Shown here one piece after another: positions 1 through 64,000 of a DNA stretch of 64,000 bases (within the stretch, counting starts at the first letter, position 1; the number at the start of each line of letters is the position of its first letter). The DNA comes from an uncultured Clostridia bacterium. Its GTDB lineage: Bacteria; Bacillota; Clostridia; TANB77; CAG-508. The notes under the pieces were generated by a model, which was given only the letters and a program-made list of their open reading frames with translations, was not told the DNA's origin and ran no database searches. The DNA is taken from positions 40,735 through 104,734 of the forward strand of contig CALXVM010000003.1 of NCBI GenBank assembly GCA_944392105.1. Reading direction: 5' to 3'. The position numbers were made by a program, and so were the translations under genes.

Positions 1-547
1 TAATATAATTTTTCTTTTCTAATGCTTTTACTGCATCTCTTGTTGTGTCTGTAAAAAGTAATAAATCTGCCAGATTTGTTTCTCCATTATCTAGCAAAAA
101 CTTTAATATTCTTACTTGTTTAGCAGATTTAAACTTATCTTCTTCTATATCACTTTCTACAACTTCTTCATCAATTATAGTTACAAAATTTTCGTTTTTT
201 TCTTTTATTCTATTTTCAATTATTTTAGTAGTTGTTCCTGGTGGAAGCATTAGTTTTATACACTCAGAAATATTACAAAAATATCTTCTTGCCATCCATT
301 TAGCAAGCTCTACTTTTTCCTCTGTAAGCCCATTTTCATTAACTATTTTTTCTATACTTTTTAACTTAAATTCAGAGCTTTCTTTTATTCCTATTATAAA
401 ACCTTCTTCTAGTTGCTTTCGATTTCCAAATTGCACAAAAACTCTACTACCAACCATTGCTTTATAAAACATAGTTTCTGGTATATTGTAGTCAAATACT
501 CTATTTAATTCTTTTGCATTACTATTTAATATTATTTCTGCTACCAT
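1..547 (-). CDS. priA: primosomal protein N' (PriA), N-terminal part; the gene continues past the left edge
   Basis: Own minus-strand translation from ATG at 547 (GAGGGG RBS upstream) gives MVAEIILNSNAKELNRVFDYNIPETMFYKAMVGSRVFVQFGNRKQLEEGFIIG..., open to position 1. It shows the FDYxIP...GxRVxVxFG pattern of the PriA N-terminus. It is not on the ORF track because no stop lies in the window; the + ORF 45..467 is its antisense shadow. Confidence 0.7.
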   Translation of the reverse strand, partial: MVAEIILNSNAKELNRVFDYNIPETMFYKAMVGSRVFVQFGNRKQLEEGFIIGIKESSEFKLKSIEKIVNENGLTEEKVELAKWMARRYFCNISECIKLMLPPGTTTKIIENRIKEKNENFVTIIDEEVVESDIEEDKFKSAKQVRILKFLLDNGETNLADLLLFTDTTRDAVKALEKKNYI

Positions 548-608
548 TTTGCCCCTCACATTTTTATTATAACAATATGAGGTTTTAATGTAAAGATACA
601 AAATTTTA

Positions 609-1268
609 TTATTCAATTGCATTTATTAATCTTGATTTTATCTTATAAATTTTATTCTGTTTTATTACCAAATATCCTAAATATACTAAAATTATTAAAA
701 TTGCAATATTATGTATGTATAAAAGTAAAATACTACTTATAAACATTAAACAAATCATAGTTATATTTGATATTTTATTTATGTAATAATATGACTTTTT
801 TATTCCGCTTCTTATACTTATTATTTCTTTTAAAATTCTTCCTCCATCTAATGGATAAATTGGAATTAAGTTAAATATTCCAATTAAAATATTTGCATAA
901 ATTGCTATTTCTCCAAAGAATATGCTATTTTTATATAACTCTATATTATTTAAAATTATTAATATTAAAGCAATTATAAAATTAGTTAAAGGTCCTGCTA
1001 ATGCTAAACTCATTTTTTTTAAACACAACTTTGTACCATTTTTTATTTTTGTATTATATAAATTAGGCTCTGTCTTAAAACTAATTTGCAACCCAAATGG
1101 TGTTATACTAAATGCTTCTGGTTTTAGTTTTAAAATTAGCCCCCAAAATAAATGTCCAAGCTCATGTATAACTGCGTATATCATTAATATAGCATAAAAT
1201 TCAATTTGTTTTGTAATTACAAATATTAACGCAAATAAAAATATCTTTAAATCTATTGTTATCCTCAA
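609..1268 (-). CDS. M50 site-2 metalloprotease, SpoIVFB-like
   Basis: TTG start with AGGAGG 8 nt upstream. Multi-pass membrane protein with the HELGH zinc motif and NLIPIYPLDGG (NxxPxxxLDG) motif. It lies directly downstream of an M23 peptidase gene, as in spoIVFA-spoIVFB. Confidence 0.8.
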   Translation of the reverse strand: MRITIDLKIFLFALIFVITKQIEFYAILMIYAVIHELGHLFWGLILKLKPEAFSITPFGLQISFKTEPNLYNTKIKNGTKLCLKKMSLALAGPLTNFIIALILIILNNIELYKNSIFFGEIAIYANILIGIFNLIPIYPLDGGRILKEIISIRSGIKKSYYYINKISNITMICLMFISSILLLYIHNIAILIILVYLGYLVIKQNKIYKIKSRLINAIE

Positions 1269-1429
1269 TTTACTTTCCTCCTCGTTACTTTACTTTTTTT
1301 TAATTTCTTTAGTTTTTTACGTTATTTTTATGTTGTTTTTACATTGTTTTTGCATTGTTCTAAACAATTTTCATTAATGTCTACTTTATATTAAAATTCT
1401 GTTTTATATGTTCTTTTACTATAAAACAA

Positions 1430-2401
1430 TTAAAATTTAAGTATATATTCTGGATTTATAATGTTATTATTTCTTCTTATTTCAAAGTGTAAGTGCGGGC
1501 CTGTTGCTTTTCCGGTGTCACCTACTAATGCTATTTTTTCTCCTTGTTTTACTTCTTGCCCCTCTTTTACTAGAAGTTCACTGCAATGAGCATATAAGGT
1601 TACCGCTTCTCCATTTCTTATTTTTATATGTTTTCCATATTCTCCTTCTTCTGAAACTTGCTCTACAGTTCCATCTGTTGAAGCAACTATTTCTGTCCCC
1701 ATATTGGCTCCAATATCTATTCCATAGTGATTAGCAGATATTATGTCAGTAGGTTCTCGCGCACCATACCTTGATGTAACAGTACCTTTAACAGGATTTA
1801 TAAAACTATAATTTGCTTTTAAAAACTCAGCATCAATTTCCATTTGTGATTTATTTTCATTACTTACATTTGTCTCTACTTGCGTATTTTCTTCTTTTCC
1901 TCCACCTACTCCCACATTTTCAGTATTTATATCTTCAGTATTCTGCGTATCTGTATTAGTGTTTTCTACATTGTTTGTATTATCTTGGCTGTTTTCCGTA
2001 TTTACACTATTTTCTTGTACTTCATTAGAATTAGTCTCATCGCTAGAATTTTGTAGTAAATTATTTAGAAAAGGAATATTATTCTTATTATCATTAAGCA
2101 TTGTTACTGCTTGATTATATAAATTTTGAAAATTGATATCATATTTTAAAAATTCTTTTGCTTTATTTATTACATCATCTGAAAAAAAGTACGAGGTGTT
2201 TTTTATTAAATAGAAAATTACATAAATAACCATACAAATTAAAATCTGTAAGGTCATTTTTTTGAATAAACTAATATTTATTTTCTCTTTCCTTTGATTT
2301 TCATTTGTATAGTTTATTCTTGAAAGAGAATTATTCCTTCTTCTGTTATAAACTTCCTCTGCTCTTTTTTGTCTTTCTTCTGGAGTTATTGTTCTTTCCA
2401 A
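1430..2401 (-). CDS. membrane-anchored M23/LytM peptidase, SpoIVFA-like position
   Basis: ORF track gives 1430..2446; the likely start is TTG at 2401 behind GGAAGAGGTG. It has one TM segment, an N/E/T-rich linker, and a C-terminal domain with HYGIDIG (HxxxD) and GPHLHFEIR (HxH). Confidence 0.8.
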   Translation of the reverse strand: MERTITPEERQKRAEEVYNRRRNNSLSRINYTNENQRKEKINISLFKKMTLQILICMVIYVIFYLIKNTSYFFSDDVINKAKEFLKYDINFQNLYNQAVTMLNDNKNNIPFLNNLLQNSSDETNSNEVQENSVNTENSQDNTNNVENTNTDTQNTEDINTENVGVGGGKEENTQVETNVSNENKSQMEIDAEFLKANYSFINPVKGTVTSRYGAREPTDIISANHYGIDIGANMGTEIVASTDGTVEQVSEEGEYGKHIKIRNGEAVTLYAHCSELLVKEGQEVKQGEKIALVGDTGKATGPHLHFEIRRNNNIINPEYILKF

Positions 2402-2471
2402 TATAAAAACACCTCTTCCTTTGTAGTTTTTTAAATCTATATTCAAGGAAGAAGTGTTTTATGAATTTTAT

Positions 2472-2816
2472 TTATATTAAATTCGTTAGTATACTAAGTA
2501 CAAGTGCTGCAATAAGCATAAAATTTATATTTCGCAGTCTTTTATATTTTTTATCTATTTTTTTATTTTTACTTTTTGTACTGTTATTTTCTTTTTCTAT
2601 TTTTAATATATAATCTGCTATAACCAATTTAGCTTCATTTGCCAAAAAATCTTTGTTTTTATCGTTTTGCCCGCCTTCTTTAAATTTTTCAGTATTTTCT
2701 ATATATTCAAGTTTTTTTATTTTTTGATTTTGCTTTAAAAATACAATTGCTTCATCTACTAAGTTTGATGGTAAATCTTTTAAAATAACAATGTTTTTCA
2801 TGTCACTCATATTCAT
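2472..2816 (-). CDS. hypothetical protein with C-terminal membrane anchor
   Basis: 114-aa ORF in an operon-like minus-strand run. It is K/E-rich with the hydrophobic tail NFMLIAALVLSILTNLI. No family recognised. Confidence 0.45.
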   Translation of the reverse strand: MNMSDMKNIVILKDLPSNLVDEAIVFLKQNQKIKKLEYIENTEKFKEGGQNDKNKDFLANEAKLVIADYILKIEKENNSTKSKNKKIDKKYKRLRNINFMLIAALVLSILTNLI

Positions 2817-2905
2817 ATATGTACCTCCGCTTTATCTTATACATATATTTTTTACATATTTACCTAATTTATACAAAGTTAAATATATTTTTATATTATT
2901 TTTTG

Positions 2906-3169
2906 CTACAATATATCTTTATCTATTGATATAACAATTTTTATATTAGGATTTTTATCATATTTTTTTATTATATTTTCCGAAAAACTTGCAACATCAT
3001 TTGATATAATTATTGTTTTATAGTCTTCATTAATTAACTTTTCTAACATTTTGTCTGAATCTTCTAGGTCTTGTAGTTTATATACATCTAGCCCTAAAGC
3101 CTCTGGCATTTTAAAACTATCTTTATCTTTCTCATATTTAAGCCAAGAAATTTTCATACTAAATTTCAT
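2906..3169 (-). CDS. small hypothetical protein (weak resemblance to V-ATPase subunit F-like fold)
   Basis: 87-aa ORF. The pattern LGLDVY...LEKLI...YKTIIISNDVA...IKIVISI loosely recalls ATP-synthase F/14-kDa subunit proteins. This is not a secure call. Confidence 0.35.
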   Translation of the reverse strand: MKFSMKISWLKYEKDKDSFKMPEALGLDVYKLQDLEDSDKMLEKLINEDYKTIIISNDVASFSENIIKKYDKNPNIKIVISIDKDIL

Positions 3170-3267
3170 TCCTTTCTCGCTTTATTCTAAAAGGCACACA
3201 AAGAAAAAAATGTTAAACAACTTTTATATTATTGTTTAACATTTTTTTATTTTTATACTATTTAATT

Positions 3268-3639
3268 TTATTTTTCTTCTTCAAACAAAGCTGTAATATC
3301 TGGGTCTTGCTTTAATTCTTCAGAGGCAATGTACTCTAATGCTCTTTTATCTTGCTTTACGGCAGCTAAAGCAATGTCTTTGTCTTGTCTTAATTCATGA
3401 CTCGCATATTTTAATATTAAACCTTTTCTTGTAACTGCTTCTAAAACTATTTCTTTATCATTTCTTATTTCTTTAGATCCATAGTATAATGCTTGTCCAT
3501 CAACTTTTACTGCTGCTAGCATTACGTCTCTATCAGCTTGTAATTTCTCATTTGCTTTTAAACTTTCTAGTATATATTCATTATCTGTTGAATTCTTAAT
3601 TTTCTCTTTTATTTCATCTAAAGTTTCCAATTTTATCAC
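3268..3639 (-). CDS. DUF4116 repeat protein
   Basis: Three repeats of the D(R/K)(D/E)(V/I)xLAAVKxDGxALxY type: DRDVMLAAVKVDGQALYY, DKEIVLEAVTRKGLILKY, DKDIALAAVKQDKRALEY. Confidence 0.7.
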   Translation of the reverse strand: MIKLETLDEIKEKIKNSTDNEYILESLKANEKLQADRDVMLAAVKVDGQALYYGSKEIRNDKEIVLEAVTRKGLILKYASHELRQDKDIALAAVKQDKRALEYIASEELKQDPDITALFEEEK

Positions 3640-3681
3640 CTAGTTTTAATTTTGTTATATGTTAATTGTATAAATTTTATT

Positions 3682-4821
3682 TTAGCTTTTATCTTCTCTA
3701 TGTGTTTCTATTTTTTCTTGTTTTAATTCTTTTTCAAATTCATGAACATTTTTTCTAATTCCAAATATATCTTTATAGCCTATGGCAAGTAATGCCAAAA
3801 CTAGAATTGCAAATGATAATGCTTTCCAAATCCCGCTGTCTAGAAGAACAACTGCAAGCATTCCAAATGTAGCTGTTATTCCATATAGCATAAATACTGC
3901 TTGTTTTTGTGTATAACCTTTCTGCATTAATCTGTGATGTAAATGACCTTTATCTGCTTTAAATACTGCTTTTAAAGACTTGCCATTTTTTATTCTTCTA
4001 AATATAGCAAATAGCGTATCTAAAATTGGTAATGCAAGAACTATTATTGGTGCTATTAAAACTAATGCTGTATATGTTTTTGCAACTCCTAAAATAGATA
4101 TAACTGCAAGTGAGAACCCTAAAAAGTTTGAACCTGTGTCTCCTATAAATGTTTTAGCAGGGTTAAAGTTATATGGTAAAAATCCTGAAATTGCTCCACC
4201 TAATGCTGTAATTAGCACTATAGCAATTACTGGAGAACCATTTAATGTAAATATTATTAGTAATGATATACAAGAAATTAAGCTTATTCCAGAAGACAAC
4301 CCATCTAGTCCATCTATTAAATTAATAGCATTTGTAACACCTACAATCCAACAAACTGTAATAATATACGATAAAACTATATTAAGTTCTGCTTGTCCAT
4401 TTAAAAATGGTATTTCAAAATTTTCTATCCTTATGCCACAAGCAACTACAACTAGTGCTGCAATTATTTGCACAATTAGTTTAGTTATGCTATGTATTCC
4501 TTTTGTATCATCTATAAAACAAGTAATTCCTAAAATTATAATTCCTATAAAAAATCCTAATAATTTAAGCCATAGCTGATCTTCTGCAAAAAGTGCTATT
4601 TTTCCTTCTATGCTCATGCTTATTAAAAGGTAAATTGTTGAAACAAAGAAACCTGCTATAACTGCAATTCCTCCAAGCCTTGGCATTGGCTTTTTGTTTA
4701 CTCTTCTATCATTTGGAACATCTATAGCTCCATATTTTTTGGCTATTCTCATACTAAATGGTGTAACAACAAACGCTGTAATTAAGCCTAATAAAAATGC
4801 AATTGCAATATCTCCCCACAT
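3682..4821 (-). CDS. polyprenyl-phosphate N-acetylhexosamine-1-phosphate transferase (MraY/WecA/TagO family)
   Basis: ORF track gives 3682..4863; the start is taken at MWGDIAIAF (ATG 4821) behind GAGGGAGGAA. It has about 10 TM segments and the NAINLIDGLDGL motif typical of the family. Confidence 0.85.
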   Translation of the reverse strand: MWGDIAIAFLLGLITAFVVTPFSMRIAKKYGAIDVPNDRRVNKKPMPRLGGIAVIAGFFVSTIYLLISMSIEGKIALFAEDQLWLKLLGFFIGIIILGITCFIDDTKGIHSITKLIVQIIAALVVVACGIRIENFEIPFLNGQAELNIVLSYIITVCWIVGVTNAINLIDGLDGLSSGISLISCISLLIIFTLNGSPVIAIVLITALGGAISGFLPYNFNPAKTFIGDTGSNFLGFSLAVISILGVAKTYTALVLIAPIIVLALPILDTLFAIFRRIKNGKSLKAVFKADKGHLHHRLMQKGYTQKQAVFMLYGITATFGMLAVVLLDSGIWKALSFAILVLALLAIGYKDIFGIRKNVHEFEKELKQEKIETHREDKS

Positions 4822-5230
4822 AGTATTTCCTCCCTCGCAAATGATTATAACATTATATTGCACAAGAGTAAACTTTTTTTACGAGATTTTCACAATTGAT
4901 ACATCTATTCTTTTTAACATTACTTTCGTAACTCATCATTAGCATTTTTTATTTTATAGTTGTCTTCTATCTTTTATAGTTGTCATTATGTTTTTTCTTG
5001 AAGCTTCAGATTTGTATTACTTTTATAGTTATATAAATATTTTTATGTACTCTTATTTTGTTATTCTAATTATATTTCTATATAATTTAAAGAATTTGTG
5101 TTTTTGTATAATTTTTCCATATTTTCATATATAAGTTAACCTTTTCTTATTAATTACATGTATTATCTTTTTAATCACATTGTGAGATATAAAGCCATAA
5201 TTTGAATTTATTATTTTATAATGTTTTTGG

Positions 5231-5455
5231 GTGGTTACATTGAGATTGAAAATGTTAAGAGAGGAGCACGATTTAAAACAGACCGATTTGGCTAAAGTTT
5301 TAAATTGTAAACAAAATACTTATTATCAATATGAAGCTGAAAAAAGGCAAATACCAATTTCTTCGTTAAAAAAGTTAGCAGCCTTTTACAATACTTCTAT
5401 TGATTATCTTGTCGAATTTACAGATGAAATAACACCATACACACGAAAAAAGTGA
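5231..5455 (+). CDS. XRE-family helix-turn-helix transcriptional regulator
   Basis: LKQTDLAKVLNCKQNTYYQYEAEKRQIPISSLKKLAAFYNTSIDYL is a classical Cro/C1 HTH. The exact start is uncertain: GTG 5231, TTG 5240 or ATG 5252. Confidence 0.8.
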   Translation: MVTLRLKMLREEHDLKQTDLAKVLNCKQNTYYQYEAEKRQIPISSLKKLAAFYNTSIDYLVEFTDEITPYTRKK

Positions 5456-5525
5456 AAAGAATAAATAATTACTAAATAAGTATTATTTATTCTTTTCATT
5501 TTTATTTGTTTATGATAAAATTTTT

Positions 5526-6698
5526 TTGATAGAACATGAAAGGATGAACTTTATAATGAATAACAAGAAAAATATTTTAATAACACAAATACATATGGCT
5601 GTTGGTGGTATAGAAACAGTTTTACTTAATTTATTAAATAGCTTAGATAAAGACAAATACAATATTGACCTAGTACTTTACTATCCACGTGGAGAATTTA
5701 TAGATAAAATTCCTTCTTGGATTAATGTTATTCCTGTATGGGATAACACAAAACATAAAACCTTTTGGAAAGACATAATAATGTCAAGAAATATTGTTAA
5801 AAGAGTTTTAAAAAATTTATTAGTAAATAATTTAACAGTTAAACATTTTGTATCTAAAAAACAATATGATGTTTCTATATCTTTTTGTGGGTACCATGTA
5901 TTTTCAAATGCTTTTGCTGCAAAATCTAATGCTAAAAAGAAATTAATATGGGTTCATGCAGATTTTGCAAAACAATTTAAATTAAGAGAAGAATTTAGAA
6001 AACAATTTAAAAAAATATATAAACAATATAAATATTTCGATAAAATTGTATGTGTTAGTGAATCTGCTTGTGATGAATTTAAGAAATTCAAGCCAGAACT
6101 TTCTAATAAATTAGACTATTGCTGGAATATAATTAAAGAAAGAGAATATCCAGACTCTAACGAAAATATAAAATTACAAGACGGATTTAATTGCATTACT
6201 ATTTCTAGATTAGTAAAAACAAAAGGTATAGAAAAACTAATAGACTTAGCTAAAATGATAAAAAGAGATAATTTAAAATGTCATCTATATGTTGCAGGAG
6301 ACGGTGCTCTTCGCCCATGGTTAGAAGAACAAATTAAAGAAAATTATCTTGAAAATTATATAACATTACTGGGAAATGTCATTAACTTAGTTCCAGTATT
6401 CAAAAAATGTAACTTATATATTTCACCATCAGATTTAGAAGGATTACCTACAGTCATTGTAGAAAGTCTGTTAGAAGGAATCCCTGTTATTGCAACACCT
6501 ATAACCGGTACCATGGATATATATAACCACATGGCACCTCAAGGTTCTATGATTCTCTCAAAAGATACTTCTGCAGAAAGTCTATACGAATGTTTAAAAA
6601 CAGCATTAACTGCCTCTCCTTTTAAACCTTTTAAATTAGATATTGATAAAATAAATTCAGAAACTTTAAAAAGGTTCGAAGCTTTTTTAGGAAATTAG
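5526..6698 (+). CDS. GT4-family (GT-B) glycosyltransferase
   Basis: C-terminal EGLPTVIVESLLEGIPVIAT (E-x7-E) motif and an N-terminal GGIETV loop. The true start is probably ATG 5544 or 5556. The last two codons and the stop (GGA AAT TAG) lie inside the repeat element at 6690. Confidence 0.8.
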   Translation: MIEHERMNFIMNNKKNILITQIHMAVGGIETVLLNLLNSLDKDKYNIDLVLYYPRGEFIDKIPSWINVIPVWDNTKHKTFWKDIIMSRNIVKRVLKNLLVNNLTVKHFVSKKQYDVSISFCGYHVFSNAFAAKSNAKKKLIWVHADFAKQFKLREEFRKQFKKIYKQYKYFDKIVCVSESACDEFKKFKPELSNKLDYCWNIIKEREYPDSNENIKLQDGFNCITISRLVKTKGIEKLIDLAKMIKRDNLKCHLYVAGDGALRPWLEEQIKENYLENYITLLGNVINLVPVFKKCNLYISPSDLEGLPTVIVESLLEGIPVIATPITGTMDIYNHMAPQGSMILSKDTSAESLYECLKTALTASPFKPFKLDIDKINSETLKRFEAFLGN

Positions 6699-6985
6699 GG
6701 ACAGGTCATTTCTTCCCGATTTGGGAAATTAGGGACAGGTCACCATTTCTAAATTTAAGAAAAAATAAATTATTTATATAAAAAAAGAGTAGTATTTTTC
6801 CGTTCAACTGCGGACGCACAGCTACTTAAAATTTGTGTGAACACAAATTTTAAGACCTTGTTTCACTAAAAATACTACTCTTTTTTATGAATTATATATA
6901 ATTAAACCTATTTTCTGTAAATTTATAAAGCGTGACCTGTCCCTAATTTCCCAAATCGGGAAGAAATGACCTGTCCCTAATTTCC
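6690..6985. mobile_element. MITE-like nested-palindrome element, full copy A (296 bp)
   Basis: Perfect 54-bp terminal inverted repeats: 6690..6743 GGAAATTAGGGACAGGTCATTTCTTCCCGATTTGGGAAATTAGGGACAGGTCAC and its exact reverse complement at 6932..6985. Each TIR holds two direct copies of GGAAATTAGGGACAGGTCA. The interior carries an 18-bp-stem hairpin (6781..6886) that encloses a second hairpin (6825..6854). No ORF. A near-identical copy lies at 59019..59322. Confidence 0.85.
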
Positions 6986-7441
6986 AATCTTCTCTTTCAA
7001 TTTTTTAATAAAATTCTCTGTATTGCTATGATATTCGTTTGGAATAAAGTTTCTTGCTTTTTCCACTATATCATCAATGTTATCTCCATCTTTAAATTCT
7101 AATATGTAGCCTTTTGCCACAAATGCGTTTATTAATTCTTCTTGGTGGTCGTCTACATGTTCATCATATTTTTGTAGTCTTGCACAACCTATTATCTTTT
7201 TACCTTTTTTTAATGGTTCTACTATAGAGCCAGTTCCTCCATGTGTAATAATTAAGTCTGCTTTATCTACTAATTCCGCCATTTCTTGGTATGACATAAA
7301 TTTCATTATTTTCATTTTATTACTTGTATATGGAGTATTGCCTGCTTGAACTATTATTTCGTCTTGTATATTTGATTTTTCTATTGCGTCAAGTAGCCTT
7401 GTAAATGGCTCTGCTTGTGTTCCTAAAGTTACTAAAATCAA
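6977..7441 (-). CDS. PssE/Cps14G-type glycosyltransferase subunit (Glyco_tran_28_C / Alg13-like)
   Basis: ILVTLGTQ...ITHGGTGSIVE motifs. The start is taken at TTG 7441 behind GGGGGTGGA, overlapping the upstream stop (TTGA). The stop and last two codons (GN*) lie in the right TIR of element A. Confidence 0.8.
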   Translation of the reverse strand: MILVTLGTQAEPFTRLLDAIEKSNIQDEIIVQAGNTPYTSNKMKIMKFMSYQEMAELVDKADLIITHGGTGSIVEPLKKGKKIIGCARLQKYDEHVDDHQEELINAFVAKGYILEFKDGDNIDDIVEKARNFIPNEYHSNTENFIKKLKEKIGN

Positions 7442-7926
7442 TAAATCCACCCCCAATACTCTGCTTTTGGATAAAATTGTAACATACTTTCCCACTGTAC
7501 AACAAATGTTGTTGCTATAGGATATACCATTTTTCCTGCCATTGTAGGACTATTTTGTTTAGCAAAGCTTTCTATAAATATTACTTTTCTTCTAAATAGT
7601 CGTGCTATGTAGCACATAGGAACTGCTGTATGTGTACCTGTTGTTACAACTACTTTGGGTCTATATTTACAAAATAGATAAAACGATTTAATTATATTAA
7701 ACAAAAACTTAAATATGTAAGGGAATAAATACTTTCTTGTTCCATAAATTAAATACTCTGTTTTATATTTTTCTTTCATATTTGTTGTAACACCTGTTTT
7801 TTCTGTTACTAAAACATAATTGTAGTCATTAAAGATTTTCTTTAGTTGTAGTAATTGAGTTAAATGTCCACCTACACTTGAGATAAACATTACTCTTTTT
7901 CTTGTATCTTTTTCCTTCTTTTTCAT
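7438..7926 (-). CDS. PssD/Cps14F-type glycosyltransferase subunit (Alg14-like)
   Basis: VMFISSVGGHLTQLLQL motif and a membrane segment. It is translationally coupled to the Alg13-like partner downstream. Confidence 0.8.
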   Translation of the reverse strand: MKKKEKDTRKRVMFISSVGGHLTQLLQLKKIFNDYNYVLVTEKTGVTTNMKEKYKTEYLIYGTRKYLFPYIFKFLFNIIKSFYLFCKYRPKVVVTTGTHTAVPMCYIARLFRRKVIFIESFAKQNSPTMAGKMVYPIATTFVVQWESMLQFYPKAEYWGWIY

Positions 7927-8058
7927 AGTTTAATTTTCTTCCCCCTACATTTTAATTTTAATATTTTTTATATTGAAATATATTAATATTCTAACTACCG
8001 CTTTTATATTTATGTATTAATTTTCCACAGTGGTTATTTTTTTATTTTGTGTTTTCCA

Positions 8059-10473
8059 CTATTTGTTGTCTTTTACACAATAATCTATTACTTTCTTTAG
8101 GCTTTTATCTACATTTTTATTAAATTCTTTATAATCAAATTTTTGAGCTACTTTATAGTTTCTATTTAAAAAGTCCTTCATTGCATCATATATACCATCT
8201 TCTGAGTTTTCACATACCATTCCATATCCTTCACTTAAAATGCGTCTTGTGTCTGCTATATCTGTTGCTATAACTGGTATACCTAGCACTCTTGCTTCAT
8301 CTATAACTATACCATATCCCTCAAATTGTGATGACATTATTAAGCAATTGCTCTTTACTAAATATTTATAAGGATTTACTTGGTTTCCTTTTAATATAAC
8401 AATGTCTTCTAAATGCTTTTCGTGTATCATATTTCTATACATGCTATGGTCTTCTCCATCTCCTAGAAGCCAAACTTTAAAATTTTTGTATCCTTCTTTA
8501 TCTAGCTTTTCGGCCGAATTTATAATTCTAGTTATTTTTTTGTGTGATTCTAAATGTCTAGATATATTTATAAATACTTTCTTTTCGTCATCTTCGTCTT
8601 CAATTTCTTTTTTAGACATTTCTATAATTTTGTTTCCATCTATATAATTATAAACTGTAAATATTTTTCCTTTATAATTTGGTATTAGTTGTTCTAGTTC
8701 TTCTTTTGAACTGTCTGATACACACACAATAGCTTTAAATTTTTCAAATTTTAGTCCATTTATTAGTGCATTTCTCTCTTCTTCTGTTCTAGAACTAATT
8801 AAATTAGTATGAACAAAAAGTATTGTATGTTTACTTGAATTTCTTGTTAGCATAGACAATATTTTGTGTTGATATGCATAACAAATTGCTACATCATATT
8901 TGTTAAATATACTGTTAAAATATTCTGCTAAATATTTTATTGATGTTGTAATTTTTGAAATTTTATTCCATTTTCCTTTACAAATTAGTTTTACATACAC
9001 CTCTTTAGGTAGTCTTGCTAATAATTCTTTATTTGTACAATATCCTATATTTACACTAATATCATATTCTTTTTTTAAATAACTTAAGTTTAAAAAGTTT
9101 ATTAATGCAAGTTCCATTCCACCTAAAGACAATTTTGGCATATATATAATCATTGATTTTTTAGTACTTTCATCATCTATTTCATGTTCTTTGTTTTGTC
9201 TGTCATTAAATTTTATAAATATTGCTCCTAAAAACATAGCTACTGTAGGTGCTAATAAAACATGTCCTACTATATAAGCAATTCCTATTCCTAATAATCC
9301 ACTTAAACCTACGCAAAAGTTTCTAACTGTAAATTCTTCTTTAAAGTTCTTAAATAATCTTATAAAAAATGACATTGCTATTATAAATATTGGAATTAGA
9401 TAAATTCCTAGTCCTATAAGTCCATAACCAAATTTTACATCATGAAAGTCTCTTTCTACAATTGTATAATTTCCTGTATCATCAATAACTCTGTGTTCAT
9501 CTTTTAAACCAATAAGCAATTCTAGTGGTGACGCATCTGCTGCTAATTGTTTTTGCTCATATACATATTTTTCTCTTCCATTAAATATTAAATTTTCAAC
9601 GCTTGCTTGATTATCATCTTCCTCACTAGGATTTTGGCTTTGACTTATTAATTTGTTTATTTTTCCTTCTATATATTTATATGAAGGTGAATATGGCATT
9701 GCAATTGATACTGCGATTGTTAATATTACTGTAATTATAAGTGCACTTTTAGCAATTTTCTTTCTTTTCCATGCAAAAGCAATTATAGAAAATACTAAAA
9801 TTCCTAGAATAGCACCTATTAATCCAATTAATGCTGTTTTAGTGCCTATTACTAGTAATCCATAAGTCGTAACTGCTAAAATAAAAATAAATGATAGAGA
9901 TTTATATTTTGCAGCATAATAAATAACTATTGGATAAAATAATGACATCATTGCACTTAATTCATTACCTGAATATATCCAACCAGAAATACCTCTCTCT
10001 GGTGCTGTGTCATATGTAGGAAGAGCTGTTCCTGTAATTGCAGATATTAATATTGCTGTACTATATATTCCTGCACTATATACTAAAGTTTTTAGACTAA
10101 ATTCATTACCATTTTTTAAATATCTATATAAGAAAAATAATGTAACTGGTAAACACATATATTTTGTTAGTGATACTGCTTTATTCATAAGTGCAGACAT
10201 CGAAAAGCTTGATACTGTTAAAATAACATTTGCTAATATTGTTACTGCAAATAGCCCTAATAAAATATAATTCCATTTTCTATTTTCTTTATCTACAAAT
10301 ATTAAATAAACTAATCCATATATTAAAAATAAAGTCTTATATACTACACCTAAAGTAATCGGAAAGTCTATATTTAATACCATGTATGATGTAATAAACT
10401 CAACAAATGGTAATATAATAAAAATAGCTTGTACTACTTTAGAACTATAAATCTTTTGTAATTTTTCTTTCAT
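8059..10473 (-). CDS. fusion protein: O-antigen polymerase/ligase-like (Wzy-type) membrane domain + C-terminal GT4 glycosyltransferase
   Basis: ORF track gives 8059..10500; the start is taken at MKEKLQKIY. The N-terminal ~440 aa have about 11 TM helices with a large loop. The C-terminal ~360 aa show the GT4 pattern (MIIYMPKLSLGGMELALINF ... FEGYGIVIDEARVLGIPVIAT). Confidence 0.7.
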   Translation of the reverse strand: MKEKLQKIYSSKVVQAIFIILPFVEFITSYMVLNIDFPITLGVVYKTLFLIYGLVYLIFVDKENRKWNYILLGLFAVTILANVILTVSSFSMSALMNKAVSLTKYMCLPVTLFFLYRYLKNGNEFSLKTLVYSAGIYSTAILISAITGTALPTYDTAPERGISGWIYSGNELSAMMSLFYPIVIYYAAKYKSLSFIFILAVTTYGLLVIGTKTALIGLIGAILGILVFSIIAFAWKRKKIAKSALIITVILTIAVSIAMPYSPSYKYIEGKINKLISQSQNPSEEDDNQASVENLIFNGREKYVYEQKQLAADASPLELLIGLKDEHRVIDDTGNYTIVERDFHDVKFGYGLIGLGIYLIPIFIIAMSFFIRLFKNFKEEFTVRNFCVGLSGLLGIGIAYIVGHVLLAPTVAMFLGAIFIKFNDRQNKEHEIDDESTKKSMIIYMPKLSLGGMELALINFLNLSYLKKEYDISVNIGYCTNKELLARLPKEVYVKLICKGKWNKISKITTSIKYLAEYFNSIFNKYDVAICYAYQHKILSMLTRNSSKHTILFVHTNLISSRTEEERNALINGLKFEKFKAIVCVSDSSKEELEQLIPNYKGKIFTVYNYIDGNKIIEMSKKEIEDEDDEKKVFINISRHLESHKKITRIINSAEKLDKEGYKNFKVWLLGDGEDHSMYRNMIHEKHLEDIVILKGNQVNPYKYLVKSNCLIMSSQFEGYGIVIDEARVLGIPVIATDIADTRRILSEGYGMVCENSEDGIYDAMKDFLNRNYKVAQKFDYKEFNKNVDKSLKKVIDYCVKDNK

Positions 10474-10653
10474 TATTAAACTCATCCTTCCTGGAGGCAC
10501 AAATCTGGTTGAAAAAGAATTGTAATTATTTTTCAGCCTTAAACTCCCATCTATAATTTTGTTATATATTTATGTAATTATTAATATATTATTTGTAAAT
10601 TATTATTTAAGATTAGACTTATAATCAACATTTTTATTTTAACTAAGTTCTAT

Positions 10654-12819
10654 TTAATTGTCAACTTTGGCTCTATAAATTATTCCACAACCAATATCAT
10701 AGTTTTTCATAAGTTCTATTATCTTCATAAAATCATCTTTCTTAGCATTTTCTTCTATAGCAATTTCTATAATATGCCCTCCGTTTGTAAGTTTGTGATA
10801 TGGTGCTTCTATTTTTATTTTCTCTTCTATAGAAATTTTATAGTCTTTTGGCAATTGAAAAGAATCTGTATAAATTTCCTTGTCTGTTATATTTTTTATT
10901 TTTCCATATATAGCCTGGTCCATTTTTATTAATTCAGATGTTAAATTGGTTGAAGGAGTAGCGGCTAAGCAAAAGTTCAAATTATACTTTTCGGAATATC
11001 TGTCACATTTTTCCCTCATAAAAGAAATAATTTTTAGTCCAAGCTCTTGAGCTTCTTCTGATTCTCCATGGTGTTTTCCTGTTAATGCTTTTAAGCATTC
11101 TGCTAAACCTGTAAATCCTATCGACATTGTTCCATGTTTTAAAACTTTTCTTAAATTATCTGTGTCTTTTAATTTCTCACTATCTATCCAAAGTCCTTGA
11201 CCTAACAAAAATGGAAAATTATATACTTTTTTACTACATTGCATTTCAAATCTTTCTAAAAGTTGGTCTTTAACCAAATCTAATTTTTCTTCTAATTCTT
11301 TAAAAAAGTTATCTATATTTGCTTTTCCATTTATAGAAATCCCATTTTTTATGCCTAATCTTGGTAGATTTATTGATGTAGCAGACAAAATTCCTCTGCC
11401 TGGAGTTATTTGTTTACTTTCATCTACAATGTTTTCCATAACTCTTGTCCTATAACCCATATATGCTACTTCTGTATCATAATTTCCCTTAGAATAAAAC
11501 TTTTTATTAAATGAGCTGTCTAAAAATTCAAATGATAATATATTTCTTTCTAAAGAAACTTCACACGCACGCTCAAATATGTCGTAATTTGTATCTTCTG
11601 GTTTGTAATTTATTCCTTCTTTTATTTTAAATATAGAAATTGGAAATTGGGCAGTCTCATGATTTCCTATTCCAGCCGCTAGTGCTTCCAAAAAGTTTTT
11701 AGAGACCATCCTTCCCTCTGGAGTAGTATCAGTTCCAAAACATACTGATGAAAGTGGAACATGTCCACCTGCTCTTGAATTAACTGTGTTTAAGTTGTGT
11801 ATAAATGCTTCCATCGATTGATATGTAATTTTATTAGTTTTTTCTAATGCTTTTTTATATGATATATTAAACATCCTTTTTAGTTCTTCTGCTTCTCTGC
11901 AATATTTATAAAATATCTCTATGTCAAAGTCTATAGTACTTATTCTTTCTATTTCTCTTTCAATACCATTAATTGCTATAAACTTATCAAAATCTGTTAG
12001 CTCTAAATAATCATAAACAATTTGTTTAAACTGTTTTTTAAATGTTTTTAATATTCCTGGAGCCATATAAAAATCTAAAGCTGGTATTGATTGAACCCCA
12101 TGTTGATCATTTTGGCTTACTTGTATAGCTCTTGCAGTTAATGCTGTGTAAGAAGATATATCATTAGGCTCTCTTATAAAACCATTTCCTGTAGAAAAAC
12201 CATCTTTAAATAATTTGTTTAAATCTATTTGGCAACATGTAGTAGTACCCATTGGGAAAAAATTTAAGTTATGTATATAAATATCTCCATTTTCATGTGC
12301 TTCTTCAAATTTTTTCTTCATTAAATATGCTTTCGCAAACTCGCCAGATATAGTTCCACCATACTGTAGTAGCATGCTCATAGCAGTATTGTGTCTTTTT
12401 ATTTGCACACTTCCTTCTTCTTTTGAAGTTTTTAAGCCTAAATTTTCTAATGCCTTTAAAAATTTATGTTGCCTTTTTTCGTCAAAAAACAACTTCCTAG
12501 ATTGAGCTCTTTTCTCACGATAACTTGAAAAAGACTCATACACATCTTCATATCCTTGTTTTTTTAGTTCATCTTCAATCATATCTTGAATTTCTTCAAT
12601 TTTTATTTTCTCAGTTTGCAAATTACTAATATTTATTAAAACTGCTTCATATACTTTATTTACATCCACTTGACTATATTTAGTATTTATACCATCTATA
12701 GTAACACTATCAAATCCTTTTTTTATTGCTAGCGCTATTTTTGTTCCATCAAAATCTACTTTTTTACCATCTCTTTTTATTACTTTATTTACCATCATTT
12801 TATTACTTATGTTTGACAT
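10654..12819 (-). CDS. nrdD: anaerobic ribonucleoside-triphosphate reductase (class III, NrdD-like) with ATP-cone, ending before the Zn-ribbon/glycyl-radical segment
   Basis: N-terminal ATP-cone (VIKRDGKKVDFDGTKIALAIKKG) and NrdD core motifs (TTCCQIDL, GGHVPLSS, YHKLTNGGHIIEI). AAAGGAGG RBS. The ORF stops at ...DIGCGIIYRAKVDN, with no CxxC...CxxC or RxCGY motif. No nrdG is adjacent. Confidence 0.8.
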   Translation of the reverse strand: MSNISNKMMVNKVIKRDGKKVDFDGTKIALAIKKGFDSVTIDGINTKYSQVDVNKVYEAVLINISNLQTEKIKIEEIQDMIEDELKKQGYEDVYESFSSYREKRAQSRKLFFDEKRQHKFLKALENLGLKTSKEEGSVQIKRHNTAMSMLLQYGGTISGEFAKAYLMKKKFEEAHENGDIYIHNLNFFPMGTTTCCQIDLNKLFKDGFSTGNGFIREPNDISSYTALTARAIQVSQNDQHGVQSIPALDFYMAPGILKTFKKQFKQIVYDYLELTDFDKFIAINGIEREIERISTIDFDIEIFYKYCREAEELKRMFNISYKKALEKTNKITYQSMEAFIHNLNTVNSRAGGHVPLSSVCFGTDTTPEGRMVSKNFLEALAAGIGNHETAQFPISIFKIKEGINYKPEDTNYDIFERACEVSLERNILSFEFLDSSFNKKFYSKGNYDTEVAYMGYRTRVMENIVDESKQITPGRGILSATSINLPRLGIKNGISINGKANIDNFFKELEEKLDLVKDQLLERFEMQCSKKVYNFPFLLGQGLWIDSEKLKDTDNLRKVLKHGTMSIGFTGLAECLKALTGKHHGESEEAQELGLKIISFMREKCDRYSEKYNLNFCLAATPSTNLTSELIKMDQAIYGKIKNITDKEIYTDSFQLPKDYKISIEEKIKIEAPYHKLTNGGHIIEIAIEENAKKDDFMKIIELMKNYDIGCGIIYRAKVDN

Positions 12820-12868
12820 TTTTTACCTCCTTTAAGAGAAAATGTAACCCACCTTTTATTATCTTTGG

Positions 12869-12897
12869 ATTATATCGTTAATTTGTAAATAAGTCAA
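12869..12897 (-). promoter_or_regulatory. sigma-A type promoter of nrdD (TTGACT-17-TATAAT)
   Basis: On the minus strand, the -35 TTGACT is at 12897..12892 and the -10 TATAAT at 12874..12869, with a 17-nt spacer, about 50 nt upstream of the ATG. The -35 lies 2 nt from repeat element B. Confidence 0.55.
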
Positions 12898-12899
12898 TT

Positions 12900-12959
12900 G
12901 GAAATTAGGGACAGGTCATTTCTTCCCGATTTGGGAAGAAATGACCTGTCCCTAATTTC
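12900..12959. repeat. 60-bp hairpin derivative (copy B) of the GGAAATTAGGGACAGGTC element family
   Basis: GGAAATTAGGGACAGGTCATTTCTTCCCGATTTGGGAAGAAATGACCTGTCCCTAATTTC. This equals the outer part of the left TIR joined to the outer part of the right TIR, forming 27-bp perfect arms. It looks like an internal-deletion derivative. Confidence 0.8.
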
Positions 12960-13053
12960 TAACTTTTTTCTTATTTTACTATTCCCTTTTAATAATTTTT
13001 ATAGTATAATATTAATAGTTGTGAAAATTCTTCAAGTTTAGGAGGTGGGTAAT

Positions 13054-13506
13054 ATGTGGCCAGTATGGCTTGTATTAGCAGGAATATTTTTTATAGTTGA
13101 AATTGCTACAACTGGTTTTTTAGTATTTTGGTTAGGAATTGGTTCTTTATTTGCAATGATTACAAGTTTCTTTACAGAAAACTTAATTATTCAAATGGTT
13201 GTATTTATTACTACATCAACTTTATTAATTATTTTTACAAAACCTGTTGTTAAAAAGTTCTTCATTAAAGACGAAGATACAGTTGCAACAAATGTTTATT
13301 CAATAATTGGTAAAAAAGCTATTGTAACAAAAGAAATAAACCCAACACTTGGAGTTGGACAAATAAAAGTTGAAGGACAAGATTGGTCAGCTAAATGTGA
13401 TAGCGACGAAATTATTGAAAAGGGAACTGAGGTAGAAATACTTGATGTAAATGGTGTAAAAGCTGTTGTAACACCAATTTCAGATTCAGTTAAAGTTAAT
13501 AAATAA
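13054..13506 (+). CDS. NfeD-family membrane protein
   Basis: ATG 13054 behind AGGAGG. Three TM segments followed by a C-terminal OB-fold-like segment, GVGQIKVEGQDWSAKCD...GTEVEILDVNG. It sits upstream of an SPFH gene, the classical pairing. Confidence 0.8.
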   Translation: MWPVWLVLAGIFFIVEIATTGFLVFWLGIGSLFAMITSFFTENLIIQMVVFITTSTLLIIFTKPVVKKFFIKDEDTVATNVYSIIGKKAIVTKEINPTLGVGQIKVEGQDWSAKCDSDEIIEKGTEVEILDVNGVKAVVTPISDSVKVNK

Positions 13507-13615
13507 CATTAAAGTTAGTAAATAGTATATTTCAAGCATCGTTAAATATCTAAAATATAATTTTGTTATATATTTAGAATTTTATAAATAAATATAATAT
13601 TAGGAGGAAAATTTT

Positions 13616-14539
13616 ATGTGGGTTTTAATCGTACTACTTGTAATTATCTTAATTATCGCATTCAATACTATTAAAATTGTAAAACAATCAGAAGTATATA
13701 TTATTGAAAGACTTGGTAAATTTCATAAAATAGCAGATGCTGGTCTTACAATAATTGTTCCATTTATAGACCATGTTCGTAGCGTGGTTAGTTTAAAACA
13801 ACAAACAATGGACATTCCACCACAAGGTGTTATTACACACGATAACGTTACAATTACAATTGACACTGTTGTGTTTTATCGTATAACAGACCCAGCAAAA
13901 GCAGTATATGAAATTCAAAATTTAAAGAAAGGTATTGAATATTTAGCAATTACAACAATACGTGATATAGTTGGTAAAATGGACTTAGACTCTACTTTCA
14001 GTTCTCGTGATGCAATAAATGATAAATTAAGAGTTATTCTTGATGAAGCAACTGATCAATGGGGATGTAAAGTAGACAGAGTTGAAATTAAAGATATTAC
14101 ACCACCAGCAGATATACGTGATGCAATGGAAAAACAAATGAACGCAGAAAGAAATAAGAGAGCTTTAATTCTTCAAGCAGAAGGTGAAAGACAATCTGCA
14201 ATTACACTTGCTGAAGGTAAAAAAGAAGCTGCTATATTAGAAGCAGAAGCTGACAGAGAAGCTCAAATAAGAAGAGCTGCCGGTGAAGCAGAAGCTATAA
14301 GACAAGTTGCTGAAGCTAAAGCTGCTGAAGTTCACTTAGTATATGATGCTATGATGAAAGCAAAACCAGATGAAAAACTTGTTCAATTAAAATCTTTAGA
14401 AGCTTTAAAAGAAGTTGCAGATGGAAAAGCTAATAAAATATTTATTCCATTTGAAGCAACTAATGCATTAAGCGGATTAGGTGCAGCAGCAGAAATGTTT
14501 AAAGATGATAAGAAAAAATCTAATATAGAAAATCAATAA
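13616..14539 (+). CDS. SPFH/band-7 (stomatin/QmcA-like) protein
   Basis: An N-terminal TM, then an SPFH core (VYIIERLGKFHK...TIDTVVFYRITDP...RDIVGKMDLD) and an A/E-rich coiled-coil tail. Confidence 0.9.
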   Translation: MWVLIVLLVIILIIAFNTIKIVKQSEVYIIERLGKFHKIADAGLTIIVPFIDHVRSVVSLKQQTMDIPPQGVITHDNVTITIDTVVFYRITDPAKAVYEIQNLKKGIEYLAITTIRDIVGKMDLDSTFSSRDAINDKLRVILDEATDQWGCKVDRVEIKDITPPADIRDAMEKQMNAERNKRALILQAEGERQSAITLAEGKKEAAILEAEADREAQIRRAAGEAEAIRQVAEAKAAEVHLVYDAMMKAKPDEKLVQLKSLEALKEVADGKANKIFIPFEATNALSGLGAAAEMFKDDKKKSNIENQ

Positions 14540-14577
14540 AAATAAATAATAAAAAAGCGGTTAAACCGCTTTTTTTA

Positions 14578-15819
14578 TTATTCTACTGTATCATCTTTTA
14601 TATAGTATTTAGTGCCTAACATTTTATCTGGTAGGTACTGTTGCTCTACCCAATGTCCTGGATAGTCATGTGGATATTTGTATCCTACTCCATATCCTTC
14701 TTTTGCCATCCCTTCTGCTGGTGCATTTCTAATATGCATTGGTATTGTTCCTGTATCTTTTGTAGCAACGTCTTCCATAGCTTTGTTTATTGCCATATAT
14801 GCAGCATTAGATTTTTTAGATGTTGCCACATAAACTGCCGCTTCTGATAAAATTATTCTAGCTTCTGGCATGCCAACCATATTTACAGCTTGCATTGCTG
14901 CTGTAGCTACAACAAGTGCATTTGGATTAGCCATTCCTACATCTTCCGCAGCTGCTATTGTAATTCTCCTAGCTATAAAAACTGGATCTTCCCCTGCATT
15001 TAAAGCTCGTGCTAAATAAAATACTGCAGCATCTGGGTCACTTCCACGCATGGACTTTATAAATGCACTAATATTATCATAGTGGCTATCTCCATTTTTA
15101 TCAAAGATAGCTTTTCTTTCTTGTACGCATTCTTTTGCTATCTCATCTGTTATTGTTATATATCCGTCTTTATCCATTTGCGTTGTAAGAACTGCTACTT
15201 CTAAACCATTTAAAGCTGTCCTTACATCTCCATTTGATGTTTCTGCTATTTTTTCTAATGTACTATCTTCTATTCTAATATTGTAGCTCGCTAGTCCTCT
15301 TTCTGATGTTAATGATTTTTTTAATATTGTAAAAATATCCTTGGTTGTAAGGGGATTTAACCTAAACACCATAGATCTAGAAATTAGAGCTTTATTTACC
15401 TCAAAATATGGATTTTCTGTAGTTGCACCAATTAATATAACAGTACCATTTTCTACATAAGGAAGTAATGCATCTTGTTGAAGTTTATTAAATCTGTGAA
15501 TTTCGTCGATAAACAAAATGCATTTCCCTGATGGATTTAAAAATGCATTTTGTGCATCTTCTATTGCTCTTTTTATATCTGAAACTCCTGATGTAACCGC
15601 ATTTAATTTAGTAAATTTGTATTTTGTTGTATGGCTAATAACTCTAGCAAGAGATGTTTTACCACATCCTGGAGGGCCCCAAAGTATAATGCTAGATAGC
15701 CTATCTGCTTTTATAGTTCTATATAAAATTTTGTCTTTACCTAATATATGCTCTTGTCCTACATAATCGTCCAAAGTCTGCGGACTCATCCTATATGCTA
15801 ACGGCTGACTTAAATCCAT
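14578..15819 (-). CDS. rarA: replication-associated recombination protein A (RarA/MgsA AAA+ ATPase)
   Basis: GPPGCGKTS Walker A, LFIDEIHRFNKLQQDALLPYVENG, GATTENPYFEVNKALISR. 413 aa. Confidence 0.9.
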   Translation of the reverse strand: MDLSQPLAYRMSPQTLDDYVGQEHILGKDKILYRTIKADRLSSIILWGPPGCGKTSLARVISHTTKYKFTKLNAVTSGVSDIKRAIEDAQNAFLNPSGKCILFIDEIHRFNKLQQDALLPYVENGTVILIGATTENPYFEVNKALISRSMVFRLNPLTTKDIFTILKKSLTSERGLASYNIRIEDSTLEKIAETSNGDVRTALNGLEVAVLTTQMDKDGYITITDEIAKECVQERKAIFDKNGDSHYDNISAFIKSMRGSDPDAAVFYLARALNAGEDPVFIARRITIAAAEDVGMANPNALVVATAAMQAVNMVGMPEARIILSEAAVYVATSKKSNAAYMAINKAMEDVATKDTGTIPMHIRNAPAEGMAKEGYGVGYKYPHDYPGHWVEQQYLPDKMLGTKYYIKDDTVE

Positions 15820-15847
15820 TTTTCTGCACCTTTCTTTACTTTTTTAT

Positions 15848-16456
15848 TTATTGTCTTGCTAAATTGTTTAGACCTTTCTTTATTATTTCTTCTACTGTTA
15901 GTGAAGCATCTATTTTATTTAGTGCCTTTTCTATTTCTTTCCTTGTATATCCTAAAACTTGAAGCGCAGCTGTTGCCTCTGCAAATTTGCTATTTTCTTC
16001 AACAATTTTATCTAATTTGTTGTTCTCATCTGCTTTTTCTGAAATAGCAGATGTTGTTTTTAATTTATCTTTTAACTCTAAAATTATTCTTTGTGCAGTT
16101 TTTGCACCTATTCCTGGCAAACTTTTTATTTTTGCCACATCATCTGTTATAACTGATAAAGCAAATGAGGATGGAGTTATATTTGATAATATAGAAACTG
16201 CACCTTTTGCACCTATTCCACTAACTCCAAGTAAAAGTTCAAACATGCGAAGCTCTTCTTCTGTAATAAAACCATATATGCTTACGTCATCTTCTCTTAC
16301 TCTTAAGTATGTATATATTTTTTTCTTTGTTCCTAAATCTTCTAATTTTTCAATAGCAGTCTGCGACATAAAAATTTTATAGCCTATTCCCCCTGTTTCT
16401 AGTACTATATAATTTTGTGTTTTTGCTTCTATTGTACCTTTTATATATGAAAACAT
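15848..16456 (-). CDS. ruvA: Holliday junction DNA helicase subunit RuvA
   Basis: MFSYIKGTIE...GIGYKIFMS, with HhH motifs (LLGVSGIGAKGA, LPGIGAKTAQRIILEL). 202 aa. Confidence 0.9.
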   Translation of the reverse strand: MFSYIKGTIEAKTQNYIVLETGGIGYKIFMSQTAIEKLEDLGTKKKIYTYLRVREDDVSIYGFITEEELRMFELLLGVSGIGAKGAVSILSNITPSSFALSVITDDVAKIKSLPGIGAKTAQRIILELKDKLKTTSAISEKADENNKLDKIVEENSKFAEATAALQVLGYTRKEIEKALNKIDASLTVEEIIKKGLNNLARQ

Positions 16457-16792
16457 TGTTATTCTCCTTTTGTTTATTTATATTATAGTTTTTAGTTAAA
16501 CTTAATTTAAGCTTTTACTATATTAAAATTTAGTTTTAAATTAAATTTGTATATCTATAATTTTACTAAATTATATTCTATTTTAAACTTTCTTTCAATA
16601 TTTTTAAGTTATAGTTTTTTGTATTTTATTTATGCTCTTATAATAGATGTTAGTTTTACAAACTATATTTTACTTTTACAATTTGACTATTTTATTTATA
16701 GTCTTCTTATTTATAGTCTTCGCATTTTTCTATATTATAACTTGTTTACTTTTCTTGCAGTAAAATAGTATTTATTTATATCTTTTTTAGCT

Positions 16793-18016
16793 TTATACAT
16801 CTTTTAGTTTTATTACATCTTCTGAATGTAATTTTCCTGCTCTAGTAATGCTGTTATATCCATATTTTTGCTTTAACTTATCTACTACATTATCTAGTTT
16901 TTCTTGCTTTTTTTCTTCTTCTGTATTTCCAAATAGCGAAATTTGAACTTCATTTTCTTCCACCAAATTATCTACTCTAACTCCCACTAATCTAATAGGT
17001 GTACCCTCTTTGTACATCTCATTTAATAGCTCTTTTGCAGTATTATATATGTCTTTTGTATTTGCTGTAGATGAACTTAGCTTTCTTTGATGTGAAAAGT
17101 CTTTAAATTCGCTTGTTCTTAGCTGTACGTTTACTACATTTGCATACATATTATACCTACGTAGTCTATAAGTTACTTGTTCTACTAAAGTTAAAATTAC
17201 TTTCTCTAGTCCTGCTTTGTTTCTTATATCTGTTGGGAGTGTTACAGAATTGCCTATTCCTTTTGGCTTTTCTTCTATATAATTTACTTCCGAATTATCT
17301 ATTCCATTAGAATACTCCCACATAAGTAGCCCATGTTTACCAAATTTTTTTATCATATATTGTTTATCTTGTTTTGCTAAATCTCCTATTGTTTTTATTC
17401 CCATTGCATGCAATTTAGGAATAGTTTTTCTTCCAAGCATAAATAATTCTGAAACAGGAAGAGTCCACATTTTAGTTGGGATTTCTTCCTCATACAAAGT
17501 ATGTACCTTATCTGGTTTTGAAAAGTCTGACGCCATTTTTGCAAGTAATTTATTATGGGCAACTCCAACATTTACAGTAAAACCTAGCTCTTTTTTTACT
17601 CTCCTACTTATTTCGTAAGCTTTATTTATTAATGTGTCTCCTTGTAGATAACCTGTCATATCTAAAAAGCATTCATCTATACTAAAACGTTCTATTTTGT
17701 CTGTATATTCTAAAAGAATTTTATATAAGTCATTTGAATGTTTTTTATAGCTTTTATATTCTCCTTTAAATACCTGTAAATTAGGACATTTTAACCTAGC
17801 CTGATATAAAGTCTCTCCTGTTGTAACACCTTTCATTTTAGCTTTCATACTTTTAGCTAAAACTATACCAGACCTTTTGCTTTCATCTCCACCAATTACA
17901 GCTTCTATATTTCGTATGTCTAGTGTTTCTCCTGCTTCTAGTCTATCTATTGCAGTCCAACTTAAAAAAGCATTATTTACATCTATATGTAATATTTGTT
18001 TTTGCTTTTTTTCCAT
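16793..18016 (-). CDS. dinB: DNA polymerase IV (Y-family, DinB)
   Basis: ILHIDVNNAFLS...SIDECFLDMTG motifs. The start is taken at ATG 18016, because the ORF-track start at 18043 lies inside the predicted promoter. Confidence 0.85.
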   Translation of the reverse strand: MEKKQKQILHIDVNNAFLSWTAIDRLEAGETLDIRNIEAVIGGDESKRSGIVLAKSMKAKMKGVTTGETLYQARLKCPNLQVFKGEYKSYKKHSNDLYKILLEYTDKIERFSIDECFLDMTGYLQGDTLINKAYEISRRVKKELGFTVNVGVAHNKLLAKMASDFSKPDKVHTLYEEEIPTKMWTLPVSELFMLGRKTIPKLHAMGIKTIGDLAKQDKQYMIKKFGKHGLLMWEYSNGIDNSEVNYIEEKPKGIGNSVTLPTDIRNKAGLEKVILTLVEQVTYRLRRYNMYANVVNVQLRTSEFKDFSHQRKLSSSTANTKDIYNTAKELLNEMYKEGTPIRLVGVRVDNLVEENEVQISLFGNTEEEKKQEKLDNVVDKLKQKYGYNSITRAGKLHSEDVIKLKDV

Positions 18017-18031
18017 ATTACCACCATCATC

Positions 18032-18060
18032 ATTATAAAACATTAGTTCGTATATGTCAA
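18032..18060 (-). promoter_or_regulatory. consensus promoter TTGACA-17-TATAAT of dinB with an embedded LexA-type box
   Basis: On the minus strand, the -35 is at 18060..18055 and the -10 at 18037..18032. The spacer contains CGAACTAATGTTT (18050..18038), which matches the GAAC-N4-GTT(T/C) SOS operator of Gram-positives. Confidence 0.55.
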
Positions 18061-18163
18061 GAAAAAATAAAAAATACTAGCTAAAGTATTGCACTTTTTT
18101 TATTTTTATGGTATAGTATTATATAGTCGATTTTAGTAATACCGTATAGGAGGTGCAGTTCAA

Positions 18164-18361
18164 ATGGCAAAATGTTCAATTTGTGAAAAAGAATTATCAC
18201 ATGGAAATAAAATTAGCATAGCTCGTTCTCATGTTAGTAGAAGAGCAAATAGAACTTTTAAACCAAATTTAAGAAAAGTTAAAGCAGTAGTAGACGGACA
18301 AACAAAGACAATTTCAGTATGTGCAAAATGCTTACGTTCTGGAAAAGTTACTAGAGCCTAG
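18164..18361 (+). CDS. rpmB: 50S ribosomal protein L28
   Basis: MAKCSICEKELSHGNKISIARSHVSRRANRTFKPNLRKVK..., a typical L28 of 65 aa with an AGGAGG RBS. Confidence 0.95.
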   Translation: MAKCSICEKELSHGNKISIARSHVSRRANRTFKPNLRKVKAVVDGQTKTISVCAKCLRSGKVTRA

Positions 18362-18402
18362 TAATACAATTGATTTTAATTTGTTTTTAACAAATATATT
18401 TT

Positions 18403-18437
18403 AATAAGAAGTAGAGTTAAACTACTTCTTATTTGTT
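18403..18437 (+). terminator. Rho-independent terminator after rpmB
   Basis: 12-bp stem AATAAGAAGTAG / CTACTTCTTATT followed by a T-rich tail. Confidence 0.7.
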
Positions 18438-18561
18438 TGCCTTTAATTAATCTTATACTAGCTATTTTTTATGAATTATTTTTATAAATTTAGTATTATA
18501 TCAAACATAATATAATGTTAAAATACTAAAAATTTTACTATTATTTTTCTTATGTATGAAT

Positions 18562-18642
18562 TTACTTCTTATCTTTTATTCCAAATATAAGTTTTACTAT
18601 TCCTCTTAAAAATTTAGGAACTTTTTTCACTACTATGGTCAT
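18562..18642 (-). CDS. 26-aa small ORF (MTIVVKKVPKFLRGIVKLIFGIKDKK)
   Basis: ATG 18642 preceded by AAAGGAGAG at good spacing, immediately after the stop of the upstream 49-aa ORF. The ORF-track entry 18562..18780 is an out-of-frame read-through of both. Confidence 0.4.
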   Translation of the reverse strand: MTIVVKKVPKFLRGIVKLIFGIKDKK

Positions 18643-18662
18643 ATAGTTCACTCTCCTTTTAT

Positions 18663-18812
18663 TTAACATGTTATCCACATAATTCCAACAGCAATAATAA
18701 CTATTCCTATTGTAAATAGCCAACCTGATACTGGAAGTAATAAAACTAATAAAATTCCTAAACCAAGCCCAATTAAGCATACAGCTATGGTCTTTTTTAG
18801 CGCATTTATCAT
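18663..18812 (-). CDS. 49-aa small membrane protein (MINALKKTIAVCLIGLGLGILLVLLLPVSGWLFTIGIVIIAVGIMWITC)
   Basis: Own translation. ATG 18812 preceded by GGAGGT 8 nt upstream. Two hydrophobic helices. Not on the ORF track because it is under 60 aa. Confidence 0.5.
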   Translation of the reverse strand: MINALKKTIAVCLIGLGLGILLVLLLPVSGWLFTIGIVIIAVGIMWITC

Positions 18813-19016
18813 AATCTATTACCTCCTTTGTTATTTATATTATATTATTTTATGTTGCATTTCGTGAATATTTGAATTACAATTAGTATGTAAATTAAAG
18901 TAATGTTAGATTTTATTAGTTGCTTTTAATTTTGTACAACTTTTTAATTTAAGTTTGCTTACACTCTGCTTAATAGTTTTATTATTAAAAATAAAGTTTG
19001 AAAGGATTAATTATTT

Positions 19017-19655
19017 ATGGACAAACAAAATGCAGAAAAAATTATAAAAAAATTAATAGATTTTTACCCTGACGCTAAATGTAGCTTAGATTTTGAAACT
19101 CCATTTCAAATTTTAGTATCTGTTGTTTTATCTGCCCAATGCACAGATGAAAGAGTAAATAAAACAACACCCGCTATTTTTGCAAAATATCCAGATGCAA
19201 TCGATTTTGTAAATATGCCTATTGAGACATTGCAAGAGTTAATTCATCCTTGTGGATTTTACAAAACTAAGTCAAAAAATTTAAAGCTTGCTGCAGAAAA
19301 AATTGTTAATGACTTTGATGGAGAAGTTCCCGAAACAATGGAAGAGCTTATGTCTATTCCTGGTGTTGGTAGAAAAAGTGCAAATGTAATTATGCTTGAA
19401 GCTTTTAATAAACCTCAAGGAATTGCTGTAGACACTCATGCTAAAAGAATTTCTAACAGAATTGGTCTTTCTTCTGAGAGTGAGCCTACAAAAATAGAGC
19501 AAGATTTATTAAAACTTATACCTAAAAAGTACTATAAAGATGTAAACCATGTTCTTGTATGGCATGGCAGAAATACTTGTACAGCAGCTAAACCAAAATG
19601 TGACACTTGTCCTGTAAAGCAGTATTGTAAGTATTTTAAAGAGATTTTAAAGTAA
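19017..19655 (+). CDS. nth: endonuclease III (Nth)
   Basis: HhH-GPD motif (LMSIPGVGRKSANVIM), catalytic K/D region, and C-terminal Fe-S cysteines CTAAKPKCDTCPVKQYC. Confidence 0.9.
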   Translation: MDKQNAEKIIKKLIDFYPDAKCSLDFETPFQILVSVVLSAQCTDERVNKTTPAIFAKYPDAIDFVNMPIETLQELIHPCGFYKTKSKNLKLAAEKIVNDFDGEVPETMEELMSIPGVGRKSANVIMLEAFNKPQGIAVDTHAKRISNRIGLSSESEPTKIEQDLLKLIPKKYYKDVNHVLVWHGRNTCTAAKPKCDTCPVKQYCKYFKEILK

Positions 19656-19783
19656 TTTTTATTTAGCTTAAAGTTTAATAAGATTTTAATGTTTAATATT
19701 TTATAAAAAACTACATTAATATGTTTGACAAAGGTATTTTTACGTTATATATTATTAATGTAATTTAAAGAAAGGAGATTTAT

Positions 19784-21136
19784 ATGGGGAAATTAAAAAA
19801 CAAAATTTTAGTATTTGCTTTTACATTTATAGTTCTATTTTCTACAGTATGTATGGCATCTACAGTTCCTGGAGATAATGCAAGAACTACAGAAGGTGAG
19901 GCAGTAACTACTAGCTTAAACGAAGAAAACGCTACATCTAATGAAGCAAGTAGTAACACAGATGGGGCTAACGAAAGTTCAAATGAAACAACTGGTGAAT
20001 CAACTAATGAAACTACTATTTATACGTCAGATTATTTTGCAGCTGGACAAAATTATACATTAGATAAACTAGTAGACGGAAACTCTTTTGCTATGGGAGA
20101 TAATGTTACAGTAACAGGACAGATTAATGGAGACCTTTTTGTTATGGGTAATACTGTTACAATTGACGAAAATGCTATAATTTATAATAACTTATTTGTT
20201 TTAGCAAAAGAATTAATTGTTAATGGTACAGTTTATAATCTTTACTCACTTTCTGCGGACCTTACCATAGGTGAATCTGCTATTATATACAGAGATATGG
20301 CTTCATATTCTAATAAAATTAGTTTAGCTGGTAGAGTTCAAAGAGATGTTTCGGTAATAACTAACGAATTAACATTTCCAGATACTTCTAGAACATTAGT
20401 ATATGGCAATTTTAATTATACATCTGCTAATGAAGCTACTATCCCAGATGGAATAATTAAAGGTGATGTTAATTATCAAAAAATAGATACAACTGTTGAC
20501 ACCAGTACATTAGTTTTAAATTATGTAATTAGATTTGTAGCTACAGCTATATTTGCTTTAGTTGTTGTATTATTCTTAATATTCTTTACTCCAAAAGCTG
20601 TAGACAGAGCAAAATATAATTTAATAGAAAGACCTTTTGCTACAACTGGAGTTGGTATTTTAGGAATTGTTTTAATACCATTTATAGCAATACTTCTTAT
20701 GACTTTATCTGTAACATTGCCTCTTGCTTTAACTCTTGCTGTTGTTTATGGAGTTTTAGTTGCTCTTGCTACTTCGTTCTTTGCAATTGCAATAGCAAAA
20801 TACTTAGTTAACAAGTTTAAACTAGAAAAGAAATGGCAATTAGCATTATTTACTGTTATTACAGCACTAGTAATGTATGCACTAACAATAATCCCTGCAG
20901 TAGGAGGATATGCAAAAATATTCTTTGTAGTAGTTGGATTTGGTGTAGTTTTATCTACTATATTTAGTAAAAAGTTTGAAAAAGTAAATAAACCTGATGC
21001 TACTAAAAATACTGAAAAAAATAATGTGGCTGAAAAAGTAGAAAAAACTAGTTCAGAAAAAAAGTCATCAAAAAAAGAAAATAAAAGCGAGAAAAAAGCT
21101 GAGAAAAAATCAAACAATAAAGAGAAAGACAAATAA
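19784..21136 (+). CDS. secreted/membrane protein with polymer-forming (bactofilin-like) beta-helical repeats, 5 TM segments and a lysine-rich tail
   Basis: Signal peptide, S/T/N/E-rich linker, repeats of the type GDNVTVTGQINGDLFVMGNTVTI..., a hydrophobic C-terminal half, then KKSSKKENKSEKKAEKK. Confidence 0.6.
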   Translation: MGKLKNKILVFAFTFIVLFSTVCMASTVPGDNARTTEGEAVTTSLNEENATSNEASSNTDGANESSNETTGESTNETTIYTSDYFAAGQNYTLDKLVDGNSFAMGDNVTVTGQINGDLFVMGNTVTIDENAIIYNNLFVLAKELIVNGTVYNLYSLSADLTIGESAIIYRDMASYSNKISLAGRVQRDVSVITNELTFPDTSRTLVYGNFNYTSANEATIPDGIIKGDVNYQKIDTTVDTSTLVLNYVIRFVATAIFALVVVLFLIFFTPKAVDRAKYNLIERPFATTGVGILGIVLIPFIAILLMTLSVTLPLALTLAVVYGVLVALATSFFAIAIAKYLVNKFKLEKKWQLALFTVITALVMYALTIIPAVGGYAKIFFVVVGFGVVLSTIFSKKFEKVNKPDATKNTEKNNVAEKVEKTSSEKKSSKKENKSEKKAEKKSNNKEKDK

Positions 21137-21160
21137 TTTTAAATAATACTTATAAAAATA

Positions 21161-21197
21161 AAAAAAAGATTGTTTATTTTTAACAATCTTTTTTTAA
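21161..21197. terminator. bidirectional terminator between convergent genes
   Basis: AAAAGATTGTT / AACAATCTTTT stem flanked by an A-run and a T-run. The right arm overlaps the rpe stop codon. Confidence 0.65.
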
Positions 21198-21845
21198 TCT
21201 GTTAACTGTCTCTGTATAATTATCTGATTGGACTATAGAAGTGCCAGCTACAAGTATGTTTGCTCCAGCCTTTTTCGCCTTTCCGGCTGTTTCTAAGTTT
21301 ATTCCTCCATCTGCCTCAATATCTATATCTATTTCGTTTTCTTTAACATATTTGTATAATGTACTTATCTTTTCTAGAGTTTCTGGAATTAGTGGTTGGC
21401 CACCCTCTCCTGGCTCTACAGTCATTACTAAACAATTATGAATATATGGCAAATATTTGTATATTTCCTCTATGTTTGTTTTCGGACTAATTGACATCCC
21501 AACTTTGCAATTATTATCTTTTATATATTTTATTAGTTCCATTACTTCATTTTCATTTTGGCATGCTTCTAAATGAAATGTTATATTATTTGGCTCAAAT
21601 ACTATAAATTTATTAACATATTTCTTTATATCTTTAACCATTAAATGTACATCAAGTGGTAACAAACTTATGCTATTTAAATATTCACAATATTCTACCA
21701 TTCTATCTACAGTATTATTTTTTACAAATTCTCCGTCCATTACGTCAATATGAAAATAATTTATTCCTGAAACTTCTAAATCATATAATTGCTTTATTGC
21801 ATTTTTTTCTTTTAGTCCTAATACAGATGCTGATATTTCTACCAT
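21180..21845 (-). CDS. rpe: ribulose-phosphate 3-epimerase
   Basis: ISASVLG...HIDVMDGEFV...DVHLMV...MTVEPGEGGQ...IEADGGIN motifs. Confidence 0.9.
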   Translation of the reverse strand: MVEISASVLGLKEKNAIKQLYDLEVSGINYFHIDVMDGEFVKNNTVDRMVEYCEYLNSISLLPLDVHLMVKDIKKYVNKFIVFEPNNITFHLEACQNENEVMELIKYIKDNNCKVGMSISPKTNIEEIYKYLPYIHNCLVMTVEPGEGGQPLIPETLEKISTLYKYVKENEIDIDIEADGGINLETAGKAKKAGANILVAGTSIVQSDNYTETVNRLKKDC

Positions 21846-21960
21846 ACTTATTCCTCCAATCTAAGCATTTTATCTGCTCTTTTTCATAAATAAGTTTTTT
21901 ATTCTTAAGCGTTTCACTTAATTTAATTCTCTATTTAGCTTTAAATATTTTGGTTAAAAT

Positions 21961-21984
21961 AAAGCAGATACATTTATCTGCTTT
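21961..21984 (-). terminator. hairpin downstream of prkC (probable terminator)
   Basis: AAAGCAGATA / TATCTGCTTT 10-bp stem. The U-tract on the minus strand is modest. Confidence 0.45.
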
Positions 21985-22028
21985 ATTCTTAGTTGCATTG
22001 TAGCTATTAACTACGTTTTTATAATTTT

Positions 22029-24020
22029 TTATTTAAATGTATAAGAAGTTTGTGTATCAAAGTCGAATGTTGTGCTATCTGTATATATGTTACTATCTGT
22101 GCTATTACTAATATTTAATGATAATTCAACTTGCCCATTTCCCTGGATTTTTATGTCTAAACTGTCTGTACTTGCGCTTGTTGTTCTCGTATATGTTGTT
22201 CCTTCTTTTCCGACTGTAAGTTGTACCTTAACATCTTTTGCTGCTTCTCCTCCTGTTGTATTGGTTGTTTCTGATCCTTGTAAACTAGCTGGCACTAAAT
22301 CTTTTACTTTTACATATATAATTGCTTCTTGAGGTTTTCTATATGTGTTTACTACTATTGTTACTGTTGTTCCCTCATCCACTTTTTCTCCTGCTGTAAC
22401 ATCTTGACTTAATACTATATCTGTTGCTTCGCTTGAGTCTTCTTTATATCCAACATTTACTTTTAGTCCTGCTTTAGTTAATATAGATGTTGCTTCTTCT
22501 TCTGTCTTTCCTACTACATTTTCTACTTCAACTTGTTCTATTCCAGTTCCGCTACTTACATATAGTTTAACAGTATCTCCTGCATTTACTTCTTCATCTT
22601 CACCTGGTTCTTGGTCTATAACAATTCCAGCTTCTACAGTTTGACTAGTTTGATCTACTCTTTCTACTTTTAAATTTGCTTTTTCTAGTATTTGTACTGC
22701 TTCTTCGTAAGTTTTGCCTTTTACATTTTCTACTACAGCTTTTTCTGTTCCTTTACTTATTACTATTTTTATAGTTGAATTTTCTTTTACTGTATAACCA
22801 TTTACATATGGTGGATCTTGTGAAATAATTTTTCCTGCTTCTACATCTGCATTAAATTCTTCTGTCTGCTCTAATGTTATGTCTGTACCTTCTATTTCTT
22901 TATTTGCTTCTTCTAGTGTTTTTCCTACTAGATTAGGTAAATCTACATCTTTTGGGACACCTGCATCCATAAGAGCTTTTGTTCCAAAGAAACCAATTAT
23001 AGGTATTAATATAATTCCTAATATAATTGCAATTGTAATTATTATTTTTTTCTTTTTGCTCATTTTATTTTTTGGTTCTTCTTGTTCTTCATCATCTTCA
23101 ATTTTATCATTTTTTATATACTCTTGCTCTCCAAGTGTTGGAATTCTTTGTGTATATTGATTTGTAAAATCTTTTTGCTCTACAAAGTCTCCTTCCGGAT
23201 TTTTAAGTGCCATGCTTAAATCTTTAAGCATTTCTGTTGCACTTTGATATCTCTCATTAGGGTCCTTTTCCATTGCTTTCATAATAATTTTGTTAACTGC
23301 GTATGGAATTGTTGGATTTAATTTTATTGGTTCTATAGGTTTTTCTTGCATATGTTTTAAAGCTATAGAAACTGGTGTATCTGCATCAAATGGAACTCTG
23401 CCTGTTAGCATCTCATACATTACTACTCCTAATGAATAAAGGTCAGATTTTGCATCTGTATATCCACCTCTTGCATGTTCTGGAGAAAAATAATGAACTG
23501 AACCTATAGTTGTTCCAAATGCTGTAATTGTTGAGTTTGATACAGCTTTTGCAATACCAAAGTCTGTAACTTTTGCTATTCCATCTTCTGTAATTATAAT
23601 ATTATGTGGTTTTATATCTCTGTGCACGATGTTGTTTTTATGCGCCATTTCTAAAGCAGAAGCTACTTGTATAGAAACATTAAGTGCCCATTTCCATGGA
23701 AGTGCTCCGTCTTCGTTTATAATTTCTTTTAAAGTTTTTCCTTGCACTAATTCCATTACTATATAGTAAATATTCTCCTCATGTCCTACATCATATATTG
23801 AAACTATATTAGGATGTGTTAAGCTTGCAGCTGCTTGAGCTTCTGTGTTAAATCTTTTTATAAATTCTTCATCTGTTGTAAACTCATCTCTTAAGACTTT
23901 AACAGCTACATATCTTTTTAATATATTACATTTTGCTTTATAAACAGTTGCCATCCCGCCTTCGCCGATTTTCTCTATAATTTCATATCGATTACCTATT
24001 ACTCTTCCAACTAAATTCAT
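22029..24020 (-). CDS. prkC: Ser/Thr protein kinase PrkC with PASTA repeats
   Basis: Hanks kinase motifs (GEGGMATVYKA, HRDIKPHNI, DFGIA, a SPE-type segment). One TM, three PASTA-like repeats (LPNLVGKT..., VENVKGKT..., VENVVGKT...) and an extra C-terminal beta-rich domain. Confidence 0.9.
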   Translation of the reverse strand: MNLVGRVIGNRYEIIEKIGEGGMATVYKAKCNILKRYVAVKVLRDEFTTDEEFIKRFNTEAQAAASLTHPNIVSIYDVGHEENIYYIVMELVQGKTLKEIINEDGALPWKWALNVSIQVASALEMAHKNNIVHRDIKPHNIIITEDGIAKVTDFGIAKAVSNSTITAFGTTIGSVHYFSPEHARGGYTDAKSDLYSLGVVMYEMLTGRVPFDADTPVSIALKHMQEKPIEPIKLNPTIPYAVNKIIMKAMEKDPNERYQSATEMLKDLSMALKNPEGDFVEQKDFTNQYTQRIPTLGEQEYIKNDKIEDDEEQEEPKNKMSKKKKIIITIAIILGIILIPIIGFFGTKALMDAGVPKDVDLPNLVGKTLEEANKEIEGTDITLEQTEEFNADVEAGKIISQDPPYVNGYTVKENSTIKIVISKGTEKAVVENVKGKTYEEAVQILEKANLKVERVDQTSQTVEAGIVIDQEPGEDEEVNAGDTVKLYVSSGTGIEQVEVENVVGKTEEEATSILTKAGLKVNVGYKEDSSEATDIVLSQDVTAGEKVDEGTTVTIVVNTYRKPQEAIIYVKVKDLVPASLQGSETTNTTGGEAAKDVKVQLTVGKEGTTYTRTTSASTDSLDIKIQGNGQVELSLNISNSTDSNIYTDSTTFDFDTQTSYTFK

Positions 24021-24033
24021 TTTTCTTCTCTCC

Positions 24034-24801
24034 TCACATTATTATTAAGACCGTAATATTGTCATATCCGCCGTTTTTGTTTGCTAACATGATTAAGTTA
24101 TTTGCTGCCTCTTTTGGATTTTCCTTTGTAATTTCATATATTTCTTCTTCTGAAACCATATTTGTTAATCCATCAGAACACATTAATATAATATCGTTTT
24201 TATTAAGTGCTCTCGCTCTTAAATCTGGATCTATAAAAGATGTACATCCTAAGGCTTTTGTAAGCATATTCTTTTTAGGGTGATGCATAGCTTCTTCCCT
24301 AGTTATTTTTTTGTCTTCTAATAGTTGCTGTACATAACTGTGATCTTTTGTAAGCTTACGCATAACTTTATTCCTTATTCTATAAACTCTGCTGTCACCA
24401 ATATGTCCAATATATATCTTATTATTATATATTACAGAAACGTCTAAAGTAGTACCCATTCCTTCTAATTCTGGATTTTTTTTAGACTCTTCATATACCA
24501 CCATATTTGCATATTGTATACTAGACCTAAGTAACTTTAAAATCTCATCTTTTTCTATGTTTTTATCTTCTTCTGTTTGCTTTCTTAAATTAATTGTTTC
24601 TACCATTTTCTCAAAGTTAGATTTTATATAATTACTTGATGCTTCTACAGCCATCCTACTTGCAATTTCTCCTCCGTTGTATCCGCCCATTCCATCTGCT
24701 AATATGTATATTCCTGGAATATCTTGTGGATTTGAAATATAATAAAAGTCTTGATTGTTATCTCTAGCTTTTCCTATGTCTGTTTTTGCAAATACCTGCA
24801 T
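24034..24801 (-). CDS. stp: PP2C-family Ser/Thr phosphatase (Stp/PrpC)
   Basis: Start at MQVFAKTDIGKARDNNQD behind AGGAGG. ADGMGG and CSDGL motifs. It is adjacent to prkC. Confidence 0.9.
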   Translation of the reverse strand: MQVFAKTDIGKARDNNQDFYYISNPQDIPGIYILADGMGGYNGGEIASRMAVEASSNYIKSNFEKMVETINLRKQTEEDKNIEKDEILKLLRSSIQYANMVVYEESKKNPELEGMGTTLDVSVIYNNKIYIGHIGDSRVYRIRNKVMRKLTKDHSYVQQLLEDKKITREEAMHHPKKNMLTKALGCTSFIDPDLRARALNKNDIILMCSDGLTNMVSEEEIYEITKENPKEAANNLIMLANKNGGYDNITVLIIM

Positions 24802-24809
24802 ATTTCCTC

Positions 24810-25835
24810 CTATTCTTTGAGATTTTTTCTTCTTAATTGTCCACATGCTGCATCTATATCAGACCCTAACTCTCTTCTTATGGTTGCAACAATACCATGC
24901 TCATTTAAATAATCTCTAAATTTAATAATATTTTCGTTAGAGCTTTTTGTAAATTTTCCATTTTCTATTTTATTTATTGGTATTAAATTAACATGACATA
25001 TCATGCCTTTTAATAAATTTACTAATTCTTTTGCATCTTCTAAATTATCGTTGTTGTCTTTAGCCAATGCATATTCAAACGAAATTCTCTTGTTTGTTAT
25101 TTTTATATAATCTCTGCATGCTTGCATTAGTTCTGCAATATTATATCTATTATTTACTGGCATCATACTACTTCTTTTTTCGTCTGTTGTTGCATGAAGC
25201 GATATTGATAATGTGCATTGAATATTTTCGTTTGCTAAATCGTATATTCTTGGAACTAATCCACTTGTTGAAACACTAATATGTCTTGCTCCTATATTTA
25301 TTCCTTTTGGATTATTTATAATTTTTATAGCTTTTATAACATTTTCATAATTGTCTAATGGTTCTCCTATCCCCATAAAAACGACATTAGATATTCTGCC
25401 TTGTATATCCTGCTCTACAGCTAATATTTGCTCTACTATTTCTCCTGATGTTAGGTTTCTTACAAATGGTATACCTGTAGACGCACAAAACTTGCATCCC
25501 ATTTTGCAACCAATTTGAGATGAAACACAAATTGTTTTCCAACTGTTATATTCCATAAGTACAGTTTCTATTGCATTTCCATCTAATACATCAAATAAAT
25601 ATTTTTTTGTTCCATCTGAAGATTCTTGCTTTTTTAATATTTTAAAATTGCACATTGTGTAATTTTCTTCTAGTTTTTTCCTAAGTTCTAATGACAAATT
25701 AGTCATCTCTTCAAATGATTTTACTTTATCTATGTATATCCACTTAAAAATTTGCTCTGCTCTATATGGCTTTTCTCCTATAGAAAGCATTTCTTGTTTT
25801 AAATCTTCTAAATTATAGTCCTTAATATTTTTCAT
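24810..25835 (-). CDS. rlmN: 23S rRNA/tRNA A2503/A37 C2-methyltransferase RlmN (radical SAM)
   Basis: GCKMGCKFCAS radical-SAM cluster motif and FMGIGEPLDN. It has the conserved position upstream of stp-prkC. Confidence 0.9.
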   Translation of the reverse strand: MKNIKDYNLEDLKQEMLSIGEKPYRAEQIFKWIYIDKVKSFEEMTNLSLELRKKLEENYTMCNFKILKKQESSDGTKKYLFDVLDGNAIETVLMEYNSWKTICVSSQIGCKMGCKFCASTGIPFVRNLTSGEIVEQILAVEQDIQGRISNVVFMGIGEPLDNYENVIKAIKIINNPKGINIGARHISVSTSGLVPRIYDLANENIQCTLSISLHATTDEKRSSMMPVNNRYNIAELMQACRDYIKITNKRISFEYALAKDNNDNLEDAKELVNLLKGMICHVNLIPINKIENGKFTKSSNENIIKFRDYLNEHGIVATIRRELGSDIDAACGQLRRKNLKE

Positions 25836-26004
25836 TTTGCCTTCCTTTTAGACAATTTATTGTTATAATATGTCAACATATTTATACCACAATGGCATAA
25901 AAAAAGCAAGAATAAATTAAAATCCCCTATATTAAAGCTGTACTTTGCTTATTAGAGGATTTGTAAAATTGAACACATTTTATATCTGCCCATGTATAAA
26001 ATAT

Positions 26005-26751
26005 TTAATATTTTTTGCTATTTTTCTTATTTTCTTTTTGCTCTTTTTCTGCCATTTTCTTGAATTTTTTTAATCTTTCATTATATGCTGCCATAACTTC
26101 TTCTTCAAATGCTAGTTTTGGATTTTCTACGCCCATTGTTTTAAGAAGTTCTTTAGTAAATAGTGGATTTAAAATAAGTATTGGTCCTAATATACATGTA
26201 CCTATTAAATTATTTTTTTGAACTCCCTCATATTTAGTGCTAATATTTATTCCCATGCCTAATTCTGTTTCTGAAAAATAGCATTCGTCATTATTTCCAT
26301 ATGTTGTTGTAAATTGAGCTTTAAATCCAACAATTTCAATATCTTTATGTTTTCCCAAATAATATCCGCTATATCTATGCATCATATCTCTATGTGCATA
26401 AAAATGGTATAAACCTACTGCTCTTATTTGGCTTTCATCTTCGTTTTCTATAAATTTTCCCAATATTTCCATTGCATTTCCTAGCAATAAAATTGGTTGA
26501 TTTTTAGAAACTAATTCATCTATTCTATCTGCATATGGTTTTAACTTTTTTATAACTATTTCTTGACTTTTTTCTGTCATTCCTGCCATAAATATTAAAT
26601 TAATATCATCTTGTTTTACAAATGCTGGCTCATCATTTAAAGATGTTTCTATTATCTCTACATCATTGTTTAAGCATTTTTTTAAATATTCTATGTTACT
26701 TAAGTCTCCATATAAATTTGCTACTTCTGGAAATAATACTTCAATTTTCAT
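26005..26751 (-). CDS. gatD: GatD-like (CobQ-type glutamine amidotransferase-like) partner of MurT; catalytic residues appear absent
   Basis: The start MKIEVLFPEVANLYGD abuts the murT stop. The overall GatD layout is present, but the nucleophile motif reads LLLGNAMEILGK (no Cys) and the His motif reads GTCILGP (no His). Confidence 0.7.
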   Translation of the reverse strand: MKIEVLFPEVANLYGDLSNIEYLKKCLNNDVEIIETSLNDEPAFVKQDDINLIFMAGMTEKSQEIVIKKLKPYADRIDELVSKNQPILLLGNAMEILGKFIENEDESQIRAVGLYHFYAHRDMMHRYSGYYLGKHKDIEIVGFKAQFTTTYGNNDECYFSETELGMGINISTKYEGVQKNNLIGTCILGPILILNPLFTKELLKTMGVENPKLAFEEEVMAAYNERLKKFKKMAEKEQKENKKNSKKY

Positions 26752-26752
26752 T

Positions 26753-28138
26753 TTACTTGTTTCCTTTCTCATCAATTAATTGTTTTACTGTATTTTTTAT
26801 GTTTTTCGTTTCTTCTATTGAATATAAATCGTGTAAAATGAATACAGAATCAATGTTATCTAAATTAAGTCCTCTTGTAGCCTCAATTTCATCTTTTTTA
26901 CATACTATTTTTTCGTTTGGTACACCTGCCATAAGAAGTCTTACTTTAGAGTCTAAATACCTTGGTCCTGCTACTATTACTTGTTTTATTGAAGCATCAT
27001 TTAAAAATTCATAATCTGTATCATATTGCCATGATGTATTTTCTGAGCCAAATTTTTCTTCATGTAAGTCATCTACAATAACTATTGCAGCTTTATTTCC
27101 TGGCTCTTTTCTTGTATAATCAAATGCTCTTGAACATGCAATTGGATTCATTCCCTTTGCTAAATGGGTTACTATTCTTATTCCATTGTAAGTTTCATCA
27201 CTAAATCTTGTTTCTACTATTTTTAGTTTTGCAAGAGATGTGTTTATTTGCTCATAACTTAATCCAAACTCTTTAAGCAACGCAATAACAGCTAAAATGT
27301 TGTATATATTTATTATATTATTTGTTATTAAAGTATAAATTTCTTCTCCTGTTGGAGTTTTTACAGTCATTTTCATGTTATCTAAGTCAAGTTTTGTTGC
27401 TAAATAGTCAGCATCTGGCGTTTTATAGTCACAGTTTGGACAATGTGCCTTTCCTATGTGATGATATCTTACATAGTCATATTCTAATTTTGAATAACAT
27501 TTTGGGCATACTATAATGTCCCTTGTTTTATTTTCAAAGTCTTTTGTATCTGTATCTAACTTATCTATTCCAAAATATATTTTTTTGTTATTTTCTGCTA
27601 TATGTGAGCAAATTAAATCATCTGCATTTTCTACCATTATTGTTTCTTTTGGAATATATTTGTCTAAAACATCAGCTATAAACTCTGTATGTCCGTTTCT
27701 CATTAATGAATCTCTAAAAATGTTAGTACAAATTAAATATTTTGGTGTTAAGTATGGATATACTTTATTAGCACTTCTTTCGTCTATTTCAAGTACTGCT
27801 AATTTTTTCTTAGTTTGTCCGCGCAAATTTGCTGCATTTATTAAAGTTGTTGTTATTCCTCTGTCTATATTTGAACCATATTTATTATTTACTAAATCAT
27901 AGCCATTTTCTGTTAAAATATCGTTTATCATATTTGATACTGTAGTTTTTCCATTTGTTCCTGTTACTCCAATTATTGTTTCTGGCTTTTCTAAAATTCC
28001 TAAAAAATTAGGACATATTCTTATTGCTAAATCTCCTGGAAATGATGTAGCATTTCTTTTTAATAATTTCAATACTTTGCAAGAAAGTTTTGCAAGCCAA
28101 AGAGCAACATAAAATTTTATACTTTTTTTATTATTCAT
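26753..28138 (-). CDS. murT: MurT (Mur-ligase-family lipid II isoglutaminyl synthase subunit)
   Basis: GVTGTNGKTT P-loop, a four-Cys ribbon CPKC...CPNC, and a C-terminal DUF1727-like segment. Confidence 0.85.
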   Translation of the reverse strand: MNNKKSIKFYVALWLAKLSCKVLKLLKRNATSFPGDLAIRICPNFLGILEKPETIIGVTGTNGKTTVSNMINDILTENGYDLVNNKYGSNIDRGITTTLINAANLRGQTKKKLAVLEIDERSANKVYPYLTPKYLICTNIFRDSLMRNGHTEFIADVLDKYIPKETIMVENADDLICSHIAENNKKIYFGIDKLDTDTKDFENKTRDIIVCPKCYSKLEYDYVRYHHIGKAHCPNCDYKTPDADYLATKLDLDNMKMTVKTPTGEEIYTLITNNIINIYNILAVIALLKEFGLSYEQINTSLAKLKIVETRFSDETYNGIRIVTHLAKGMNPIACSRAFDYTRKEPGNKAAIVIVDDLHEEKFGSENTSWQYDTDYEFLNDASIKQVIVAGPRYLDSKVRLLMAGVPNEKIVCKKDEIEATRGLNLDNIDSVFILHDLYSIEETKNIKNTVKQLIDEKGNK

Positions 28139-28195
28139 ATTATTCTGACTCCTTAATATCTTTTATTTTATTTAGCATCTCTTTTTTAGCCTTTA

Positions 28196-28234
28196 AAAAG
28201 TTGAAATGGAGCTAATCCCATTTCAACTTTTTTG
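28196..28234. terminator. hairpin terminator downstream of the 83-aa gene
   Basis: 14-bp stem AAAAGTTGAAATGG / CCATTTCAACTTTT with flanking A and T runs. Confidence 0.65.
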
Positions 28235-28240
28235 TAGAAA

Positions 28241-28492
28241 TTATTTAACCCTTTTCTTTTCTATTATGCTATTTAATTTACTTTCAATAGCAGAAAGTCT
28301 TCTTTCAAATACTTGGTTTGTCATGTCGCAAATTTCGTTAAATTCAATTAGTTTTGAGAATTTTTGCATATTAACCTTATGATTTTTTTCAATGTTTTTT
28401 GTTATTTCTAGTTGTTCATTTTTTAGTTCGTTTAAAAGTACGTTTATTTCTGTAATTAGTTGTTTCAGTGTTAAATCTGCATTATTCTGCAT
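28241..28492 (-). CDS. small coiled-coil hypothetical protein
   Basis: 83-aa ORF with heptad-like L/I/E/K composition. It has its own terminator. No family recognised. Confidence 0.45.
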   Translation of the reverse strand: MQNNADLTLKQLITEINVLLNELKNEQLEITKNIEKNHKVNMQKFSKLIEFNEICDMTNQVFERRLSAIESKLNSIIEKKRVK

Positions 28493-28564
28493 ATTATCAC
28501 CTCTCTTACAAAAATATACAAATATTCTACCATAAATTTACAGGAATTGCAACCATTATTGCAA

Positions 28565-30316
28565 CTATTTTTTGTCATTTAGAATAATATGTACATCATC
28601 AAGTTGCTCTTTACTTACTCTACTAGGAGCTCCCATCATTACATCTCTTGCTTTTTTGTTTTTTGGGAAAGCAATTACTTCTCTTATATTCTTGCTATCT
28701 GCAATTAGCATAACCATTCTGTCTAAACCTGGTGCTGCTCCTGCATGAGGAGGTGTTCCATATTGAAATGCATTATATAAAGCCCCAAATTTTGTCTTAA
28801 CATCTTCTTCTGTATATCCTGCAATTTCAAAAGCTTTTACCATTAATTCTGGATTATGGTTTCTTACTGCACCAGATGCAACTTCATAGCCGTTGCAAAC
28901 TGCATCATATTGATATGCTAATATATCTAATGGATCTTGATTATTTAATGCTTCCATACCACCTTGTGGCATTGAGAAAGGATTGTGATTAAAATCTATT
29001 GTTCCTTCATCAGATAATTCATACATTGGAAAATCTACTATAAAGCAGAATTTATATACATTTTTTTCTATTAAATCTAGTCTATTTCCAATCTCAATTC
29101 TGACTAGTCCTGCTATTTTTTGTGCTGTTTTAAACTCATCTGCTATAAAGAATATGCTATCTCCGTTTTTTGCTCCTAATTCTTCTAGTCCTTGTTTTAC
29201 TTCGTCTGTAATAAATTTAGCAATTCCACCTGTGTAGTTTCCGTCTTCTAATTTTACCCAAGCTAAGCCTTTAGCTCCCGCTTCGTTTATTGCAAATTCA
29301 TTCATATTATCAAAGAATTTTCTTCCTTGTTCTGCACCATTTGGTACAATAATAATTTTAACTGTCTTGCCTTTAAACGCATTAAACTCTGTGTTTTTAA
29401 ATAATTCTGTTGCATCTTGTATAATAAGTGGATTTCTTAAATCTGGCTTATCTATTCCGTATTTTTCCATAGCCTCTCTATAAGGAATTCTTACAAATGG
29501 TGGTTTTGTTACCTCCCAATTGGTGTGCTTTTTAAATACTGTTGTAAATATCTCTTCCATAGTAGAAAGCACATCTTCTTGCTCTGCAAAGCTCATTTCA
29601 AAGTCTAGTTGATAGAACTCACCTGGTGCTCTATCTGCTCTAGGGTCTTCATCTCTAAAACATGGAGCGATTTGATAATACTTATTAAATCCAGAAACCA
29701 TAAGCAATTGTTTAAACTGCTGTGGGGCTTGAGGAAGCGCATAAAACTCCCCTGGATGTAATCTACTTGGTACTAAGTAGTCCCTTGCTCCTTCTGGTGA
29801 TGAGTTTGCCAAAATTGGAGTTTGAATTTCTTTAAATCCCAACTCATTCATTTTATCTCTTAATGTTTTTATAATATCACTACGAAGTAAAATTGTTTGG
29901 TGTAATTTATCATTTCTTAAGTCCAAAAATCTATATTCTAAACGTAGGTCTTCACGTACATCTCCTGCTTTGTCAGAATTGACTTCAAAAGGTAATACAT
30001 TTTTACATTTACCTAAAACTTCTATTTTCTCTGCATCTATTTCAATTTCTCCTGTTGGAATTTTGTCATTTTTATTTGACCTTTCAACAACATTTCCTAC
30101 AACTTGTATTACGCATTCTGTTACAACATCTTTTAAATCTTCGTCTGTTATGCTACTTTCAGAAGATATTACAATTTGTGTAATTCCAAATTCATCTCTT
30201 AAATCAATAAACTTCATTGAACCTAAGTTTCTAATTCTTTGTACCCATCCTGCTAATGTTACTTTTTCTCCTACATTTTTTATTGTTAATTCTCCGCAAT
30301 TATGATCTCTATACAT
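28565..30316 (-). CDS. aspS: aspartate--tRNA ligase
   Basis: The start is MYRDHNCGEL at ATG 30316 behind AAGGAGAG; the ORF-track extension to 30412 reads into the repeat element. Class II motifs FRDEDPRADR and GLDR are present, along with the OB anticodon-binding N-terminus. Confidence 0.92.
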   Translation of the reverse strand: MYRDHNCGELTIKNVGEKVTLAGWVQRIRNLGSMKFIDLRDEFGITQIVISSESSITDEDLKDVVTECVIQVVGNVVERSNKNDKIPTGEIEIDAEKIEVLGKCKNVLPFEVNSDKAGDVREDLRLEYRFLDLRNDKLHQTILLRSDIIKTLRDKMNELGFKEIQTPILANSSPEGARDYLVPSRLHPGEFYALPQAPQQFKQLLMVSGFNKYYQIAPCFRDEDPRADRAPGEFYQLDFEMSFAEQEDVLSTMEEIFTTVFKKHTNWEVTKPPFVRIPYREAMEKYGIDKPDLRNPLIIQDATELFKNTEFNAFKGKTVKIIIVPNGAEQGRKFFDNMNEFAINEAGAKGLAWVKLEDGNYTGGIAKFITDEVKQGLEELGAKNGDSIFFIADEFKTAQKIAGLVRIEIGNRLDLIEKNVYKFCFIVDFPMYELSDEGTIDFNHNPFSMPQGGMEALNNQDPLDILAYQYDAVCNGYEVASGAVRNHNPELMVKAFEIAGYTEEDVKTKFGALYNAFQYGTPPHAGAAPGLDRMVMLIADSKNIREVIAFPKNKKARDVMMGAPSRVSKEQLDDVHIILNDKK

Positions 30317-30426
30317 ACATATCTCTCCTTTTTTGGAAATTAGGGACAGGTCCCAATTTCCGGTTTTCAGAAATTGGGGACAGGTCACGATTTCCAAGTG
30401 TGTCGTGCACACCGTTTACGACATAT

Positions 30427-30455
30427 ATTATACACCGGATATCCGTAGTTAGCAA
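30427..30455 (-). promoter_or_regulatory. promoter TTGCTA-17-TATAAT inside element C, reading toward aspS
   Basis: On the minus strand, the -35 is at 30455..30450 and the -10 at 30432..30427, with a 17-nt spacer. This is the only recognisable promoter between the terminator and the aspS start. Confidence 0.5.
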
Positions 30456-30491
30456 GAGGATTTTGTTAAGCTTATGCTAATAGGTAAAAAT

Positions 30492-30528
30492 AAAAAATAC
30501 TAATCTCTTTCTGAAATTAGTATTTTTT
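30492..30528. terminator. bidirectional Rho-independent terminator inside element C (ends the adhE transcript)
   Basis: 12-bp stem AAAAATACTAAT / ATTAGTATTTTT with an A-run before and a T-run after. Confidence 0.7.
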
Positions 30529-30645
30529 AATTAATCTATATATTTTATAATACAATTTTCTCAATACACTCTTGAAATTCTTTTTGAAAGTTATTTTTTC
30601 GTGACCTGTCCCCGATTTCCCGATTTGGGAAATTGGGACCTGTCC

Positions 30646-33249
30646 CTAATTTCCATAGTAGCTATCTAATAATATTTGTTTTAGTTCGCTAACTAGTGGA
30701 AGTCTTGGGTTTGCTGTTGTGCATTGGTCTTCAAAGGCTCTATCGGCAAGCATATCTACTTTTGCTAGGAATTCTTGTTCATCTATTCCTGCTTCTTTAA
30801 ATGATTTTGGGATGTTTAAATCATTGTTTAATTTTTTAATTTCTTCAATTAATGAGTTTACTCCTTCTTCATTTGTGTATGCAGGGAAGTTCATCCTTCT
30901 TGATAAGTCTGCATATTTTTGGTCTGCTATAAAGTATTCATATTTAGGAAATGAGACAAATTTTGTTGGCATTTGGCTATTATATCTTATTACATATGGT
31001 AATAGTATTGCATTAATTCTTCCATGTGGCAAATGGAATTCTGCTCCTATTTTATGAGCTAGTGAGTGGTTTATTCCTAAGAAGGCATTTGTAAATGCCA
31101 TACCTGCTATTGTACTTGCATTATGCATTTTTTCTCTTGCTTCTTTGTTACTTCCATTATTGTATGCTTCTCTTATATTTTTAAATACAAGTTCTACTGC
31201 TTTTTCTGCTAGTCCATCTGTGTAGTCTGATGCCATATTTGAAACATAGCTTTCTATTGCATGTGTTAATACGTCCATCCCTGTATCTGCTGTAATTGAT
31301 TTAGGTAGGCTCATAACTAAGTCTGGGTCAACTATTGCTACATCTGGTGTTAATTCATAATCTGCTAAAGGATATTTCTTATTTTGAGTTTTATCTGTAA
31401 TTACTGCAAATGATGTTACTTCTGAACCTGTTCCAGATGTTGTTGGTATTGCTACCATTTTTGCTTTTATTCCCAATTTAGGGAATTTATATGTTCTTTT
31501 TCTTATATCCATAAATTTAAGTTTCATACCTTCTGGGTCTGCTTCTGGGTGCTCATAAAATAGCCACATTCCTTTTGCTGCATCTATTGGGCTTCCTCCA
31601 CCTAATGCAATAACTACATCTGGCTTAAACTCTTGCATTAGTTTTACACCTTTGTTTATTGTATCAAAAGATGGGTCTGACTCAACATCTGAGAATATTT
31701 CTGAGTGAACATATTCTTTTCTCTTTCTTAAATAATATAAAATTTTATCAACATATCCTAACTGTACCATTGATGGATCTGTTACTATAAATGCTCTTGT
31801 TATATCTGGCATTTTTTCTAAGTATTGAATAGAACCTGCTTCAAAATATATTTTTTCTGGAACTTTAAACCACTGCATATTTACCCTCCTTTTAGCAACT
31901 CTTTTTATATTTATTAGGTTTACACTTGATACGTTTGCTGTTGTTGAATTTCCTCCAAATGTTCCACATCCTAAAGTAAGTGATGGCATATTAGTATTGT
32001 ATATATCACCAATTGCTCCATGTGTAGATGGTGAATTTACTATAATTCTTCCTACCTTTACTGTTTCGGCAAATTTTTGAATTGTATCTCTATCTTCTGA
32101 GTGTATAACTGCAGAGTGTCCCATTCCTCCAAATTCTATTAATTTTTCTGCTAAATCTATTCCTTCATCTGAATTTTTAACAATATAGTATGCAAGTACA
32201 GGACTTAACTTTTCTTTTGAAAATGGATATTCTATACCTACACCATTTTCTTTTAATACTAAAACTTTTGTATCTTTTGGAACTTCTATTCCTGCTTCTC
32301 CTGCTATTTTATATGGACTTTGACCAACTATAGCAGAATTTAAAGCCCCATCTTTTTCTTTTATAAACATTGTATTTCTTAGTCTACTTGTTTCTTCTTC
32401 AGATAAGAAATAGCAACCTGCTTTTTTCATTAATCTTTCGAATTCATCTTTAATTTCTTCGTCTACTATAACAGATTGTTCTGATGCACAAATCATTCCA
32501 TTGTCAAATGATTTTGAAAGTACTAAGTCATTTACAGAAGTTTTTAATTTAGCAGTTTTATCTATATAACATGGTACATTTCCTGGTCCTACACCTAATG
32601 CTGGCTTTCCGCATGAGTATGCAGATTTAACCATTCCGCTTCCACCTGTAGCTAAAATTAAATTCACCCCAGGATGATTCATAAGAAGTGTTGTTGCTGT
32701 AACTGATGGTTCTTCTATCCATAAAATACAATTTTCTGGTGCACCTGCTTTTATAGCAGCATCTCTTAAAATTTTTGCTGCTGCCACACTACATTTTTGT
32801 GCTGATGGATGAAAGCCAAAAATTATAACATTTCTTGTTTTTGCTGCAATTAATGACTTAAACATTGTTGTTGAAGTTGGATTTGTAACTGGCGTTACAC
32901 CTGCTATAATGCCAATTGGCTCTGCAATTTCTTCATATCCTTCTTCTTCGTTTTCATTAATTACGCCAACTGTTTTATCATACTTTATGCTATGGTAAAT
33001 ATATTCTGTTGCAAACATATTCTTAGTTATTTTGTCTTCGTAAATTCCTCTTCCTGTTTCTTCAACTGCCATTTTTGCAAGTTCCATATGATGTTCTAAT
33101 CCTGCCATTGACATTTGTTTTACGATATTATCTATTTGGTCTTGGTCCAATCTCATATATTCTTTAGATGCTGTTTTGGCTTTTTCTACTAAGTCATCTA
33201 TCATTTTGCTAATTCTGTTTCTTTCTTCTTCACTAACTGGATTTGCCAT
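30646..33249 (-). CDS. adhE: bifunctional acetaldehyde-CoA/alcohol dehydrogenase AdhE
   Basis: 867 aa: an N-terminal ALDH domain and a C-terminal Fe-ADH domain ([10 protein letters not shown], HxxxH region). AAAGGAGG RBS. The last two codons plus the stop lie in the right terminus of element C. Confidence 0.95.
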
Positions 33250-33387
33250 TTAAGTTCCTCCTTTATAATTTATTATCTCTTGTTCTTAGTTATTATATAC
33301 TAAGTTATTTTAGTTGTAAATTAAAATAAATATAAAATTTAATAAATTTCTAGTTATTGAATTTTGTCGGTTTTTGGCTCATTATAA

Positions 33388-33416
33388 TTGCAATTTTATG
33401 TATACAGTGTTATAAT
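33388..33416 (+). promoter_or_regulatory. strong promoter TTGCAA-17-TGTTATAAT (extended -10)
   Basis: -35 at 33388..33393 and -10 at 33411..33416, preceded by TGT. It lies about 45 nt upstream of the GC-rich ORF. Confidence 0.6.
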
Positions 33417-33462
33417 ACCTAAAGCGCTAAGCACATTACATTTTATTAAAGGAGTGAGTTAA

Positions 33463-33891
33463 ATGGTAAGGCGCTTATACATGCTTGCAGAAGAGCAAAA
33501 TGTAGCTTCATTATTGGAGCTTGCAAGCGTGGTTATGGAAAACGACGAGTGTCATTTCTTCCTTCGGTACAATTGGCACAACTCTGACTTTGCAAAAGAA
33601 GTAAACTTTTCTAAGTCCTTCGCTTGCTTAGTCGACACTGTACGAAACTGCGGTTTCATGAACCTCGCAAACGTATTTAAAAACTGTCACTTTGATGCAG
33701 AAAGCAGTTGCGAAACTGGTTTTATTACTTTCAAAACAAATGATAATTCAATGGTTTTCTCCTTTGCTTTTATCCGTAGCGAAAGTAAGAACCAAAATCA
33801 AAATCTGCTCCGCATCTCCGGTAGAGTTGAAAAATCCGTCGCCGCCAGCGACAATGACCTGCTTGGTTATTTGTTGTCGCTTGGAATTTAA
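33463..33891 (+). CDS. orphan 142-aa Cys-rich protein, compositionally foreign (GC-rich, C-ending codons)
   Basis: AGGAG sits 8 nt before the ATG. A 142-codon open frame is unlikely by chance at this composition. Codon usage is rich in C-ending codons such as TAC, AAC, GAC, TTC and TGC, unlike all neighbours. No family recognised. A structured-RNA alternative is not excluded. Confidence 0.5.
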   Translation: MVRRLYMLAEEQNVASLLELASVVMENDECHFFLRYNWHNSDFAKEVNFSKSFACLVDTVRNCGFMNLANVFKNCHFDAESSCETGFITFKTNDNSMVFSFAFIRSESKNQNQNLLRISGRVEKSVAASDNDLLGYLLSLGI

Positions 33892-33961
33892 CGCACTTTT
33901 GGTTCACTTTAATATTTTAGTGAGCCAAGCTTAGAAAACACAATTTAGTTTTCTTAGAAAT

Positions 33962-33995
33962 GCCAGAGATTTTAAAATACATCTCTGGCATTTTT
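33962..33995 (+). terminator. Rho-independent terminator of the GC-rich transcription unit
   Basis: GCCAGAGAT / ATCTCTGGC stem followed by ATTTTT. Confidence 0.7.
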
Positions 33996-34020
33996 CATTA
34001 TAATGTTTTTTACTTTTTGT

Positions 34021-34080
34021 GGAAATTTAGATCTGGTCCCAATTTACTAAAATCGGAAATTTGGATCTGGTCCTAATTTC
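34021..34080. repeat. degenerate remnant (copy E) of the element family: two diverged hairpin units
   Basis: GGAAATTTAGATCTGGTCCCAATTT ... GGAAATTTGGATCTGGTCCTAATTTC. It abuts the dps stop codon at 34082. Confidence 0.6.
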
Positions 34081-34081
34081 T

Positions 34082-34516
34082 TTATAAGCTTTGCTTAAGC
34101 ATCCATAATATTTTAGTATATTCTAAAATGTACTCATCTACTAGTGATGATGTTCCATATTGTTTTTCTTTCTCCGCTTCTTCTTTTATTTGATTAACTC
34201 TTTCTAGTAATGTTTCAAAATCGTTTATAATATTTTTATAAATTTCACTTGAGCAAATTTTTTCATCTTTTGCTTCTGCAATAGTCGTTTTTTCTAAATA
34301 ATCTTTTAATGTTCCCAAAGGTTGTGCATTTAATGTTAATATATGTTCTGCCACCTCATCAATTTGGTCATTTATTTTGTTATAATATTCTTCTAATTTT
34401 TCATGTACTACAAAAAAGTCGCTACCTTTAACATTCCAATGATAGTTTTGTAATTTACGATAAAATACTGCTAAATCTGATAAGTATTGATTTAGCTCTT
34501 TTATTAATGTTTCCAT
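34082..34516 (-). CDS. dps: Dps-family DNA-protecting ferritin-like protein
   Basis: LQNYHWNVKGSDFFVVHEKLEEYY... ferroxidase-site pattern. 144 aa with an AGGAGG RBS. Confidence 0.88.
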   Translation of the reverse strand: METLIKELNQYLSDLAVFYRKLQNYHWNVKGSDFFVVHEKLEEYYNKINDQIDEVAEHILTLNAQPLGTLKDYLEKTTIAEAKDEKICSSEIYKNIINDFETLLERVNQIKEEAEKEKQYGTSSLVDEYILEYTKILWMLKQSL

Positions 34517-34607
34517 ATAAAACCTCCTAAAAATAATACTTATATTAGTATTTACAATTTTTATAAGGTTTATACAGTAAATTATAATATTAATTCTCTT
34601 AACGTAG

Positions 34608-35084
34608 TTATCTTTTCAAATTCTTTAGTATATTTTTCATTTCAATTACATCATAAAATGGAATGTTAATTCCCTTTTTGGCTAGCTTTATTACATTTAT
34701 GGATGTTTCTATTATTTCATTCTTTAGACTTTCTGTTATTTCTACATCTTGTTTTCTATTTTGATATTTACTTTCTATGTACTCCTCTGTTGTTGGAAAG
34801 ATATTTTGTATTAAAAATGCCTTTTCTTTTCCTAAAACTTTACCAAAAACAAAGTTATAAACTTTTTTTCTCTTTTTTTTCTTATTTTCATATATACCTT
34901 TGTATTTATCAACTTTACTTGAAATTGGAACGAACCATATTATCTCTTCATTTTCTGGGTCATTAAAACAAAAATAGCAAGGTCTTTTATTACCATTTTC
35001 TTTATTTTGCATTAATTTATAGCATTTAAATATGTCAAAAAAATCATCTTTTATAAAGTAAAATTTTCCGTTTTCTACTTTCAT
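34608..35084 (-). CDS. type III toxin-antitoxin system toxin, ToxN/AbiQ/CptN-superfamily endoribonuclease (158 aa)
   Basis: True start MKVENGKFYFIKDDFF at ATG 35084 behind GAGG. The motifs KFYxI..., NKRPCYFCF, IWFVPISSKVDKY and AFLIQNIFP follow the ToxN/AbiQ pattern. It is preceded by a terminator and tandem RNA repeats. The ORF-track version 34608..35282 wrongly extends through the repeats. Confidence 0.8.
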   Translation of the reverse strand: MKVENGKFYFIKDDFFDIFKCYKLMQNKENGNKRPCYFCFNDPENEEIIWFVPISSKVDKYKGIYENKKKKRKKVYNFVFGKVLGKEKAFLIQNIFPTTEEYIESKYQNRKQDVEITESLKNEIIETSINVIKLAKKGINIPFYDVIEMKNILKNLKR

Positions 35085-35102
35085 TCTTACCTCATTTCCA
35101 AC

Positions 35103-35133
35103 AAAAAATCTACCTTCGAAAAGGTAGATTTTT
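35103..35133 (-). terminator. Rho-independent terminator between antitoxin repeats and toxin gene
   Basis: 10-bp stem AAUCUACCUU / AAGGUAGAUU with a UUCG loop and a U6 tail on the minus strand. Confidence 0.85.
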
Positions 35134-35135
35134 AT

Positions 35136-35245
35136 TAACATTTGTCCACCTACGCATTTATTTGTCGCAAGTAGGGTTGCGAGTAACATTTGCACACCTA
35201 TGCACTTGTACCCCGCAAATAGGGTTGCGGCTAACATTTGATTTG
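35136..35245 (-). ncRNA. type III antitoxin RNA: 2 full + 1 partial tandem repeats of 48 nt
   Basis: Units lie at 35136..35183 and 35184..35231, with a partial unit at 35232..~35245. The period is exactly 48 nt and about 36 of 48 positions are identical. CAAAUGUUA is conserved at every unit boundary. The internal hairpin UCGCAA/UUGCGA versus CCGCAA/UUGCGG is kept by a compensatory pair. Confidence 0.8.
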
Positions 35246-35280
35246 GACAAGATACATTTTGTATCTTTATTATTATATTC

Positions 35281-35310
35281 ATTATAACCTTTTTTATTAA
35301 TAAAAGTCAA
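35281..35310 (-). promoter_or_regulatory. promoter TTGACT-18-TATAAT of the type III TA operon
   Basis: On the minus strand, the -35 is at 35310..35305 and the -10 at 35286..35281. It is followed by a short 5' hairpin at 35267..35249. Confidence 0.6.
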
Positions 35311-35403
35311 TATCTTTTGTTTATTTTTTATTAGAAGTTACTTTCTCTTAATATATTTTATTTTTCAATTGACCAGAACTTTTTTACAACTCTAATTTAT
35401 TCT

Positions 35404-36843
35404 CTATAATCTTTTTTCTAAAACTTTTTTTGATGAAATTTTTATCTTCTTTACTCCTTTTATTTGCAAAACATGTTTATTTTCGATTTTTCTTTTTATA
35501 ATATAATCAACTGAATATGCAGACATTATAAACATAAATATTTGTGCTGTATATGCATATCTAGGTGTGCATTCAATTAACAAATAAACTCCTGTATATA
35601 CCAATAAAATTATAAGTAATAGAAATTGTTGATTACTCATATTTTTTCTATTAATCCATATTGCTAGTATAGATAACAATATAAATACATAAATAAATAG
35701 TTGGTTAATTTCATCTACAAGTTTTATTAAAGCATTGGCAGATATTTGTTTTCCTAATATATGTATAGATTTATCATTTAAATATGATAACGACCATCCT
35801 ACATCTGATGTTGCCCAAAAATGTTGTAATTTGTGTATAAATAATCTAGGTAATTTATCTATTGAGCCTATTGTATAATTATAAACCAAATTTTTCTTTT
35901 CACTTTCGGTTAAATTAAAAAATTCTTTTCCTAAGTTTTTATTATAGTCTCCCATTCTTTCTTGGTTAAATCCTACTGCAAATTTGTATAAAGTCTCTGT
36001 ATTTTTTAGTCCATTTGGACTAAGTCCACTATATTGAAATCCTAAAGAAACTATAGTAGTAATACTAAAATATACAATAGCCATAATACCTAGATTAACT
36101 AAACTTCTTTTTAACATTCCTTTTTTATATATTAATAATGTAAATAATATAATAGAGGTAATTGTAACTATAGCCTCTGGTCTTATTATATTTCCAATGG
36201 CTAAGCAAACTCCTATAAGTGTAAACTTTAATTTTTCGTTTATTTTTTTAGCTTTTTTCGAAATTAATAACCAAATGGCCAACAAGAACATAAAAGATGA
36301 TATATGTTGATTACTTAAAACACTATTAAATAGTAGTGGAAATGGAAAAAACATATAACAGCAACTTACAATTCTTGCAGCTTTTTCACTTGTAAATTCT
36401 TTTGCAAGTAGGTATACAAATAGTACAATTCCTGCTGAAAATAAACAGTTAACTATTTTTATAAGTAATGGTCCTTTTACAATTAACATTAAAATATACA
36501 TAAACATGGTATAACCCATTTGATATCCATATCTATTCATATATTCAGATTCTGTAATTACATTCCAGTTTCCATCAAGCATGTCATTTGCCATATTATA
36601 CATTACTGCATAGTCACTTTGTATGGGTGTTTTAAATATAAATACCACAATTAGCCTTAATATAAATGCTACTATAAATAGAACTAGTGCAAATTTAGGA
36701 ATTTTTATTTTATATGCAATAAAAATAATTCCTCCTAAAGTTACTAGACTTATAATTGGAAATTTAAAAAAATGACTGTAAAAGGCTAATCCTAATAGTA
36801 TAAATAATAAATAGATTAAAATTTTTCTTATTTTTTGATTCAT
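35404..36843 (-). CDS. GT39/ArnT-like (GT-C fold) membrane glycosyltransferase
   Basis: 479 aa with about 11 TM segments and a layout resembling PMT/ArnT-type enzymes. No catalytic motif verified. Confidence 0.55.
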   Translation of the reverse strand: MNQKIRKILIYLLFILLGLAFYSHFFKFPIISLVTLGGIIFIAYKIKIPKFALVLFIVAFILRLIVVFIFKTPIQSDYAVMYNMANDMLDGNWNVITESEYMNRYGYQMGYTMFMYILMLIVKGPLLIKIVNCLFSAGIVLFVYLLAKEFTSEKAARIVSCCYMFFPFPLLFNSVLSNQHISSFMFLLAIWLLISKKAKKINEKLKFTLIGVCLAIGNIIRPEAIVTITSIILFTLLIYKKGMLKRSLVNLGIMAIVYFSITTIVSLGFQYSGLSPNGLKNTETLYKFAVGFNQERMGDYNKNLGKEFFNLTESEKKNLVYNYTIGSIDKLPRLFIHKLQHFWATSDVGWSLSYLNDKSIHILGKQISANALIKLVDEINQLFIYVFILLSILAIWINRKNMSNQQFLLLIILLVYTGVYLLIECTPRYAYTAQIFMFIMSAYSVDYIIKRKIENKHVLQIKGVKKIKISSKKVLEKRL

Positions 36844-36924
36844 ATTAATTACTCCGTTTTATTATAATATTTTTCTTCTAACATCCCTAACATATATTAA
36901 ATCATATTTATTAACATATTTCAA

Positions 36925-37461
36925 TCAATAGGTATTATTGCTTATGTCTATATTAAAATAATCTCCACCTCTTGCATCAAATTCTATATAAATATTGCTT
37001 TCTGTTTTAACTTTCCATAGAGCCATGTCACTTTCTATGTTGTTTTCGAATTCTATAGTTTTAATTTCTTCATTTTTAAATCCATATTCTTCTAATATAT
37101 TTTTTGCTTTTTTTATTGCGTCTTCTTCAGTTATAATATTACTTTGTATAATATTTTCTGTATCTTTTTTTTGCTCTTCTATATTATTGTATATGCTATG
37201 AGTTTTTTCTTCATTTTTTTCAATCTCAGCTACTTTTTCAGGTGCTTTTTTTATAACGCTATAAGTTTTAGTCCCTGCATAAACTATTCCTATAACCAAA
37301 ATTAAACATGCACATGTTGTTAATGCAATTTTAAAAAACGAATATTTCTTTTTTTTAACTTTTACACTTTCTATACTTTCTTTAATAACTGTTCTAACTT
37401 TAGTCGGTACTTCCTTTTCTTCTCCCAAGTCATGAAATAACTTTTTTTCTATATCATTCAT
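36925..37461 (-). CDS. anti-sigma-factor-like single-pass membrane protein with PepSY-like C-terminal domain
   Basis: Its start overlaps the ECF sigma stop (ATGA). It has a short cytoplasmic N-terminus, one TM, and an extracytoplasmic domain (ITEEDAIKKAKNILEEYGF...). Confidence 0.6.
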   Translation of the reverse strand: MNDIEKKLFHDLGEEKEVPTKVRTVIKESIESVKVKKKKYSFFKIALTTCACLILVIGIVYAGTKTYSVIKKAPEKVAEIEKNEEKTHSIYNNIEEQKKDTENIIQSNIITEEDAIKKAKNILEEYGFKNEEIKTIEFENNIESDMALWKVKTESNIYIEFDARGGDYFNIDISNNTY

Positions 37462-37988
37462 TAATAATTCTCCCCTTTTTCTATAATATTTTTGATTTTT
37501 TGAATTGCTCTTGTTCTTTTAGTTTTTACAGTATTTATTTTTAAATTTAGTACTTCTCCTATTTCTTTGTCTGTAAATCTGTTCATATAATATAAAATTA
37601 CTATAGTTCTATCCTCTTCTTTTAATTTATTGCTTATAAATTTAAAATCTAATTTTATATTGGATTTTTCAATACTACTATCATTTATGCTTTGAGCATT
37701 TGCTATTTCTTCAAACGGTATTAAGTTTCTTTTTTTATTTCTTTTATAAATTAAATTTGTTTCATTTATTAAAATTCTTATTAACCAAGTTTTAAAGTAC
37801 TGATTTTCCTTTAATTTTCCTATGTTTTTATAAGCTATAATAGTAGTTTCTTGTATTGCATCATATACGTCATCATCGTCTTTTAATCTAGATTTTGCAA
37901 TATAATATAATTCTCTTTCCACCATTAACATAAGTTTTGTAAAAGAATTTTTATCTCCATTTTTTGCTTTTTCTACTAATTCCTCCAT
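37461..37988 (-). CDS. ECF-type sigma-70 family sigma factor
   Basis: Region 2 (AIQETTIIAYKNIGKL...FKTWLIRILINE) and region 4 HTH (FTDKEIGEVLNLKINTVKTKRTRAIQKI). Confidence 0.85.
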   Translation of the reverse strand: MEELVEKAKNGDKNSFTKLMLMVERELYYIAKSRLKDDDDVYDAIQETTIIAYKNIGKLKENQYFKTWLIRILINETNLIYKRNKKRNLIPFEEIANAQSINDSSIEKSNIKLDFKFISNKLKEEDRTIVILYYMNRFTDKEIGEVLNLKINTVKTKRTRAIQKIKNIIEKGENY

Positions 37989-38196
37989 GTTTCCTCCACT
38001 TTTATTTTCACACTTATTATATATATTTAGATAGCTTTTATGCCTTAAAAAGTTTCATTTTTATTTTATTTTTTGAAACTTTTTATAATTTATATATTCT
38101 CTAATATGTAATACAATTATAACATTTAAATTTTATGATAGTTATCATAAATTAAATTTGTTTAATTATTAATTGATATTATAGGAGGTTTTATTA

Positions 38197-38670
38197 ATGA
38201 ATAAAAAAATGATATTAGCCGTTATTATTTTTATTTTACTTATAATCTTGACGTTTGCGTTATTATTTTTGTTTAAAAGTCATTATATTAATAATTCGGG
38301 AAAAAAATTTGGAAATATGAGCAATGGGTCTGTAAATCATAGTACAAACGAAATTGTAAATACTAGAAAAATAATTATAGAACACTATGATTTATCACAA
38401 CACAAGATTTTAAAATCTATTGAAATACTAAATAAAGATAAAATAAATACTTTAACTAATATGATACAAGATTATGAAACCACACCAGAACATATAAAAT
38501 TACATGTTAATGGGAAATATGTTGTAAAGATGCCAGAAAATGTAATAATTTCATTTGATAATTTAGATGACACATATGTAAAATACGAAAATAGCTCGTT
38601 TAGTGATATCGTTTCTATTTCTCCTGAGTTTAAACCAATAGTTGCAGATTTACTAAATATAATTTATTAG
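38197..38670 (+). CDS. hypothetical membrane-anchored protein
   Basis: AGGAGG RBS, an N-terminal TM, and a 157-aa N/I/K-rich ectodomain. No family recognised. Confidence 0.5.
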   Translation: MNKKMILAVIIFILLIILTFALLFLFKSHYINNSGKKFGNMSNGSVNHSTNEIVNTRKIIIEHYDLSQHKILKSIEILNKDKINTLTNMIQDYETTPEHIKLHVNGKYVVKMPENVIISFDNLDDTYVKYENSSFSDIVSISPEFKPIVADLLNIIY

Positions 38671-38862
38671 CATTTTTTCTTAATTTAATAGATTTGCTTT
38701 TGATTATAATCCTTTTGTTTTTCTAATGTATACTACTCTATTACAATTTCATTTAAAGTTCTATGTTTCGTTCAAGTTACAAAAAGTTACATTTTTTTAT
38801 CTTTACAAGTTTAATTTCTTTGATATAATTTTTTTATAATAAATTTGAAAGGTGGGATACAT

Positions 38863-40107
38863 ATGTTAAAACTCAAGTATAACAAATTGATTACTACTTT
38901 GTTTATTCTTATTATTTTATTTGCTTTTTTTATTCCTAATGTAGCTTTAGCTAATCATGCATTTTCATGTGGTGGAGATTATGCTAATTTTTCAACATGG
39001 GATGATGCTATAACAGCTGCTAATTATTATGCTACAATGGGATACAGCTCATTTTATAGTACTGATCCTAGTTATTCTACTCTTAATGGTAATTTCAGTG
39101 ATGGTTGGAGAAGATTGCATAGTGATATATTATTTTTCTCTTCTCATGGAAATTCAAACGGAGTATATTTTCCAGATTCTTCTCTTGTAGTTTCAAATGG
39201 AAATTCTAGCAGTGTATATACTAAAAATGTTAATTGGGATTATGTACGATTAGTTGTTTTCGGAGGTTGTGAAACAGCTGCTGGTACATATAATATTACA
39301 AATGATACTCATGATAGAAAAGTAGAAGTTTCTATAGGTTGGCAACGAACTATAGGAAATGTTTCTCATTCTCAGTGGTTAGATCGCTTTAATTCTAAAA
39401 TAAATAGCGGTGCTACAGTTGGTGAAGCAGTAGACTATGCACATAGTTTTACCTATAACGACCCAAATGTAAAAAGAATTGTTAGAAGAGGTTCTGAAAA
39501 TTTAAGATTAAGACTTACTAGAGCCTTTAGTGTTGATGAATTTTCATCTAATTCAAATTCTAAATTTGGAAATAATTTAAAACCTTTAGAGAAATTAAAC
39601 ACAATAAATTTAAATAATAAGAAGATATTGTTTAATAGTAACAATGATATAGACAATATTATAAATGTTATAAAAGAAAACAATCCTTCTTTCAATAAAA
39701 ATGATTATAAAATAGATGTTATAGAAACTTCTTATGATAATGATTTTACAATAGACATTTATCTATTAGGAAGTAACAATAGCATAACAAATTATGGATA
39801 TACTGTAAATGTTTCTGACAATATAGTAACAAGTATTGTAGATAATACTTATGATATTAATCAAGTTAATGTTTTAAATTCTAATAGCAATGTAACAAAT
39901 GAAATTGAAAACTTAGCAAAGTCTGAAGGATTAGATAATTTAAAAAATAACTTAAAACCTGAATATCAAGATAAATGTAAAATATTAGACCAAAATACAA
40001 GTATTCATCAAGATTTAAAAAATAATTCAACATATATAGTTGTATTAACTCATTATACATTAGATGGAGAAAGTTCTGCTGTAGATGAGTATTTATATTA
40101 TTTATAA
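38863..40107 (+). CDS. secreted protein with possible His-Cys (caspase/clostripain-like) protease core
   Basis: ATG 38863 behind AAAGGTGGG. The signal peptide ends in VALA-NHA. FFSSHGNSNG and VVFGGCETAAG lie about 40 aa apart, an arrangement like the HG...C dyad of clan CD peptidases. The C-terminal half is N-rich. Confidence 0.45.
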   Translation: MLKLKYNKLITTLFILIILFAFFIPNVALANHAFSCGGDYANFSTWDDAITAANYYATMGYSSFYSTDPSYSTLNGNFSDGWRRLHSDILFFSSHGNSNGVYFPDSSLVVSNGNSSSVYTKNVNWDYVRLVVFGGCETAAGTYNITNDTHDRKVEVSIGWQRTIGNVSHSQWLDRFNSKINSGATVGEAVDYAHSFTYNDPNVKRIVRRGSENLRLRLTRAFSVDEFSSNSNSKFGNNLKPLEKLNTINLNNKKILFNSNNDIDNIINVIKENNPSFNKNDYKIDVIETSYDNDFTIDIYLLGSNNSITNYGYTVNVSDNIVTSIVDNTYDINQVNVLNSNSNVTNEIENLAKSEGLDNLKNNLKPEYQDKCKILDQNTSIHQDLKNNSTYIVVLTHYTLDGESSAVDEYLYYL

Positions 40108-40164
40108 TAAATTCAATCAAAAAAACACCAAACGGTGTTTTTTTGATTTGTATATGATTATCTC

Positions 40165-40909
40165 TTAATCATATAAGTTCTTATTTTCTATCTTTAATAT
40201 AACCGTATTTATTACAGTTTTTATATTCGGTTTTTGTATCTCATAATTGTTAAAATATTCTTTTATTGTATTTTCTTCGCAATTATAATACATAGCTTCT
40301 GTTGCTCGAATTACACTACTTTTAACGCTTCCTATTTTTATTATATTTTTTTGCAATTATGGGATATATATCTTTATTCATATTTACTATTACGTTAGAA
40401 TATTCTGTATAAACAATATATATAATGTCTTCTAAATATTGTGTTCCTTTATGCGAAAAATTATATCTTAAATAATGCAATTCACTTTGAATATTTAATT
40501 TTAATTTATTTTTCTTTTCAAAATAATTTTTTTCCAAAATTATTTTATCTATAGCGTTACATAATTCATATATTTCTGTCTGCTGTGATAATATAGTATA
40601 AATCATTTCATTTATTATATATTTTTTTTCAGCATAATCATTATATTTTAATTTTATTATAAGACTTTTTTTGTATTTTCGTCTTTTTTTTGGCATAATT
40701 TTATCTAAGTTTAAGGCAATATTGCGCAATGGCATTTTTAAATTTAATAATATTATGTCAATTTTTTCATCATTATTTAAAGTTCTTATAGCATCATTAA
40801 TGTCTGTTGATAGCTTAATTACTCTTATATCTTCCGAAATTCGATTTATCTGTGTCATTATTTCATTAGCTTCATAAATATTATCATCTATAATAAATAC
40901 ATTTACCAT
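40165..40909 (-). pseudogene. Spo0A-like regulator (degenerate receiver + Spo0A C-terminal domain) split by a frameshift
   Basis: ORF 40322..40909 ends ...HKGTQYLEDIIYIV...DIYPIIAKKYNKNRKR*. ORF 40165..40356 continues in another frame with ...SVKSSVIRATEAMYY...KPNIKTVINTV. Together they reproduce the Spo0A_C pattern. The frames switch in an A-rich run around 40322..40356. The receiver phospho-acceptor position reads LLNLKMP (Asn instead of Asp). Confidence 0.65.
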
Positions 40910-41586
40910 TTTTATTACCTCTATATTATTAGAGTTAAAAATGATTATAAACGTTTCAAAATTTAATAAATATATGTAAATATTTTATATTTATGAGACT
41001 TATATTCTATCTTTTTAATCTATCAAATCACTAATTTACCTTTGCAAAAAGTTTAGCATGTCCCCAAAAACTACTACTTATAAAAAGTTTTTTATAGAAT
41101 TTTTCTTTTGTTCATCTAATTCATTGTCGTTATAAATCATCCATTAATACTTTATAAGCAGTTTTTTCTTTCATTGCGTTGCTTATAAATCTACTAATTA
41201 ATAAAATACTTACGGTCATAATATCTATTAACAATATCATAAATTTAGTTTTTTAGATATTTTCCTCTTTTTTAGATTTTCAAAAAATAATAAAATATTT
41301 TTATATTTTGGTATATTCTATTTCAAGTATTATTAAAGTAAAATATATTCACAAAAGGTTTAAAAAATTTAACACTTTCACAACTGGCTTGTTTCTAATT
41401 ATCAAATAACTCTTTTACTTATTTATGTTATGATAATAATTATCAATTTGTATTTTGAGTTTTTGTGTTAGTTCATTTGTTAAATCTTCAGAATCTTTCA
41501 TTTGTAAATATTTTTCTATAACATCTTTGGGAAAAATACTATAATCACTATAGGACTCTATATCTTCAGTATTTATACTATTTGAG

Positions 41587-41922
41587 CTAATAACTTCTCC
41601 GTTCTTTATATGTAATTTTATATAGCTTTGTATAAAAATTGTTAAGTTTTAATACTTGATTTTCTATATTGTAGTTAGCAATTAAAACAACTATATAAAG
41701 GTCTGTATTTTCTCCATTTTCAATTTCTTCAATTTTGCTTGTTGAAATAAATGTTTCTAATTTTTCTTTTTCTAATAAGTGATTTATTAGAAATTCACTA
41801 TCTCCAACTAATTGCATTTTTGGTGGCAAAGTCATATAAAAAAGAATATAATAGCCTACAAATAAACCCAAAATTATTGCGACTAACATTATAAGTATAG
41901 TTAAAAGATATTTTTTTTTCAT
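41587..41922 (-). CDS. small membrane-anchored hypothetical protein (possibly truncated)
   Basis: 111 aa with an N-terminal TM. An open frame continues downstream after a frame change (41420..41586), suggesting decay. Its upstream promoter is shared with the 42563 gene. Confidence 0.4.
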   Translation of the reverse strand: MKKKYLLTILIMLVAIILGLFVGYYILFYMTLPPKMQLVGDSEFLINHLLEKEKLETFISTSKIEEIENGENTDLYIVVLIANYNIENQVLKLNNFYTKLYKITYKERRSY

Positions 41923-41962
41923 ATTTTTCCCCTTTTATTTTCCCATAATTTATTTCATATTA

Positions 41963-41991
41963 ATTTTACTATTTTATCTTGTAAAATGCAA
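41963..41991 (-). promoter_or_regulatory. promoter TTGCAT-17-TAAAAT (repeat copy 1)
   Basis: On the minus strand, the -35 is at 41991..41986 and the -10 at 41968..41963. The same 38-nt block ATAGTTTGCATTTTACAAGATAAAATAGTAAAATTAAT recurs at about 43000..43036. Confidence 0.5.
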
Positions 41992-42013
41992 ACTATCGTT
42001 TTATTATAACATA

Positions 42014-42436
42014 TTACTCAATCTTTTTTAACTCTTTTTTGGTATAATTATAATTTAACAGTATAAATAATAAACCGAAATAAAATACCAATAAAATTAT
42101 ACTAGTAAAAAAAATGAACCCTGTCATATTTTTATCTTCTATCATATATAAGTTCGATGCATTATCTATTTTTGTATTCTCTTCTTTTAGATAATTTATT
42201 TCATATTGTTGGAAATAAATTATATCAAAATCCCTTACCGTATCTGCCCATCTGTTTGTTTTTAAAAATAATATATATGAATCACTTGGCAATCCTAATT
42301 CTAAATTTAAATTTTCATTTTTAAAAAACATAATAACATAATCTTTGATGCACCATTTAAAGCTAATTATTATTAAGGTAACAATCAAAATAAATATTAG
42401 TATATTTGTAAATATACATACAAATTTTTTCATCAT
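42014..42436 (-). CDS. hypothetical two-TM membrane protein
   Basis: 140 aa with TM segments at both ends. A decayed paralog lies at 47974..48223. Confidence 0.45.
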   Translation of the reverse strand: MMKKFVCIFTNILIFILIVTLIIISFKWCIKDYVIMFFKNENLNLELGLPSDSYILFLKTNRWADTVRDFDIIYFQQYEINYLKEENTKIDNASNLYMIEDKNMTGFIFFTSIILLVFYFGLLFILLNYNYTKKELKKIE

Positions 42437-42562
42437 ATCTCCTTTTCATATTTTGAACTGGTTTTGTCTAAAATAGATTTTATGCTATATAATTCTTATT
42501 TTTATAATTCTATATAACAATATTTCTCTAATAATAAAAAACCGCATAAATTCAAGAAACAA

Positions 42563-42985
42563 CTATTCCATTTTGGGTATAATCTTATATTTTATTATAA
42601 ATATACAAAATAGTAATATTATAAAATAAGGCAATGAATATTTGATAAAAGCTTCTCCTTTTCCATTATGTTCTCTTACAAATTCAGGAGATACACCTAT
42701 TTCTATACTTTTATAAAACAAACTTGGAAAATATTGCATAATTTTAACTTCATTATTTTCCATGTTATAATCAGCTTCTAGAGTGATTATACTAAAATTT
42801 CCTATACTATATATTCCTTCATTTCTTAATGCTTTTCTATTTTTATTATTACACCACATTACGCTATCATAATGTAAATATATTGTAAACAGTGTTTGGA
42901 ATATTCTAATAATTGCTATGCTAACTATTAGAATTATAAAGATTATCAAAACAAAATATTTTATTTTTTTTACATTTTCCTTCAT
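42563..42985 (-). CDS. hypothetical two-TM membrane protein (paralog of 48322..48696)
   Basis: 140 aa. It aligns along its length with 48322..48696 (IAIIRIFQ(T/A)L(F/L)TIYL(H/Y)YDSV ... NGKGEAFIK(Y/C)SLPYFIILLF). The paralog lacks a 16-aa segment. Confidence 0.5.
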   Translation of the reverse strand: MKENVKKIKYFVLIIFIILIVSIAIIRIFQTLFTIYLHYDSVMWCNNKNRKALRNEGIYSIGNFSIITLEADYNMENNEVKIMQYFPSLFYKSIEIGVSPEFVREHNGKGEAFIKYSLPYFIILLFCIFIIKYKIIPKME

Positions 42986-43000
42986 ATTTTCCCCTTATTA

Positions 43001-43029
43001 ATTTTACTATTTTATCTTGTAAAATGCAA
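43001..43029 (-). promoter_or_regulatory. promoter TTGCAT-17-TAAAAT (repeat copy 2)
   Basis: On the minus strand, the -35 is at 43029..43024 and the -10 at 43006..43001, upstream of 42563..42985. Confidence 0.5.
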
Positions 43030-43203
43030 ACTATATAAACTATTTATTTTTCTTAATCTACAATCAATTCAATATTTTTACCCAAATTTATAGTCGGCAT
43101 AGTAATATACTCTTTTTATAGCCCACAACAAAAGTGGATTAAAGTGGAAAAATTTGACTTTATGTTACAATTTGGTATAATTATACATATTGGAGGGGAT
43201 TTG

Positions 43204-44229
43204 ATGAAGAGAAGTATTGTTATAGCAATTTCTATAATAATTTTATTTATACTCATTTTTGCAATAGTTTTAATTTTTATAGTAAAACACAAAGAAACTG
43301 CAGATACTCAAGAACCTGATACAAGTATAGTTTCACATTATAATAGTCCTGTTATTCCAGAAGGATTCCATTCAATTGATACAGAAACTGCAAAATGGAA
43401 TAAATTAGAAGATGGAACTATAGAGGGATGGAATTCAGGATTAGTAATAGAAGATAGTATTGGAAATCAATTTGTTTGGATTCCTGTCAACTTAGATTTT
43501 CCTGAAGACGCTGTTTATAGAACTGTAAATCAATATAAGAAAGATGAATTAGATATAAATAATATAGAAGATATGCAAATTATCAGATATGGAGGTTTTT
43601 ATATTTCCAGATATGAAGCTGGTGTACCTGATTCATTACAAGGCATAACTGATAATATTAGTGAAAAAACTAATGATATTCAAGGAATTCCAGTAAGCAA
43701 AAAAGGAATTATCCCTTGGAATTACATTAGTCTAAAAAATGCAAAGAAAAATGCTGAAAGTATGTATTCATCTCAACATTTAAGTAGTGGACTTCCAACA
43801 TTGAAACAAAGAGATTTTATTGCATTTTGGCTTTTATTATGTGGATACGATTTATATGATATATATGTTGATAGTTCCCCTATTGGTAATTATTCAAATG
43901 TAAATTTTGAGTTTACAGGTTATTATTCAGAGGATTATGGTAAAAGCTATAAATTTGGAGAAAATCATTTAAAAGCTGGCAGCAATATGATTTTATCTAC
44001 TGGTGCAACAGATAGAAATATGACCAATAATATATATGATTTAGCCGGAAATGTATGGGAGTATAGTAATAATTATTTTCCGCCAGATTCTCCAGATGAT
44101 ATTAAGGGATATATTTGCTATGGTGGTCATTTTGATAATATTGGTTCTTATAATTTATCTGCAGATGCTTTGAAAAACGTTGTTCCTCTTGAAAAAGTCG
44201 GATTTAGAATTGTGCTTTATCAGAAATAA
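43204..44229 (+). CDS. membrane-anchored FGE-sulfatase/SUMF1-like domain protein
   Basis: ATG 43204 behind GGAGGGG. An N-terminal TM, then GGFYISRYEAG, DLAGNVWEYS and a C-terminal VGFRIVLY. These match the family pattern of f-Y-I-x-k-y-E, G-N-V-W-E-W and G-F-R. Confidence 0.6.
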   Translation: MKRSIVIAISIIILFILIFAIVLIFIVKHKETADTQEPDTSIVSHYNSPVIPEGFHSIDTETAKWNKLEDGTIEGWNSGLVIEDSIGNQFVWIPVNLDFPEDAVYRTVNQYKKDELDINNIEDMQIIRYGGFYISRYEAGVPDSLQGITDNISEKTNDIQGIPVSKKGIIPWNYISLKNAKKNAESMYSSQHLSSGLPTLKQRDFIAFWLLLCGYDLYDIYVDSSPIGNYSNVNFEFTGYYSEDYGKSYKFGENHLKAGSNMILSTGATDRNMTNNIYDLAGNVWEYSNNYFPPDSPDDIKGYICYGGHFDNIGSYNLSADALKNVVPLEKVGFRIVLYQK

Positions 44230-44292
44230 AATATTTTATAGTTTGTGGAAGTACACTTAATATAAAAAATATATAATTAGGAGTAATTTTAC

Positions 44293-45012
44293 ATGAGTAC
44301 ATTAGTAATAGTAGATGACAACCTAGACTTTGTTATAAATTTATATAATCAAATAGTACAACTTCAAATACCTAAATTGCAAGTAACTTGTATAAATTCA
44401 AATGGTAAAGAAGCTATAAATACAATTATAAAATTAAAACCAGATATTGTTTTATTAGACTTATTTTTACAAGACATTAGTGGAATAGATGTATTAGATG
44501 AATTTATTAAACATAAAATAAACACTAAAATAATTGTTATGTCTGGTTATCCAGATTTAATTTATAAATGTCATGATAAAAAGTATTATAATTATATATA
44601 CAAAATATTAGCTAAGCCTTTTAATTATAAAGATTTATCTACTTTATTACAAACTTTATCTATTGAAAACAATTCTAAATTTTTAAGGACAGCTATTATT
44701 AACCAACTTAATTTGTTAAACTTCAGTCATAAATCTATTGGCTATAATTACTTAATAGACACTATTAGTTTAATTTTGGAAAGAAATTATAAGAGTTACA
44801 ACTTGGAAAAAGATATTTATGTACAATTATCTAAACAGTATAAAAATGTTAAAGCTTTTCAAATAAAGTGGAATATAGAAAAGCTAATACGAACGATGTA
44901 TAGAGACACTAATATACATACTTTGCACAACTTTTTTAACACTGATGAAGATACTAAACCAACTACAAAATTAATTATTAATACAGTTATAGACAAATGC
45001 ATAAACAGCTAA
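44293..45012 (+). CDS. Spo0A-like response regulator (intact receiver + Spo0A C-terminal DNA-binding domain)
   Basis: The receiver has DD (IVDDN), an acceptor Asp (VLLDLFL), Ser (IVMSG) and Lys (LAKPF). The C-terminus reads HKSIGYNYLIDTISL...IYVQLSKQYKNVKAFQIKWNIEKLIRTMY...KPTTKLIINTVIDK, matching the Spo0A_C pattern (GYxYLxxAI...YPxIAKKYxTTxSxVERAIRHAI...KPTNSEFI). Confidence 0.7.
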   Translation: MSTLVIVDDNLDFVINLYNQIVQLQIPKLQVTCINSNGKEAINTIIKLKPDIVLLDLFLQDISGIDVLDEFIKHKINTKIIVMSGYPDLIYKCHDKKYYNYIYKILAKPFNYKDLSTLLQTLSIENNSKFLRTAIINQLNLLNFSHKSIGYNYLIDTISLILERNYKSYNLEKDIYVQLSKQYKNVKAFQIKWNIEKLIRTMYRDTNIHTLHNFFNTDEDTKPTTKLIINTVIDKCINS

Positions 45013-45053
45013 TATACATTATATATTAGCTATTTATTCTTATTAATATTTAA

Positions 45054-45419
45054 TTATTTCACATGCTTATTTTCATAACTGCACACGATTGTATAAATAA
45101 TAAGCTTTAAGCTTGGTTTTAAATTTTCTGGCAACATAAAATATTTTGATATAATATCTATTGGTGTATTATTATACATTGTAGTAATACACTGCTCTAT
45201 GCACCATTTTATTGATAAATAAGATTTTTCATCATGCCTTTTTGCTATTATTGGAAAAACATTTCTTGTCAAATTATCTATAGCATTTTCATTTATTATG
45301 CATAAACATATGGCTTCTTTTAAATATTTATATCCTTTTGTTCCTCTTCTAAAATCAAATTTGCACAACTCGTTTTCTATGAATTGCTTGATGGCTTTTT
45401 CATTTGTGATTTTATTCAT
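45054..45419 (-). CDS. stand-alone Spo0A C-terminal-domain protein (no receiver)
   Basis: TKGYKYLKEAICLCI...NVFPIIAKRHDEKSYLSIKWCIEQCITTMY...KPSLKLIIYTIV. Its start overlaps the end of the GH25 gene by 8 nt. Confidence 0.65.
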   Translation of the reverse strand: MNKITNEKAIKQFIENELCKFDFRRGTKGYKYLKEAICLCIINENAIDNLTRNVFPIIAKRHDEKSYLSIKWCIEQCITTMYNNTPIDIISKYFMLPENLKPSLKLIIYTIVCSYENKHVK

Positions 45420-46191
45420 CCTTTGTACCTCCTTTAATTATCAATTTTGTGCCTATTTGTATTAAATCTGGATTATTTCCTATAACCTCTTTATTAGAAT
45501 TATAAATTTCTTGCCATGTTGTGTTGTACTTTCGTGCAATATATGTAAGATTATCTCCTGGCTGTACTATATAAACTATTTTATTTTCTATTATGTTATT
45601 AAGTAATTTGTCATTCATTAAATAATCAATATCTACATAGCCTTTTATACCATTTAATTGACCTTCGTGTGTAAATTGCCATATATCATACTTTCCGTTA
45701 TAATCACATTTATTAACTTCAGTTTGAGCAACCCAAATACTAAAGTCAGCAAATTTACTATCATCTAAATAATTTTTAAACCAATCTAAGTTTGCATAAA
45801 CTCCGGCTTTATACCCATTTTCTTTAATTATTTTCAAAAATTCTATACATAAATTTGTTAACTTTTCTTTGCCCTCCTGTAGCAACGTTGAGTCTTCCAT
45901 GTCAATGTAGATTGGTAGTTGTATTTTTTTATTTTTCATTTTGTTGACAACCCATTTTGCTCCTTCTATAATGGAATCTATATTATTGCAATAATTATAA
46001 ACATATATCCCAATATTCATATTTTGTTTGGTACACTCTTTATAATTTCTACTAAATTTGCTATCTACATAATTAGGTTCATCATCATATATATTTCCTA
46101 ATTTCAATATTGCAAATTTCACATTTGCCTGCTTTACTTCTTCCCACTGTATATTTCCTTGATTTCCACTTACATCGATTCCAATAACCAT
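45412..46191 (-). CDS. GH25 muramidase with C-terminal LysM domain (endolysin-like, no signal peptide)
   Basis: The N-terminus MVIGIDVSGNQGNIQWEEVK...FAILKLG is typical of GH25. The C-terminus YIVQPGDNLTYIARKYNTTWQEIYNSN...IQIGTKLII is LysM. Confidence 0.8.
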   Translation of the reverse strand: MVIGIDVSGNQGNIQWEEVKQANVKFAILKLGNIYDDEPNYVDSKFSRNYKECTKQNMNIGIYVYNYCNNIDSIIEGAKWVVNKMKNKKIQLPIYIDMEDSTLLQEGKEKLTNLCIEFLKIIKENGYKAGVYANLDWFKNYLDDSKFADFSIWVAQTEVNKCDYNGKYDIWQFTHEGQLNGIKGYVDIDYLMNDKLLNNIIENKIVYIVQPGDNLTYIARKYNTTWQEIYNSNKEVIGNNPDLIQIGTKLIIKGGTKDE

Positions 46192-46416
46192 TTTATAATC
46201 CCTCCTTTAATATATTCTCTATATACTTCCTCACTAATTTGCTTTTTTACGAAGTAATATTCTAAAATTATTATATTTATTTTTTTAAATATTTTTTATT
46301 AAGTGGTTTAATATAGATTTTTATGGTAAAAATAACTTTTTTATCTACATTCAACTACTTTATCTTCAATAGAACTTCATTTAAGTTATTATTATAAATG
46401 AAAGGAGGTGTTAAAT

Positions 46417-46953
46417 ATGGCTTCACCTTATTTAGTTGTAAACGCATCAAATAAATATTATGACATTTATGACATGAATACTGGAAAGAAAATGGCTTTA
46501 TTGTATCCACGAGAAGCTTTCATAATCATAGACAATGAAGGAGTAATATGGAATATAAAAATTAGAAACTCTGCTGGAAAAATTGTTAATGTTGTAGTAC
46601 ATGATAAAGAAAACTTCATTGGAGATAATTGTAAACCTTGTTATTTCTTCCCTTATGGAAAGAAAGTTATTGATGGTCGTGAATATGAAACTTATTTGAT
46701 GCGTAAGGCAAAAAACATTTATACTCCTTCTGCCGATTACTGGGGAGGAGTAGCTCAGAATATGTTAGTTGCAAGTAATAATGATATAGTTGGAGAAACA
46801 CATTCAACTTGGAAAGCAATAGACTATGTTAAACGTAGCACTGATGGTAAATGGGTTAAAGTATCTGGTCAAGGATATGATTATGGTTTTGTAGAAACTG
46901 GTCTAGAGGACGGTTCTATGTATTACAATATTCCATTTTATGGTTCTTGGTAA
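46417..46953 (+). CDS. hypothetical 178-aa protein, no signal peptide
   Basis: ATG 46417 behind AAAGGAGG. Followed by a strong terminator. W/Y/G-rich, with no TM and no recognised family. Confidence 0.5.
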   Translation: MASPYLVVNASNKYYDIYDMNTGKKMALLYPREAFIIIDNEGVIWNIKIRNSAGKIVNVVVHDKENFIGDNCKPCYFFPYGKKVIDGREYETYLMRKAKNIYTPSADYWGGVAQNMLVASNNDIVGETHSTWKAIDYVKRSTDGKWVKVSGQGYDYGFVETGLEDGSMYYNIPFYGSW

Positions 46954-46965
46954 ACTCGAAACAGA

Positions 46966-46997
46966 AAAAAACAGAGGAAAAGTTCCTCTGTTTTTTT
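46966..46997. terminator. bidirectional terminator AAAAACAGAGGAAAAGTTCCTCTGTTTTTTT
   Basis: 7-bp GC-containing stem with an A-run and a T-run. A near-identical hairpin recurs at 47918..47949. Confidence 0.7.
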
Positions 46998-47017
46998 GCC
47001 TACTATTATATATTTTT

Positions 47018-47269
47018 TTAATCTTGTACTATCTCCTTAAAATTCCATGCTTCTCCACCATTTATTTCATTTAAATGATTCGCTGTAAATGAAAAATCCC
47101 CAGGAACCTCTATCCAATCCCTTCCATTAGTAGTTATATACAAATCGCTTTCTTCAAATTTGTAAGACATATTCTTTTCATTATGTGAGTTTATATAATA
47201 TAAAATTAAAACTATTGACATTAATATAATAATTATGACTATACTGATTATAATTATTCTTTTTTTCAT
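47018..47269 (-). CDS. truncated paralog of 47304..47819 (N-terminal TM + first ~50 aa of ectodomain)
   Basis: MSYKFEESDLYITTNGRDWIEVPGDFSFTANHLNEINGG aligns with MNYKFEEEKLYITINGKEWMEVPYDFSITANHLKEANNG. Confidence 0.45.
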   Translation of the reverse strand: MKKRIIIISIVIIIILMSIVLILYYINSHNEKNMSYKFEESDLYITTNGRDWIEVPGDFSFTANHLNEINGGEAWNFKEIVQD

Positions 47270-47303
47270 TCTCTCTCCTCTTCTAATACTTCAATCTGTT
47301 AAC

Positions 47304-47819
47304 TCAATACCATTCGCTCCCCCCATTTTTAGTTATTGCAGTATATTTATTTCCATCTAATCCTTTTAATACTATTTCTCCATGTTGTCTATCTTTGAAA
47401 TATATCTTATCTATAACGTCTAAATAGTTTTTAGTTGTTATATGATAACTATTCCATGTTTTTCCTCTATCATCCGAACATATTAATATAATAGCATATT
47501 TGCCACCAGTATACATTTGATAAGTTTCATCTGTTTCTACCTCACTATAAAATACAATTTTACTTTTGTCCATTTGATATGTGCCTTCTCTATATCTTCC
47601 ATTATTTGCTTCTTTTAGGTGATTCGCTGTAATAGAAAAATCATATGGCACTTCCATCCATTCTTTTCCATTTATAGTTATATATAACTTTTCCTCTTCA
47701 AATTTATAATTCATATTTTTGTCATTATTAATAATTAGATAATATACTAATATAGCTATTACAATTAAAATTATGAATACTATAAAGAATATTATTTTTT
47801 TCTTTTTCATAGATTCCAT
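47304..47819 (-). CDS. membrane-anchored protein with a BNR/Asp-box motif
   Basis: An N-terminal TM. CSDDRGKTW fits the SxDxGxTW Asp-box. Confidence 0.5.
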   Translation of the reverse strand: MESMKKKKIIFFIVFIILIVIAILVYYLIINNDKNMNYKFEEEKLYITINGKEWMEVPYDFSITANHLKEANNGRYREGTYQMDKSKIVFYSEVETDETYQMYTGGKYAIILICSDDRGKTWNSYHITTKNYLDVIDKIYFKDRQHGEIVLKGLDGNKYTAITKNGGSEWY

Positions 47820-47917
47820 CTCCTATTGAAATTATATATTTGTTATTATTATAAGTCAATATAAACTTAGAGTTTAAGTTAAACGAATAAAATATTTAAT
47901 CTATTTTTACATCTAAG

Positions 47918-47949
47918 AAAAAACAGAGGAAAATTTTCCTCTGTTTTTT
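47918..47949. terminator. second copy of the ACAGAGG/CCTCTGT terminator hairpin
   Basis: AAAAAACAGAGGAAAATTTTCCTCTGTTTTTT. Confidence 0.65.
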
Positions 47950-47973
47950 ATCAAGTACTTCTAATATAACATA

Positions 47974-48223
47974 TCACTCAGTCTTTTTTAGTATAATTAT
48001 AATTTAACAGCATAGATAACAAAGCTAAATAAAATACCAATAAAATTATACTAATAAAAAAATGAAACCTGACATATTTTTATTTTCTGTCATATATAAA
48101 TTCGATGCACTATCTATTTTTACATTTTCGTTTTTTAAATATTTTATTTCATATTGTTGGAAATAAATGATATCAAAATCACTTACTATATCTGTCCATC
48201 TATTTGTCTTTAGAAATAATATT
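47974..48223 (-). pseudogene. 5'-deleted copy of the 42014..42436 membrane-protein gene
   Basis: The DNA aligns with 42014..~42270, including the stop position. The part carrying the start codon and first TM is missing, with the junction near 48223. No ORF of 60 aa or more is listed here. Confidence 0.6.
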
Positions 48224-48321
48224 TGTCTAAAATATATCTTATGTTATTTTTATAATCCTGTATAACAATAATACTTGTTGTTTTTCTCATTAATAAAAAA
48301 ACAGATAAATTTGATAAATAA

Positions 48322-48696
48322 CTATTCCATTTTTGGTATAATCTTATATTTTATTATAAATATACTAAATAGTAATATTATAAAATATGGTAATGAACAC
48401 TTTATAAAAGCTTCTCCTTTTCCATTACGTTCTCTTACAGTTTCAGGAGATACATTTATTTCCGTACTTTTATAAAACAAGCTTGGAAAATATTGCATAA
48501 TTTTAACTTCATTATTTTCCATTCTATAATCAGTTTTCAAAGTAATTATACTAAAATTTCCTATACTATAAACACTATCATAATATAAGTATATTGTAAG
48601 CAGTGCCTGAAATATTCTAATAATTGCTATGCTAATCACTAAGACTGTAATAATTAAAAAAATAATATGTTGTATTTTTTTTATATTTTTCATCAA
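48322..48696 (-). CDS. hypothetical two-TM membrane protein (paralog of 42563..42985)
   Basis: 124 aa, lying immediately downstream of the 782-aa hydrolase gene on the same strand. Confidence 0.5.
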   Translation of the reverse strand: MMKNIKKIQHIIFLIITVLVISIAIIRIFQALLTIYLYYDSVYSIGNFSIITLKTDYRMENNEVKIMQYFPSLFYKSTEINVSPETVRERNGKGEAFIKCSLPYFIILLFSIFIIKYKIIPKME

Positions 48697-48747
48697 TTTA
48701 GTCTAAACCTTTCTCTAAACCAATTTCTTATTATATATTACTATTTA

Positions 48748-51096
48748 TTATACCATAGAACTTATTTTTTTTGCAAACGCTTTAGCAACATTTTCCAATA
48801 GCACTGGCATTGTAGCTGGCTTTTCAGTAATTACAATTTCGAATGCAGTTGCTGCTAATCCCTCTAAATCTGTTATTTTAATATTTAAATAACTTCTTGC
48901 AACCTTATATGCTTTATTATATATTGAATCACTTTTCTGAATATCTCCTGGCATATTTCCATATTGTTCTCTGTTATTAATAAAGCCCTCTCCTCTTCCA
49001 ATGATTATATCATTATAATAAGAACTAAATACCATATCTATTCTTATATTATTTAAACTTTTATATAACATCCAAACATCAATATCTTGTAGCAAATCTT
49101 CTAAATCAAATCCCAAATTGCTTGCTGCATCTGTATTATCTCCTAAAATCTGTTCTATAAATTCCTCTGAAAGACTAGGATAATCACCATTTTTATATTT
49201 TTCTTCATAACTACCGGCAAATTGTATTAAGTCGCCAGCCCAACCAGTCAAGTCTACAATAATAGAATCTACCGAAGCAACTCCTGTCCTATTATTCAAT
49301 ACTAAATACATTGATGCACATAAGTGTGATAAAGTAATCAGTTTATTATAGCCACCTACATATATTGGTAAGTCACGTCTATCTTTAGAAATATTATTAT
49401 TTATATAGTTTATTCCATTCATATCATATTCTAACAATAAATTCCATTCAATAGAATTATAATTTTTATAGGCAATGTATTGTATAACTAATGAATTGTT
49501 TTCCTTTATAGTAGCAGAATTACCATGATATGCAGCTGCTAATTCATAAGCTTCTTTCAAGAAATTTATAATTTCTTCATTTTCTTGAGATAATGATATA
49601 TTTTTATTTAAACTTGATATTGGTTCTATCTCTCCTCTATATGTTACTTTATCTATATCTAATTCATTTTCAAAATTAGTTATTTCTTTAAATTGATCAT
49701 AATTCCAGTTCTGTGGCATTTTTTGGCCTATGTTGCAAGAATATCCTGATGACATGTCCGCTACAAAACTACTTTCTGCTAATCCAGCTTCAGAAACTCT
49801 TTGGCAAACTAATCGTGGTCCATATATTCCTACTTTATATCTATTTCCTATACCTTCATTTATTCCTTTAAAAAATTCTACAATATAATCCTCTATTTGG
49901 TCTTCATATACATCCAAATCAACAGCAAAATATATAACTGTCTCATCAGGAATTAGATTAGTTATCGCTGCTTCTCTCGCTCTTTGCCCAGATTTTTTTC
50001 CTTTTGCATAACTAAAATCTGTAATCTGTCTATTGTTTTCTTGATAAATCGGAAAAACTTTTAATCCTGAATTCAATATAGTCTCAATTTCTCCAAATTG
50101 TAGTGCTTTAGGCTTTTCTTCACTAATATATCCCGTTAAATATCTTCCTACAACTTCGAAACCATTTTCTTTTAGCAATCTAGCCCTATCTTCTGTTATT
50201 TCAAAACAAGTATCACATGCATTTGCTGCCCTCGACGTATCTCCGCAACTTACAGCTAAAGCAAACCAAGTTTGAGGTCCTACACTTCCATCAACTTCTA
50301 AATGCATTAATTCCTGAAATTGCATAACAGCATTTCTTGCTCCATTCCCAAAGCTTCCATCAAATCCATTAGGGTCAAATCCATTTAAAAATAATAAATA
50401 TTGTAATAAATAAATTAAGTCTGTATTACTAGACCCAATAGTCAATGCTGGTAAAGCATTTTTGGTTGCATCTCCCCATGAACCATCTATATCTACTCCT
50501 ATTTCATATTGAACAGCCATTTTTATTACTTTATTTGTATTTCTATCATATAATCCATTAGTAGCTAAATAATCTCCCATCATACTTAAATATTTTCTAT
50601 TCAACGCTTGTTGTATTTCTCTAACTTTAATGTTATATTCATTATCAATAGTTGTATATGCATCTGTAGTCAAAATAGCTTTCATATCTATTGCTCTTAC
50701 TATTCCATCAGGATTTTCTAATCCTAATTGCGTTTTCATTGTAATTATTCCTTCTTCTGTAGTATCTGAAAACAATTCCAAATTGTTCCAATCTCCAGCA
50801 ATACCTCTACAAAATAATCCTCCATTAACAATAACATTTATATTTTTTTGCTGCTGCGTATCTGCTATTATATTCTTAGACAACCCATTTGGATATAATG
50901 AATTAAATGCTGATTTCGTTCCAGGTCCAAAAGAACCATCTACATCTAATCCTAACTCTATTTGTAATGCTCTGATCAATCCTGCTACTGTTTTTATTCC
51001 TGTTTCTCCATCTGTTTCTACCTGTACCCAATTTTTATTTCCAAAATATGTTGTATTCATCCATCTCTGTACTTCTAACACTTTCTGATCTGCCAT
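48748..51096 (-). CDS. large peptidoglycan hydrolase-like protein: PG-binding repeats + DUF1906 (Rv2525c-like glycoside-hydrolase-like) domain + unknown C-terminal domain; no signal peptide
   Basis: Three PG_binding_1-type repeats (LQIELGLDVDGSFGPGTKSAF; IGVDIDGSWGDATKNAL; DGSFGNGARNAVMQFQELMHLEVDGSVGPQTWFAL). These are followed by ITEDRARLLKENGFEVVGRYLTG...IYFAVDLD...VGIYG, typical of DUF1906. The ~290-aa C-terminal region is unassigned. Confidence 0.7.
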   Translation of the reverse strand: MADQKVLEVQRWMNTTYFGNKNWVQVETDGETGIKTVAGLIRALQIELGLDVDGSFGPGTKSAFNSLYPNGLSKNIIADTQQQKNINVIVNGGLFCRGIAGDWNNLELFSDTTEEGIITMKTQLGLENPDGIVRAIDMKAILTTDAYTTIDNEYNIKVREIQQALNRKYLSMMGDYLATNGLYDRNTNKVIKMAVQYEIGVDIDGSWGDATKNALPALTIGSSNTDLIYLLQYLLFLNGFDPNGFDGSFGNGARNAVMQFQELMHLEVDGSVGPQTWFALAVSCGDTSRAANACDTCFEITEDRARLLKENGFEVVGRYLTGYISEEKPKALQFGEIETILNSGLKVFPIYQENNRQITDFSYAKGKKSGQRAREAAITNLIPDETVIYFAVDLDVYEDQIEDYIVEFFKGINEGIGNRYKVGIYGPRLVCQRVSEAGLAESSFVADMSSGYSCNIGQKMPQNWNYDQFKEITNFENELDIDKVTYRGEIEPISSLNKNISLSQENEEIINFLKEAYELAAAYHGNSATIKENNSLVIQYIAYKNYNSIEWNLLLEYDMNGINYINNNISKDRRDLPIYVGGYNKLITLSHLCASMYLVLNNRTGVASVDSIIVDLTGWAGDLIQFAGSYEEKYKNGDYPSLSEEFIEQILGDNTDAASNLGFDLEDLLQDIDVWMLYKSLNNIRIDMVFSSYYNDIIIGRGEGFINNREQYGNMPGDIQKSDSIYNKAYKVARSYLNIKITDLEGLAATAFEIVITEKPATMPVLLENVAKAFAKKISSMV

Positions 51097-51200
51097 AAAA
51101 CAACCTTCTTTCTAAATTTTTTACTTATAATTAGCGCTAACTTCTATAAGTTATTAATATTATAGAAAATATTATCTTATTTTTTCTAAAAAGTGGTGTT

Positions 51201-51677
51201 TTATATATTTTTGAGGTATATTCTTTTTATTTTATTCAATGCATCACGCAAGCTATACTGTATGTTCCTTATTGAACACTGCTCTATATTAGCTATTTCT
51301 TTTTCTTTTAAATTAAGAAAATAGTGTAAATATATTCTTTTTTTCTGCTTATATGTTAGTTTATTTATTGCACTATTTAGTTTTTCTATTTCTATATTAT
51401 AAATAGCCAAATCTTCAATAATAATATTAATCTTAAAAGCCTTTTTATATAGCTCATTTTCTTTTATTCTTTTATGCTCAATATGTCTGTCATACTCATT
51501 CATTATCTTTTTATCTTCTAATTCGAACTTATTCATCTCTTCATATATTTGTTTGCTAATTTTTACTTTATTATATTCTAAGTTTATATTTTTAAATTTT
51601 ACAAAATATTCATTATTATTAATTTCTAAATAGTATGGATTATATTTGTCTCTTCTTCTCTTTGGTTTTTCTTCCAT
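51201..51677 (-). CDS. small sigma-70 region-4-like transcription regulator of the mobile-element type
   Basis: Start MEEKPKRRRDKYNPYYLE at ATG 51677 behind GAGGTG. The C-terminus LTYKQKKRIYLHYFLNLKEKEIANIEQCSIRNIQYSLRDALNKI is a sigma region-4 HTH. The N-terminal KRRRDKxNPY...FELEDKK pattern recalls small sigma-like proteins of Firmicute transposons and ICEs (from memory). Confidence 0.6.
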   Translation of the reverse strand: MEEKPKRRRDKYNPYYLEINNNEYFVKFKNINLEYNKVKISKQIYEEMNKFELEDKKIMNEYDRHIEHKRIKENELYKKAFKINIIIEDLAIYNIEIEKLNSAINKLTYKQKKRIYLHYFLNLKEKEIANIEQCSIRNIQYSLRDALNKIKRIYLKNI

Positions 51678-51683
51678 AAAATA

Positions 51684-51728
51684 CACCTCATCTTAAATTT
51701 TTTGAACTTTAAAATTTAAAATGAGGTG
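51684..51728 (-). promoter_or_regulatory. long hairpin sequestering the Shine-Dalgarno of the sigma-like gene (or terminator of the holin transcript)
   Basis: The arms 51684..51701 and 51711..51728 pair at 17 of 18 positions. The 3' arm on the minus strand contains the GAGGTG SD, 6 nt before ATG 51677. Confidence 0.5.
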
Positions 51729-51920
51729 GTGCTCTTATTTCTATATAAAAAAATAAACTTATATACTTTATTGTATTACAAAGTATAAAGTTTATCTTTT
51801 CTAAAAAATCTTTGGTTCAATTATAACTCCAATCATAAAAAATATTTTTATGATTATATAAAAAGGAACTTGCAAAATCCCACGAAATTTGTCGAATTTT
51901 ACCAAGATATGTATTTTTTT

Positions 51921-52397
51921 CTATTCTTTTGTATTATTATCTGAATTACTTTTATTTTCTATTAATTCATTATATTTTTCTAACCCTTTAACTAAAAAGT
52001 TTGGTATTTTTATTCCTATATCTATTAAATTTTCTAAAATGCTCCTTGCTTCATTTATTATTAAACATGCTAATGTAAACCATCCAAAAAACATTATAAA
52101 ATCTATATTTAGGTTAATTTTCTGTCCAATCTGAGTAAGTAAATAAGAAATTAAAAAAGTTAAACATATTAAAATCCAATAGGAAACTTTTTTTATTATT
52201 CCTATCAATCCTTTACTTGAGCTTTCGGTGCTATTTACTTTGGCTTTTATAACTCCTGTTACATAATCAAGAATATTTAATATTAAGTAGCCAGCAAACA
52301 ACAGCCATTCTATTCCAAACGTAACATTTAAATAGGTTATTATAGCACTTATTATATTTCCTATTCTATTAAATATTTTAAAAAATTCTTCTTTCAT
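51921..52397 (-). CDS. holin, toxin-secretion/phage-lysis (TcdE / phage_holin_4_1-like) family
   Basis: Start MKEEFFKIF. Three hydrophobic segments. It has the ILDYVTGVIKA...SSKGLIGIIKKV motif typical of this holin family and a charged C-terminal tail. Confidence 0.7.
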   Translation of the reverse strand: MKEEFFKIFNRIGNIISAIITYLNVTFGIEWLLFAGYLILNILDYVTGVIKAKVNSTESSSKGLIGIIKKVSYWILICLTFLISYLLTQIGQKINLNIDFIMFFGWFTLACLIINEARSILENLIDIGIKIPNFLVKGLEKYNELIENKSNSDNNTKE

Positions 52398-52410
52398 TTC
52401 TATCACATCC

Positions 52411-52445
52411 TAGAAATATTATAATAATTAATTATAATATTTCTA
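52411..52445. promoter_or_regulatory. 35-bp palindrome (14-bp perfect arms) overlapping TATAAT boxes just upstream of the holin gene
   Basis: TAGAAATATTATAA-TAATTAA-TTATAATATTTCTA. The arms are at 52411..52424 and 52432..52445. It is a candidate operator or promoter. Confidence 0.4.
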
Positions 52446-52562
52446 AAAAAATAGATTTTTATTGTCTTTTATAGAAATATTTGTTTAACCCTTGAATTTT
52501 TTAATAGAATAAAATGGCGTATTATTCCTCTTTTAAAGAACTAAAAGAGAAGAAGTGCAGTA

Positions 52563-61218: not shown

Positions 61219-64000
61219 CTATAATCTATTTTTTATTTCTTCTAAAATATCTGCCTTTTCTTTGTTTGGTATATAGTTGTACTCATTATTTGCCATTCTA
61301 TTGTCAAAATTGCATATGGATTTATAGCTACAATATTCGCAAGGAGTGCTTTTCTTTTTTATACTATAATATGGCTTTATATTTATGTTTCCTGTTAATA
61401 TACTTTCTGAAATTTGTTTTAATAGTTTTATTGTATATTTTTGTAGTCGCTCAAATTGCTCTCTATTTACAGAGTTTGGCTTATCAGACAAGTTTCCTTC
61501 TTTATTTATATAAGCTGGTATTATTTGAGAATTCCCGCTTTCTAAAGTCTTGTCCATTTTCTTTACAATATTTACATCTGCTAGAATTAAACCATTCATT
61601 TTAAATTGCTTTTTTATTTCTTCTTCTATTTGCTCTTCTGTTAATTTTTTGCTAGATTTAATTATTGGTTCTATTAAGCTAAAATATAATGCTCCTGCTG
61701 GCTTTGTTCCTTCTTTTTCACACATAGCATCAACATATGTTAATAACTGTAATTGCAAGCCTGCTTCTACTTCGTTTAAGTCTATATTTTTTATAGATGA
61801 TTTATAGTCAATAATTCTTATATAGTTTCCATCTTCTGTTTTTGCAATGTCTACTCTATCTATTTTGCCAGTTATTTGAACTTTTTTTCCATCTTCTAAT
61901 TCTATTTCTATTGGATCATATTGTTTTCCTTTTTTAAATTCAATTTCATGACCTAATACCTCAAAGTCGCTATATTTCAAACTATTAACTATGTACTTCA
62001 TAGACATTTTTATTGCTTTTCTTAGTCTCTTTACTAATATTACGTATTTTTTCATCATTGTAAATATATAATTTTTCTTTAAGTTAAGCTTTTCGTCTAT
62101 TATTTGGTCAATTATATTATTTATTTCATTTTCGTCTATTGTTTTAATAGAAATTTGTTGTTCATCAATTTTATAGAAAAATTCATCTATTACTTCATGC
62201 ATAAAGGTTCCAGTATCTATAGGCTGTATTTTTGCAGTTTCTTTATCCGCTAATTTCAAGCCATATTGCAGATAATACGAAAACGGACATGCACTATACT
62301 TTTCTAATTGTGATATGCTTGTAGTTAATGTATCCCCGTACAATTTTTGAATCTCTTTTTTATTTATTTTTTCAGGAATATTAGTATAATTTAATGATTT
62401 TAGACTGTTTTCTAATCTACTTCTATCGTTTTTCATATAATAATTAAATACATTAAACCAGATGCTATCTATTTGCTTGCCATCTCTATATTCTTGTAAT
62501 TTTGTAAGAAGTTCCTCAAATGTTGTTTCTTTTAAAAGAATTTCGCTTTTCTTTTCTATTATGTCACTTTCTTCTTGTATATTTTTATAAATTTTCTTTA
62601 TTTTATTAATTAGTATAGATGCTCTCATTGCTTTACCATCTATATCTGATGATGAATATGATAAATATAAGTTTCCCTCTGCTGTTGTAAAGGCTTTATA
62701 TATATTAAAATTATCATCATATAGTTTTTCTTCTGTGCCTTTTGCAAGTTCTAAGCCTTCACTTTTTAATTTTTCTCTATCATTGTCATTAAAAAATCCT
62801 TCTTGTTTATAACTACCTGGAAATACTCCATCGTTTAAGCCTATTATAAATACACTTCTTACTTTATGGCTACGTGAACGGTCTACATCTCCAAATATTA
62901 CTTGGTCTTTGGTTCCTGGTATAGCTCCAAGTCCACTATTTTTTAAACCTGTTTTTAATATATTTGTGTATTGCTCAAATGTTACGTTTTCATTTCCTAG
63001 CACCATTGTTATTTCATCAAATACATCCATTACTACTTGCCAGCTAGTCTCATATTGTTTTGCAAGTTCTGGTTTTTCTTCTTTTTGGAATTCATTTATC
63101 TTTTTTATTATCATCTTATCAATTTCTTGATTTATTAAAAAATTGTATATGCTTTCTGTAATATTTTTTACATTTTTTATTTTCATTAAACTATTTTTTA
63201 AATGCAATAGAGGTTTTACTATTTTTTCTCTTGCATAATTAATTTTTTCTATTTGCTCTTGTGTTTCCGAATAAAAATTCCAATCGCTATTGTACCATTT
63301 ACTACCCTTTATATTCCATCTTAAACAATAATTTTCTAAGTCATATAATATGTCTTCATCTATATCTACTAATCCTGTTTTTAAATACGAAAACACTGTT
63401 TCATAAGACCAATTTTTAGCAAAAATATCTAGAAGAGAAATAATGTATTTTACTAATATGTTTTTGTTTAAATCTTGCTTTTCGTCTATGAAAACAGGTA
63501 TAGAATATTTATTAAATATTGCTTTGCATAAGCTTGAATATGTTTCTATGTTTTTTGTTATAACAGCAATCTCTTTATATTTATAGTTTTTATCTTTAAC
63601 TAGTTTTGTTATTGTTTTAGCAACCTGTTCTATCTCAGAATATGGGTTATTTGCTAAAAATAAATTTATGTTCTGCACGTTTTCTTCATATTTGTTATAT
63701 GGAACTGCAAATATATTTTTTTCTAAATGCACAAGTTCTTTGTTCTTAAATCTATATTTATTTTCTAATTGTACTGGTTCTTCTATGTTTATATTTTCTT
63801 CTTTTGCAATATCATATATTTTATTTAAAGTTACCTTATTGTTGTAAAAAATATCTATATCTGCTTCTTTGTCTTGCTCTATTTTATCAGTACACACTGT
63901 TATTGTAACTTGCTTACAAATATGCATTAGTTTTCTTATTATTTCATATTCTTGTGTAGTAAAACCAACAAATTCATCTATATATATTTCTGAGTTATAA
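61219..64000 (-). CDS. addB: helicase-exonuclease AddAB subunit AddB; the N-terminus lies beyond the right edge
   Basis: The frame stays open upstream of the listed Met (IYIDEFVGFTTQEYEIIRKLMH...) to position 64000. The C-terminal nuclease domain has Fe-S cysteines (CPFSYYLQYGL ... TPCEYCSYKSICNF). Confidence 0.9.
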   Translation of the reverse strand, partial: YNSEIYIDEFVGFTTQEYEIIRKLMHICKQVTITVCTDKIEQDKEADIDIFYNNKVTLNKIYDIAKEENINIEEPVQLENKYRFKNKELVHLEKNIFAVPYNKYEENVQNINLFLANNPYSEIEQVAKTITKLVKDKNYKYKEIAVITKNIETYSSLCKAIFNKYSIPVFIDEKQDLNKNILVKYIISLLDIFAKNWSYETVFSYLKTGLVDIDEDILYDLENYCLRWNIKGSKWYNSDWNFYSETQEQIEKINYAREKIVKPLLHLKNSLMKIKNVKNITESIYNFLINQEIDKMIIKKINEFQKEEKPELAKQYETSWQVVMDVFDEITMVLGNENVTFEQYTNILKTGLKNSGLGAIPGTKDQVIFGDVDRSRSHKVRSVFIIGLNDGVFPGSYKQEGFFNDNDREKLKSEGLELAKGTEEKLYDDNFNIYKAFTTAEGNLYLSYSSSDIDGKAMRASILINKIKKIYKNIQEESDIIEKKSEILLKETTFEELLTKLQEYRDGKQIDSIWFNVFNYYMKNDRSRLENSLKSLNYTNIPEKINKKEIQKLYGDTLTTSISQLEKYSACPFSYYLQYGLKLADKETAKIQPIDTGTFMHEVIDEFFYKIDEQQISIKTIDENEINNIIDQIIDEKLNLKKNYIFTMMKKYVILVKRLRKAIKMSMKYIVNSLKYSDFEVLGHEIEFKKGKQYDPIEIELEDGKKVQITGKIDRVDIAKTEDGNYIRIIDYKSSIKNIDLNEVEAGLQLQLLTYVDAMCEKEGTKPAGALYFSLIEPIIKSSKKLTEEQIEEEIKKQFKMNGLILADVNIVKKMDKTLESGNSQIIPAYINKEGNLSDKPNSVNREQFERLQKYTIKLLKQISESILTGNINIKPYYSIKKKSTPCEYCSYKSICNFDNRMANNEYNYIPNKEKADILEEIKNRL

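Follow-up and report, generated by a model that had tools for sequence, protein, structure and literature searches.

Dispersed palindromic repeats of an uncultured gut Clostridium: a family probably of the REP/REPIN type and paired with a REP-associated tyrosine transposase

Five loci in the window – the whole stretch of DNA under analysis, 64,000 nucleotides in length – are confirmed as genuine copies of a dispersed palindromic repeat family of an uncultured gut Clostridium. Our favoured reading, to which we give a probability of roughly 0.78, is that these loci represent a REP/REPIN-type family paired with one REP-associated tyrosine transposase (RAYT) gene, probably single-copy, whose type is the long-TIR TIRYT/TIRtron. 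As such the family is a new example of a known bacterial repeat system and no unknown type of mobile element; that the repeats are mobilized by the transposase is something we infer.

Evidence for the family came from the frequency of its sequence within the window. The 18-mer GGAAATTAGGGACAGGTC, at three mismatches or fewer, matches 14 times against an expectation of 0.02, a count of at least 14 being reached by none of 100 shuffles. All 14 matches fall within copies A, B, C and D, that is, in four of the five loci, and a 15-mer scan of the window added copy E and nothing else. The original prediction of five loci sharing a building block stands, each being present where it was placed (five loci in 64 kb, or about one per 13 kb), as does its picture of a family that is dispersed, has inverted ends but no coding capacity, and depends on an enzyme in trans. 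Outside the window the repeat occurs at some 20 AT-rich loci in a sister MAG and in other Clostridium MAGs, and the 18-nt half-unit is identical at dozens of unrelated loci whose flanks are unrelated. A scan of metagenome contigs with a 30-nt end matched one locus, L065. Blastn of copy A against plasmids and phages gave no match, and nor did Rfam, at gathering thresholds, within the window. At E-value thresholds copy A matched plant miRNA-precursor models only, far under their cut-offs, a result dismissed as that of a generic long hairpin; 18-mer matches in the high-GC L006, L007, L010, L016, L022 and L027 were discarded as chance singletons. The features of the window are as follows.

Copy A, 6690..6985, no strand assigned: 296-bp composite of two units, a palindromic mosaic interior of ~190 nt and two inverted units
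Left end of A, 6690..6743, plus strand: two direct units with a 34-nt period
Right end of A, 6932..6985, minus strand: perfect complement of the left end
Core of A, 6781..6886, no strand assigned: 19-bp inner inverted repeat, 6781-6799 / 6868-6886
Copy B, 12900..12960, no strand assigned: REPIN-like 61-bp hairpin, one unit plus one inverted unit
Copy C, 30335-30654: two doublets around native intergenic DNA
Left doublet of C, 30335..30390, plus strand: flanked by the promoter and the ribosome-binding site of aspS
Interior of C, 30391..30598, minus strand: native adhE-aspS intergenic DNA
Right doublet of C, 30599..30654, minus strand: provides adhE with its stop codon, TAG (30646-30648, minus strand)
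Copy E, 34021..34081, minus strand: a tandem pair of palindromic units from a second subfamily (type 2, GGAAATTGGGACCAGATC plus complement)
Copy D, 59019..59322, no strand assigned: 304-bp composite of the A type

The repeat unit is an imperfect palindrome of ~27 nt, of which the 18-nt 5′ half, GGAAATTRGGGACAGGTC, is strongly conserved. Comparison of 79 distinct units showed the 3′ half to be loosely complementary to the 5′ half, and most units are poor palindromes. The head of the unit is TTAG or TTGG; among the same 79 units the GTAG tetranucleotide of classical REPs was not found in this position. The first and last bases of the unit (G/A against C/T) show no clear covariation, so that pairing of the outer stem in a hairpin is without support from covariation. 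Units are arranged mostly as direct doublets with a 34-nt period, and inverted doublets bracket four kinds of content: nothing (B), a core of ~190 nt (A, D and L065), native intergenic DNA (C), or a RAYT gene, the last situated between GH15 and radA, outside the window.

Copies A and D are composites whose inverted ends hold, as foreseen, two direct units each; these ends are perfect, at 54 nt in A and 56 nt in D. The inner repeat of A encloses an asymmetric stretch of ~70 nt, at whose centre is a 13-bp hairpin (6825-6854), and the whole copy folds as a single 296-nt hairpin (-101.9 kcal/mol, z = -21.8). Copy A sits between the 3′ ends of two convergent genes, among glycosyltransferase genes, and no consensus promoter was found inside it. 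The left end of D is 10 nt from the -35 box of the udg promoter (59008-58980). That the interior of D is the reverse complement of that of A was correctly noted at the outset (96% for I3, 92% for I10), but the relationship reflects an inversion polymorphism between strains at a single site. A third site with the A/D-type core is L065, unrelated to site A and to site D at ldcA/udg. The possibility that A and D are deletion derivatives of the RAYT unit was excluded by an interior without similarity to the RAYT loci. Nor does the AATTGACTTATTT shared to the left of B and D belong to the element: this sequence, found also in the element-free L066, represents the native -35 region of the nrdD and udg promoters.

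Copy B is a hairpin made of outer halves, in agreement with the original prediction, and its single mismatch falls at the outermost base. The nrdD promoter (TTGACT-17-TATAAT, 12897-12869, minus strand) has its -35 box directly adjacent to this copy. In the sister MAG the B site is occupied, with three units, and gene spacing around B is unchanged in the five contig places listed (22 contigs read). The usual member of the family in the sister genome is a REPIN-like hairpin of 60-130 bp and no 300-bp MITE. Copy C does share the outer unit, here a near-perfect palindrome, GGAAATTAGGGAC-AG-GTCCCAATTTCC, but the different cargo attributed to it has not survived: its interior is native DNA that holds the aspS promoter, with no mobile cargo. 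The first 84 nt of the interior are 92% conserved at the orthologous site of the sister genome and contain a promoter-like site (TTGCTA-17-TATAAT, 30455-30427) directed at aspS, and in the sister MAG more than 2.7 kb occupies the position of the interior. Since the left doublet of C lies between the aspS promoter and the ribosome-binding site, it would form part of the aspS 5′ UTR. Copy E begins 0-1 nt past the dps stop codon. It had been regarded as a degenerate remnant of the A-type unit; its two tandem units belong to the second subfamily, and differ by 1-2 mismatches from those on either side of another transposase allele, that of L075.

The enzyme is found in related genomes. A transposase gene with the same ends, for which the original prediction had proposed a search, is present in six of them, where double-unit inverted ends flank the ORF of a Y1/HUH transposase of 257-277 aa. 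In L020, L011, L037/38 and L041/42 the ORF (266-277 aa) lies between double-unit inverted ends; the flanks of the homologues in L075 (265 aa) and L076 (257 aa) are type-2 or strongly diverged units. Flanking on both sides in inverted orientation is seen at the two loci given here and also in L037, L041, L075 and L076.

RAYT locus with the inverted repeat on both sides: L020, 6103-7250
RAYT locus with the inverted repeat on both sides: L011, 4299-5469

We take the enzyme to be of RAYT type because of its matches to Y1_Tnp and NF047646, its invariant motifs, and the agreement of both profile and fold with PDB 4ER8. The match to Pfam Y1_Tnp stands at 1.6e-15. Against NCBIfam NF047646, "REP-associated tyrosine transposase", the L020 protein scores 81 bits (cut-off 80) and the L011 protein 58 bits, under the cut-off. 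The motifs HxH (HVH), YxHxNP and WSSY are invariant. A seven-sequence profile found TnpA(REP), PDB 4ER8, as its best match (E = 4e-6), while a PDB search with a single RAYT sequence found no match; 4ER8 is also the best fold match (TM 0.76) of an AF2 model with a pLDDT of 87.7. Residues 168-275 of the model are all-helical. The C-terminal extension gives weak HTH_23/HTH_28 matches in L011, and of 44 homologues seven have a weak HTH_23 match and three an HTH_28 match; Bac_DnaA_C was without a match in the RAYT proteins. REP had been dismissed in the original prediction, a judgement reversed by an associated enzyme that is a REP-associated tyrosine transposase (Y1/HUH) and no DDE transposase, and by ends with GGGGWSAS, the published TIRYT end motif (PMC3733652). 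The fit to this motif, GGGGACAG, occurs in TTGGGGACAGGTC variants of the unit (the right end of L020, L037, L041 and the inner units of C), the commoner variant in the units being AGGGACAG.

The position of the RAYT gene is always between the GH15 gene and radA, and the synteny RNaseJ-GH15-RAYT-radA-disA is kept in six genomes, down to 47% RAYT identity. Homologues on plasmids are rare (17 of 72,556 records, at no more than 42% identity). Judged by this synteny and rarity, the RAYT appears to behave as a resident chromosomal gene. Unit variants differ along with the RAYT, L011, L075 and L076 each having their own. In one species there are two RAYT alleles, 65% identical, each with its own unit type; the existence of two divergent alleles at one locus suggests occasional replacement. 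The 64-kb window has no RAYT gene, and the sole link between any RAYT allele and the genome of the window is co-occurrence in two samples.

The elements are located exactly at transcription-unit boundaries, and they supply stop codons. At ~17 independent sites a long co-directional ORF terminates at the TAG of the element in frame 0, the corresponding figures for frames 1 and 2 being one site and none. In the window the TAG in the left end of A (6696-6698) is the stop of the glycosyltransferase ORF 5526-6698, that in its right end (6977-6979, minus strand) is the stop of the PssE-like ORF 6977-7495, and that of D (59314-59316, minus strand) is the stop of the LdcA-like gene. TAG as the stop codon of a neighbouring gene has already been reported for GTAG REPs (PMC3733652). 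The pattern could be explained by selection alone, without targeting.

Empty sites in sister taxa, suggested at the outset as a check on mobility, were found for D and E. L066 and L067 have no element at the D site, and in one relative without D the UDG is 95% identical; the junction reads GTT/element/AAATAA, and with D taken out precisely the ancestral GTT AAA TAA (V-K-stop) returns, as in L067. In the sister MAG it is the E site that carries no element. The reconstructed D insertion is without the target-site duplication that had also been proposed as a sign; A, B and C are flanked by TT...AA, an extension of the palindrome and no direct repeat. Conservation in synteny, named beforehand as the mark of ancient regulatory DNA, holds for B and C, which are syntenic in a genome about 87% identical (~86-90%), but not for D or E, nor for the family as a whole. 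No empty site was found among conspecific strains, every conspecific contig listed having A, B, C and D in place. Indels near 56.8 kb are unrelated to the repeat family.

Variation among strains concerns the internal structure of the elements. The interior at site A is inverted precisely between the ends in L055, L061 and L063 relative to L056-L060 and the window, and at site D it is inverted in L053. Because three-unit haplotypes share only a 20-nt inverted repeat, orientation in these is no assembly ambiguity. By flanking SNP distance (the L060 row, an alignment artefact, was left out of the matrix) the three inverted site-A haplotypes do not form a single strain clade, which leaves recurrent inversion or recombination. 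Strains differ further by gain and loss of 34-nt units, and the interior modules – P, Q, R and the core – are combined differently in different strains and at different sites. Inversion and unit loss could be explained by RecA or replication slippage without the transposase. Activity of the family looks low, given 83-86% identity between A-type copies at different sites and the constancy of occupancy.

Several explanations compete with the REP/REPIN-type reading. The loci might be immobile, anciently conserved regulatory hairpins – terminators or UTR structures – with the repeats a product of shared function or gene conversion: B and C do occupy the same sites in a genome of only ~86-90% identity, occupancy is constant among the conspecific contigs listed, and the elements stand exactly where transcription units meet. 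We think this unlikely, as D is missing from the relative with the 95% identical UDG and from a second relative, E is missing from the sister MAG, the 18-nt half-unit recurs unchanged at dozens of loci with nothing in common in their flanks, and the units also bracket a gene of a transposase family. Quite improbable, too, is the idea that the ends are targets of a site-specific invertase, with flipping causing phase variation of neighbours such as the polysaccharide locus at A. Both orientations exist at A and D, the three-unit haplotypes speak against an artefact of assembly, and glycosyltransferase genes surround A; yet A lies between the 3′ ends of convergent genes with no consensus promoter inside, the same type of element is found at the unrelated ldcA/udg and L065, no recombinase gene is listed within +/-2.5 kb of A or D, an interior that could flip is lacking in most members (B and the MAG copies), and the inverted haplotypes look like fixed strain differences.

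We give scarcely any credence to a classical MITE, that is, an internally deleted derivative of a DDE-type insertion sequence moved by the transposase of that sequence acting on double-stranded inverted ends. Long perfect inverted ends, a length of 60-300 bp, an absence of coding sequence and a presence at several genomic sites are what such an element would have. But the insertion of D left no target-site duplication, the sole gene between these ends in six genomes is Y1/HUH and no DDE parent was found, the interior of A and D is dissimilar to the non-coding parts of the RAYT locus and so is no deletion derivative, and the ends consist of repeated palindromic units in the manner of REP/BIME arrays.

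For the REP/REPIN-type reading the following mechanism may be envisaged. The Y1/HUH enzyme would recognize the unit, probably as a single-strand hairpin in the manner of E. coli TnpA(REP), perhaps assisted by the helical C-terminal domain, and would cut and rejoin DNA, moving units in trans. Insertions would persist mainly at the extreme 3′ edge of genes, where the built-in in-frame TAG would add just Gly-Asn to the product of the host gene. Once settled, the hairpins may serve as 3′-end or 5′-UTR structures that influence termination, mRNA stability or translation termination.

The names TIRtron and TIRYT denote RAYT-like genes for Y1 transposases that lie between long terminal inverted repeats (Di Nocera et al. 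2013, PMC3733652). Subclass 2.1 of TnpA(Y1) has been treated as the same class (Quentin et al. 2018, PMC6006769); RAYT Group 1 of Bertels et al. 2017 (PMC5581495) maps to this subclass, and Group 1 RAYTs have been reported from Clostridia. Our provisional placement of the present RAYTs in subclass 2.1 / Group 1 is based on features and not on phylogeny. What is shared with TIRYTs is a Y1/HUH gene inside long inverted repeats with GGGGWSAS (here GGGGACAG or AGGGACAG), repeats that are moderately abundant and dispersed as singles, dimers and clusters, and a long protein (here 257-277 aa); the helical C-terminal extension, with its weak HTH_23/HTH_28 matches, may be a further likeness. What differs is the density, high here with five loci in 64 kb, the ~300-bp composite derivative with its mobile palindromic core, and ends that are doublets of a partly palindromic unit, nearer to REPs than the "TIRs unrelated to REPs" of the 2013 paper (PMC3733652), from whose text Clostridium is absent.

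The other system for comparison is the REP/REPIN-RAYT of Proteobacteria (E. coli TnpA(REP), PDB 4ER8; Pseudomonas REPINs; Bertels & Rainey 2011, PMC3116915). Both have a syntenic RAYT between inverted repeats, here probably single-copy and vertically inherited, dispersed extragenic palindromic units whose inverted doublets form hairpins (B being much like a REPIN), insertion without target duplication, units that persist for long at orthologous sites, and a terminal TAG that gives upstream genes their stop codon (PMC3733652). Both also have repeats near stop codons, and in E. coli REPs so placed modulate translation, according to work cited in PMC12306157. The family described here differs in having no GTAG head and only one well-conserved palindrome arm, and in its other RAYT subclass, extra C-terminal domain and low-GC Firmicute host. 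BIMEs of E. coli are REP units in alternating orientation with a small set of interchangeable motifs between them. Their mosaic combinations, mentioned briefly in PMC6006769, may find a likeness in modules P, Q, R and core, although in sequence the motifs have nothing in common. Bacterial MITEs (RUP, Correia/NEMIS, ERIC, Nezha) are alike in size, inverted ends, non-coding nature, proximity to genes and long RNA hairpins, but are thought to be DDE-moved with target duplications, neither of which applies here.

To our knowledge REP/REPIN-RAYT systems have been studied almost solely in Proteobacteria, and we know of no Group 1 / subclass 2.1 RAYT shown to move anything. Long-form RAYTs of this class are widespread, also in Clostridia, and surveys find few or no associated repeats: two that were genome-wide describe the class as without abundant associated repeats, and REP-like sequences are reported not to adjoin its genes (PMC6006769). 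The present loci supply a gut Clostridium example in which a gene apparently of that class is enclosed by the very inverted units that recur about once per 13 kb. With the natural empty sites, the polymorphisms in orientation and unit number, and the two pairs of allele and repeat, the relationship between enzyme and repeat becomes testable; if the enzyme drives these events, then TIRYTs would be active repeat mobilizers or recombinases, and a workable Gram-positive model of REPIN biology would be at hand. A more ambitious reading, which we offer tentatively and with more doubt than conviction, is that Clostridia here yield their first clear REPIN-RAYT-type system, with dense repeats and a Group 1 / subclass 2.1 (TIRYT) enzyme in charge. 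That reading also covers population variation via inversion, unit gain and loss and module shuffling, repeats directed towards, or retained by selection at, the last codon of genes with the TAG becoming the stop, and two RAYT alleles with their own subfamilies alternating at a single locus in one species.

The housekeeping genes aspS, nrdD and udg have these repeats within the 5′ UTR or at the edge of the promoter, which makes the repeats relevant to annotation and expression studies of the clade. They alter predicted protein C-termini, through the addition of Gly-Asn-stop, and they probably break metagenome assemblies: many RAYT contigs are only ~1.0-1.1 kb in length, which suggests that assemblies break at the flanking repeats.

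At the five loci the repeat resolves into an imperfect palindrome of ~27 nt – the unit – with a conserved 18-nt 5′ half; two direct units at a 34-nt period form a doublet. All five loci are present in the sequence as the original prediction had them. With GGAAATTAGGGACAGGTC as probe the window holds 14 matches at three or fewer mismatches, against 0.02 expected, and a shorter probe gives copy E as the sole extra match. Copies A, B and D are arranged as follows:

6690-6985: copy A, perfect 54-nt inverted ends, each of two direct units 34 nt apart
12900-12960: copy B, a 61-bp hairpin
59019-59322: copy D, perfect 56-nt inverted ends, each of two direct units 34 nt apart

The ends of A and D are thus perfect and double, as proposed, the 54 nt claimed for both holding for A only; the hairpin at B also stands, at one base pair more than the 60 bp first given. 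The full 296 nt of A fold into a single hairpin (-101.9 kcal/mol, z = -21.8). Two descriptions need revision: C (30335-30654), taken for a variant with a different cargo, is a pair of doublets bracketing native intergenic DNA, and E (34021-34081), taken for a degenerate remnant, is a tandem pair of units from a second subfamily; it differs by 1-2 mismatches from the units on either side of a REP-associated tyrosine transposase (RAYT) allele, P0009, in the related contig L075. An Rfam search of the repeat loci matched no family.

A transposase gene carrying the repeat's ends, which had been suggested as something to look for, exists: in two related loci (L020 and L011) double-unit inverted ends surround an open reading frame of 266-269 aa that matches Pfam Y1_Tnp and the NCBIfam model "REP-associated tyrosine transposase" (81 bits for the L020 protein, cut-off 80; 58 bits for that of L011). 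The motifs HxH, YxHxNP and WSSY are invariant in alignments of 7 and 44 sequences. A profile search matched E. coli TnpA(REP) (PDB 4ER8, E = 4e-6), and an AlphaFold model (pLDDT 87.7), in which residues 168-275 form an additional helical domain, has 4ER8 as its top fold match, with IS200/IS608 transposases next; HTH_23/HTH_28 match weakly in some homologues. The gene order RNaseJ-GH15-[ends-RAYT-ends]-radA-disA is constant down to 47% protein identity, and the unit sequence varies along with the RAYT in L011, L075 and L076. A plasmid search found homologues nearly missing from plasmids. Many RAYT-bearing contigs are just ~1.0-1.1 kb long, which suggests that assemblies break at the flanking repeats. 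The 64-kb window, when searched, held no RAYT gene.

We compared the RAYT locus between GH15 and radA in L041 (4001-4828) and L075 (6001-6798). The GH15 genes are 98.2% identical in nucleotides, the RAYT proteins just 65%, and either allele has a distinct unit subfamily on its flanks (type 1, GGGACAGGTC; type 2, GGGACCAGATC); one species therefore has alternative RAYT/repeat pairs at one locus. Going by sequence, this looks like replacement of the RAYT allele at a fixed locus within one species.

The loci are a real feature, and our data make it probable – at roughly 0.78 – that they form a family of REPIN-like repeats depending in trans on a RAYT of the TIRYT class, which would act catalytically on the repeats; the hairpins may have a regulatory role. 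The alternatives, namely immobile regulatory DNA, a classical DDE MITE and an inverton, each fail at least one test. Regulatory DNA that does not move sits poorly with the empty sites that had been proposed as a check and were found. E is absent from a sister MAG (MGYG-HGUT-04539, CABVAF01) that is 86-90% identical to the window and colinear with parts of it, and D is absent from two relatives: the LdcA C-terminus reads ...EPCVE-stop in L066, whose UDG is 95% identical, and ...DCIK-stop in L067, where the stop lies 15 nt ahead of udg. The junctions at D (GTT followed by GGAAATTAG on one side, AATTTCC followed by AAATAA on the other) speak against a DDE MITE: removal of the element in silico leaves GTT AAA TAA (V-K-stop) with nothing duplicated. 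The target-site duplication sought is thus missing from this exact reconstruction, and the family therefore inserts without one. HUH enzymes insert without target duplication.

The inverton draws support from the interior being found in both orientations at sites A and D; alignment of inverted matches bears out the claim that the interiors of A and D are reverse complements of each other. Among the conspecific contigs listed, whose encoded proteins match those of the window exactly, every site is filled, yet the elements vary. At site A in L055, L061 and L063 the 190-nt interior is 100% identical and inverted exactly between GGGACAGGTCAC and GTGACCTGTCCC, and one outer 34-nt unit is missing; L056 lacks the same unit and keeps the window's orientation. 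Because the remaining inverted repeat is just 20 nt, this orientation is not an assembly ambiguity. Judged by their flanks, the inverted site-A haplotypes did not form a single clade. Site D in L053 is inverted, with single units. The relation of D to A is therefore an expression of within-species inversion rather than a separate design. The interior modules P, Q and R also differ by strain – (Q,R), (P,R) and (P,rcQ), with (Q,rcP) in L065 – a mosaic that resembles BIME organisation and implies inversions nested about the inner 19-bp inverted repeat, exchange among copies, or both.

Certain copies of the family predate the species split. Sites B and C are filled in both the window and the sister MAG, B with two units in the former and three in the latter. 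At site C the sister MAG (L019 5845-8000, L004 1-590) has >2.7 kb between the doublets versus 208 bp in the window, which marks the bracketed segment as variable; the MAG's segment includes an open frame of >646 aa whose N-terminus is hydrophobic and pilin-like. An unrelated site in L065 has a third A-type copy, which shares 83-86% identity with A and D, and there was thus no recent burst of such copies. In conspecific L031 (476-3001) adhE is not called and aspS lies ~620 bp closer to a 142-aa gene than it does in the window; adhE may be deleted or disrupted.

In a scan of one genome per species the 18-mer was nearly confined to uncultured gut Clostridium MAGs, chiefly MGYG-HGUT-04539; six high-GC singleton matches look like chance and were set aside. 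Upstream of udg, a more distant relative (L068 2360-2420) shows two diverged units as a pair, GGTTCTAATTTCCC-ATTTTA-GGGAAATTGGGACAGATT, and the reach of the family may therefore be wider, in a different arrangement. The element-free ldcA-udg spacer of L066 (2330-2480) has three copies of a motif that contains ATTTTAGAAC and is apparently a separate short repeat.

The elements lie at gene boundaries. We examined 53 outer element ends, in the window and at related loci. At ~17 independent sites a long ORF of 140-1170 codons, running in the same direction, enters the element in frame 0 and terminates at the TAG of GGAAATTAG, gaining Gly-Asn; one enters in frame 1 and none in frame 2. At seven further ends the gene has its own stop codon, 0-3 nt ahead of the element in six and overlapping its first 2 nt in one. 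In the window, ORFs stopping at the element TAG end at 6698, 6977, 30646 and 59314, and E is placed just past the dps stop. TAG stop donation has likewise been described for GTAG REPs (PMC3733652), and a passage of PMC12306157 cites E. coli REPs <=15 nt from a stop codon as lowering translation. Two copies adjoin promoters:

12869-12897, minus strand: near-consensus nrdD promoter, TTGACT-17-TATAAT, 11/12 matches
58980-59008, minus strand: near-consensus udg promoter, TTGACT-17-TATAAT, 11/12 matches

The distance to the -35 box is 3 nt for B (nrdD) and 10 nt for D (udg); C has its left doublet between the promoter and the ribosome-binding site of aspS. The two listed promoters have the 13-mer AATTGACTTATTT in common; that of udg also occurs in L066, which is without the element, and is therefore native. 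Placement at gene boundaries may reflect targeting, most flanks being TT^AA, or selection for sites where an element does no harm.

RAYT-like genes with long flanking inverted repeats have been described as "TIRtrons/TIRYT" (Di Nocera et al. 2013, PMC3733652); their repeats often have GGGGWSAS in common, and certain of those repeats are moderately abundant families, occurring singly, as dimers or in clusters. The present units contain GGGGACAG or AGGGACAG. The survey by Quentin et al. 2018 (PMC6006769) treats TIRYT as the same class as subclass 2.1, whose proteins are long and carry an HTH at the C-terminus; RAYT Group 1 maps to this subclass, and no REP-like sequences were found adjoining its genes. 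Group 1 occurs in Clostridia, and abundant flanking 16-mers were limited to Groups 2 and 3 (Bertels et al. 2017, PMC5581495). From these comparisons the kind of system was already known; the dense example in Clostridium is new, and through it the poorly understood long-form RAYTs gain a clear repeat partner in a Gram-positive gut bacterium. The units lack the GTAG head that defines classical REPs, and the family is therefore not classed as a GTAG REP.

Other variation in the window was also seen. Between two convergent genes at 56794-56906 (L046, L047 and L053, ~4530-4860), strain-variable indels of 100-200 bp, with no relation to the repeat family, shift a 446-aa oxidoreductase-like protein to 447 or 457 aa at its C-terminus. 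Some 18 kb (~34600-52600) are not colinear with the sister MAG, in which L019 joins 34573 straight to ~52642. This segment contains ~1-kb direct duplicates (42033-42984 and 47982-48695, 88% identical) holding ORFs of 124-171 aa without a Pfam family, and encodes a 782-aa protein that combines a peptidoglycan-binding domain with a glycoside hydrolase domain of Rv2525c-like type.

Follow-up and report, generated by a model that had tools for sequence, protein, structure and literature searches.

Most of the REP-RAYT systems described so far are proteobacterial. In the REP/BIME-RAYT systems of Escherichia, Pseudomonas and Neisseria, called also REPtrons or REPIN-RAYT systems, short imperfect palindromes are present in tens of copies (PMC3733652; PMC2817692; PMC3116915), mostly at the 3' ends of genes and often as inverted pairs, and a single-copy, vertically inherited gene for an HUH-Y1 transposase has inverted repeat copies on either side. 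The repeat variants are species-specific, the repeats are absent or decayed where there is no transposase, and REP populations decay after the loss of the RAYT (bioRxiv 10.1101/2021.07.10.451892). In addition, REP termini often give a TAG stop to the flanking ORFs (PMC3733652). The TIRtrons (Di Nocera et al. 2013, PMC3733652) consist of a RAYT-like Y1 transposase (TIRYT) and longer flanking inverted repeats with a common GGGGWSAS motif, and form moderately abundant families present as singles, dimers and clusters. Finally, RAYTs of group 1 have been reported in Clostridia (Bertels et al. 2017, PMC5581495).

The repeats described here resemble both types of system in all these traits, and differ from the REP/BIME-RAYT systems in five others. 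The host belongs to an uncultured lineage of gut Clostridia with 28% G+C; the unit is a double palindrome of 53-55 nt; the 5' tag is TTAG or TTGG instead of GTAG or GTGG, with a different first base but the same A/G alternation, the classical GTAG (or CGTC) tag at the palindrome end being absent from the modules; the transposase is longer (265 aa) and bears a C-terminal extension; and the placement is unusually tight, with around 40% of the copies in register with the last two codons of a gene. Moreover, the repeat families of group 1 and TIRYT systems have been described as modest, whereas around 51 full modules plus around 20 units of a sister subtype are present here in 1.5 Mb.

The locus compared is the spacer between adhE and aspS, both read from the minus strand, in a stretch of 64,000 nucleotides that was analysed as a whole (the window). 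The adhE gene (30646-33249, 867 aa) matched NF010378 with 1409 bits and ends in GGA AAT TAG. The aspS gene matched NF001750 with 779 bits; its start is the ATG at 30316-30314, preceded by the SD sequence AAGGAGAG (30329-30322), and not the GTG at 30412 of the raw ORF. Inverted termini of 57 nt (30334-30390 and 30599-30655), with a complementarity of 86%, bound the spacer, and the 27-mer GGAAATTAGGGACAGGTCCCAATTTCC was found at 30335 on the plus strand and at 30654 on the minus strand, when 0 such cases were expected. The repeat module on the adhE side (30599..30654, minus strand, read as GGAAATTAGGGACAGGTCCCAATTTCCCAAATCGGGAAATCGGGGACAGGTCACG) was detected by nhmmer over its full length (1-53) with an E value of 1e-17, and the final two adhE codons and the stop fall in its outer end, the TAG at 30646..30648 corresponding to module positions 7-9. 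The module on the aspS side (30335..30395, plus strand, including a partial extra arm ..ACGATTTCC) follows the native leader and precedes the SD, its outer end lying 5-6 nt away from the latter. Both copies carry the subtype-specific inner flank ..GGTCACGA. No direct duplication was found at the flanks of the spacer element, which are TT...AT.

The initial annotation had considered this entire spacer as one "variant element C", a self-contained insulator cassette supplying the stop codon, the terminator, the promoter and a structured 5' UTR. The sequence features that it described were all found at the positions given, and the limits at the two inverted termini were confirmed, but what lies between them is native host DNA. 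The interior of 203 bp has no second copy in the genome and is collinear with the repeat-free spacer of L002, a sister species of the CAG:273 type, in which the aspS-side module corresponds to a clean gap of around 50-60 nt. Following adhE, the interior holds the relic of the 3' tail of a decayed gene (30545..30592, minus strand, ending in ..NNFQKEFQECIEKIVL and a stop), a longer version of which persists in the CAG:273-type relative; a Pfam search of this relic ORF gave no match. Next to it there is an intrinsic-terminator-like hairpin (30488..30532, minus strand) that folds into an A/U-rich stem of 17 bp with a trailing U run, its arms (30488-30507 and 30513-30532) showing 90% complementarity. 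A terminator scan based on G+C content made no call, this AT-rich hairpin included, and we accepted it on its folding and its conservation, as the CAG:273-type relative keeps it, substitutions in one side of the stem being matched by substitutions in the other. Thus, the terminator exists where it was annotated, but it is not supplied by the element, and its description as bidirectional has no practical meaning because no gene of the plus strand reads into it.

A similar situation was found for the promoter. The sequence TTGCTA-17-TATAAT (30427..30455, minus strand) matches 10 of the 12 consensus positions, which by itself carries no significance in DNA this rich in A+T (2 sites vs. 4.0 expected). 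However, TTGC(T/C)A-17-TATAAT is kept in L001-L004, and L005 has TTGAAA-17-TATAAT, so the promoter has been kept with aspS across five species, including some without adhE upstream and without the repeat, and is ancestral rather than brought by the element. Next comes the native stretch of the leader predicted for aspS (30396..30426, minus strand), which contains a small hairpin, GGTGTGCACGACACAC. The aspS-side copy is placed between the predicted promoter and the SD, and would hence belong to the aspS 5' UTR, as had been annotated; in folding predictions this terminus forms one long imperfect hairpin with the SD unpaired (dG -32.2, z -3.45), and not the pair of small hairpins first described. 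T-box leaders (RF00230), which control aaRS genes in Firmicutes, are comparable to it only in their position upstream of an aaRS gene. A covariance search of 30250-30720 detected no T-box even at E<=10, in agreement with the annotation; Rfam at gathering score gave nothing in the whole window, and at E<=10 it produced only spurious miRNA-like hairpin matches, on the modules. The aspS gene is also without a T-box in 14 relatives, so that this absence is the norm of the clade and not a consequence of the element; T-boxes are present elsewhere in this genome.

Comparison with relatives further showed that the two copies are separable. In L001 (genome G045) they are 2.9 kb apart, with a gene of 636 aa between them, and in the metagenome contig L167 the promoter and the leader are followed by a module and then by aspS, and a second module is lacking within 1.4 kb. 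At L168, L169 and L172 there are no modules at the locus, and the same promoter and terminator occur without them. The arrangement with both copies was also found in the metagenome contig L166 (AspS 98% identical), and its aspS-side half in the short contig L171, which rules out an artefact of MAG assembly. The two locus copies of G045 show no difference over the 58 nt that were read in each; together with the shared inner flank of the copies studied here, this makes us consider that the pair may have been born as such, or homogenised by gene conversion, rather than arising from two unrelated insertions.

At the adhE end, the C-terminus is ..YYGN, ..GK or ..GNEV before the stop in 30 loci of the same genus and in L052, while the relatives carry TAA at the site of the stop, or differ there in the last codon. 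This common end of AdhE is therefore ancestral and the repeat merely overlaps it, with a change from TAA to TAG; the stop is indeed inside the module, but the Gly-Asn end that the right terminus was thought to supply predates the repeat. In the CAG:273-type relative, adhE is followed by GGAAATTAAGGACGG, which could be a decayed module, in which case there would have been a loss instead of a gain at this end.

All these data bear on the possibility that a single composite, MITE-like element with its own terminator and promoter was inserted here as a mobile insulator cassette. The exact bounding of the spacer by inverted termini with a common inner-flank subtype would fit such an insertion, and true composites do exist in this genome: A, D and C1:71453, of around 295 bp, share an interior of their own and a distinct terminus subtype, and for A and D at least the orthologous spacer of G045 is a different, native one that bears a terminator. 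Nevertheless, the interior of C is unique, so C is not a variant of these three; its termini belong to the common solo subtype and are 86% complementary, whereas those of A are near-identical; and the termini of C are found elsewhere singly or 2.9 kb apart. The comparison with element-free relatives that the annotation had proposed also goes against a cassette, as L002 keeps the terminator and the promoter without any repeat. We thus consider this explanation largely refuted and very improbable. A MITE consisting of a single unit derived from a DDE-type IS was likewise discarded for the whole of C, given its single-copy interior, orthologous to a repeat-free spacer, and the lack of target-site duplication.

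The two copies at adhE-aspS are members of a family of modules present all over the genome. The core GGGACAGGTC had 14 matches in the window, against 0.21 expected, and 83 exact matches at 47 loci in the genome, where partial copies accompany the 51 full-length modules. Each module is a palindrome with a (TT)GGAAATTAG tail, its TTAG or TTGG standing ahead of a GGGAC stem, and a long imperfect hairpin with the core GGGGACAG. The core is palindromic, the two units of a module are 34 nt apart, and GGGGACAG, which fits the GGGGWSAS motif of the TIRs flanking TIRYT genes, is present in the second unit of nearly all the modules. Around 37 of the 51 modules adjoin a stop codon or an SD: approximately 20 give an in-frame TAG to a co-oriented ORF, a further 13 start within -3 to +2 nt of a stop, and 4 are next to an SD. 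A T precedes the copy at -1 in 40 of 51 cases and at -2 in 45 of 51. Other repeat classes were discarded: a CRISPR-like array, because of the dispersed copies and the lack of spacers; integron attC sites, because the copies are spread out between housekeeping genes and nothing like an integron cassette array was observed; and an IS630-type MITE targeting TA, because TA is not duplicated and the TT at the flanks is inverted instead of direct.

The exact repeat pattern was found in none of 40 relatives, which reflects species-specific variants and not the absence of the system, and all that the core sequence matched in a full-text literature search was unrelated primers. Of 17 orthologous sites, only around 4 carry a module in this genome (G000) and in G045 alike, with around 13 of the G000 sites empty in G045, supporting that the family has turned over since the split of the two species.

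The module family is associated with a transposase of the RAYT/TIRYT type. The HUH-Y1 tyrosine transposase gene is single-copy (C23:19954-20751), and its product scored 53 bits against PF01797 (cut-off 23) and 72.4 bits against the NCBIfam model of REP-associated tyrosine transposases NF047646, below the curated cut-off of 80, but only 19 bits against the IS200 model NF033573 (cut-off 55). Its only sequence match in the PDB was E. coli TnpA-REP (4ER8), in an alignment that includes the HUH and YIxxNP motifs. In G045 a homologue with 62% identity occupies the same locus, upstream of radA, and is flanked on both sides by exact modules of the main family in inverted orientation, whose outer ends adjoin the upstream stop codon and the radA SD. 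The geometry of these modules is that of C at adhE-aspS. In G000 the gene has on both sides a sister subtype of the palindrome, GGGACCAGATC (around 39 arms), instead of the main type. Transposase and modules are both absent from G018 and G046; G013 and G016 have diverged transposases (50-57% identical) and diverged GGTAATT... variants of the repeat. The palindromic core and the spacing of the units could also suggest binding sites for a DNA-binding regulator or a nucleoid protein, unrelated to a transposase. Against this, the repeats flank the transposase gene in inverted orientation, co-vary and vanish with it, and are placed at gene 3' ends and not at promoters, which makes such binding sites hardly credible as their origin.

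We therefore favour, with a probability of about 0.8, that C consists of two inverted copies of a transposase-associated module of the REP/TIR type around ancestral host DNA. The single-copy transposase presumably mobilised and spread the modules, whose outer ends sit hard against gene boundaries, here the adhE stop and the aspS SD. Between the two copies lie what is left of the decayed gene, the terminator, the promoter and about 30 nt from the beginning of the leader. As each copy hugs a gene boundary, the whole spacer looks like an element bounded by TIRs; since terminator and promoter occur without repeats in close relatives, the repeat is an ordinary one of a known kind and not a mobile insulator cassette. 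The aspS-side copy would be transcribed and give the 5' UTR a stable hairpin without occluding the SD, the copy next to adhE would fold into a hairpin at the 3' end of that gene's coding region, and in transcripts passing the terminator both copies would pair into a duplex of around 57 bp.

Such structures could have been exapted as gene punctuation and kept by selection, as 3' stabilisers or attenuators after stops and as structured 5' UTRs, with the inverted pair acting as a duplex cleavable by RNase III that would uncouple aspS from adhE read-through. Correia elements (CREE) of Neisseria offer a functional analogy only: they are small inverted-repeat elements at gene boundaries, possibly located in 5' UTRs, and their paired ends are RNase III substrates. 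They are units of around 100-150 bp with 26-bp TIRs and a TA duplication, carry promoter parts inside and have no link to Y1 transposases; in C, by contrast, promoter and terminator are host DNA. Besides the frequent adjacency to stops or SDs and the unpaired SD, the predicted pairing of the two copies in read-through RNA (dG -132, z -14) is consistent with punctuation, as are the occupation of the same two locus sites in G000 and G045, though few of the tested sites are shared, and the presence in L093 and L107 of their own palindrome variants directly after the adhE stop. However, the family is species-specific with fast turnover, close relatives keep the same promoter and terminator without modules here, and the adhE-side module lacks a U tract, the terminator that follows it being a separate one, so we regard selected punctuation as unlikely.

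A broader proposal would combine precise boundary placement, the choice of tail-like targets and the inverted pair as a selected insulator. Insertion may be non-random, modules being placed to the nucleotide in the last-two-codon register or at 4-6 nt from an SD. The G000 module GGAAATTAG stands where the last one or two codons of relatives are AAATAA, CAATAA or GAGAACTAA, and many orthologous gene ends of module-free relatives are near-copies of the 9-mer (GGAAACTAA, GGAAAATAG, GGAAATTAA, GCTAATTAG). Judging from these similarities, the Y1 transposase, or a conversion guided by homology, could target stop-proximal sequences that resemble the 5' tail of the repeat itself, which could thereby re-occupy and rewrite gene ends repeatedly, and the inverted pairs at adhE-aspS and at the transposase locus could be selected insulators through RNase III cleavage of read-through RNA. 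Taken as a whole, this proposal appears quite improbable.

Returning to the two-copy reading, it removes a tempting but wrong view of the locus as a mobile promoter-plus-terminator cassette, and copies that hug gene boundaries explain other spacers of this genome that look bounded by TIRs. It also documents a repeat-transposase system of the REP/TIRtron (TIRYT) type in a very AT-rich lineage of uncultured gut Clostridia. The three states of the locus among close relatives, with both copies, one or none, constitute a natural experiment on the effects of such hairpins on a 5' UTR and on the 3' end of a coding region.

The adhE (30646-33249; NF010378, 1409 bits) and aspS (28565-30316; NF001750, 779 bits) genes follow each other directly on the minus strand of a 1.50 Mb genome with 27.9% G+C, assembled in 31 contigs, in which the window corresponds to C3:40735-104734. 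Among named relatives, the closest by AspS similarity are L001 (MGYG-HGUT-04539) at 97% and L002 at 96%, both human-gut MAGs of the "Clostridium sp. CAG:273" type. The true start of aspS is the ATG at 30316, with AAGGAGAG 5' of it, and the spacer (element C, 30335-30654) is edged by inverted termini of 57 nt, 86% complementary, each composed of two ~34-nt units with the core GGGACAGGTC, which matches 14 times in the window vs 0.21 expected. The spacer features observed in the initial annotation were confirmed, namely these termini, the adhE stop codon within the right one, the hairpin and the promoter, and an independent metagenome assembly (L166) has the same arrangement, and the short contig L171 covers its aspS-side half. 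The reported lack of a T-box was also corroborated (none found at E<=10), and it is ancestral, since aspS has no T-box in 14 relatives either, while other genes of the genome do have T-boxes.

It had also been proposed that element C supplies terminator and promoter as a self-contained cassette. The promoter, TTGCTA-17-TATAAT (30455..30427, minus strand), is the best match in the region, and taken alone it is no better than chance in such AT-rich DNA; the terminator hairpin (30488-30532, minus strand) forms an A/U stem of 17 bp when folded, with a U run after it. No second copy of the interior (30396-30598, 203 bp) was found in the genome. In the CAG:273-type relative (L002/L082; contigs L168, L169 and L172), the adhE-aspS spacer is free of the module, the 53-55-nt palindromic repeat that forms each terminus, and shows the same order as the window: a decayed-ORF tail (..FQKEFQECIEKIIL, stop), a terminator hairpin, TTGCCA-17-TATAAT, a leader and the SD. 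As read from the alignment, the two terminator stems differ by paired substitutions on both sides (AAAAAA/UUUUUU against AAGAAA/UUUCUU; UUUC/GAGA against UUUU/AAAA), and the aspS-side module is matched by a clean ~50-60-nt gap that falls between leader and SD. The aspS gene is preceded by TTGC(T/C)A-17-(gg)TGTATAAT in L001-L004 and by TTGAAA-17-TGTATAAT in L005; L003 and L004 have neither adhE upstream nor the module. In L001 (genome G045) the same two modules are separated by 2.9 kb, which includes a pilin-like gene of 636 aa, and homology to the window picks up again only at the promoter. In contig L167, a promoter-leader-module-SD-aspS block follows an unrelated gene, and a partner module is lacking over 1.4 kb. 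The locus therefore exists with two copies (window, L001), one (L167) or none (L002 type). Being single-copy and collinear with a module-free spacer, and with its promoter conserved in L001-L005, the interior argues against the cassette: as judged from these sequence comparisons, it is host DNA and not cargo, and promoter and terminator are those of aspS and its former upstream neighbour.

The 636-aa protein of L001 (1378-3288) is encoded in the adhE-aspS interval of the sister species only; its N-terminus resembles that of a prepilin, Ig/Fn3-like segments recur along it, and its C-terminus is rich in Cys. In one CAG:273-type strain (metagenome contig L170), a different gene replaces adhE upstream of aspS, with its native end ..KSGN-stop (GGAAATTAA) and a breakpoint inside the hairpin-core repeat.

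The right terminus had been considered to provide the last two codons and the stop of adhE. Read on the minus strand, it begins with GGA AAT TAG, the end of adhE, so the stop does lie inside it. However, AdhE ends in ..DSYYGN, ..YYGK, ..YYGKEV or ..YYGNEV in 30 same-genus loci and in ..YYGN (GGT AAT TGA) in the more distant L052, and the adhE of the nearest module-free relative ends in TAT GGA AAT TAA. The module thus overlaps an ancestral Gly-Asn end, and only the change from TAA to TAG is attributable to it. Past its adhE stop, this relative continues with ..TAAGGACGG, which may be either a similarity that was there before or what is left of a decayed module.

A profile built on the copies detected 51 full-length modules, with the consensus (TT)GGAAATTAGGGACAGGTCCCAACTTCCCGATTTGGGAAATTGGGGACAGGTCA. 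As single-stranded DNA, the module is predicted to fold into a free 5' tail (TTGGAAATTAGG) and one long imperfect hairpin. T is found at position -1 in 40 of the 51 copies and at -2 in 45. Around 20 copies supply an in-frame GGA AAT TAG to an ORF of 80 codons or more in the same orientation, 13 further ones begin -3 to +2 nt from a stop, and four adjoin the SD of a gene that reads away from them (aspS, C10:4444, C13:47409 and C9:6106). Because each copy hugs a gene boundary, copies at the two edges of a spacer give it a TIR-bounded look, and this is the simplest account of why element C forms the entire spacer. Both copies at adhE-aspS have the inner flank ..GGTCACGA in common, and the 58 nt read in each of the G045 copies are identical; the two may have arisen as a pair or undergone gene conversion, and in neither case would the interior be cargo. 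The central loop of the module has two mutually reverse-complementary forms (CCCGATTTGGG and CCCAAATCGGG; e.g., 30361-30371 vs 30617-30627) in an otherwise fixed frame, and A and G at position 8 are exchanged between the two units (TTAG..TTGG against TTGG..TTAG).

Unlike C, the ~295-bp elements A (6690-6985), D (59019-59322) and C1:71453 are real copies of one composite, since they share a homologous interior of ~170 bp and a distinct terminus subtype (..GGTCATTTCTTCCC..). In the orthologous G045 spacers of A and D (L258, L251), a native terminator hairpin is present and the flanking genes end 1-2 codons past the junction (..LL K, ..KI G and ..CV EN before the stop); at both sites, the genome under study has a ~296-bp composite in place of the whole spacer, last codons included. 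This arrival looks like a replacement and not a simple insertion. A second repeat family of ~12 copies (e.g., 6781-6886, 59100-59220, C15:49690-49900 and L002 3455-3580) has a conserved core made up of CGACTGCGGACGCACAGCTAC, a hairpin TTAAAATTTG..CAAATTTTAA and GACCTTGTC, carried on the end of a long stem with A/T flanks. Its copies lie in either orientation, with or without flanking modules, and Rfam gave only generic hairpin hits for it.

Regarding its possible effect on expression, the left terminus stops 5-6 nt short of the aspS SD, close to the 6 nt initially described, but instead of a pair of small hairpins the predicted leader folds it as one long hairpin with the SD free (dG -32.2, z -3.45). 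Transcription from the native promoter would place the aspS-side copy, folded as a stable hairpin, within a leader of ~105 nt, leaving the SD accessible. The adhE-side copy, which has no U tract and lies ~100 nt before the native terminator, would put a hairpin over the stop codon. In a modelled read-through RNA the two copies pair together (dG -132 kcal/mol, z -14), and such a duplex is a candidate RNase III substrate.

The genome contains two PF01797 genes. The 265-aa product of C23:19954-20751, outside the window, has HVH and YIHYNP motifs, scores 72 bits on the NCBIfam "REP-associated tyrosine transposase" (cut-off 80) vs 19 bits on IS200, and matches no PDB sequence other than E. coli TnpA-REP (4ER8). 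This gene, for a Y1 transposase of putative RAYT/TIRYT type, has radA on one side and a gene ending in ..LSLGN on the other (C23:19745-20834; L142), and is framed by palindromes in inverted orientation that belong to a sister subtype, GGAAATTGGGACCAGATCTAAATTTC (GGGACCAGATC), of which the genome has ~39 arms. The second Y1 gene (C23:2164-2841, 225 aa) has no obvious flanking repeats. The G045 homologue at the same locus (62% identity) has exact main-family modules on either side, one reaching with its outer end to the upstream stop and the other to the radA SD, in the layout also seen at element C. More diverged proteins with diverged repeats (GGTAATT..GGGGAC..) occupy this locus in G013 and G016, and both the transposase homologue and the modules are absent from G018 and G046. 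Other species have their own palindromes right after the adhE stop (GGGGACAGTCCC in L093 of G002; GGGGACAGACCCC in L107 of G052), or upstream of the aspS promoter (L004, ~3830-3930, core GGGGACGGTTC). Of 17 orthologous sites, only ~4 carry a module in both the genome under study and G045, so the module family has been turning over. At module-free orthologous sites (L113-L141 of G018 and G046; L246-L262 of G045), genes often end in 9-mers that resemble the module tail GGAAATTAG, such as GGAAACTAA, GGAGAATAA, GGAAAATAG, GGAAATTAA, GAAAATTAG and GCTAATTAG; they may be preferred targets, or decayed remnants that coding constraint has kept in place.

RAYT group 1 has been reported in Clostridia (PMC5581495), and REPIN populations decay after RAYT loss (bioRxiv 10.1101/2021.07.10.451892). 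TIRtrons, or TIRYT, are RAYT-like genes with longer flanking TIRs, several of which share GGGGWSAS (PMC3733652). The module fits this motif with GGGGACAG, and differs from REP-RAYT systems in having TTAG/TTGG instead of the GTAG tag. Given the flanking repeats, the co-variation and the fit to GGGGWSAS, sequence evidence places module and transposase in a REP/TIRtron-type system, belonging to an already known kind.

Follow-up and report, generated by a model that had tools for sequence, protein, structure and literature searches.

A stop-codon-bearing hairpin repeat at gene 3' ends in an uncultured gut Clostridia lineage, probably a REP/RAYT-like system

In an uncultured Clostridia bacterium the adhE reading frame closes inside a repeat: its last two codons and its stop are the first nine nucleotides of a sequence that recurs across the genome. 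The question is what kind of repeat this is and how its copies came to lie on the stop codons of genes. The window (the whole stretch of DNA analysed, 64,000 nucleotides) contains four genes that stop at the TAG of GGAAATTAG, all in one frame and at the coordinates given in the initial annotation:

5526..6698, plus strand: GT4-family glycosyltransferase gene (Pfam GT4/Glycos_transf_1), ending ...EAFLGN-stop
6977..7495, minus strand: Glyco_tran_28_C (PssE/Alg13-like) gene (Pfam), ending ...KEKIGN-stop
30646..33249, minus strand: adhE, 867 aa, with the AdhE C-terminal motif
30646..30654, minus strand: last two adhE codons and stop, GGA AAT TAG, identical with the first 9 nt of the unit
59314..60240, minus strand: LD-carboxypeptidase (S66) gene (Pfam), ending ...EPCVGN-stop

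The window has 11 occurrences of GGAAATTAG where 1.04 would be expected, and 0 of 100 shuffles reached 11. In the complete repeat unit of ~53 nt, segment 1 (GGAAATTAGGGAC) is followed by the complementary segment 2 and then by segment 3, which is a direct copy of segment 1. It is a directional three-segment doublet of the REP type with a periodicity of 34 nt. The genome (G000, 1.50 Mb) contains 120 matches to the 18-mer and 73 outer unit ends. Copies are found as singlets, inverted doublets and clusters, are mostly extragenic, and in the majority are solo units of 53 nt or 19 nt. The stability of their hairpins ranges from -11 to -52 kcal/mol. No target-site duplication was detected at any copy examined, and the flanks of all copies in the window are free of direct repeats. 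An Rfam search of the whole window gave no match that reached the gathering score; the unit and the hairpin module enclosed by some copies (see below) are therefore not described RNAs. Among 61 genomes the unit is common only in G000 (91 matches) and G030 (60 matches), while in G018 there are no intact units.

The region around the end of adhE is built as follows:

30601..30654, minus strand: solo REP-type doublet unit at the adhE 3' end (outer 18-mer GGAAATTAGGGACAGGTC, complementary segment, inner copy GGAAATCGGGGACAGGTC)
30391..30600, no strand: native adhE-aspS spacer
30335..30390, plus strand: second solo unit, its outer end ~5 nt upstream of the Shine-Dalgarno sequence of aspS on the other strand
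28565..30316, minus strand: aspS, 583 aa, class II aaRS with GAD domain (start ATG 30316-30314)

The stretch 30601..30654 is one solo copy of the REP-type interspersed hairpin repeat, and its likeness to the other copies stops after ...GGACAGGTCA. It had been described as the terminal inverted repeat of a longer element. This reading fails, as 30391-30600 is native spacer, ~80% identical to the adhE-aspS spacer of G018 (79.6% in window positions 30418-30592). A single MITE spanning 30335-30654 was rejected for the same reason: two solo units bracket native DNA. The second of them has a counterpart at the same place in G030. As RNA, the hairpin of the adhE unit begins 2 nt past the UAG (-23.9 kcal/mol, z -4.5). 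No U-run follows the unit hairpin, and at adhE the native terminator is still found downstream.

The end of AdhE itself is native. It had been suggested that the insertion replaced a longer tail, but in all 20 same-genus AdhE orthologues read (20/20), and in one from a different family of the order, 1-6 residues follow YYG. The C-terminus in the genus is YYG[KNR](E/D)(V/A)-stop or shorter, and the homologues in relatives have open frames of 862-907 aa. AdhE of 99%-identical G018, a genome with no intact unit, ends SYYGN-stop (GGA AAT TAA), and that of G013 ends SYYGK-stop. Since the glycine belongs to the YYG motif in every orthologue read, it was not donated by the repeat, and the terminal asparagine was probably also native already. 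The function of adhE is unchanged.

The other copies in the window that bear on the question are composite or palindromic:

6690..6985, no strand: composite 296-bp element, two inverted units (~6690-6743 plus, 6932-6985 minus) around a structured hairpin module (core ~6812-6886)
59019..59322, no strand: composite 304-bp element of the same family, whose right unit gives the GN-stop to the LD-carboxypeptidase gene
12900..12960, no strand: 61-nt near-perfect palindrome in a REPIN-like minimal form (two outer unit arms), in the intergenic DNA that separates nrdD from an NfeD-like gene, -52 kcal/mol

The composite element at 6690..6985 supplies the GN-stop of both its convergent neighbours. Orthologues of the GT4 gene end ...DLLK-stop in G030 and ...SLIGN-stop in G018, the latter with a 27-nt remnant palindrome; those of the Glyco_tran_28_C gene end ...KEKIG-stop in G030 and G013. 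Homologues of the LD-carboxypeptidase end ...CVK-stop, ...CVE-stop or ...CVEN-stop. Directly adjoining the far end of 59019..59322 lies AAATAAAT, which resembles the native GAATAAAT tail of G018, and this copy therefore has the look of a genuine insertion, one codon ahead of the stop. No strain of the same species lacking this insertion was found: the nearest full-length proteins are 90-91% identical, and a metagenome scan for the joined flanks found none. The palindrome at 12900..12960 touches no gene end and is conserved in G030. Full-length composite copies number three (6690-6985, 59019-59322 and C1:71453-71741), measure ~290-304 bp and have inverted ends of 54-94 nt. Their hairpin cargo module also stands alone in G018, with no intact unit beside it.

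These three copies would suit an ordinary MITE, the non-autonomous derivative of a DDE transposon, with a stop in its inverted repeats by coincidence, but such an origin is extremely improbable given that target-site duplications are missing at every copy, most copies are solo units of 53 nt or 19 nt, the adhE "element" encloses native DNA, the cargo module occurs alone in G018, and the only gene found bounded by these repeat ends encodes a Y1 transposase at a fixed locus.

The link between the units and the extreme 3' ends of reading frames, proposed from the four genes in the window, holds across the genome and is far beyond chance. Gene-end copies, defined by an ORF of at least 100 codons with its stop within -9 to +40 nt of the unit start, make up 41 of the 73 outer ends in the 1.50 Mb. 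About 40 outer ends lie within 8 nt of a stop and only about a dozen at 9-100 nt. The main register, +6 (GGA AAT TAG), accounts for 24 of the 73; register -5 (TAG/TAA TT, then GG of the unit) is seen at 7 outer ends and register -2 (xTA, then G) at 4. There is no copy in register -3, although it would be equally harmless. Of the ORFs reading into a unit, 24/28 do so in one frame (binomial p=1.6e-8). Genome-wide, the ending GGA A(A/G)T TAG with unit-like sequence behind it is shared by 27 ORFs that are 150 codons or longer, and Gly-Asn is the second commonest C-terminal dipeptide. In the other repeat-carrying MAGs, the +6 register is used at 14 of 20 gene-end copies.

The idea that the insertion replaces the native stop is also borne out: in most of these genes the TAG of the unit stands in for it. 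The cost to the protein is small. In comparisons of 24 genes with orthologues lacking an intact unit, the last 0-2 residues are substituted, the length changes by -4 to +3 (mostly 0 or +1), and none is greatly truncated. In the 11 units of registers -5 and -2, the TAG is placed where relatives have their stop; at all 11, which are mostly missing in G030, a repeat-side G or GTT follows the TA of the relatives' stop position (mostly TAA). Reassignment of TAG in an alternative genetic code was ruled out because relatives without intact units have their stop at the position of the unit's TAG or only a few codons away from it (in registers -5 and -2 at the same codon). TAG ends 257 of 1048 long ORFs, mostly without a unit.

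What happens in the other frames was only partly as annotated. The predicted 13 extra residues in the next frame are correct for copies with an inner GGAAATTAG (6985 and 59322 and, by sequence, 6690), but the adhE copy has no stop for 21 and 36 codons in its other two frames. At the 6690 terminus, the flanking TA and the G of the element already form a TAG in the next frame.

The gene bounded by these repeats is the following:

C23:19954-20748 of G000: RAYT-like Y1 transposase gene, between a GH15-like gene and radA

The predicted protein (~265 aa) matches Pfam Y1_Tnp (PF01797) with 53 bits against a cut-off of 23 and contains an H-V-H motif; Pfam has no match for its C-terminal half. Both of the Y1_Tnp genes in G000 have NF047646 ("REP-associated tyrosine transposase") as their best NCBIfam match, with 72 and 78 bits, just under the cut-off of 80. 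Each genome has one closely related RAYT-like copy and a distant paralogue. Homologues occupy the same locus between the GH15-like gene and radA in G030 (62% identity) and G013 (57%). The gene is thus single-copy, has a fixed chromosomal locus and is vertically inherited in G000, G030 and G013. In G030 the RAYT-like ORF (1501-2310) lies between inverted doublets of exactly this unit, at 1241/1275 (plus) and 2354/2388 (minus). In G013 it lies between inverted doublets of that genome's own variant, GGTAATTGGGGACGTTTCC, which is also found at G013 gene ends. The G000 gene is flanked by a unit stub and mainly by related family-B palindromes, not full units. G018 lacks a RAYT: its syntenic locus has lost the gene by deletion and retains 66 nt of decayed repeat. 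The sequence of the repeat therefore co-varies with its transposase (G030, G013), and the repeats are decayed where the gene was lost (G018).

Such an arrangement is known from the REP/REPIN-RAYT systems (E. coli TnpA-REP with BIMEs; Pseudomonas and Neisseria REPINs). Shared with them are the tens of short, hairpin-forming repeats (singlets, inverted doublets and clusters) that lie mostly at the 3' ends of genes; the Y1 (HUH) transposase gene, present once between inverted repeats at one locus and vertically inherited; and the decay of the repeats upon loss of the gene. RAYT genes have been described as single-copy and REP-flanked (PMC2817692), and REPINs as decaying after RAYT loss (bioRxiv 10.1101/2021.07.10.451892). 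The differences lie in the host, an uncultured small-genome gut Clostridia lineage, in the transposase, which is longer (about 265 aa) with a C-terminal half lacking a Pfam match, and in the unit, a three-segment directional doublet with 34-nt periodicity and no GTAG tag. The GTAG tetranucleotide is absent from the palindrome end in the 5' flanks of the 73 copies.

REP termini that supply the TAG stops of flanking ORFs were described in 2013 (Di Nocera, De Gregorio & Rocco, PMC3733652), and the present repeat is therefore a further case of a known habit. As in the GTAG-tagged REPs of that study, the terminus gives the ORF its TAG and the repeats lie a few nucleotides from ORF ends. Here, however, the main TAG is 6 nt inside the stem, so that the unit also encodes two residues (Gly-Asn), and one third of the outer ends are so used. 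The closer analogue of the GTAG case is the second TAG, in the optional 5' TAGTT. A likeness to the TIRtrons of the same paper was also noted: a RAYT-like gene lies between longer inverted repeats that also form a dispersed family, and where the TIRs flanking TIRYT genes share the motif GGGGWSAS, the inner repeat GGAAATTGGGGACAGGTC contains the fitting GGGGACAG (the G013 variant GGGGACGT fits only in part). TIR families are moderately abundant and known from a limited number of genomes (PMC3733652), whereas here 73 outer ends are found in 1.5 Mb. With IS200/IS605 elements (IS608, ISDra2) the system shares the Y1 HUH domain (PF01797), hairpin-bearing ends and the lack of target duplication, but the gene is neither multi-copy nor mobile as a unit, and the short repeats have spread without it. 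Rickettsia palindromic elements likewise join coding sequence without destroying the gene; they sit in-frame inside ORFs and add 20-50 residues, whereas here only the last two codons and the stop are repeat-derived. This is not a new kind of element, but it brings uncultured small-genome gut Clostridia into the host range of REP/RAYT-like systems, with co-variation of repeat and enzyme and decay after gene loss.

Whether the repeat donates the Gly-Asn end could be judged from orthologues without it, and these give a mixed answer. Some relatives lacking an intact unit do end in GN or near variants, but such tails look like decayed repeat, and donation is therefore neither cleanly refuted nor supported. 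In G018, 9 of 24 tails agree with GGAAATTAG in at least 7 of its 9 positions, where the background is 5.9% (p=5e-6). These tails look like remnants of repeats in a lineage that lost its transposase, although some could be native look-alike targets. In G013, whose repeat variant lacks the +6 TAG, four genes carry the tail VIGDVS-stop instead.

Two sites suggest that the junction between gene and unit can move. At C1:107838, G030 has NK-TAG-TT-unit (register -5), G018 has the remnant TAGTTGAAAAT, G013 ends NK-stop, and G000 is 11 nt shorter and ends GN-stop. At C12:10825, G030 reads caaT followed by AGAAATTGG and G000 reads cag followed by GGAAATTAG. The registers also appear to differ in age: G030 has a unit at the same place for 10 of 22 +6 sites (13 with remnants) but for at most 1 of 10 sites of registers -5 and -2, a comparison that uses our own classification of the sites (Fisher p=0.056, or 0.011 with remnants).

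Taken together, the repeat is probably a REPtron/TIRtron-like REP system at gene 3' ends, in which the Gly-Asn-stop ends arise by insertion near stops, sliding of the junction and a frame filter. By analogy, the single-copy RAYT-like HUH-Y1 (IS200-like) enzyme presumably copies and maintains the family via single-stranded hairpin DNA. A unit would first insert at or beside a stop; copies of this kind are mostly species-specific and have their 5' G or GTT after the TA of the relatives' TAA. Small deletions or re-insertions would then move the junction into the +6 register, which would be the most compact state and, because the first 9 nt are now coding, a self-protecting one. The sliding and compaction step is suggested by the two clear sites and the marginal age test. 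The frame filter would act because the only early stop of the unit is the +6 TAG and the other frames run for 13 to more than 30 codons: a gene with a displaced or deleted stop would survive only via the +6 frame, and nearly all fused genes would thus end Gly-Asn-stop. The frame filter and random insertion alone cannot explain ~40 ends within 8 nt of a stop.

This excess could instead reflect direct targeting, with the Y1 transposase inserting at a short target, either stop codons (after TA, or 3' of ...TT) or GGAAAT-like sites, and the registers following from the insertion chemistry. A parallel would be the IS200/IS605 elements, whose insertion site lies 3' of a fixed tetra- or pentanucleotide that base pairing recognises. 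The constant G or GTT after the stop-position TA in registers -5 and -2 and the empty -3 register agree with it. So does the 5' flank of the outer ends: 48 of 73 copies have TT there, where 14% is expected (TAGTT or TAATT at all 7 copies of register -5; six outer ends adjoin a Shine-Dalgarno complement ending in TT). A native GGA codon (Gly) lies exactly under the GGA of the unit at four sites, adhE and three other genes (GGA or GGAAA(A/T) beneath the 5' end), which hints at sequence-guided placement and not blind insertion. In G013, units of its own variant are found at 8 of ~36 of the same gene ends. However, TA and TT are everywhere in a genome of 28% G+C, and an extra, so far undefined specificity would be needed. 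Three different registers exist, and they differ at orthologous sites among G000, G030 and G013. In those far flanks that do align, native DNA is frequently absent and not displaced. A search for exact empty sites in G018 (BLAST and local alignment of far flanks) gave significant matches for 5 of 40, a mixture of insertion and replacement, the intergenic DNA being too diverged. Direct targeting is possible but the less likely explanation.

A bolder version, in which the Y1 transposase sets units on stops with near-nucleotide precision (by the TA of the stop and/or likeness to GGAAAT), is unlikely. The unit would then be a portable "two codons + stop" cassette: the host would come to need the nine bases on which its gene ends, these would outlast both repeat and transposase as remnants that can still be recognised, and successive variants of the repeat would return to the same gene ends as the enzyme evolves. 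If true, it would mean stop-codon-directed single-strand transposition and a repeat-host entanglement not described for REPs.

Less likely still is selection for function, which is compatible with the other explanations: a stable hairpin at, or 2 nt after, the stop would be useful as an RNA element, in 3'-end protection, in the tuning of translation termination or ribosome rescue, or in the uncoupling of neighbouring genes, and units abutting stops would be kept. Orthologous sites share the exact 18-mers although the coding DNA beside them differs by 4-16%, a pattern that RAYT-driven turnover explains equally well. The hairpins are stable and on the transcribed side of genes (including adhE and a 1172-aa ORF), and post-transcriptional roles are proposed in the REP literature. 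Against this, the hairpin has no U-run, a native terminator still follows at adhE, and G018 lost all its units without replacement.

The series of species (repeat-rich, variant-bearing and transposase-less) is natural material on how REPs settle on stop codons. For annotation, about 25 proteins, including AdhE and the 1172-aa protein, carry a repeat-derived Gly-Asn end, and gene callers and repeat maskers face nine nucleotides that are at once coding and repeat. Exact 18-mer matches were also seen in Verrucomicrobiota, Opitutales and Bryobacteraceae MAGs; they were taken as chance, as ~17 are expected for an 18-mer in 596 Gb.

Four open reading frames (ORFs) in the window stop on the TAG of the 9-mer GGAAATTAG, at exactly the coordinates that the initial annotation had claimed. 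The window contains 11 copies of the 9-mer, where about 1 would be expected.

Window genes whose stop is the TAG of GGAAATTAG
5526..6698, + strand, GT4-type glycosyltransferase ORF (Pfam)
6977..7495, - strand, Glyco_tran_28_C (PssE-like) ORF (Pfam)
30646..33249, - strand, adhE ORF (AdhE C-terminal motif present)
59314..60240, - strand, LD-carboxypeptidase ORF (Pfam)

The whole source assembly (1.50 Mb, 27.9% G+C, 31 contigs; the window is C3:40735-104734) was searched with the 18-mer GGAAATTAGGGACAGGTC, allowing up to 3 mismatches. The 120 matches resolved into 73 outer ends of a repeat unit and inner copies 34 nt further in. At 41 of the 73 outer ends the stop of an ORF of at least 100 codons falls within -9 to +40 nt of the unit start: 24 at +6 (GGA AAT TAG), 7 at -5 (TAG or TAA, then TT and the unit's GG), 4 at -2 (xTA, then the unit's G) and singles elsewhere. 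Only about a dozen more lie 9-100 nt behind a stop. ORFs reading into a unit do so in one frame in 24 of 28 cases (p=1.6e-8), so the single-frame use at ORF 3' ends seen in the window holds genome-wide, with 24 of the 73 outer ends at +6. In addition, GGA A(A/G)T TAG with unit-like sequence behind it closes 27 ORFs of 150 codons or more, and among the C-terminal dipeptides of the genome Gly-Asn ranks second in frequency. Register +6 is also foremost in other repeat-carrying MAGs (14 of 20 gene-end copies). The pattern is real, general and statistically overwhelming. Of the 73 copies, 48 have TT as their 5' flank (genomic TT frequency 14%), and the complement of a Shine-Dalgarno sequence adjoins six other outer ends, as at aspS.

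Alignment of all copies shows that their likeness stops after about 53 nt. The consensus, GGAAATTAGGGACAGGTC-CCAACTTCCC-GATTT-GGGAAATTGG-GGACAGGTCA, consists of segment 1, a complementary segment 2, and a segment 3 that directly copies segment 1. Many copies are solo 53-nt units, while some are 19-nt half units, perfect palindromes or composites of two inverted units around a structured module. No target-site duplication was seen at unit or composite copies. As RNA, the unit is predicted to form a hairpin from 2 nt past UAG (-23.9 kcal/mol, z -4.5) with no U-run 3' of it, or alternatively a 27-nt hairpin with UAG inside the stem. The adhE site carries two solo units. The DNA that separates them, from 30390 to 30601, shares about 80% identity with the spacer between adhE and aspS in relative G018, a genome without intact units; 30601-30654 is therefore not the terminal inverted repeat of a MITE, as had been proposed.

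Repeat forms and related elements (C, contigs of the source assembly)
window 12900-12960, perfect palindrome of the repeat
window 6690-6985, window 59019-59322 and C1:71453-71741, the three composite elements, about 290-304 bp
window 6790-6895 (core about 6812-6886) and 59105-59225 (core about 59118-59192), structured module
C10:9607, C11:21055 and C15:49693/49832, examples of structured modules outside the window
C1:127714, C8:6107, C8:65335, C12:10825 and C23:19744, among other sites of the GGAAATTGGGACCAGATC palindrome family

The structured module is the cargo of the three composites and also stands alone (11 copies in the assembly). Its core, CGTTCGACTGCGGACGCACGGCTACTTA...AAGACCTTGTCTCACT, is conserved between copies and caps a long outer stem; the stem varies in sequence from copy to copy but stays complementary, and an A-run and a T-run flank it. 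It had no Rfam match, and it is found in G018 despite the lack of intact units there. A related palindrome family, GGAAATTGGGACCAGATC...GATCTGGTCCCAATTTCC, also occurs; its copies often follow directly on a unit or on a unit stub of 9-19 nt, fused to it. At C8:22986, locus L003 of the same species (flank 100% identical) differs by 34 nt within one unit, a 53-nt unit against a 19-nt half unit and exactly one repeat period; this could reflect transposase excision, slippage between the direct 18-mers or assembly collapse. Two window segments of about 0.7-0.95 kb (42033-42984 and 47982-48695) are 80-89% identical to each other and unrelated to the REP family.

Orthologous gene ends were compared at all 41 gene-end sites in relatives G018, G030 and G013. 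AdhE homologues in relatives have open frames of 862-907 aa. The twenty same-genus orthologues read at the C-terminus end in YYGK, YYGR, YYGKE, YYGNEV, YYGKEV and similar, one of them in YYGNPVLS; a single AdhE from another family of the order ends in AYYGE. The G018 protein (99% identical, no intact unit) ends in SYYGN (GGA AAT TAA GGAC), that of G013 in SYYGK, and G030 adhE has a unit at the same place. The initial annotation had suggested that the element donated the Gly and perhaps replaced a native tail. The Gly belongs to the YYG motif, the orthologues end shortly after it, G018 reaches SYYGN without an intact unit, and a long E. coli-type tail is absent from the orthologue C-termini read in this lineage; neither suggestion survives.

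C-terminal tails of the other three window proteins (residues before the stop)
LD-carboxypeptidase: CVGN; relatives CVE, CVK, CVEN; many CVK in the protein database
PssE-like (Glyco_tran_28_C): KEKIGN; relatives KEKIG
GT4 glycosyltransferase: AFLGN; G030 DLLK; G018 SLIGN, with a 27-nt remnant palindrome

Against orthologues without an intact unit, the products of the 24 genes at +6 range from 4 residues shorter to 3 longer, and most are equal in length or one residue longer. The repeat swaps the last residues and the stop, and the proteins are not truncated.

One frame is used because only GGA AAT TAG stops early in the unit; the other two stay open for 13 to more than 30 codons, and read-in through them is rare (2-4 cases). 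The frame does not by itself account for the clustering of units on stops. In the 11 copies at -5 or -2 the repeat-side G (or GTT) comes after TA where relatives have their stop, mostly TAA. These copies are mostly specific to the source genome: by our own classification, at most 1 of 10 such sites is common to G030, against 10 of 22 sites at +6 (Fisher p=0.056), or 13 of 22 with remnants (p=0.011). At C1:107838, G030 reads NK-TAG-TT-unit, G018 has a remnant of the G030-type end, and the source genome is 11 nt shorter and ends in GN. At C12:10825, G030 has caaT followed by AGAAATTGG and the source genome cag followed by GGAAATTAG. From these alignments it appears that the junction can move between registers. 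In our preferred reading, units would insert at or next to stops, small deletions or re-insertions would afterwards shift the junction, and +6 would be the compact, self-protecting end state. Direct sequence-guided targeting of units to stops is a serious competing explanation: at adhE and three other genes the unit's GGA coincides with a native GGA (background Gly 2.5-3.9% at the last two positions), and unit flanks are TT-rich. Clean empty sites were sought in far flanks against G018 and, for the LD-carboxypeptidase insertion, in the protein database and metagenomes; none was recovered.

The source genome has two Y1_Tnp (IS200-like) genes, and the top NCBIfam match of both proteins is 'REP-associated tyrosine transposase' (RAYT; 72 and 78 bits, cut-off 80). 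The gene at C23:19954-20748, with a GH15-like gene on one side and radA on the other, has homologues at the same locus in G030 (62% identity) and G013 (57%). It is flanked in G030 by inverted doublets of exactly the source unit, in G013 by inverted doublets of the variant GGTAATTGGGGACGTTTCC, also present at G013 gene ends, and in the source genome by a unit stub and the GGAAATTGGGACCAGATC family. In G018 the gene is deleted at this locus, and all that separates the upstream stop from the ribosome-binding site of radA is 66 nt of decayed repeat. Of 61 genomes from the genus and order, just two have the unit in abundance, the source genome (91 matches) and G030 (60 matches).

Of 24 tails in G018, nine share at least 7 of the 9 positions of GGAAATTAG (background 5.9%, p=5e-6), for example GGAAAATAG, AGCAATTAG, CAAAATTAG, GAAAATTAG, GGAGATTAGGGACAGATCAC and GGAGAATAGGGATAAC. 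Since G018 lost the transposase at the syntenic locus, we read these tails as probable remnants kept as coding sequence; they could instead be native look-alike targets. At G018 loci L066/L069, orthologous to window 6690-6985, convergent glycosyltransferase genes are just 9 nt apart, and their last two codons and stops make a 27-nt palindrome, GGAAATTAGG-TTTTTAC-CCTAATTTCC, which looks like the residue of a composite element after interior deletion. In G013, 8 of about 36 corresponding gene ends bear units of its own variant; its fused genes (n=4) have a different tail, VIGDVS, so the tail depends on which variant of the repeat is present. Gene ends remain occupied while the repeat sequence turns over along with its enzyme.

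In REP/REPIN-RAYT systems the RAYT gene is single-copy with REPs on its flanks (PMC2817692), and repeats decay once it is lost (bioRxiv 10.1101/2021.07.10.451892). Here too, repeats of the family flank a RAYT-like gene at one locus and are decayed in RAYT-less G018; unit and transposase show the defining traits of such systems. The inner repeat holds GGGGACAG, fitting the GGGGWSAS motif in the inverted repeats of 'TIRtrons' (Di Nocera et al., PMC3733652). The GTAG tag that marks classical REPs is missing. The same authors found convergent REPs mostly <20 bp from ORF ends, and REP termini supplying TAG stops were described in 2013 (PMC3733652). The stop-supplying repeat is a further case of described behaviour, from a host group new to it. 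What may be new is that the stop lies inside the stem, so that two codons are supplied as well, that one third of outer ends serve as gene stop, that remnants outlast transposase loss, and that each repeat variant gives its own C-terminal tail.

The other RAYT-like gene of the source genome (225 aa, C23:2194-2841; region C23:1975-2900, outside the window) has an inverted repeat of its own on either side, GGGGACGGAGATTTTTGACAAC. Upstream, the copy sits within the final codons of the 314-aa ORF that precedes the gene (...MGTEIFDNLINEDKK, then stop), another C-terminus overlapping a transposase-associated repeat.

Follow-up and report, generated by a model that had tools for sequence, protein, structure and literature searches.

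In Eubacterium rectale the CptIN toxin-antitoxin complex has been solved as a 2:2 heterotetramer ring (PDB 4RMO; Rao et al. 2015, PMC4627078); its toxin, CptN, resembles Kid (Rao 2015, PMC4627078). Repeats of the cptIN family are 40-48 nt long and occur in 1.9-3.4 copies (Blower 2012, Table 2, PMC3401426); published accounts describe them as near-identical. Tested CptIN loci stabilised plasmids. They gave no protection against 6 coliphages (PMC3401426), and likewise a later study found no protection by CptIN against more than 200 coliphages. So far phage defence has been reported for no CptIN system, whereas it is established for ToxIN and AbiQ.

The locus examined here resembles ToxIN (Pectobacterium, Bacillus) and AbiQ/antiQ (Lactococcus) in its gene order and, by prediction, in an endoribonuclease toxin which itself processes the repeat RNA, an A-rich cut site, a pseudoknot antitoxin and a terminator that sets the antitoxin:toxin ratio. 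Pectobacterium ToxN cuts at AA^AU. ToxIN is a 3:3 heterohexamer with triplex pseudoknots, in contrast to the 2:2 ring of CptIN with its A-minor twist. ToxI units measure 36 nt, against 48 nt in our locus, and the toxIN family has a mean of 2.8 copies (range 1.9-5.6; PMC3401426). TenpIN also has long repeats of 39-57 nt, few in number (about 2 copies), and an A-rich stretch, and the non-identical repeats of tenpI were overlooked by tandem-repeat finders (PMC12283969); its toxin belongs to another family, whereas ours is a CptN by model score. The type II toxins of the Kid/MazF/CcdB fold are alike in predicted fold, but they have protein antitoxins and no sequence similarity to the toxin described below.

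Layout and conservation of the cassette

We analysed 64,000 nucleotides of DNA from an uncultured Clostridia bacterium (the window). Positions 35310..34608 of the minus strand, about 0.7 kb, very probably form a chromosomal type III toxin-antitoxin cassette of the CptIN family. Its elements, in the order in which the minus strand reads, are:

35310..35281, minus strand: sigma-70-type promoter (predicted function), TTGACT at 35310..35305, 18-nt spacer, TATAAT at 35286..35281; 11 of 12 consensus positions
35267..35249, minus strand: 5' leader hairpin AAGAUACA-AAA-UGUAUCUU; 8 bp, 3-nt loop, -5.7 kcal/mol, z = -7.6
35240..35193, minus strand: CptI repeat 1 (R1), 48 nt; S1 CCGCAA/UUGCGG, S2 CCUAU/AUAGG, L2 loop GGUACAAGUGC
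35192..35145, minus strand: CptI repeat 2 (R2), 48 nt; S1 UCGCAA/UUGCGA, S2 CCUAC/GUAGG, L2 loop CAAAUAAAUGC
35144..35136, minus strand: partial third repeat CAAAUGUUA, conserved in related loci
35133..35103, minus strand: intrinsic terminator between antitoxin and toxin; arms, UUCG loop, U6
35093..35090, minus strand: Shine-Dalgarno GAGG, 5 nt ahead of the ATG at 35084
35084..34608, minus strand: cptN, 158 aa, ATG at 35084, stop ending at 34608; predicted Kid/MazF-fold endoribonuclease

R1 and R2 are given in the CAAAUG register. This architecture is kept in about 45 related loci, and both the layout and its conservation are established in silico. Each element listed by a first-pass annotation of the same DNA was found on the minus strand, exactly where it had been placed or a few bases away at most. 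Its reading of the locus as a toxin-antitoxin module of type III is supported by this architecture, by the toxin's pass of the NF047359 model and match to 4RMO, and by covariation in the RNA.

Promoter-like sites number 15 in the 2-kb region and 14.9 in shuffled sequence, so that a single match is not above chance. What makes the promoter credible is that 41 of 45 related loci have a promoter-like motif in the corresponding position. Directly upstream of the first putative cleavage-site motif lies the leader hairpin, and 43 of 44 loci are predicted to have a hairpin at this position; the diverged loci L032-L036 and L043-L048 have wholly different stem sequences. The conservation of this hairpin is modestly new, and the E. 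rectale cptIN locus lacks one.

The terminator has 13-bp arms (35133..35121 and 35116..35104) that are 100% complementary, followed by six U (35108..35103), and folds with -13.6 kcal/mol (z = -5.1). Of 45 loci, 43 have a stable hairpin with a T-run here. A simple consensus terminator scan reported none at the locus, probably owing to pairing of the U-run with the A-run of the stem, whereas inverted-repeat search and folding did find it. By analogy with ToxIN, partial read-through would be expected. An SD-like motif occurs in 44 of 45 loci.

DNA common to the window and 50 related loci is confined to about 35330..34626, and comparison of flanking genes and synteny with these 50 loci revealed none in common. 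Because the shared DNA ends at the cassette edges and the flanks differ, the cassette is a self-contained module. Dozens of uncultured gut Clostridia carry it, in genomic surroundings unrelated to one another, with 85-91% DNA identity over the whole cassette. A search for a second CptN-like gene within the window found none, and tblastn against INPHARED phages gave no match. In the window the cassette is surrounded by housekeeping genes; some relatives adjoin Cas1/Cas4, AAA_21 or NERD genes, and some sit on elements with a serine recombinase or relaxase.

The toxin belongs to the CptN family

An HMM search with the 158-aa protein matched the NCBIfam CptIN equivalog NF047359 at 167.6 bits (cutoff 90; E 1.6e-49), over model positions 1-150 of 150, which places it in the same family as the E. 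rectale toxin. Likewise, phmmer aligned residues 4-141 with 4RMO, the crystal structure of E. rectale CptN (E=3.9e-19), with 37% identity over 139 aa. An AF2 model of moderate confidence (pLDDT 74.6) has 4RMO_A as its best Foldseek match (E 1.7e-7, TM 0.70), followed by MazF and CcdB. Membership of the CptN family is established in silico. The first-pass annotation had grouped the protein with ToxN, AbiQ and CptN together; the last assignment stands, and membership of ToxN/AbiQ was rejected, as neither the Pfam ToxN_toxin model nor the PADLOC ToxN/AbiQ models gave a match at E<=1; no other PADLOC model matched the protein either.

In a 12-sequence family alignment the active-site residues Ser55, Ser56 and Tyr107 are invariant, as are R34-P35, W50, P53 and FLIQ, Tyr107 being Tyr104 of the solved CptN. 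Among 29 homologues of 76-87% identity, 68 residues do not vary. The third position of the Ser-Ser/Thr-Arg triad is Lys57, where E. rectale has Arg53, and is K, Q or R across the family. The E. rectale residues that specify the scissile adenine, Asp81 and Ser85, are replaced by Leu84 and Lys88 and vary across the family; they are a trait of the E. rectale enzyme, not of the family, and their replacement suggests that boundary specificity differs. Since both are replaced, the cut-site chemistry may differ from that of E. rectale CptN; the cut would fall at either AA^AU or AAA^U.

A repeat RNA with a predicted pseudoknot fold

The antitoxin array (35240..35136) consists of two 48-nt units and a 9-14-nt partial copy, 2.2 copies in all. 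R1 and R2 stand at 48-nt spacing and are 75% identical, whereas the E. rectale repeats are identical to each other. As the first-pass annotation had claimed, a conserved motif containing AAAU marks the repeat boundaries: CAAAUGUUA is present at three of three. The partial repeat would supply the third AAAU boundary needed for release of R2. An array start at 35245, as placed earlier, takes in a second, degenerate CAAAU. The 48-nt array escaped Tandem Repeats Finder (score 30) and was found by a separate repeat search.

Both the unit length and the copy number fall within the published cptIN range (PMC3401426), and therefore the earlier suggestion of a distinct subfamily falls away; the cassette is an ordinary member of the CptIN family already described. 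It shares with that family the succession of promoter, about two repeats plus a partial one, terminator and toxin, as well as gut Clostridia as hosts. What is modestly new is that the two repeats differ so much from each other, yet each is conserved across species. R2 is the more conserved unit, its orthologues being 96% identical on average in more than 30 species-level genomes, and its exact sequence recurs in 21 loci, window copy included. R1 evolves faster (88% identity, 21 variants), and its pseudoknot is always kept.

Rather than a single hairpin, the repeat RNA is predicted to form an H-type pseudoknot with two helices. A covariation test drew on 40 related loci, which gave 33 distinct repeat units; 98.3% of the pseudoknot cells were paired, against 26-50% with partners slid. 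Compensatory changes on both sides were seen at 8 of the 11 pseudoknot pairs, a value reached by 0 of 500 shuffles; this covariation is established in silico. The compensatory U-A to C-G change noted earlier in a 6-bp hairpin is real, and a second one, in the second helix, had been overlooked, so that S1 and S2 both differ between R1 and R2 by compensatory changes. When single units or the whole leader were folded by nested MFE, the pseudoknot did not emerge and pairing between the repeats was proposed in its place; we rejected this in favour of the fold supported by covariation.

The solved 45-nt CptI has this same topology, with a 5' tail of 6 nt, S1 of 6 bp, L1 of 1 nt and an A-rich L2 (xAUAAAUG); L2 reads AUAUAAAUG in E. 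rectale and, in R2, AAAUAAAUG. The three additional nucleotides of our unit lie in L2 (11 versus 9 nt) and a longer 3' tail. In its L2, R2 retains the A29, U30, A31-33 and G35 that the solved RNA has, whereas R1 has G at the A33 position and C at the kink position U30, and because of these changes R1 may be the weaker inhibitor. In both systems the boundary cut falls beside an adenine (in the window by prediction), in CAAAUGU here and in UUGA^AAGU in E. rectale. R1 matches the clade covariance model, which holds S1 only, at 68.9 bits by construction; the same model gave 8 bits on E. rectale CptI (E 0.09 in 221 nt) and no significant match to the E. rectale or Oscillospiraceae/Lachnospiraceae CptI loci. 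Thus homology of the RNA to E. rectale CptI rests on topology, not on sequence. Antitoxin RNAs are known for quick divergence. An Rfam search gave nothing over 2 kb at E<=10, nor over the entire window when gathering scores were applied.

Competing readings and a proposed mechanism

A mechanical list of open reading frames contains a 224-aa frame (35282..34608) with the peptide QMLAATL.../QMLLATL..., and public gene calls for the exact protein give 204 aa, with repeats fused to toxin; callers likewise report products of 164-233 aa for many relatives. Were this frame real, an N-terminal peptide repeat would precede the nuclease domain and there would be no RNA antitoxin, which we regard as next to impossible. 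Start points and extension lengths vary between close relatives (called lengths 152 to 233 aa), and many loci have an ORF of 155-160 aa only. The upstream frame is broken by 1-nt indels in repeat 1 and the terminator, and repeat variation compensates base pairs, against a coding reading. Furthermore, a strong terminator and a conserved SD and ATG lie inside the supposed long ORF, and the solved homologue (4RMO) begins at the equivalent Met. The long ORF is judged spurious because of the variable call lengths, the frame-shifting indels and the substitutions that follow the pairing, as the first-pass annotation had proposed for the fused frame. Attenuators, too, classically have a structured leader and then an intrinsic terminator ahead of an ORF, and the RNA could then be a riboswitch or attenuator controlling terminator read-through in cis instead of a processed antitoxin acting in trans. 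We consider this extremely improbable: Rfam has no match even at E<=10, and the leader consists of one pseudoknot in tandem duplicate plus part of a third copy, with the boundary motif conserved. This is the hallmark of type III antitoxins, and the topology and A-rich loop of the RNA agree with solved CptI. The protein downstream, moreover, is in the CptN family, a member of which binds and cleaves its own repeats.

We think it very unlikely that this is a remnant, domesticated or in decay, with an attenuated or inactive toxin and an RNA that has lost its role. Decay is visible in relatives, two of which carry in-frame stops at codons 108 and 112 (L012 and L027) while five are partial copies (L039, L040, L041, L050 and L051), and the window toxin itself has Lys for Arg53 and Leu/Lys for Asp81/Ser85 of E. 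rectale CptN. Repeat 1, too, is altered in L2, at sites of importance in the solved RNA. The window copy, however, is intact in its ORF, promoter, terminator and both pseudoknots, and 34 of 38 close loci retain an ORF of 155-162 aa. The 68 invariant residues of the toxin speak against decay, as does the conservation of R2, which exceeds that of the cassette as a whole. A divergent reading of the antitoxin itself, which we hold as conceivable but doubtful, is that the two repeats of this clade are now different RNAs with separate roles, and that the leader hairpin and terminator act as helix mimics. An asymmetric CptN2:R1:R2 ring would then be possible, as would a division of labour between a tight inhibitor and a labile sensor or processing scaffold; alternatively, the divergence would reflect selection against misfolding and recombination between neighbouring repeats. 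The helix mimics would give all three cleavage sites the same setting of helix, single strand and helix.

On the preferred reading as a functional CptIN cassette, its cleavage, neutralisation, stoichiometry, terminator leakiness and biological role may be pictured by analogy with E. rectale CptIN and ToxIN. A constitutive promoter would yield a transcript of the leader hairpin and 2.2 tandem 48-nt repeats. Most transcripts would end at the intrinsic terminator, giving antitoxin precursor in excess, and read-through transcripts would carry the SD and cptN. CptN would cut the precursor within the invariant AAAU of CAAAUGU at three boundaries, releasing two 48-nt RNAs. Each would adopt an H-type pseudoknot structure (S1 6 bp, L1 1 nt, S2 5 bp) with the 11-nt A-rich L2 placed in the minor groove of S1, and would remain on the toxin in a closed protein-RNA ring with its active sites blocked. 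Should transcription of the locus stop or the labile RNA be lost, free CptN would cleave cellular RNAs at A-rich sites and arrest growth. Possible triggers are loss of the element, host shut-off in phage infection, and stress.

The role could be addiction and stabilisation, or phage defence. The label of abortive infection given to the locus earlier is unsupported for CptIN, in view of the failure to protect against the 6 and the more than 200 coliphages.

The CptI fold was previously based on one crystal structure and two mutants, and the 33 distinct natural variants are a ready covariation data set for the pseudoknot. Three standard tools miss or mis-handle the locus, in that gene callers run the antitoxin together with the toxin ORF, Rfam has no CptI model and Tandem Repeats Finder is blind to diverged repeats. 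About 800 homologues are present in databases, nearly all nameless and a few called 'hypothetical protein'; many have been given a spurious N-terminal extension. Their sources are uncultured Clostridia from the guts of humans, rabbits, chickens and mice, and they bring to the CptIN family a large clade that had no annotation.

Layout of the locus and identity of its toxin

We read the layout of the locus from window 34400..35500 on the minus strand, where direct reading recovered every element named in the first-pass annotation:

35310..35281, minus: promoter TTGACT-18-TATAAT, matching the consensus at 11/12 positions
35267..35249, minus: leader hairpin AAGAUACA-AAA-UGUAUCUU (-5.7 kcal/mol, z -7.6)
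35240..35193, minus: R1, first 48-nt direct repeat of the antitoxin RNA (CAAAUG register)
35192..35145, minus: R2, second 48-nt direct repeat (CAAAUG register)
35144..35136, minus: partial third repeat CAAAUGUUA, carrying the third boundary copy
35133..35103, minus: terminator with a perfect 13-bp stem, UUCG loop and six U (repeat search and folding)
35093..35090, minus: SD GAGG (sequence reading)
35084..34608, minus: cptN ORF of 158 aa, ATG at 35084 and end at 34608 (ORF list)

Promoter-like sites in the AT-rich surrounding region are as numerous as in shuffled sequence. The repeat search gave 75% identity between R1 and R2 in the window. Tandem Repeats Finder did not detect the 48-nt array at the cassette, nor did a simple terminator scan detect the intrinsic terminator at 35133..35103.

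The cassette is a new member of the known CptIN family. The 158-aa protein matches NCBIfam NF047359, an equivalog model for the 'type III toxin-antitoxin system CptIN family toxin', from end to end (167.6 bits; cutoff 90). Neither Pfam ToxN_toxin nor any PADLOC model matched the 158-aa protein. Its sole PDB sequence match is 4RMO, CptN of Eubacterium rectale (E 3.9e-19), with 37% identity over 139 aa by tblastn. Foldseek with an AF2 model of the toxin (pLDDT 74.6, pTM 0.73) returned 4RMO_A as the only significant match (E 1.7e-7, TM 0.70), followed by MazF and CcdB, an order that agrees with the reported resemblance of CptN to Kid (Rao et al. 2015, PMC4627078).

An alignment of 12 sequences, 37-76% identical to the window protein, shows that N27, K28, R34, P35, W50, P53, S55, K60, F90-L91-I92-Q93, P97, Y107 and G138 are invariant (12/12), that F8, Y9, D13, F40, Y61 and N94 occur in 10 or more of the sequences, and that position 56 is Ser or Thr. 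The catalytic Ser51-Ser52 and Tyr104 of E. rectale CptN correspond to S55-S56 and Y107 of the window toxin, whereas Lys takes the place of Arg53, and Leu and Lys that of Asp81 and Ser85, the residues that recognise the scissile adenine in the E. rectale enzyme.

The length of the 48-nt unit had been taken as a possible sign of a distinct subfamily. The 33 cptIN loci of Blower et al. 2012 (PMC3401426) have repeats of 40-48 nt (mean 44.8), 1.9-3.4 repeat copies and toxins averaging 149 aa; the window locus lies within these limits and is therefore a cptIN member rather than a new subfamily. The label 'abortive infection' is likewise unwarranted, since E. rectale CptIN had no effect on >200 coliphages but stabilised a plasmid, raising its retention from ~50% to 100%. 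By analogy with E. rectale CptIN and ToxIN, the toxin would process the repeat RNA and form with it a closed 2:2 ring; the antitoxin RNA would be labile and the RNase would be released.

That routine annotation masks the antitoxin proved correct, because database products of close relatives vary from 152 to 233 aa and the exact window protein is recorded, in four metagenome contigs sharing the synteny of the window, as a 204-aa product without a Pfam hit. In the mechanical ORF list, the cptN ORF is stretched to 224 aa from 35282 and runs through the repeats. NF047359 would now let NCBI's PGAP name the toxin.

Related loci and the fold of the antitoxin RNA

Scanning a single genome for each species yielded 51 related loci, nearly all in MAGs of uncultured gut Clostridia sampled from humans, rabbits, chickens, mice and deer. 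The 260 nt preceding their toxin genes follow the plan of the window locus. Among 45 loci, the promoter is conserved in 41, the terminator in 43 and the SD in 44; a leader hairpin is predicted in 43/44, and in diverged loci its stem sequences are unrelated.

We extracted 82 repeat units, representing 35 distinct sequences, and aligned 33, leaving out two 50-nt units of the related loci L044 and L045. An H-type pseudoknot was tested in which helix S1 pairs columns 10-15 with 23-28 and helix S2 pairs 17-22, inside the S1 loop, with 40-44. Across the 33 units, 98.3% of cells are standard pairs, compared to 26-50% with partners slid by 1-3 columns, and in 8 of the 11 pairs both partners vary. S1 occurs as CCGCAA/UUGCGG, UCGCAA/UUGCGA, UCGGAG/CUCCGA and CGCCA/UGGCG, and S2 as CCUAU/AUAGG, CCUAC/GUAGG, CCUGU/ACAGG and CUUGU/ACAAG. 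None of 500 shuffles reached the observed values. The hairpin described earlier is S1; covariation supports S2 as a second helix. Nested MFE folding did not recover the pseudoknot, and Rfam has no family that matches the antitoxin RNA.

We compared these repeats with the E. rectale locus, represented from gut metagenomes by L056 (98% identity to the 4RMO chain). The numbering follows Rao 2015 (PMC4627078): G13 is loop L1, A27-G35 is loop L2, U30 is the kink and G44-A45 carries the cyclic phosphate. The E. rectale repeat reads AAGUUU-ACCACU-G-ACCGAU-A-UGUGGU-AUAUAAAUG-GUCGGGU-UGA, and window R2, aligned on S1, UGUUAC-UCGCAA-C-CCUAC-UUGCGA-C-AAAUAAAUG-C-GUAGG-UGGACAAA. Both have a 6-nt 5' tail, a 6-bp S1 and a 1-nt L1. 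L2 of R2 retains A29, U30, A31-A33 and G35, whereas L2 of R1 (GGUACAAGUGC) has C for U30 and G for A33. A covariance model of the clade units placed the same landmarks in the same order on the E. rectale RNA, with a score below significance (8 bits, E 0.09 in 221 nt). Judged by register, the cut would fall within the invariant AAAU, as AAA^U or AA^AU.

Diverged repeats and the leader hairpin

Less ordinary is that the repeats of the cassette are mutually different and individually conserved. Within a locus, R1 and R2 are on average 75% identical (range 61-90%), whereas identity among orthologues is 96% for R2 (8 variants in 37 loci) and 88% for R1 (21 variants). Repeats are identical or near-identical in the more distant relatives L036, L044 and L045. 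A 2025 survey (PMC12283969) reported near-identical toxI and cptI repeats and presented non-identical repeats as a tenpI feature. In the E. rectale-like cptIN locus L118 (1340-1450), whose toxin shares 80% identity with 4RMO, the two 45-nt repeats differ from each other and show compensatory changes (ACCAC/GUGGU vs ACCGC/GCGGU; ACCGA/UCGG vs ACCAA/UUGG); therefore the phenomenon is wider than the clade of the window.

Also less ordinary is the leader hairpin directly before the first boundary, present in the window clade and absent from the E. rectale locus. The terminator starts ~7 nt after the third boundary, and hairpin and terminator may give each AAAU site a helix on either side.

The first boundary is present in duplicate, UGUCCAAAU-CAAAUGUUAG (35249..35231, minus), and the leader hairpin with its trailing UGUCCAAAU looks like a repeat end, where the S2 helix precedes UGGACAAAU; the leader may be a degenerate partial repeat with a simple hairpin in place of S2. 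A second TATAAT lies within GAAUAUAAUAAUA (35280..35268, minus), which links the -10 box to the leader hairpin. Conservation of this stretch is unusually high throughout the close clade and extends to L033, L034 and L036; the stretch may serve as an alternative -10 box or form the initial transcribed sequence. AAAUG, the pentamer of the three repeat boundaries, recurs directly 5' of the cptN SD (GGAAAUGAGG, 35097..35090, minus); it is kept in most close loci and missing in L017, L030, L031, L033 and L035. The pentamer might have arisen by chance in AT-rich DNA, or it might offer the toxin a cleavage site in its own mRNA at the ribosome-binding site.

Genomic context and mobility

The distribution of the cassette is that of a small, horizontally moving TA cassette. 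DNA common to the window and 50 relatives is limited to ~35330..34626, with 85-91% identity for the closest relatives and 76-82% for L030, L032 and L033, and none of the 50 shares flanking genes with the window. In the window, housekeeping genes flank the cassette (AspRS, AdhE, Dps/ferritin, a PMT_2-like glycosyltransferase, an ECF sigma factor and MurT/GatD). The cassette adjoins large serine recombinases in L007, L016 and L017, a Mob_Pre relaxase and a NERD protein in L025, Cas4/Cas1 in L027 and an AAA_21 ATPase in L012; housekeeping genes surround it in other relatives. The 2012 survey placed cptIN only on chromosomes (Blower et al. 2012, PMC3401426). We found distant homologues of 31-44% identity on seven plasmids (H1-H7), each annotated 'hypothetical protein', and a 40%-identical CptIN on a 48.7 kb predicted viral contig (L136:3800-4480, IMGVR_UViG_3300045988_164715), complete with promoter, leader hairpin, two repeats and terminator. 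No CptN homologue was found among INPHARED phages.

L012 and L027 carry intact repeats and a damaged toxin, with in-frame stops at codons 108 and 112 (3001-3480 in each), L039 a toxin with an internal deletion, and L040, L041, L050 and L051 only part of the cassette, a pattern that fits toxin decay with the antitoxin retained. MAG CAOJXR01 holds two CptIN loci, L027 and L036, with toxins sharing 88% and 61% identity with window CptN; their repeat sequences differ, and one locus lies directly downstream of cas4-cas1-cas2.

A 142-aa ORF at window 33463..33891 (plus strand) lies in a patch of raised G+C, 38% vs 23-30% nearby. It has no Pfam or Rfam hit; in four syntenic metagenome contigs (L132-L135) it appears as a called gene.
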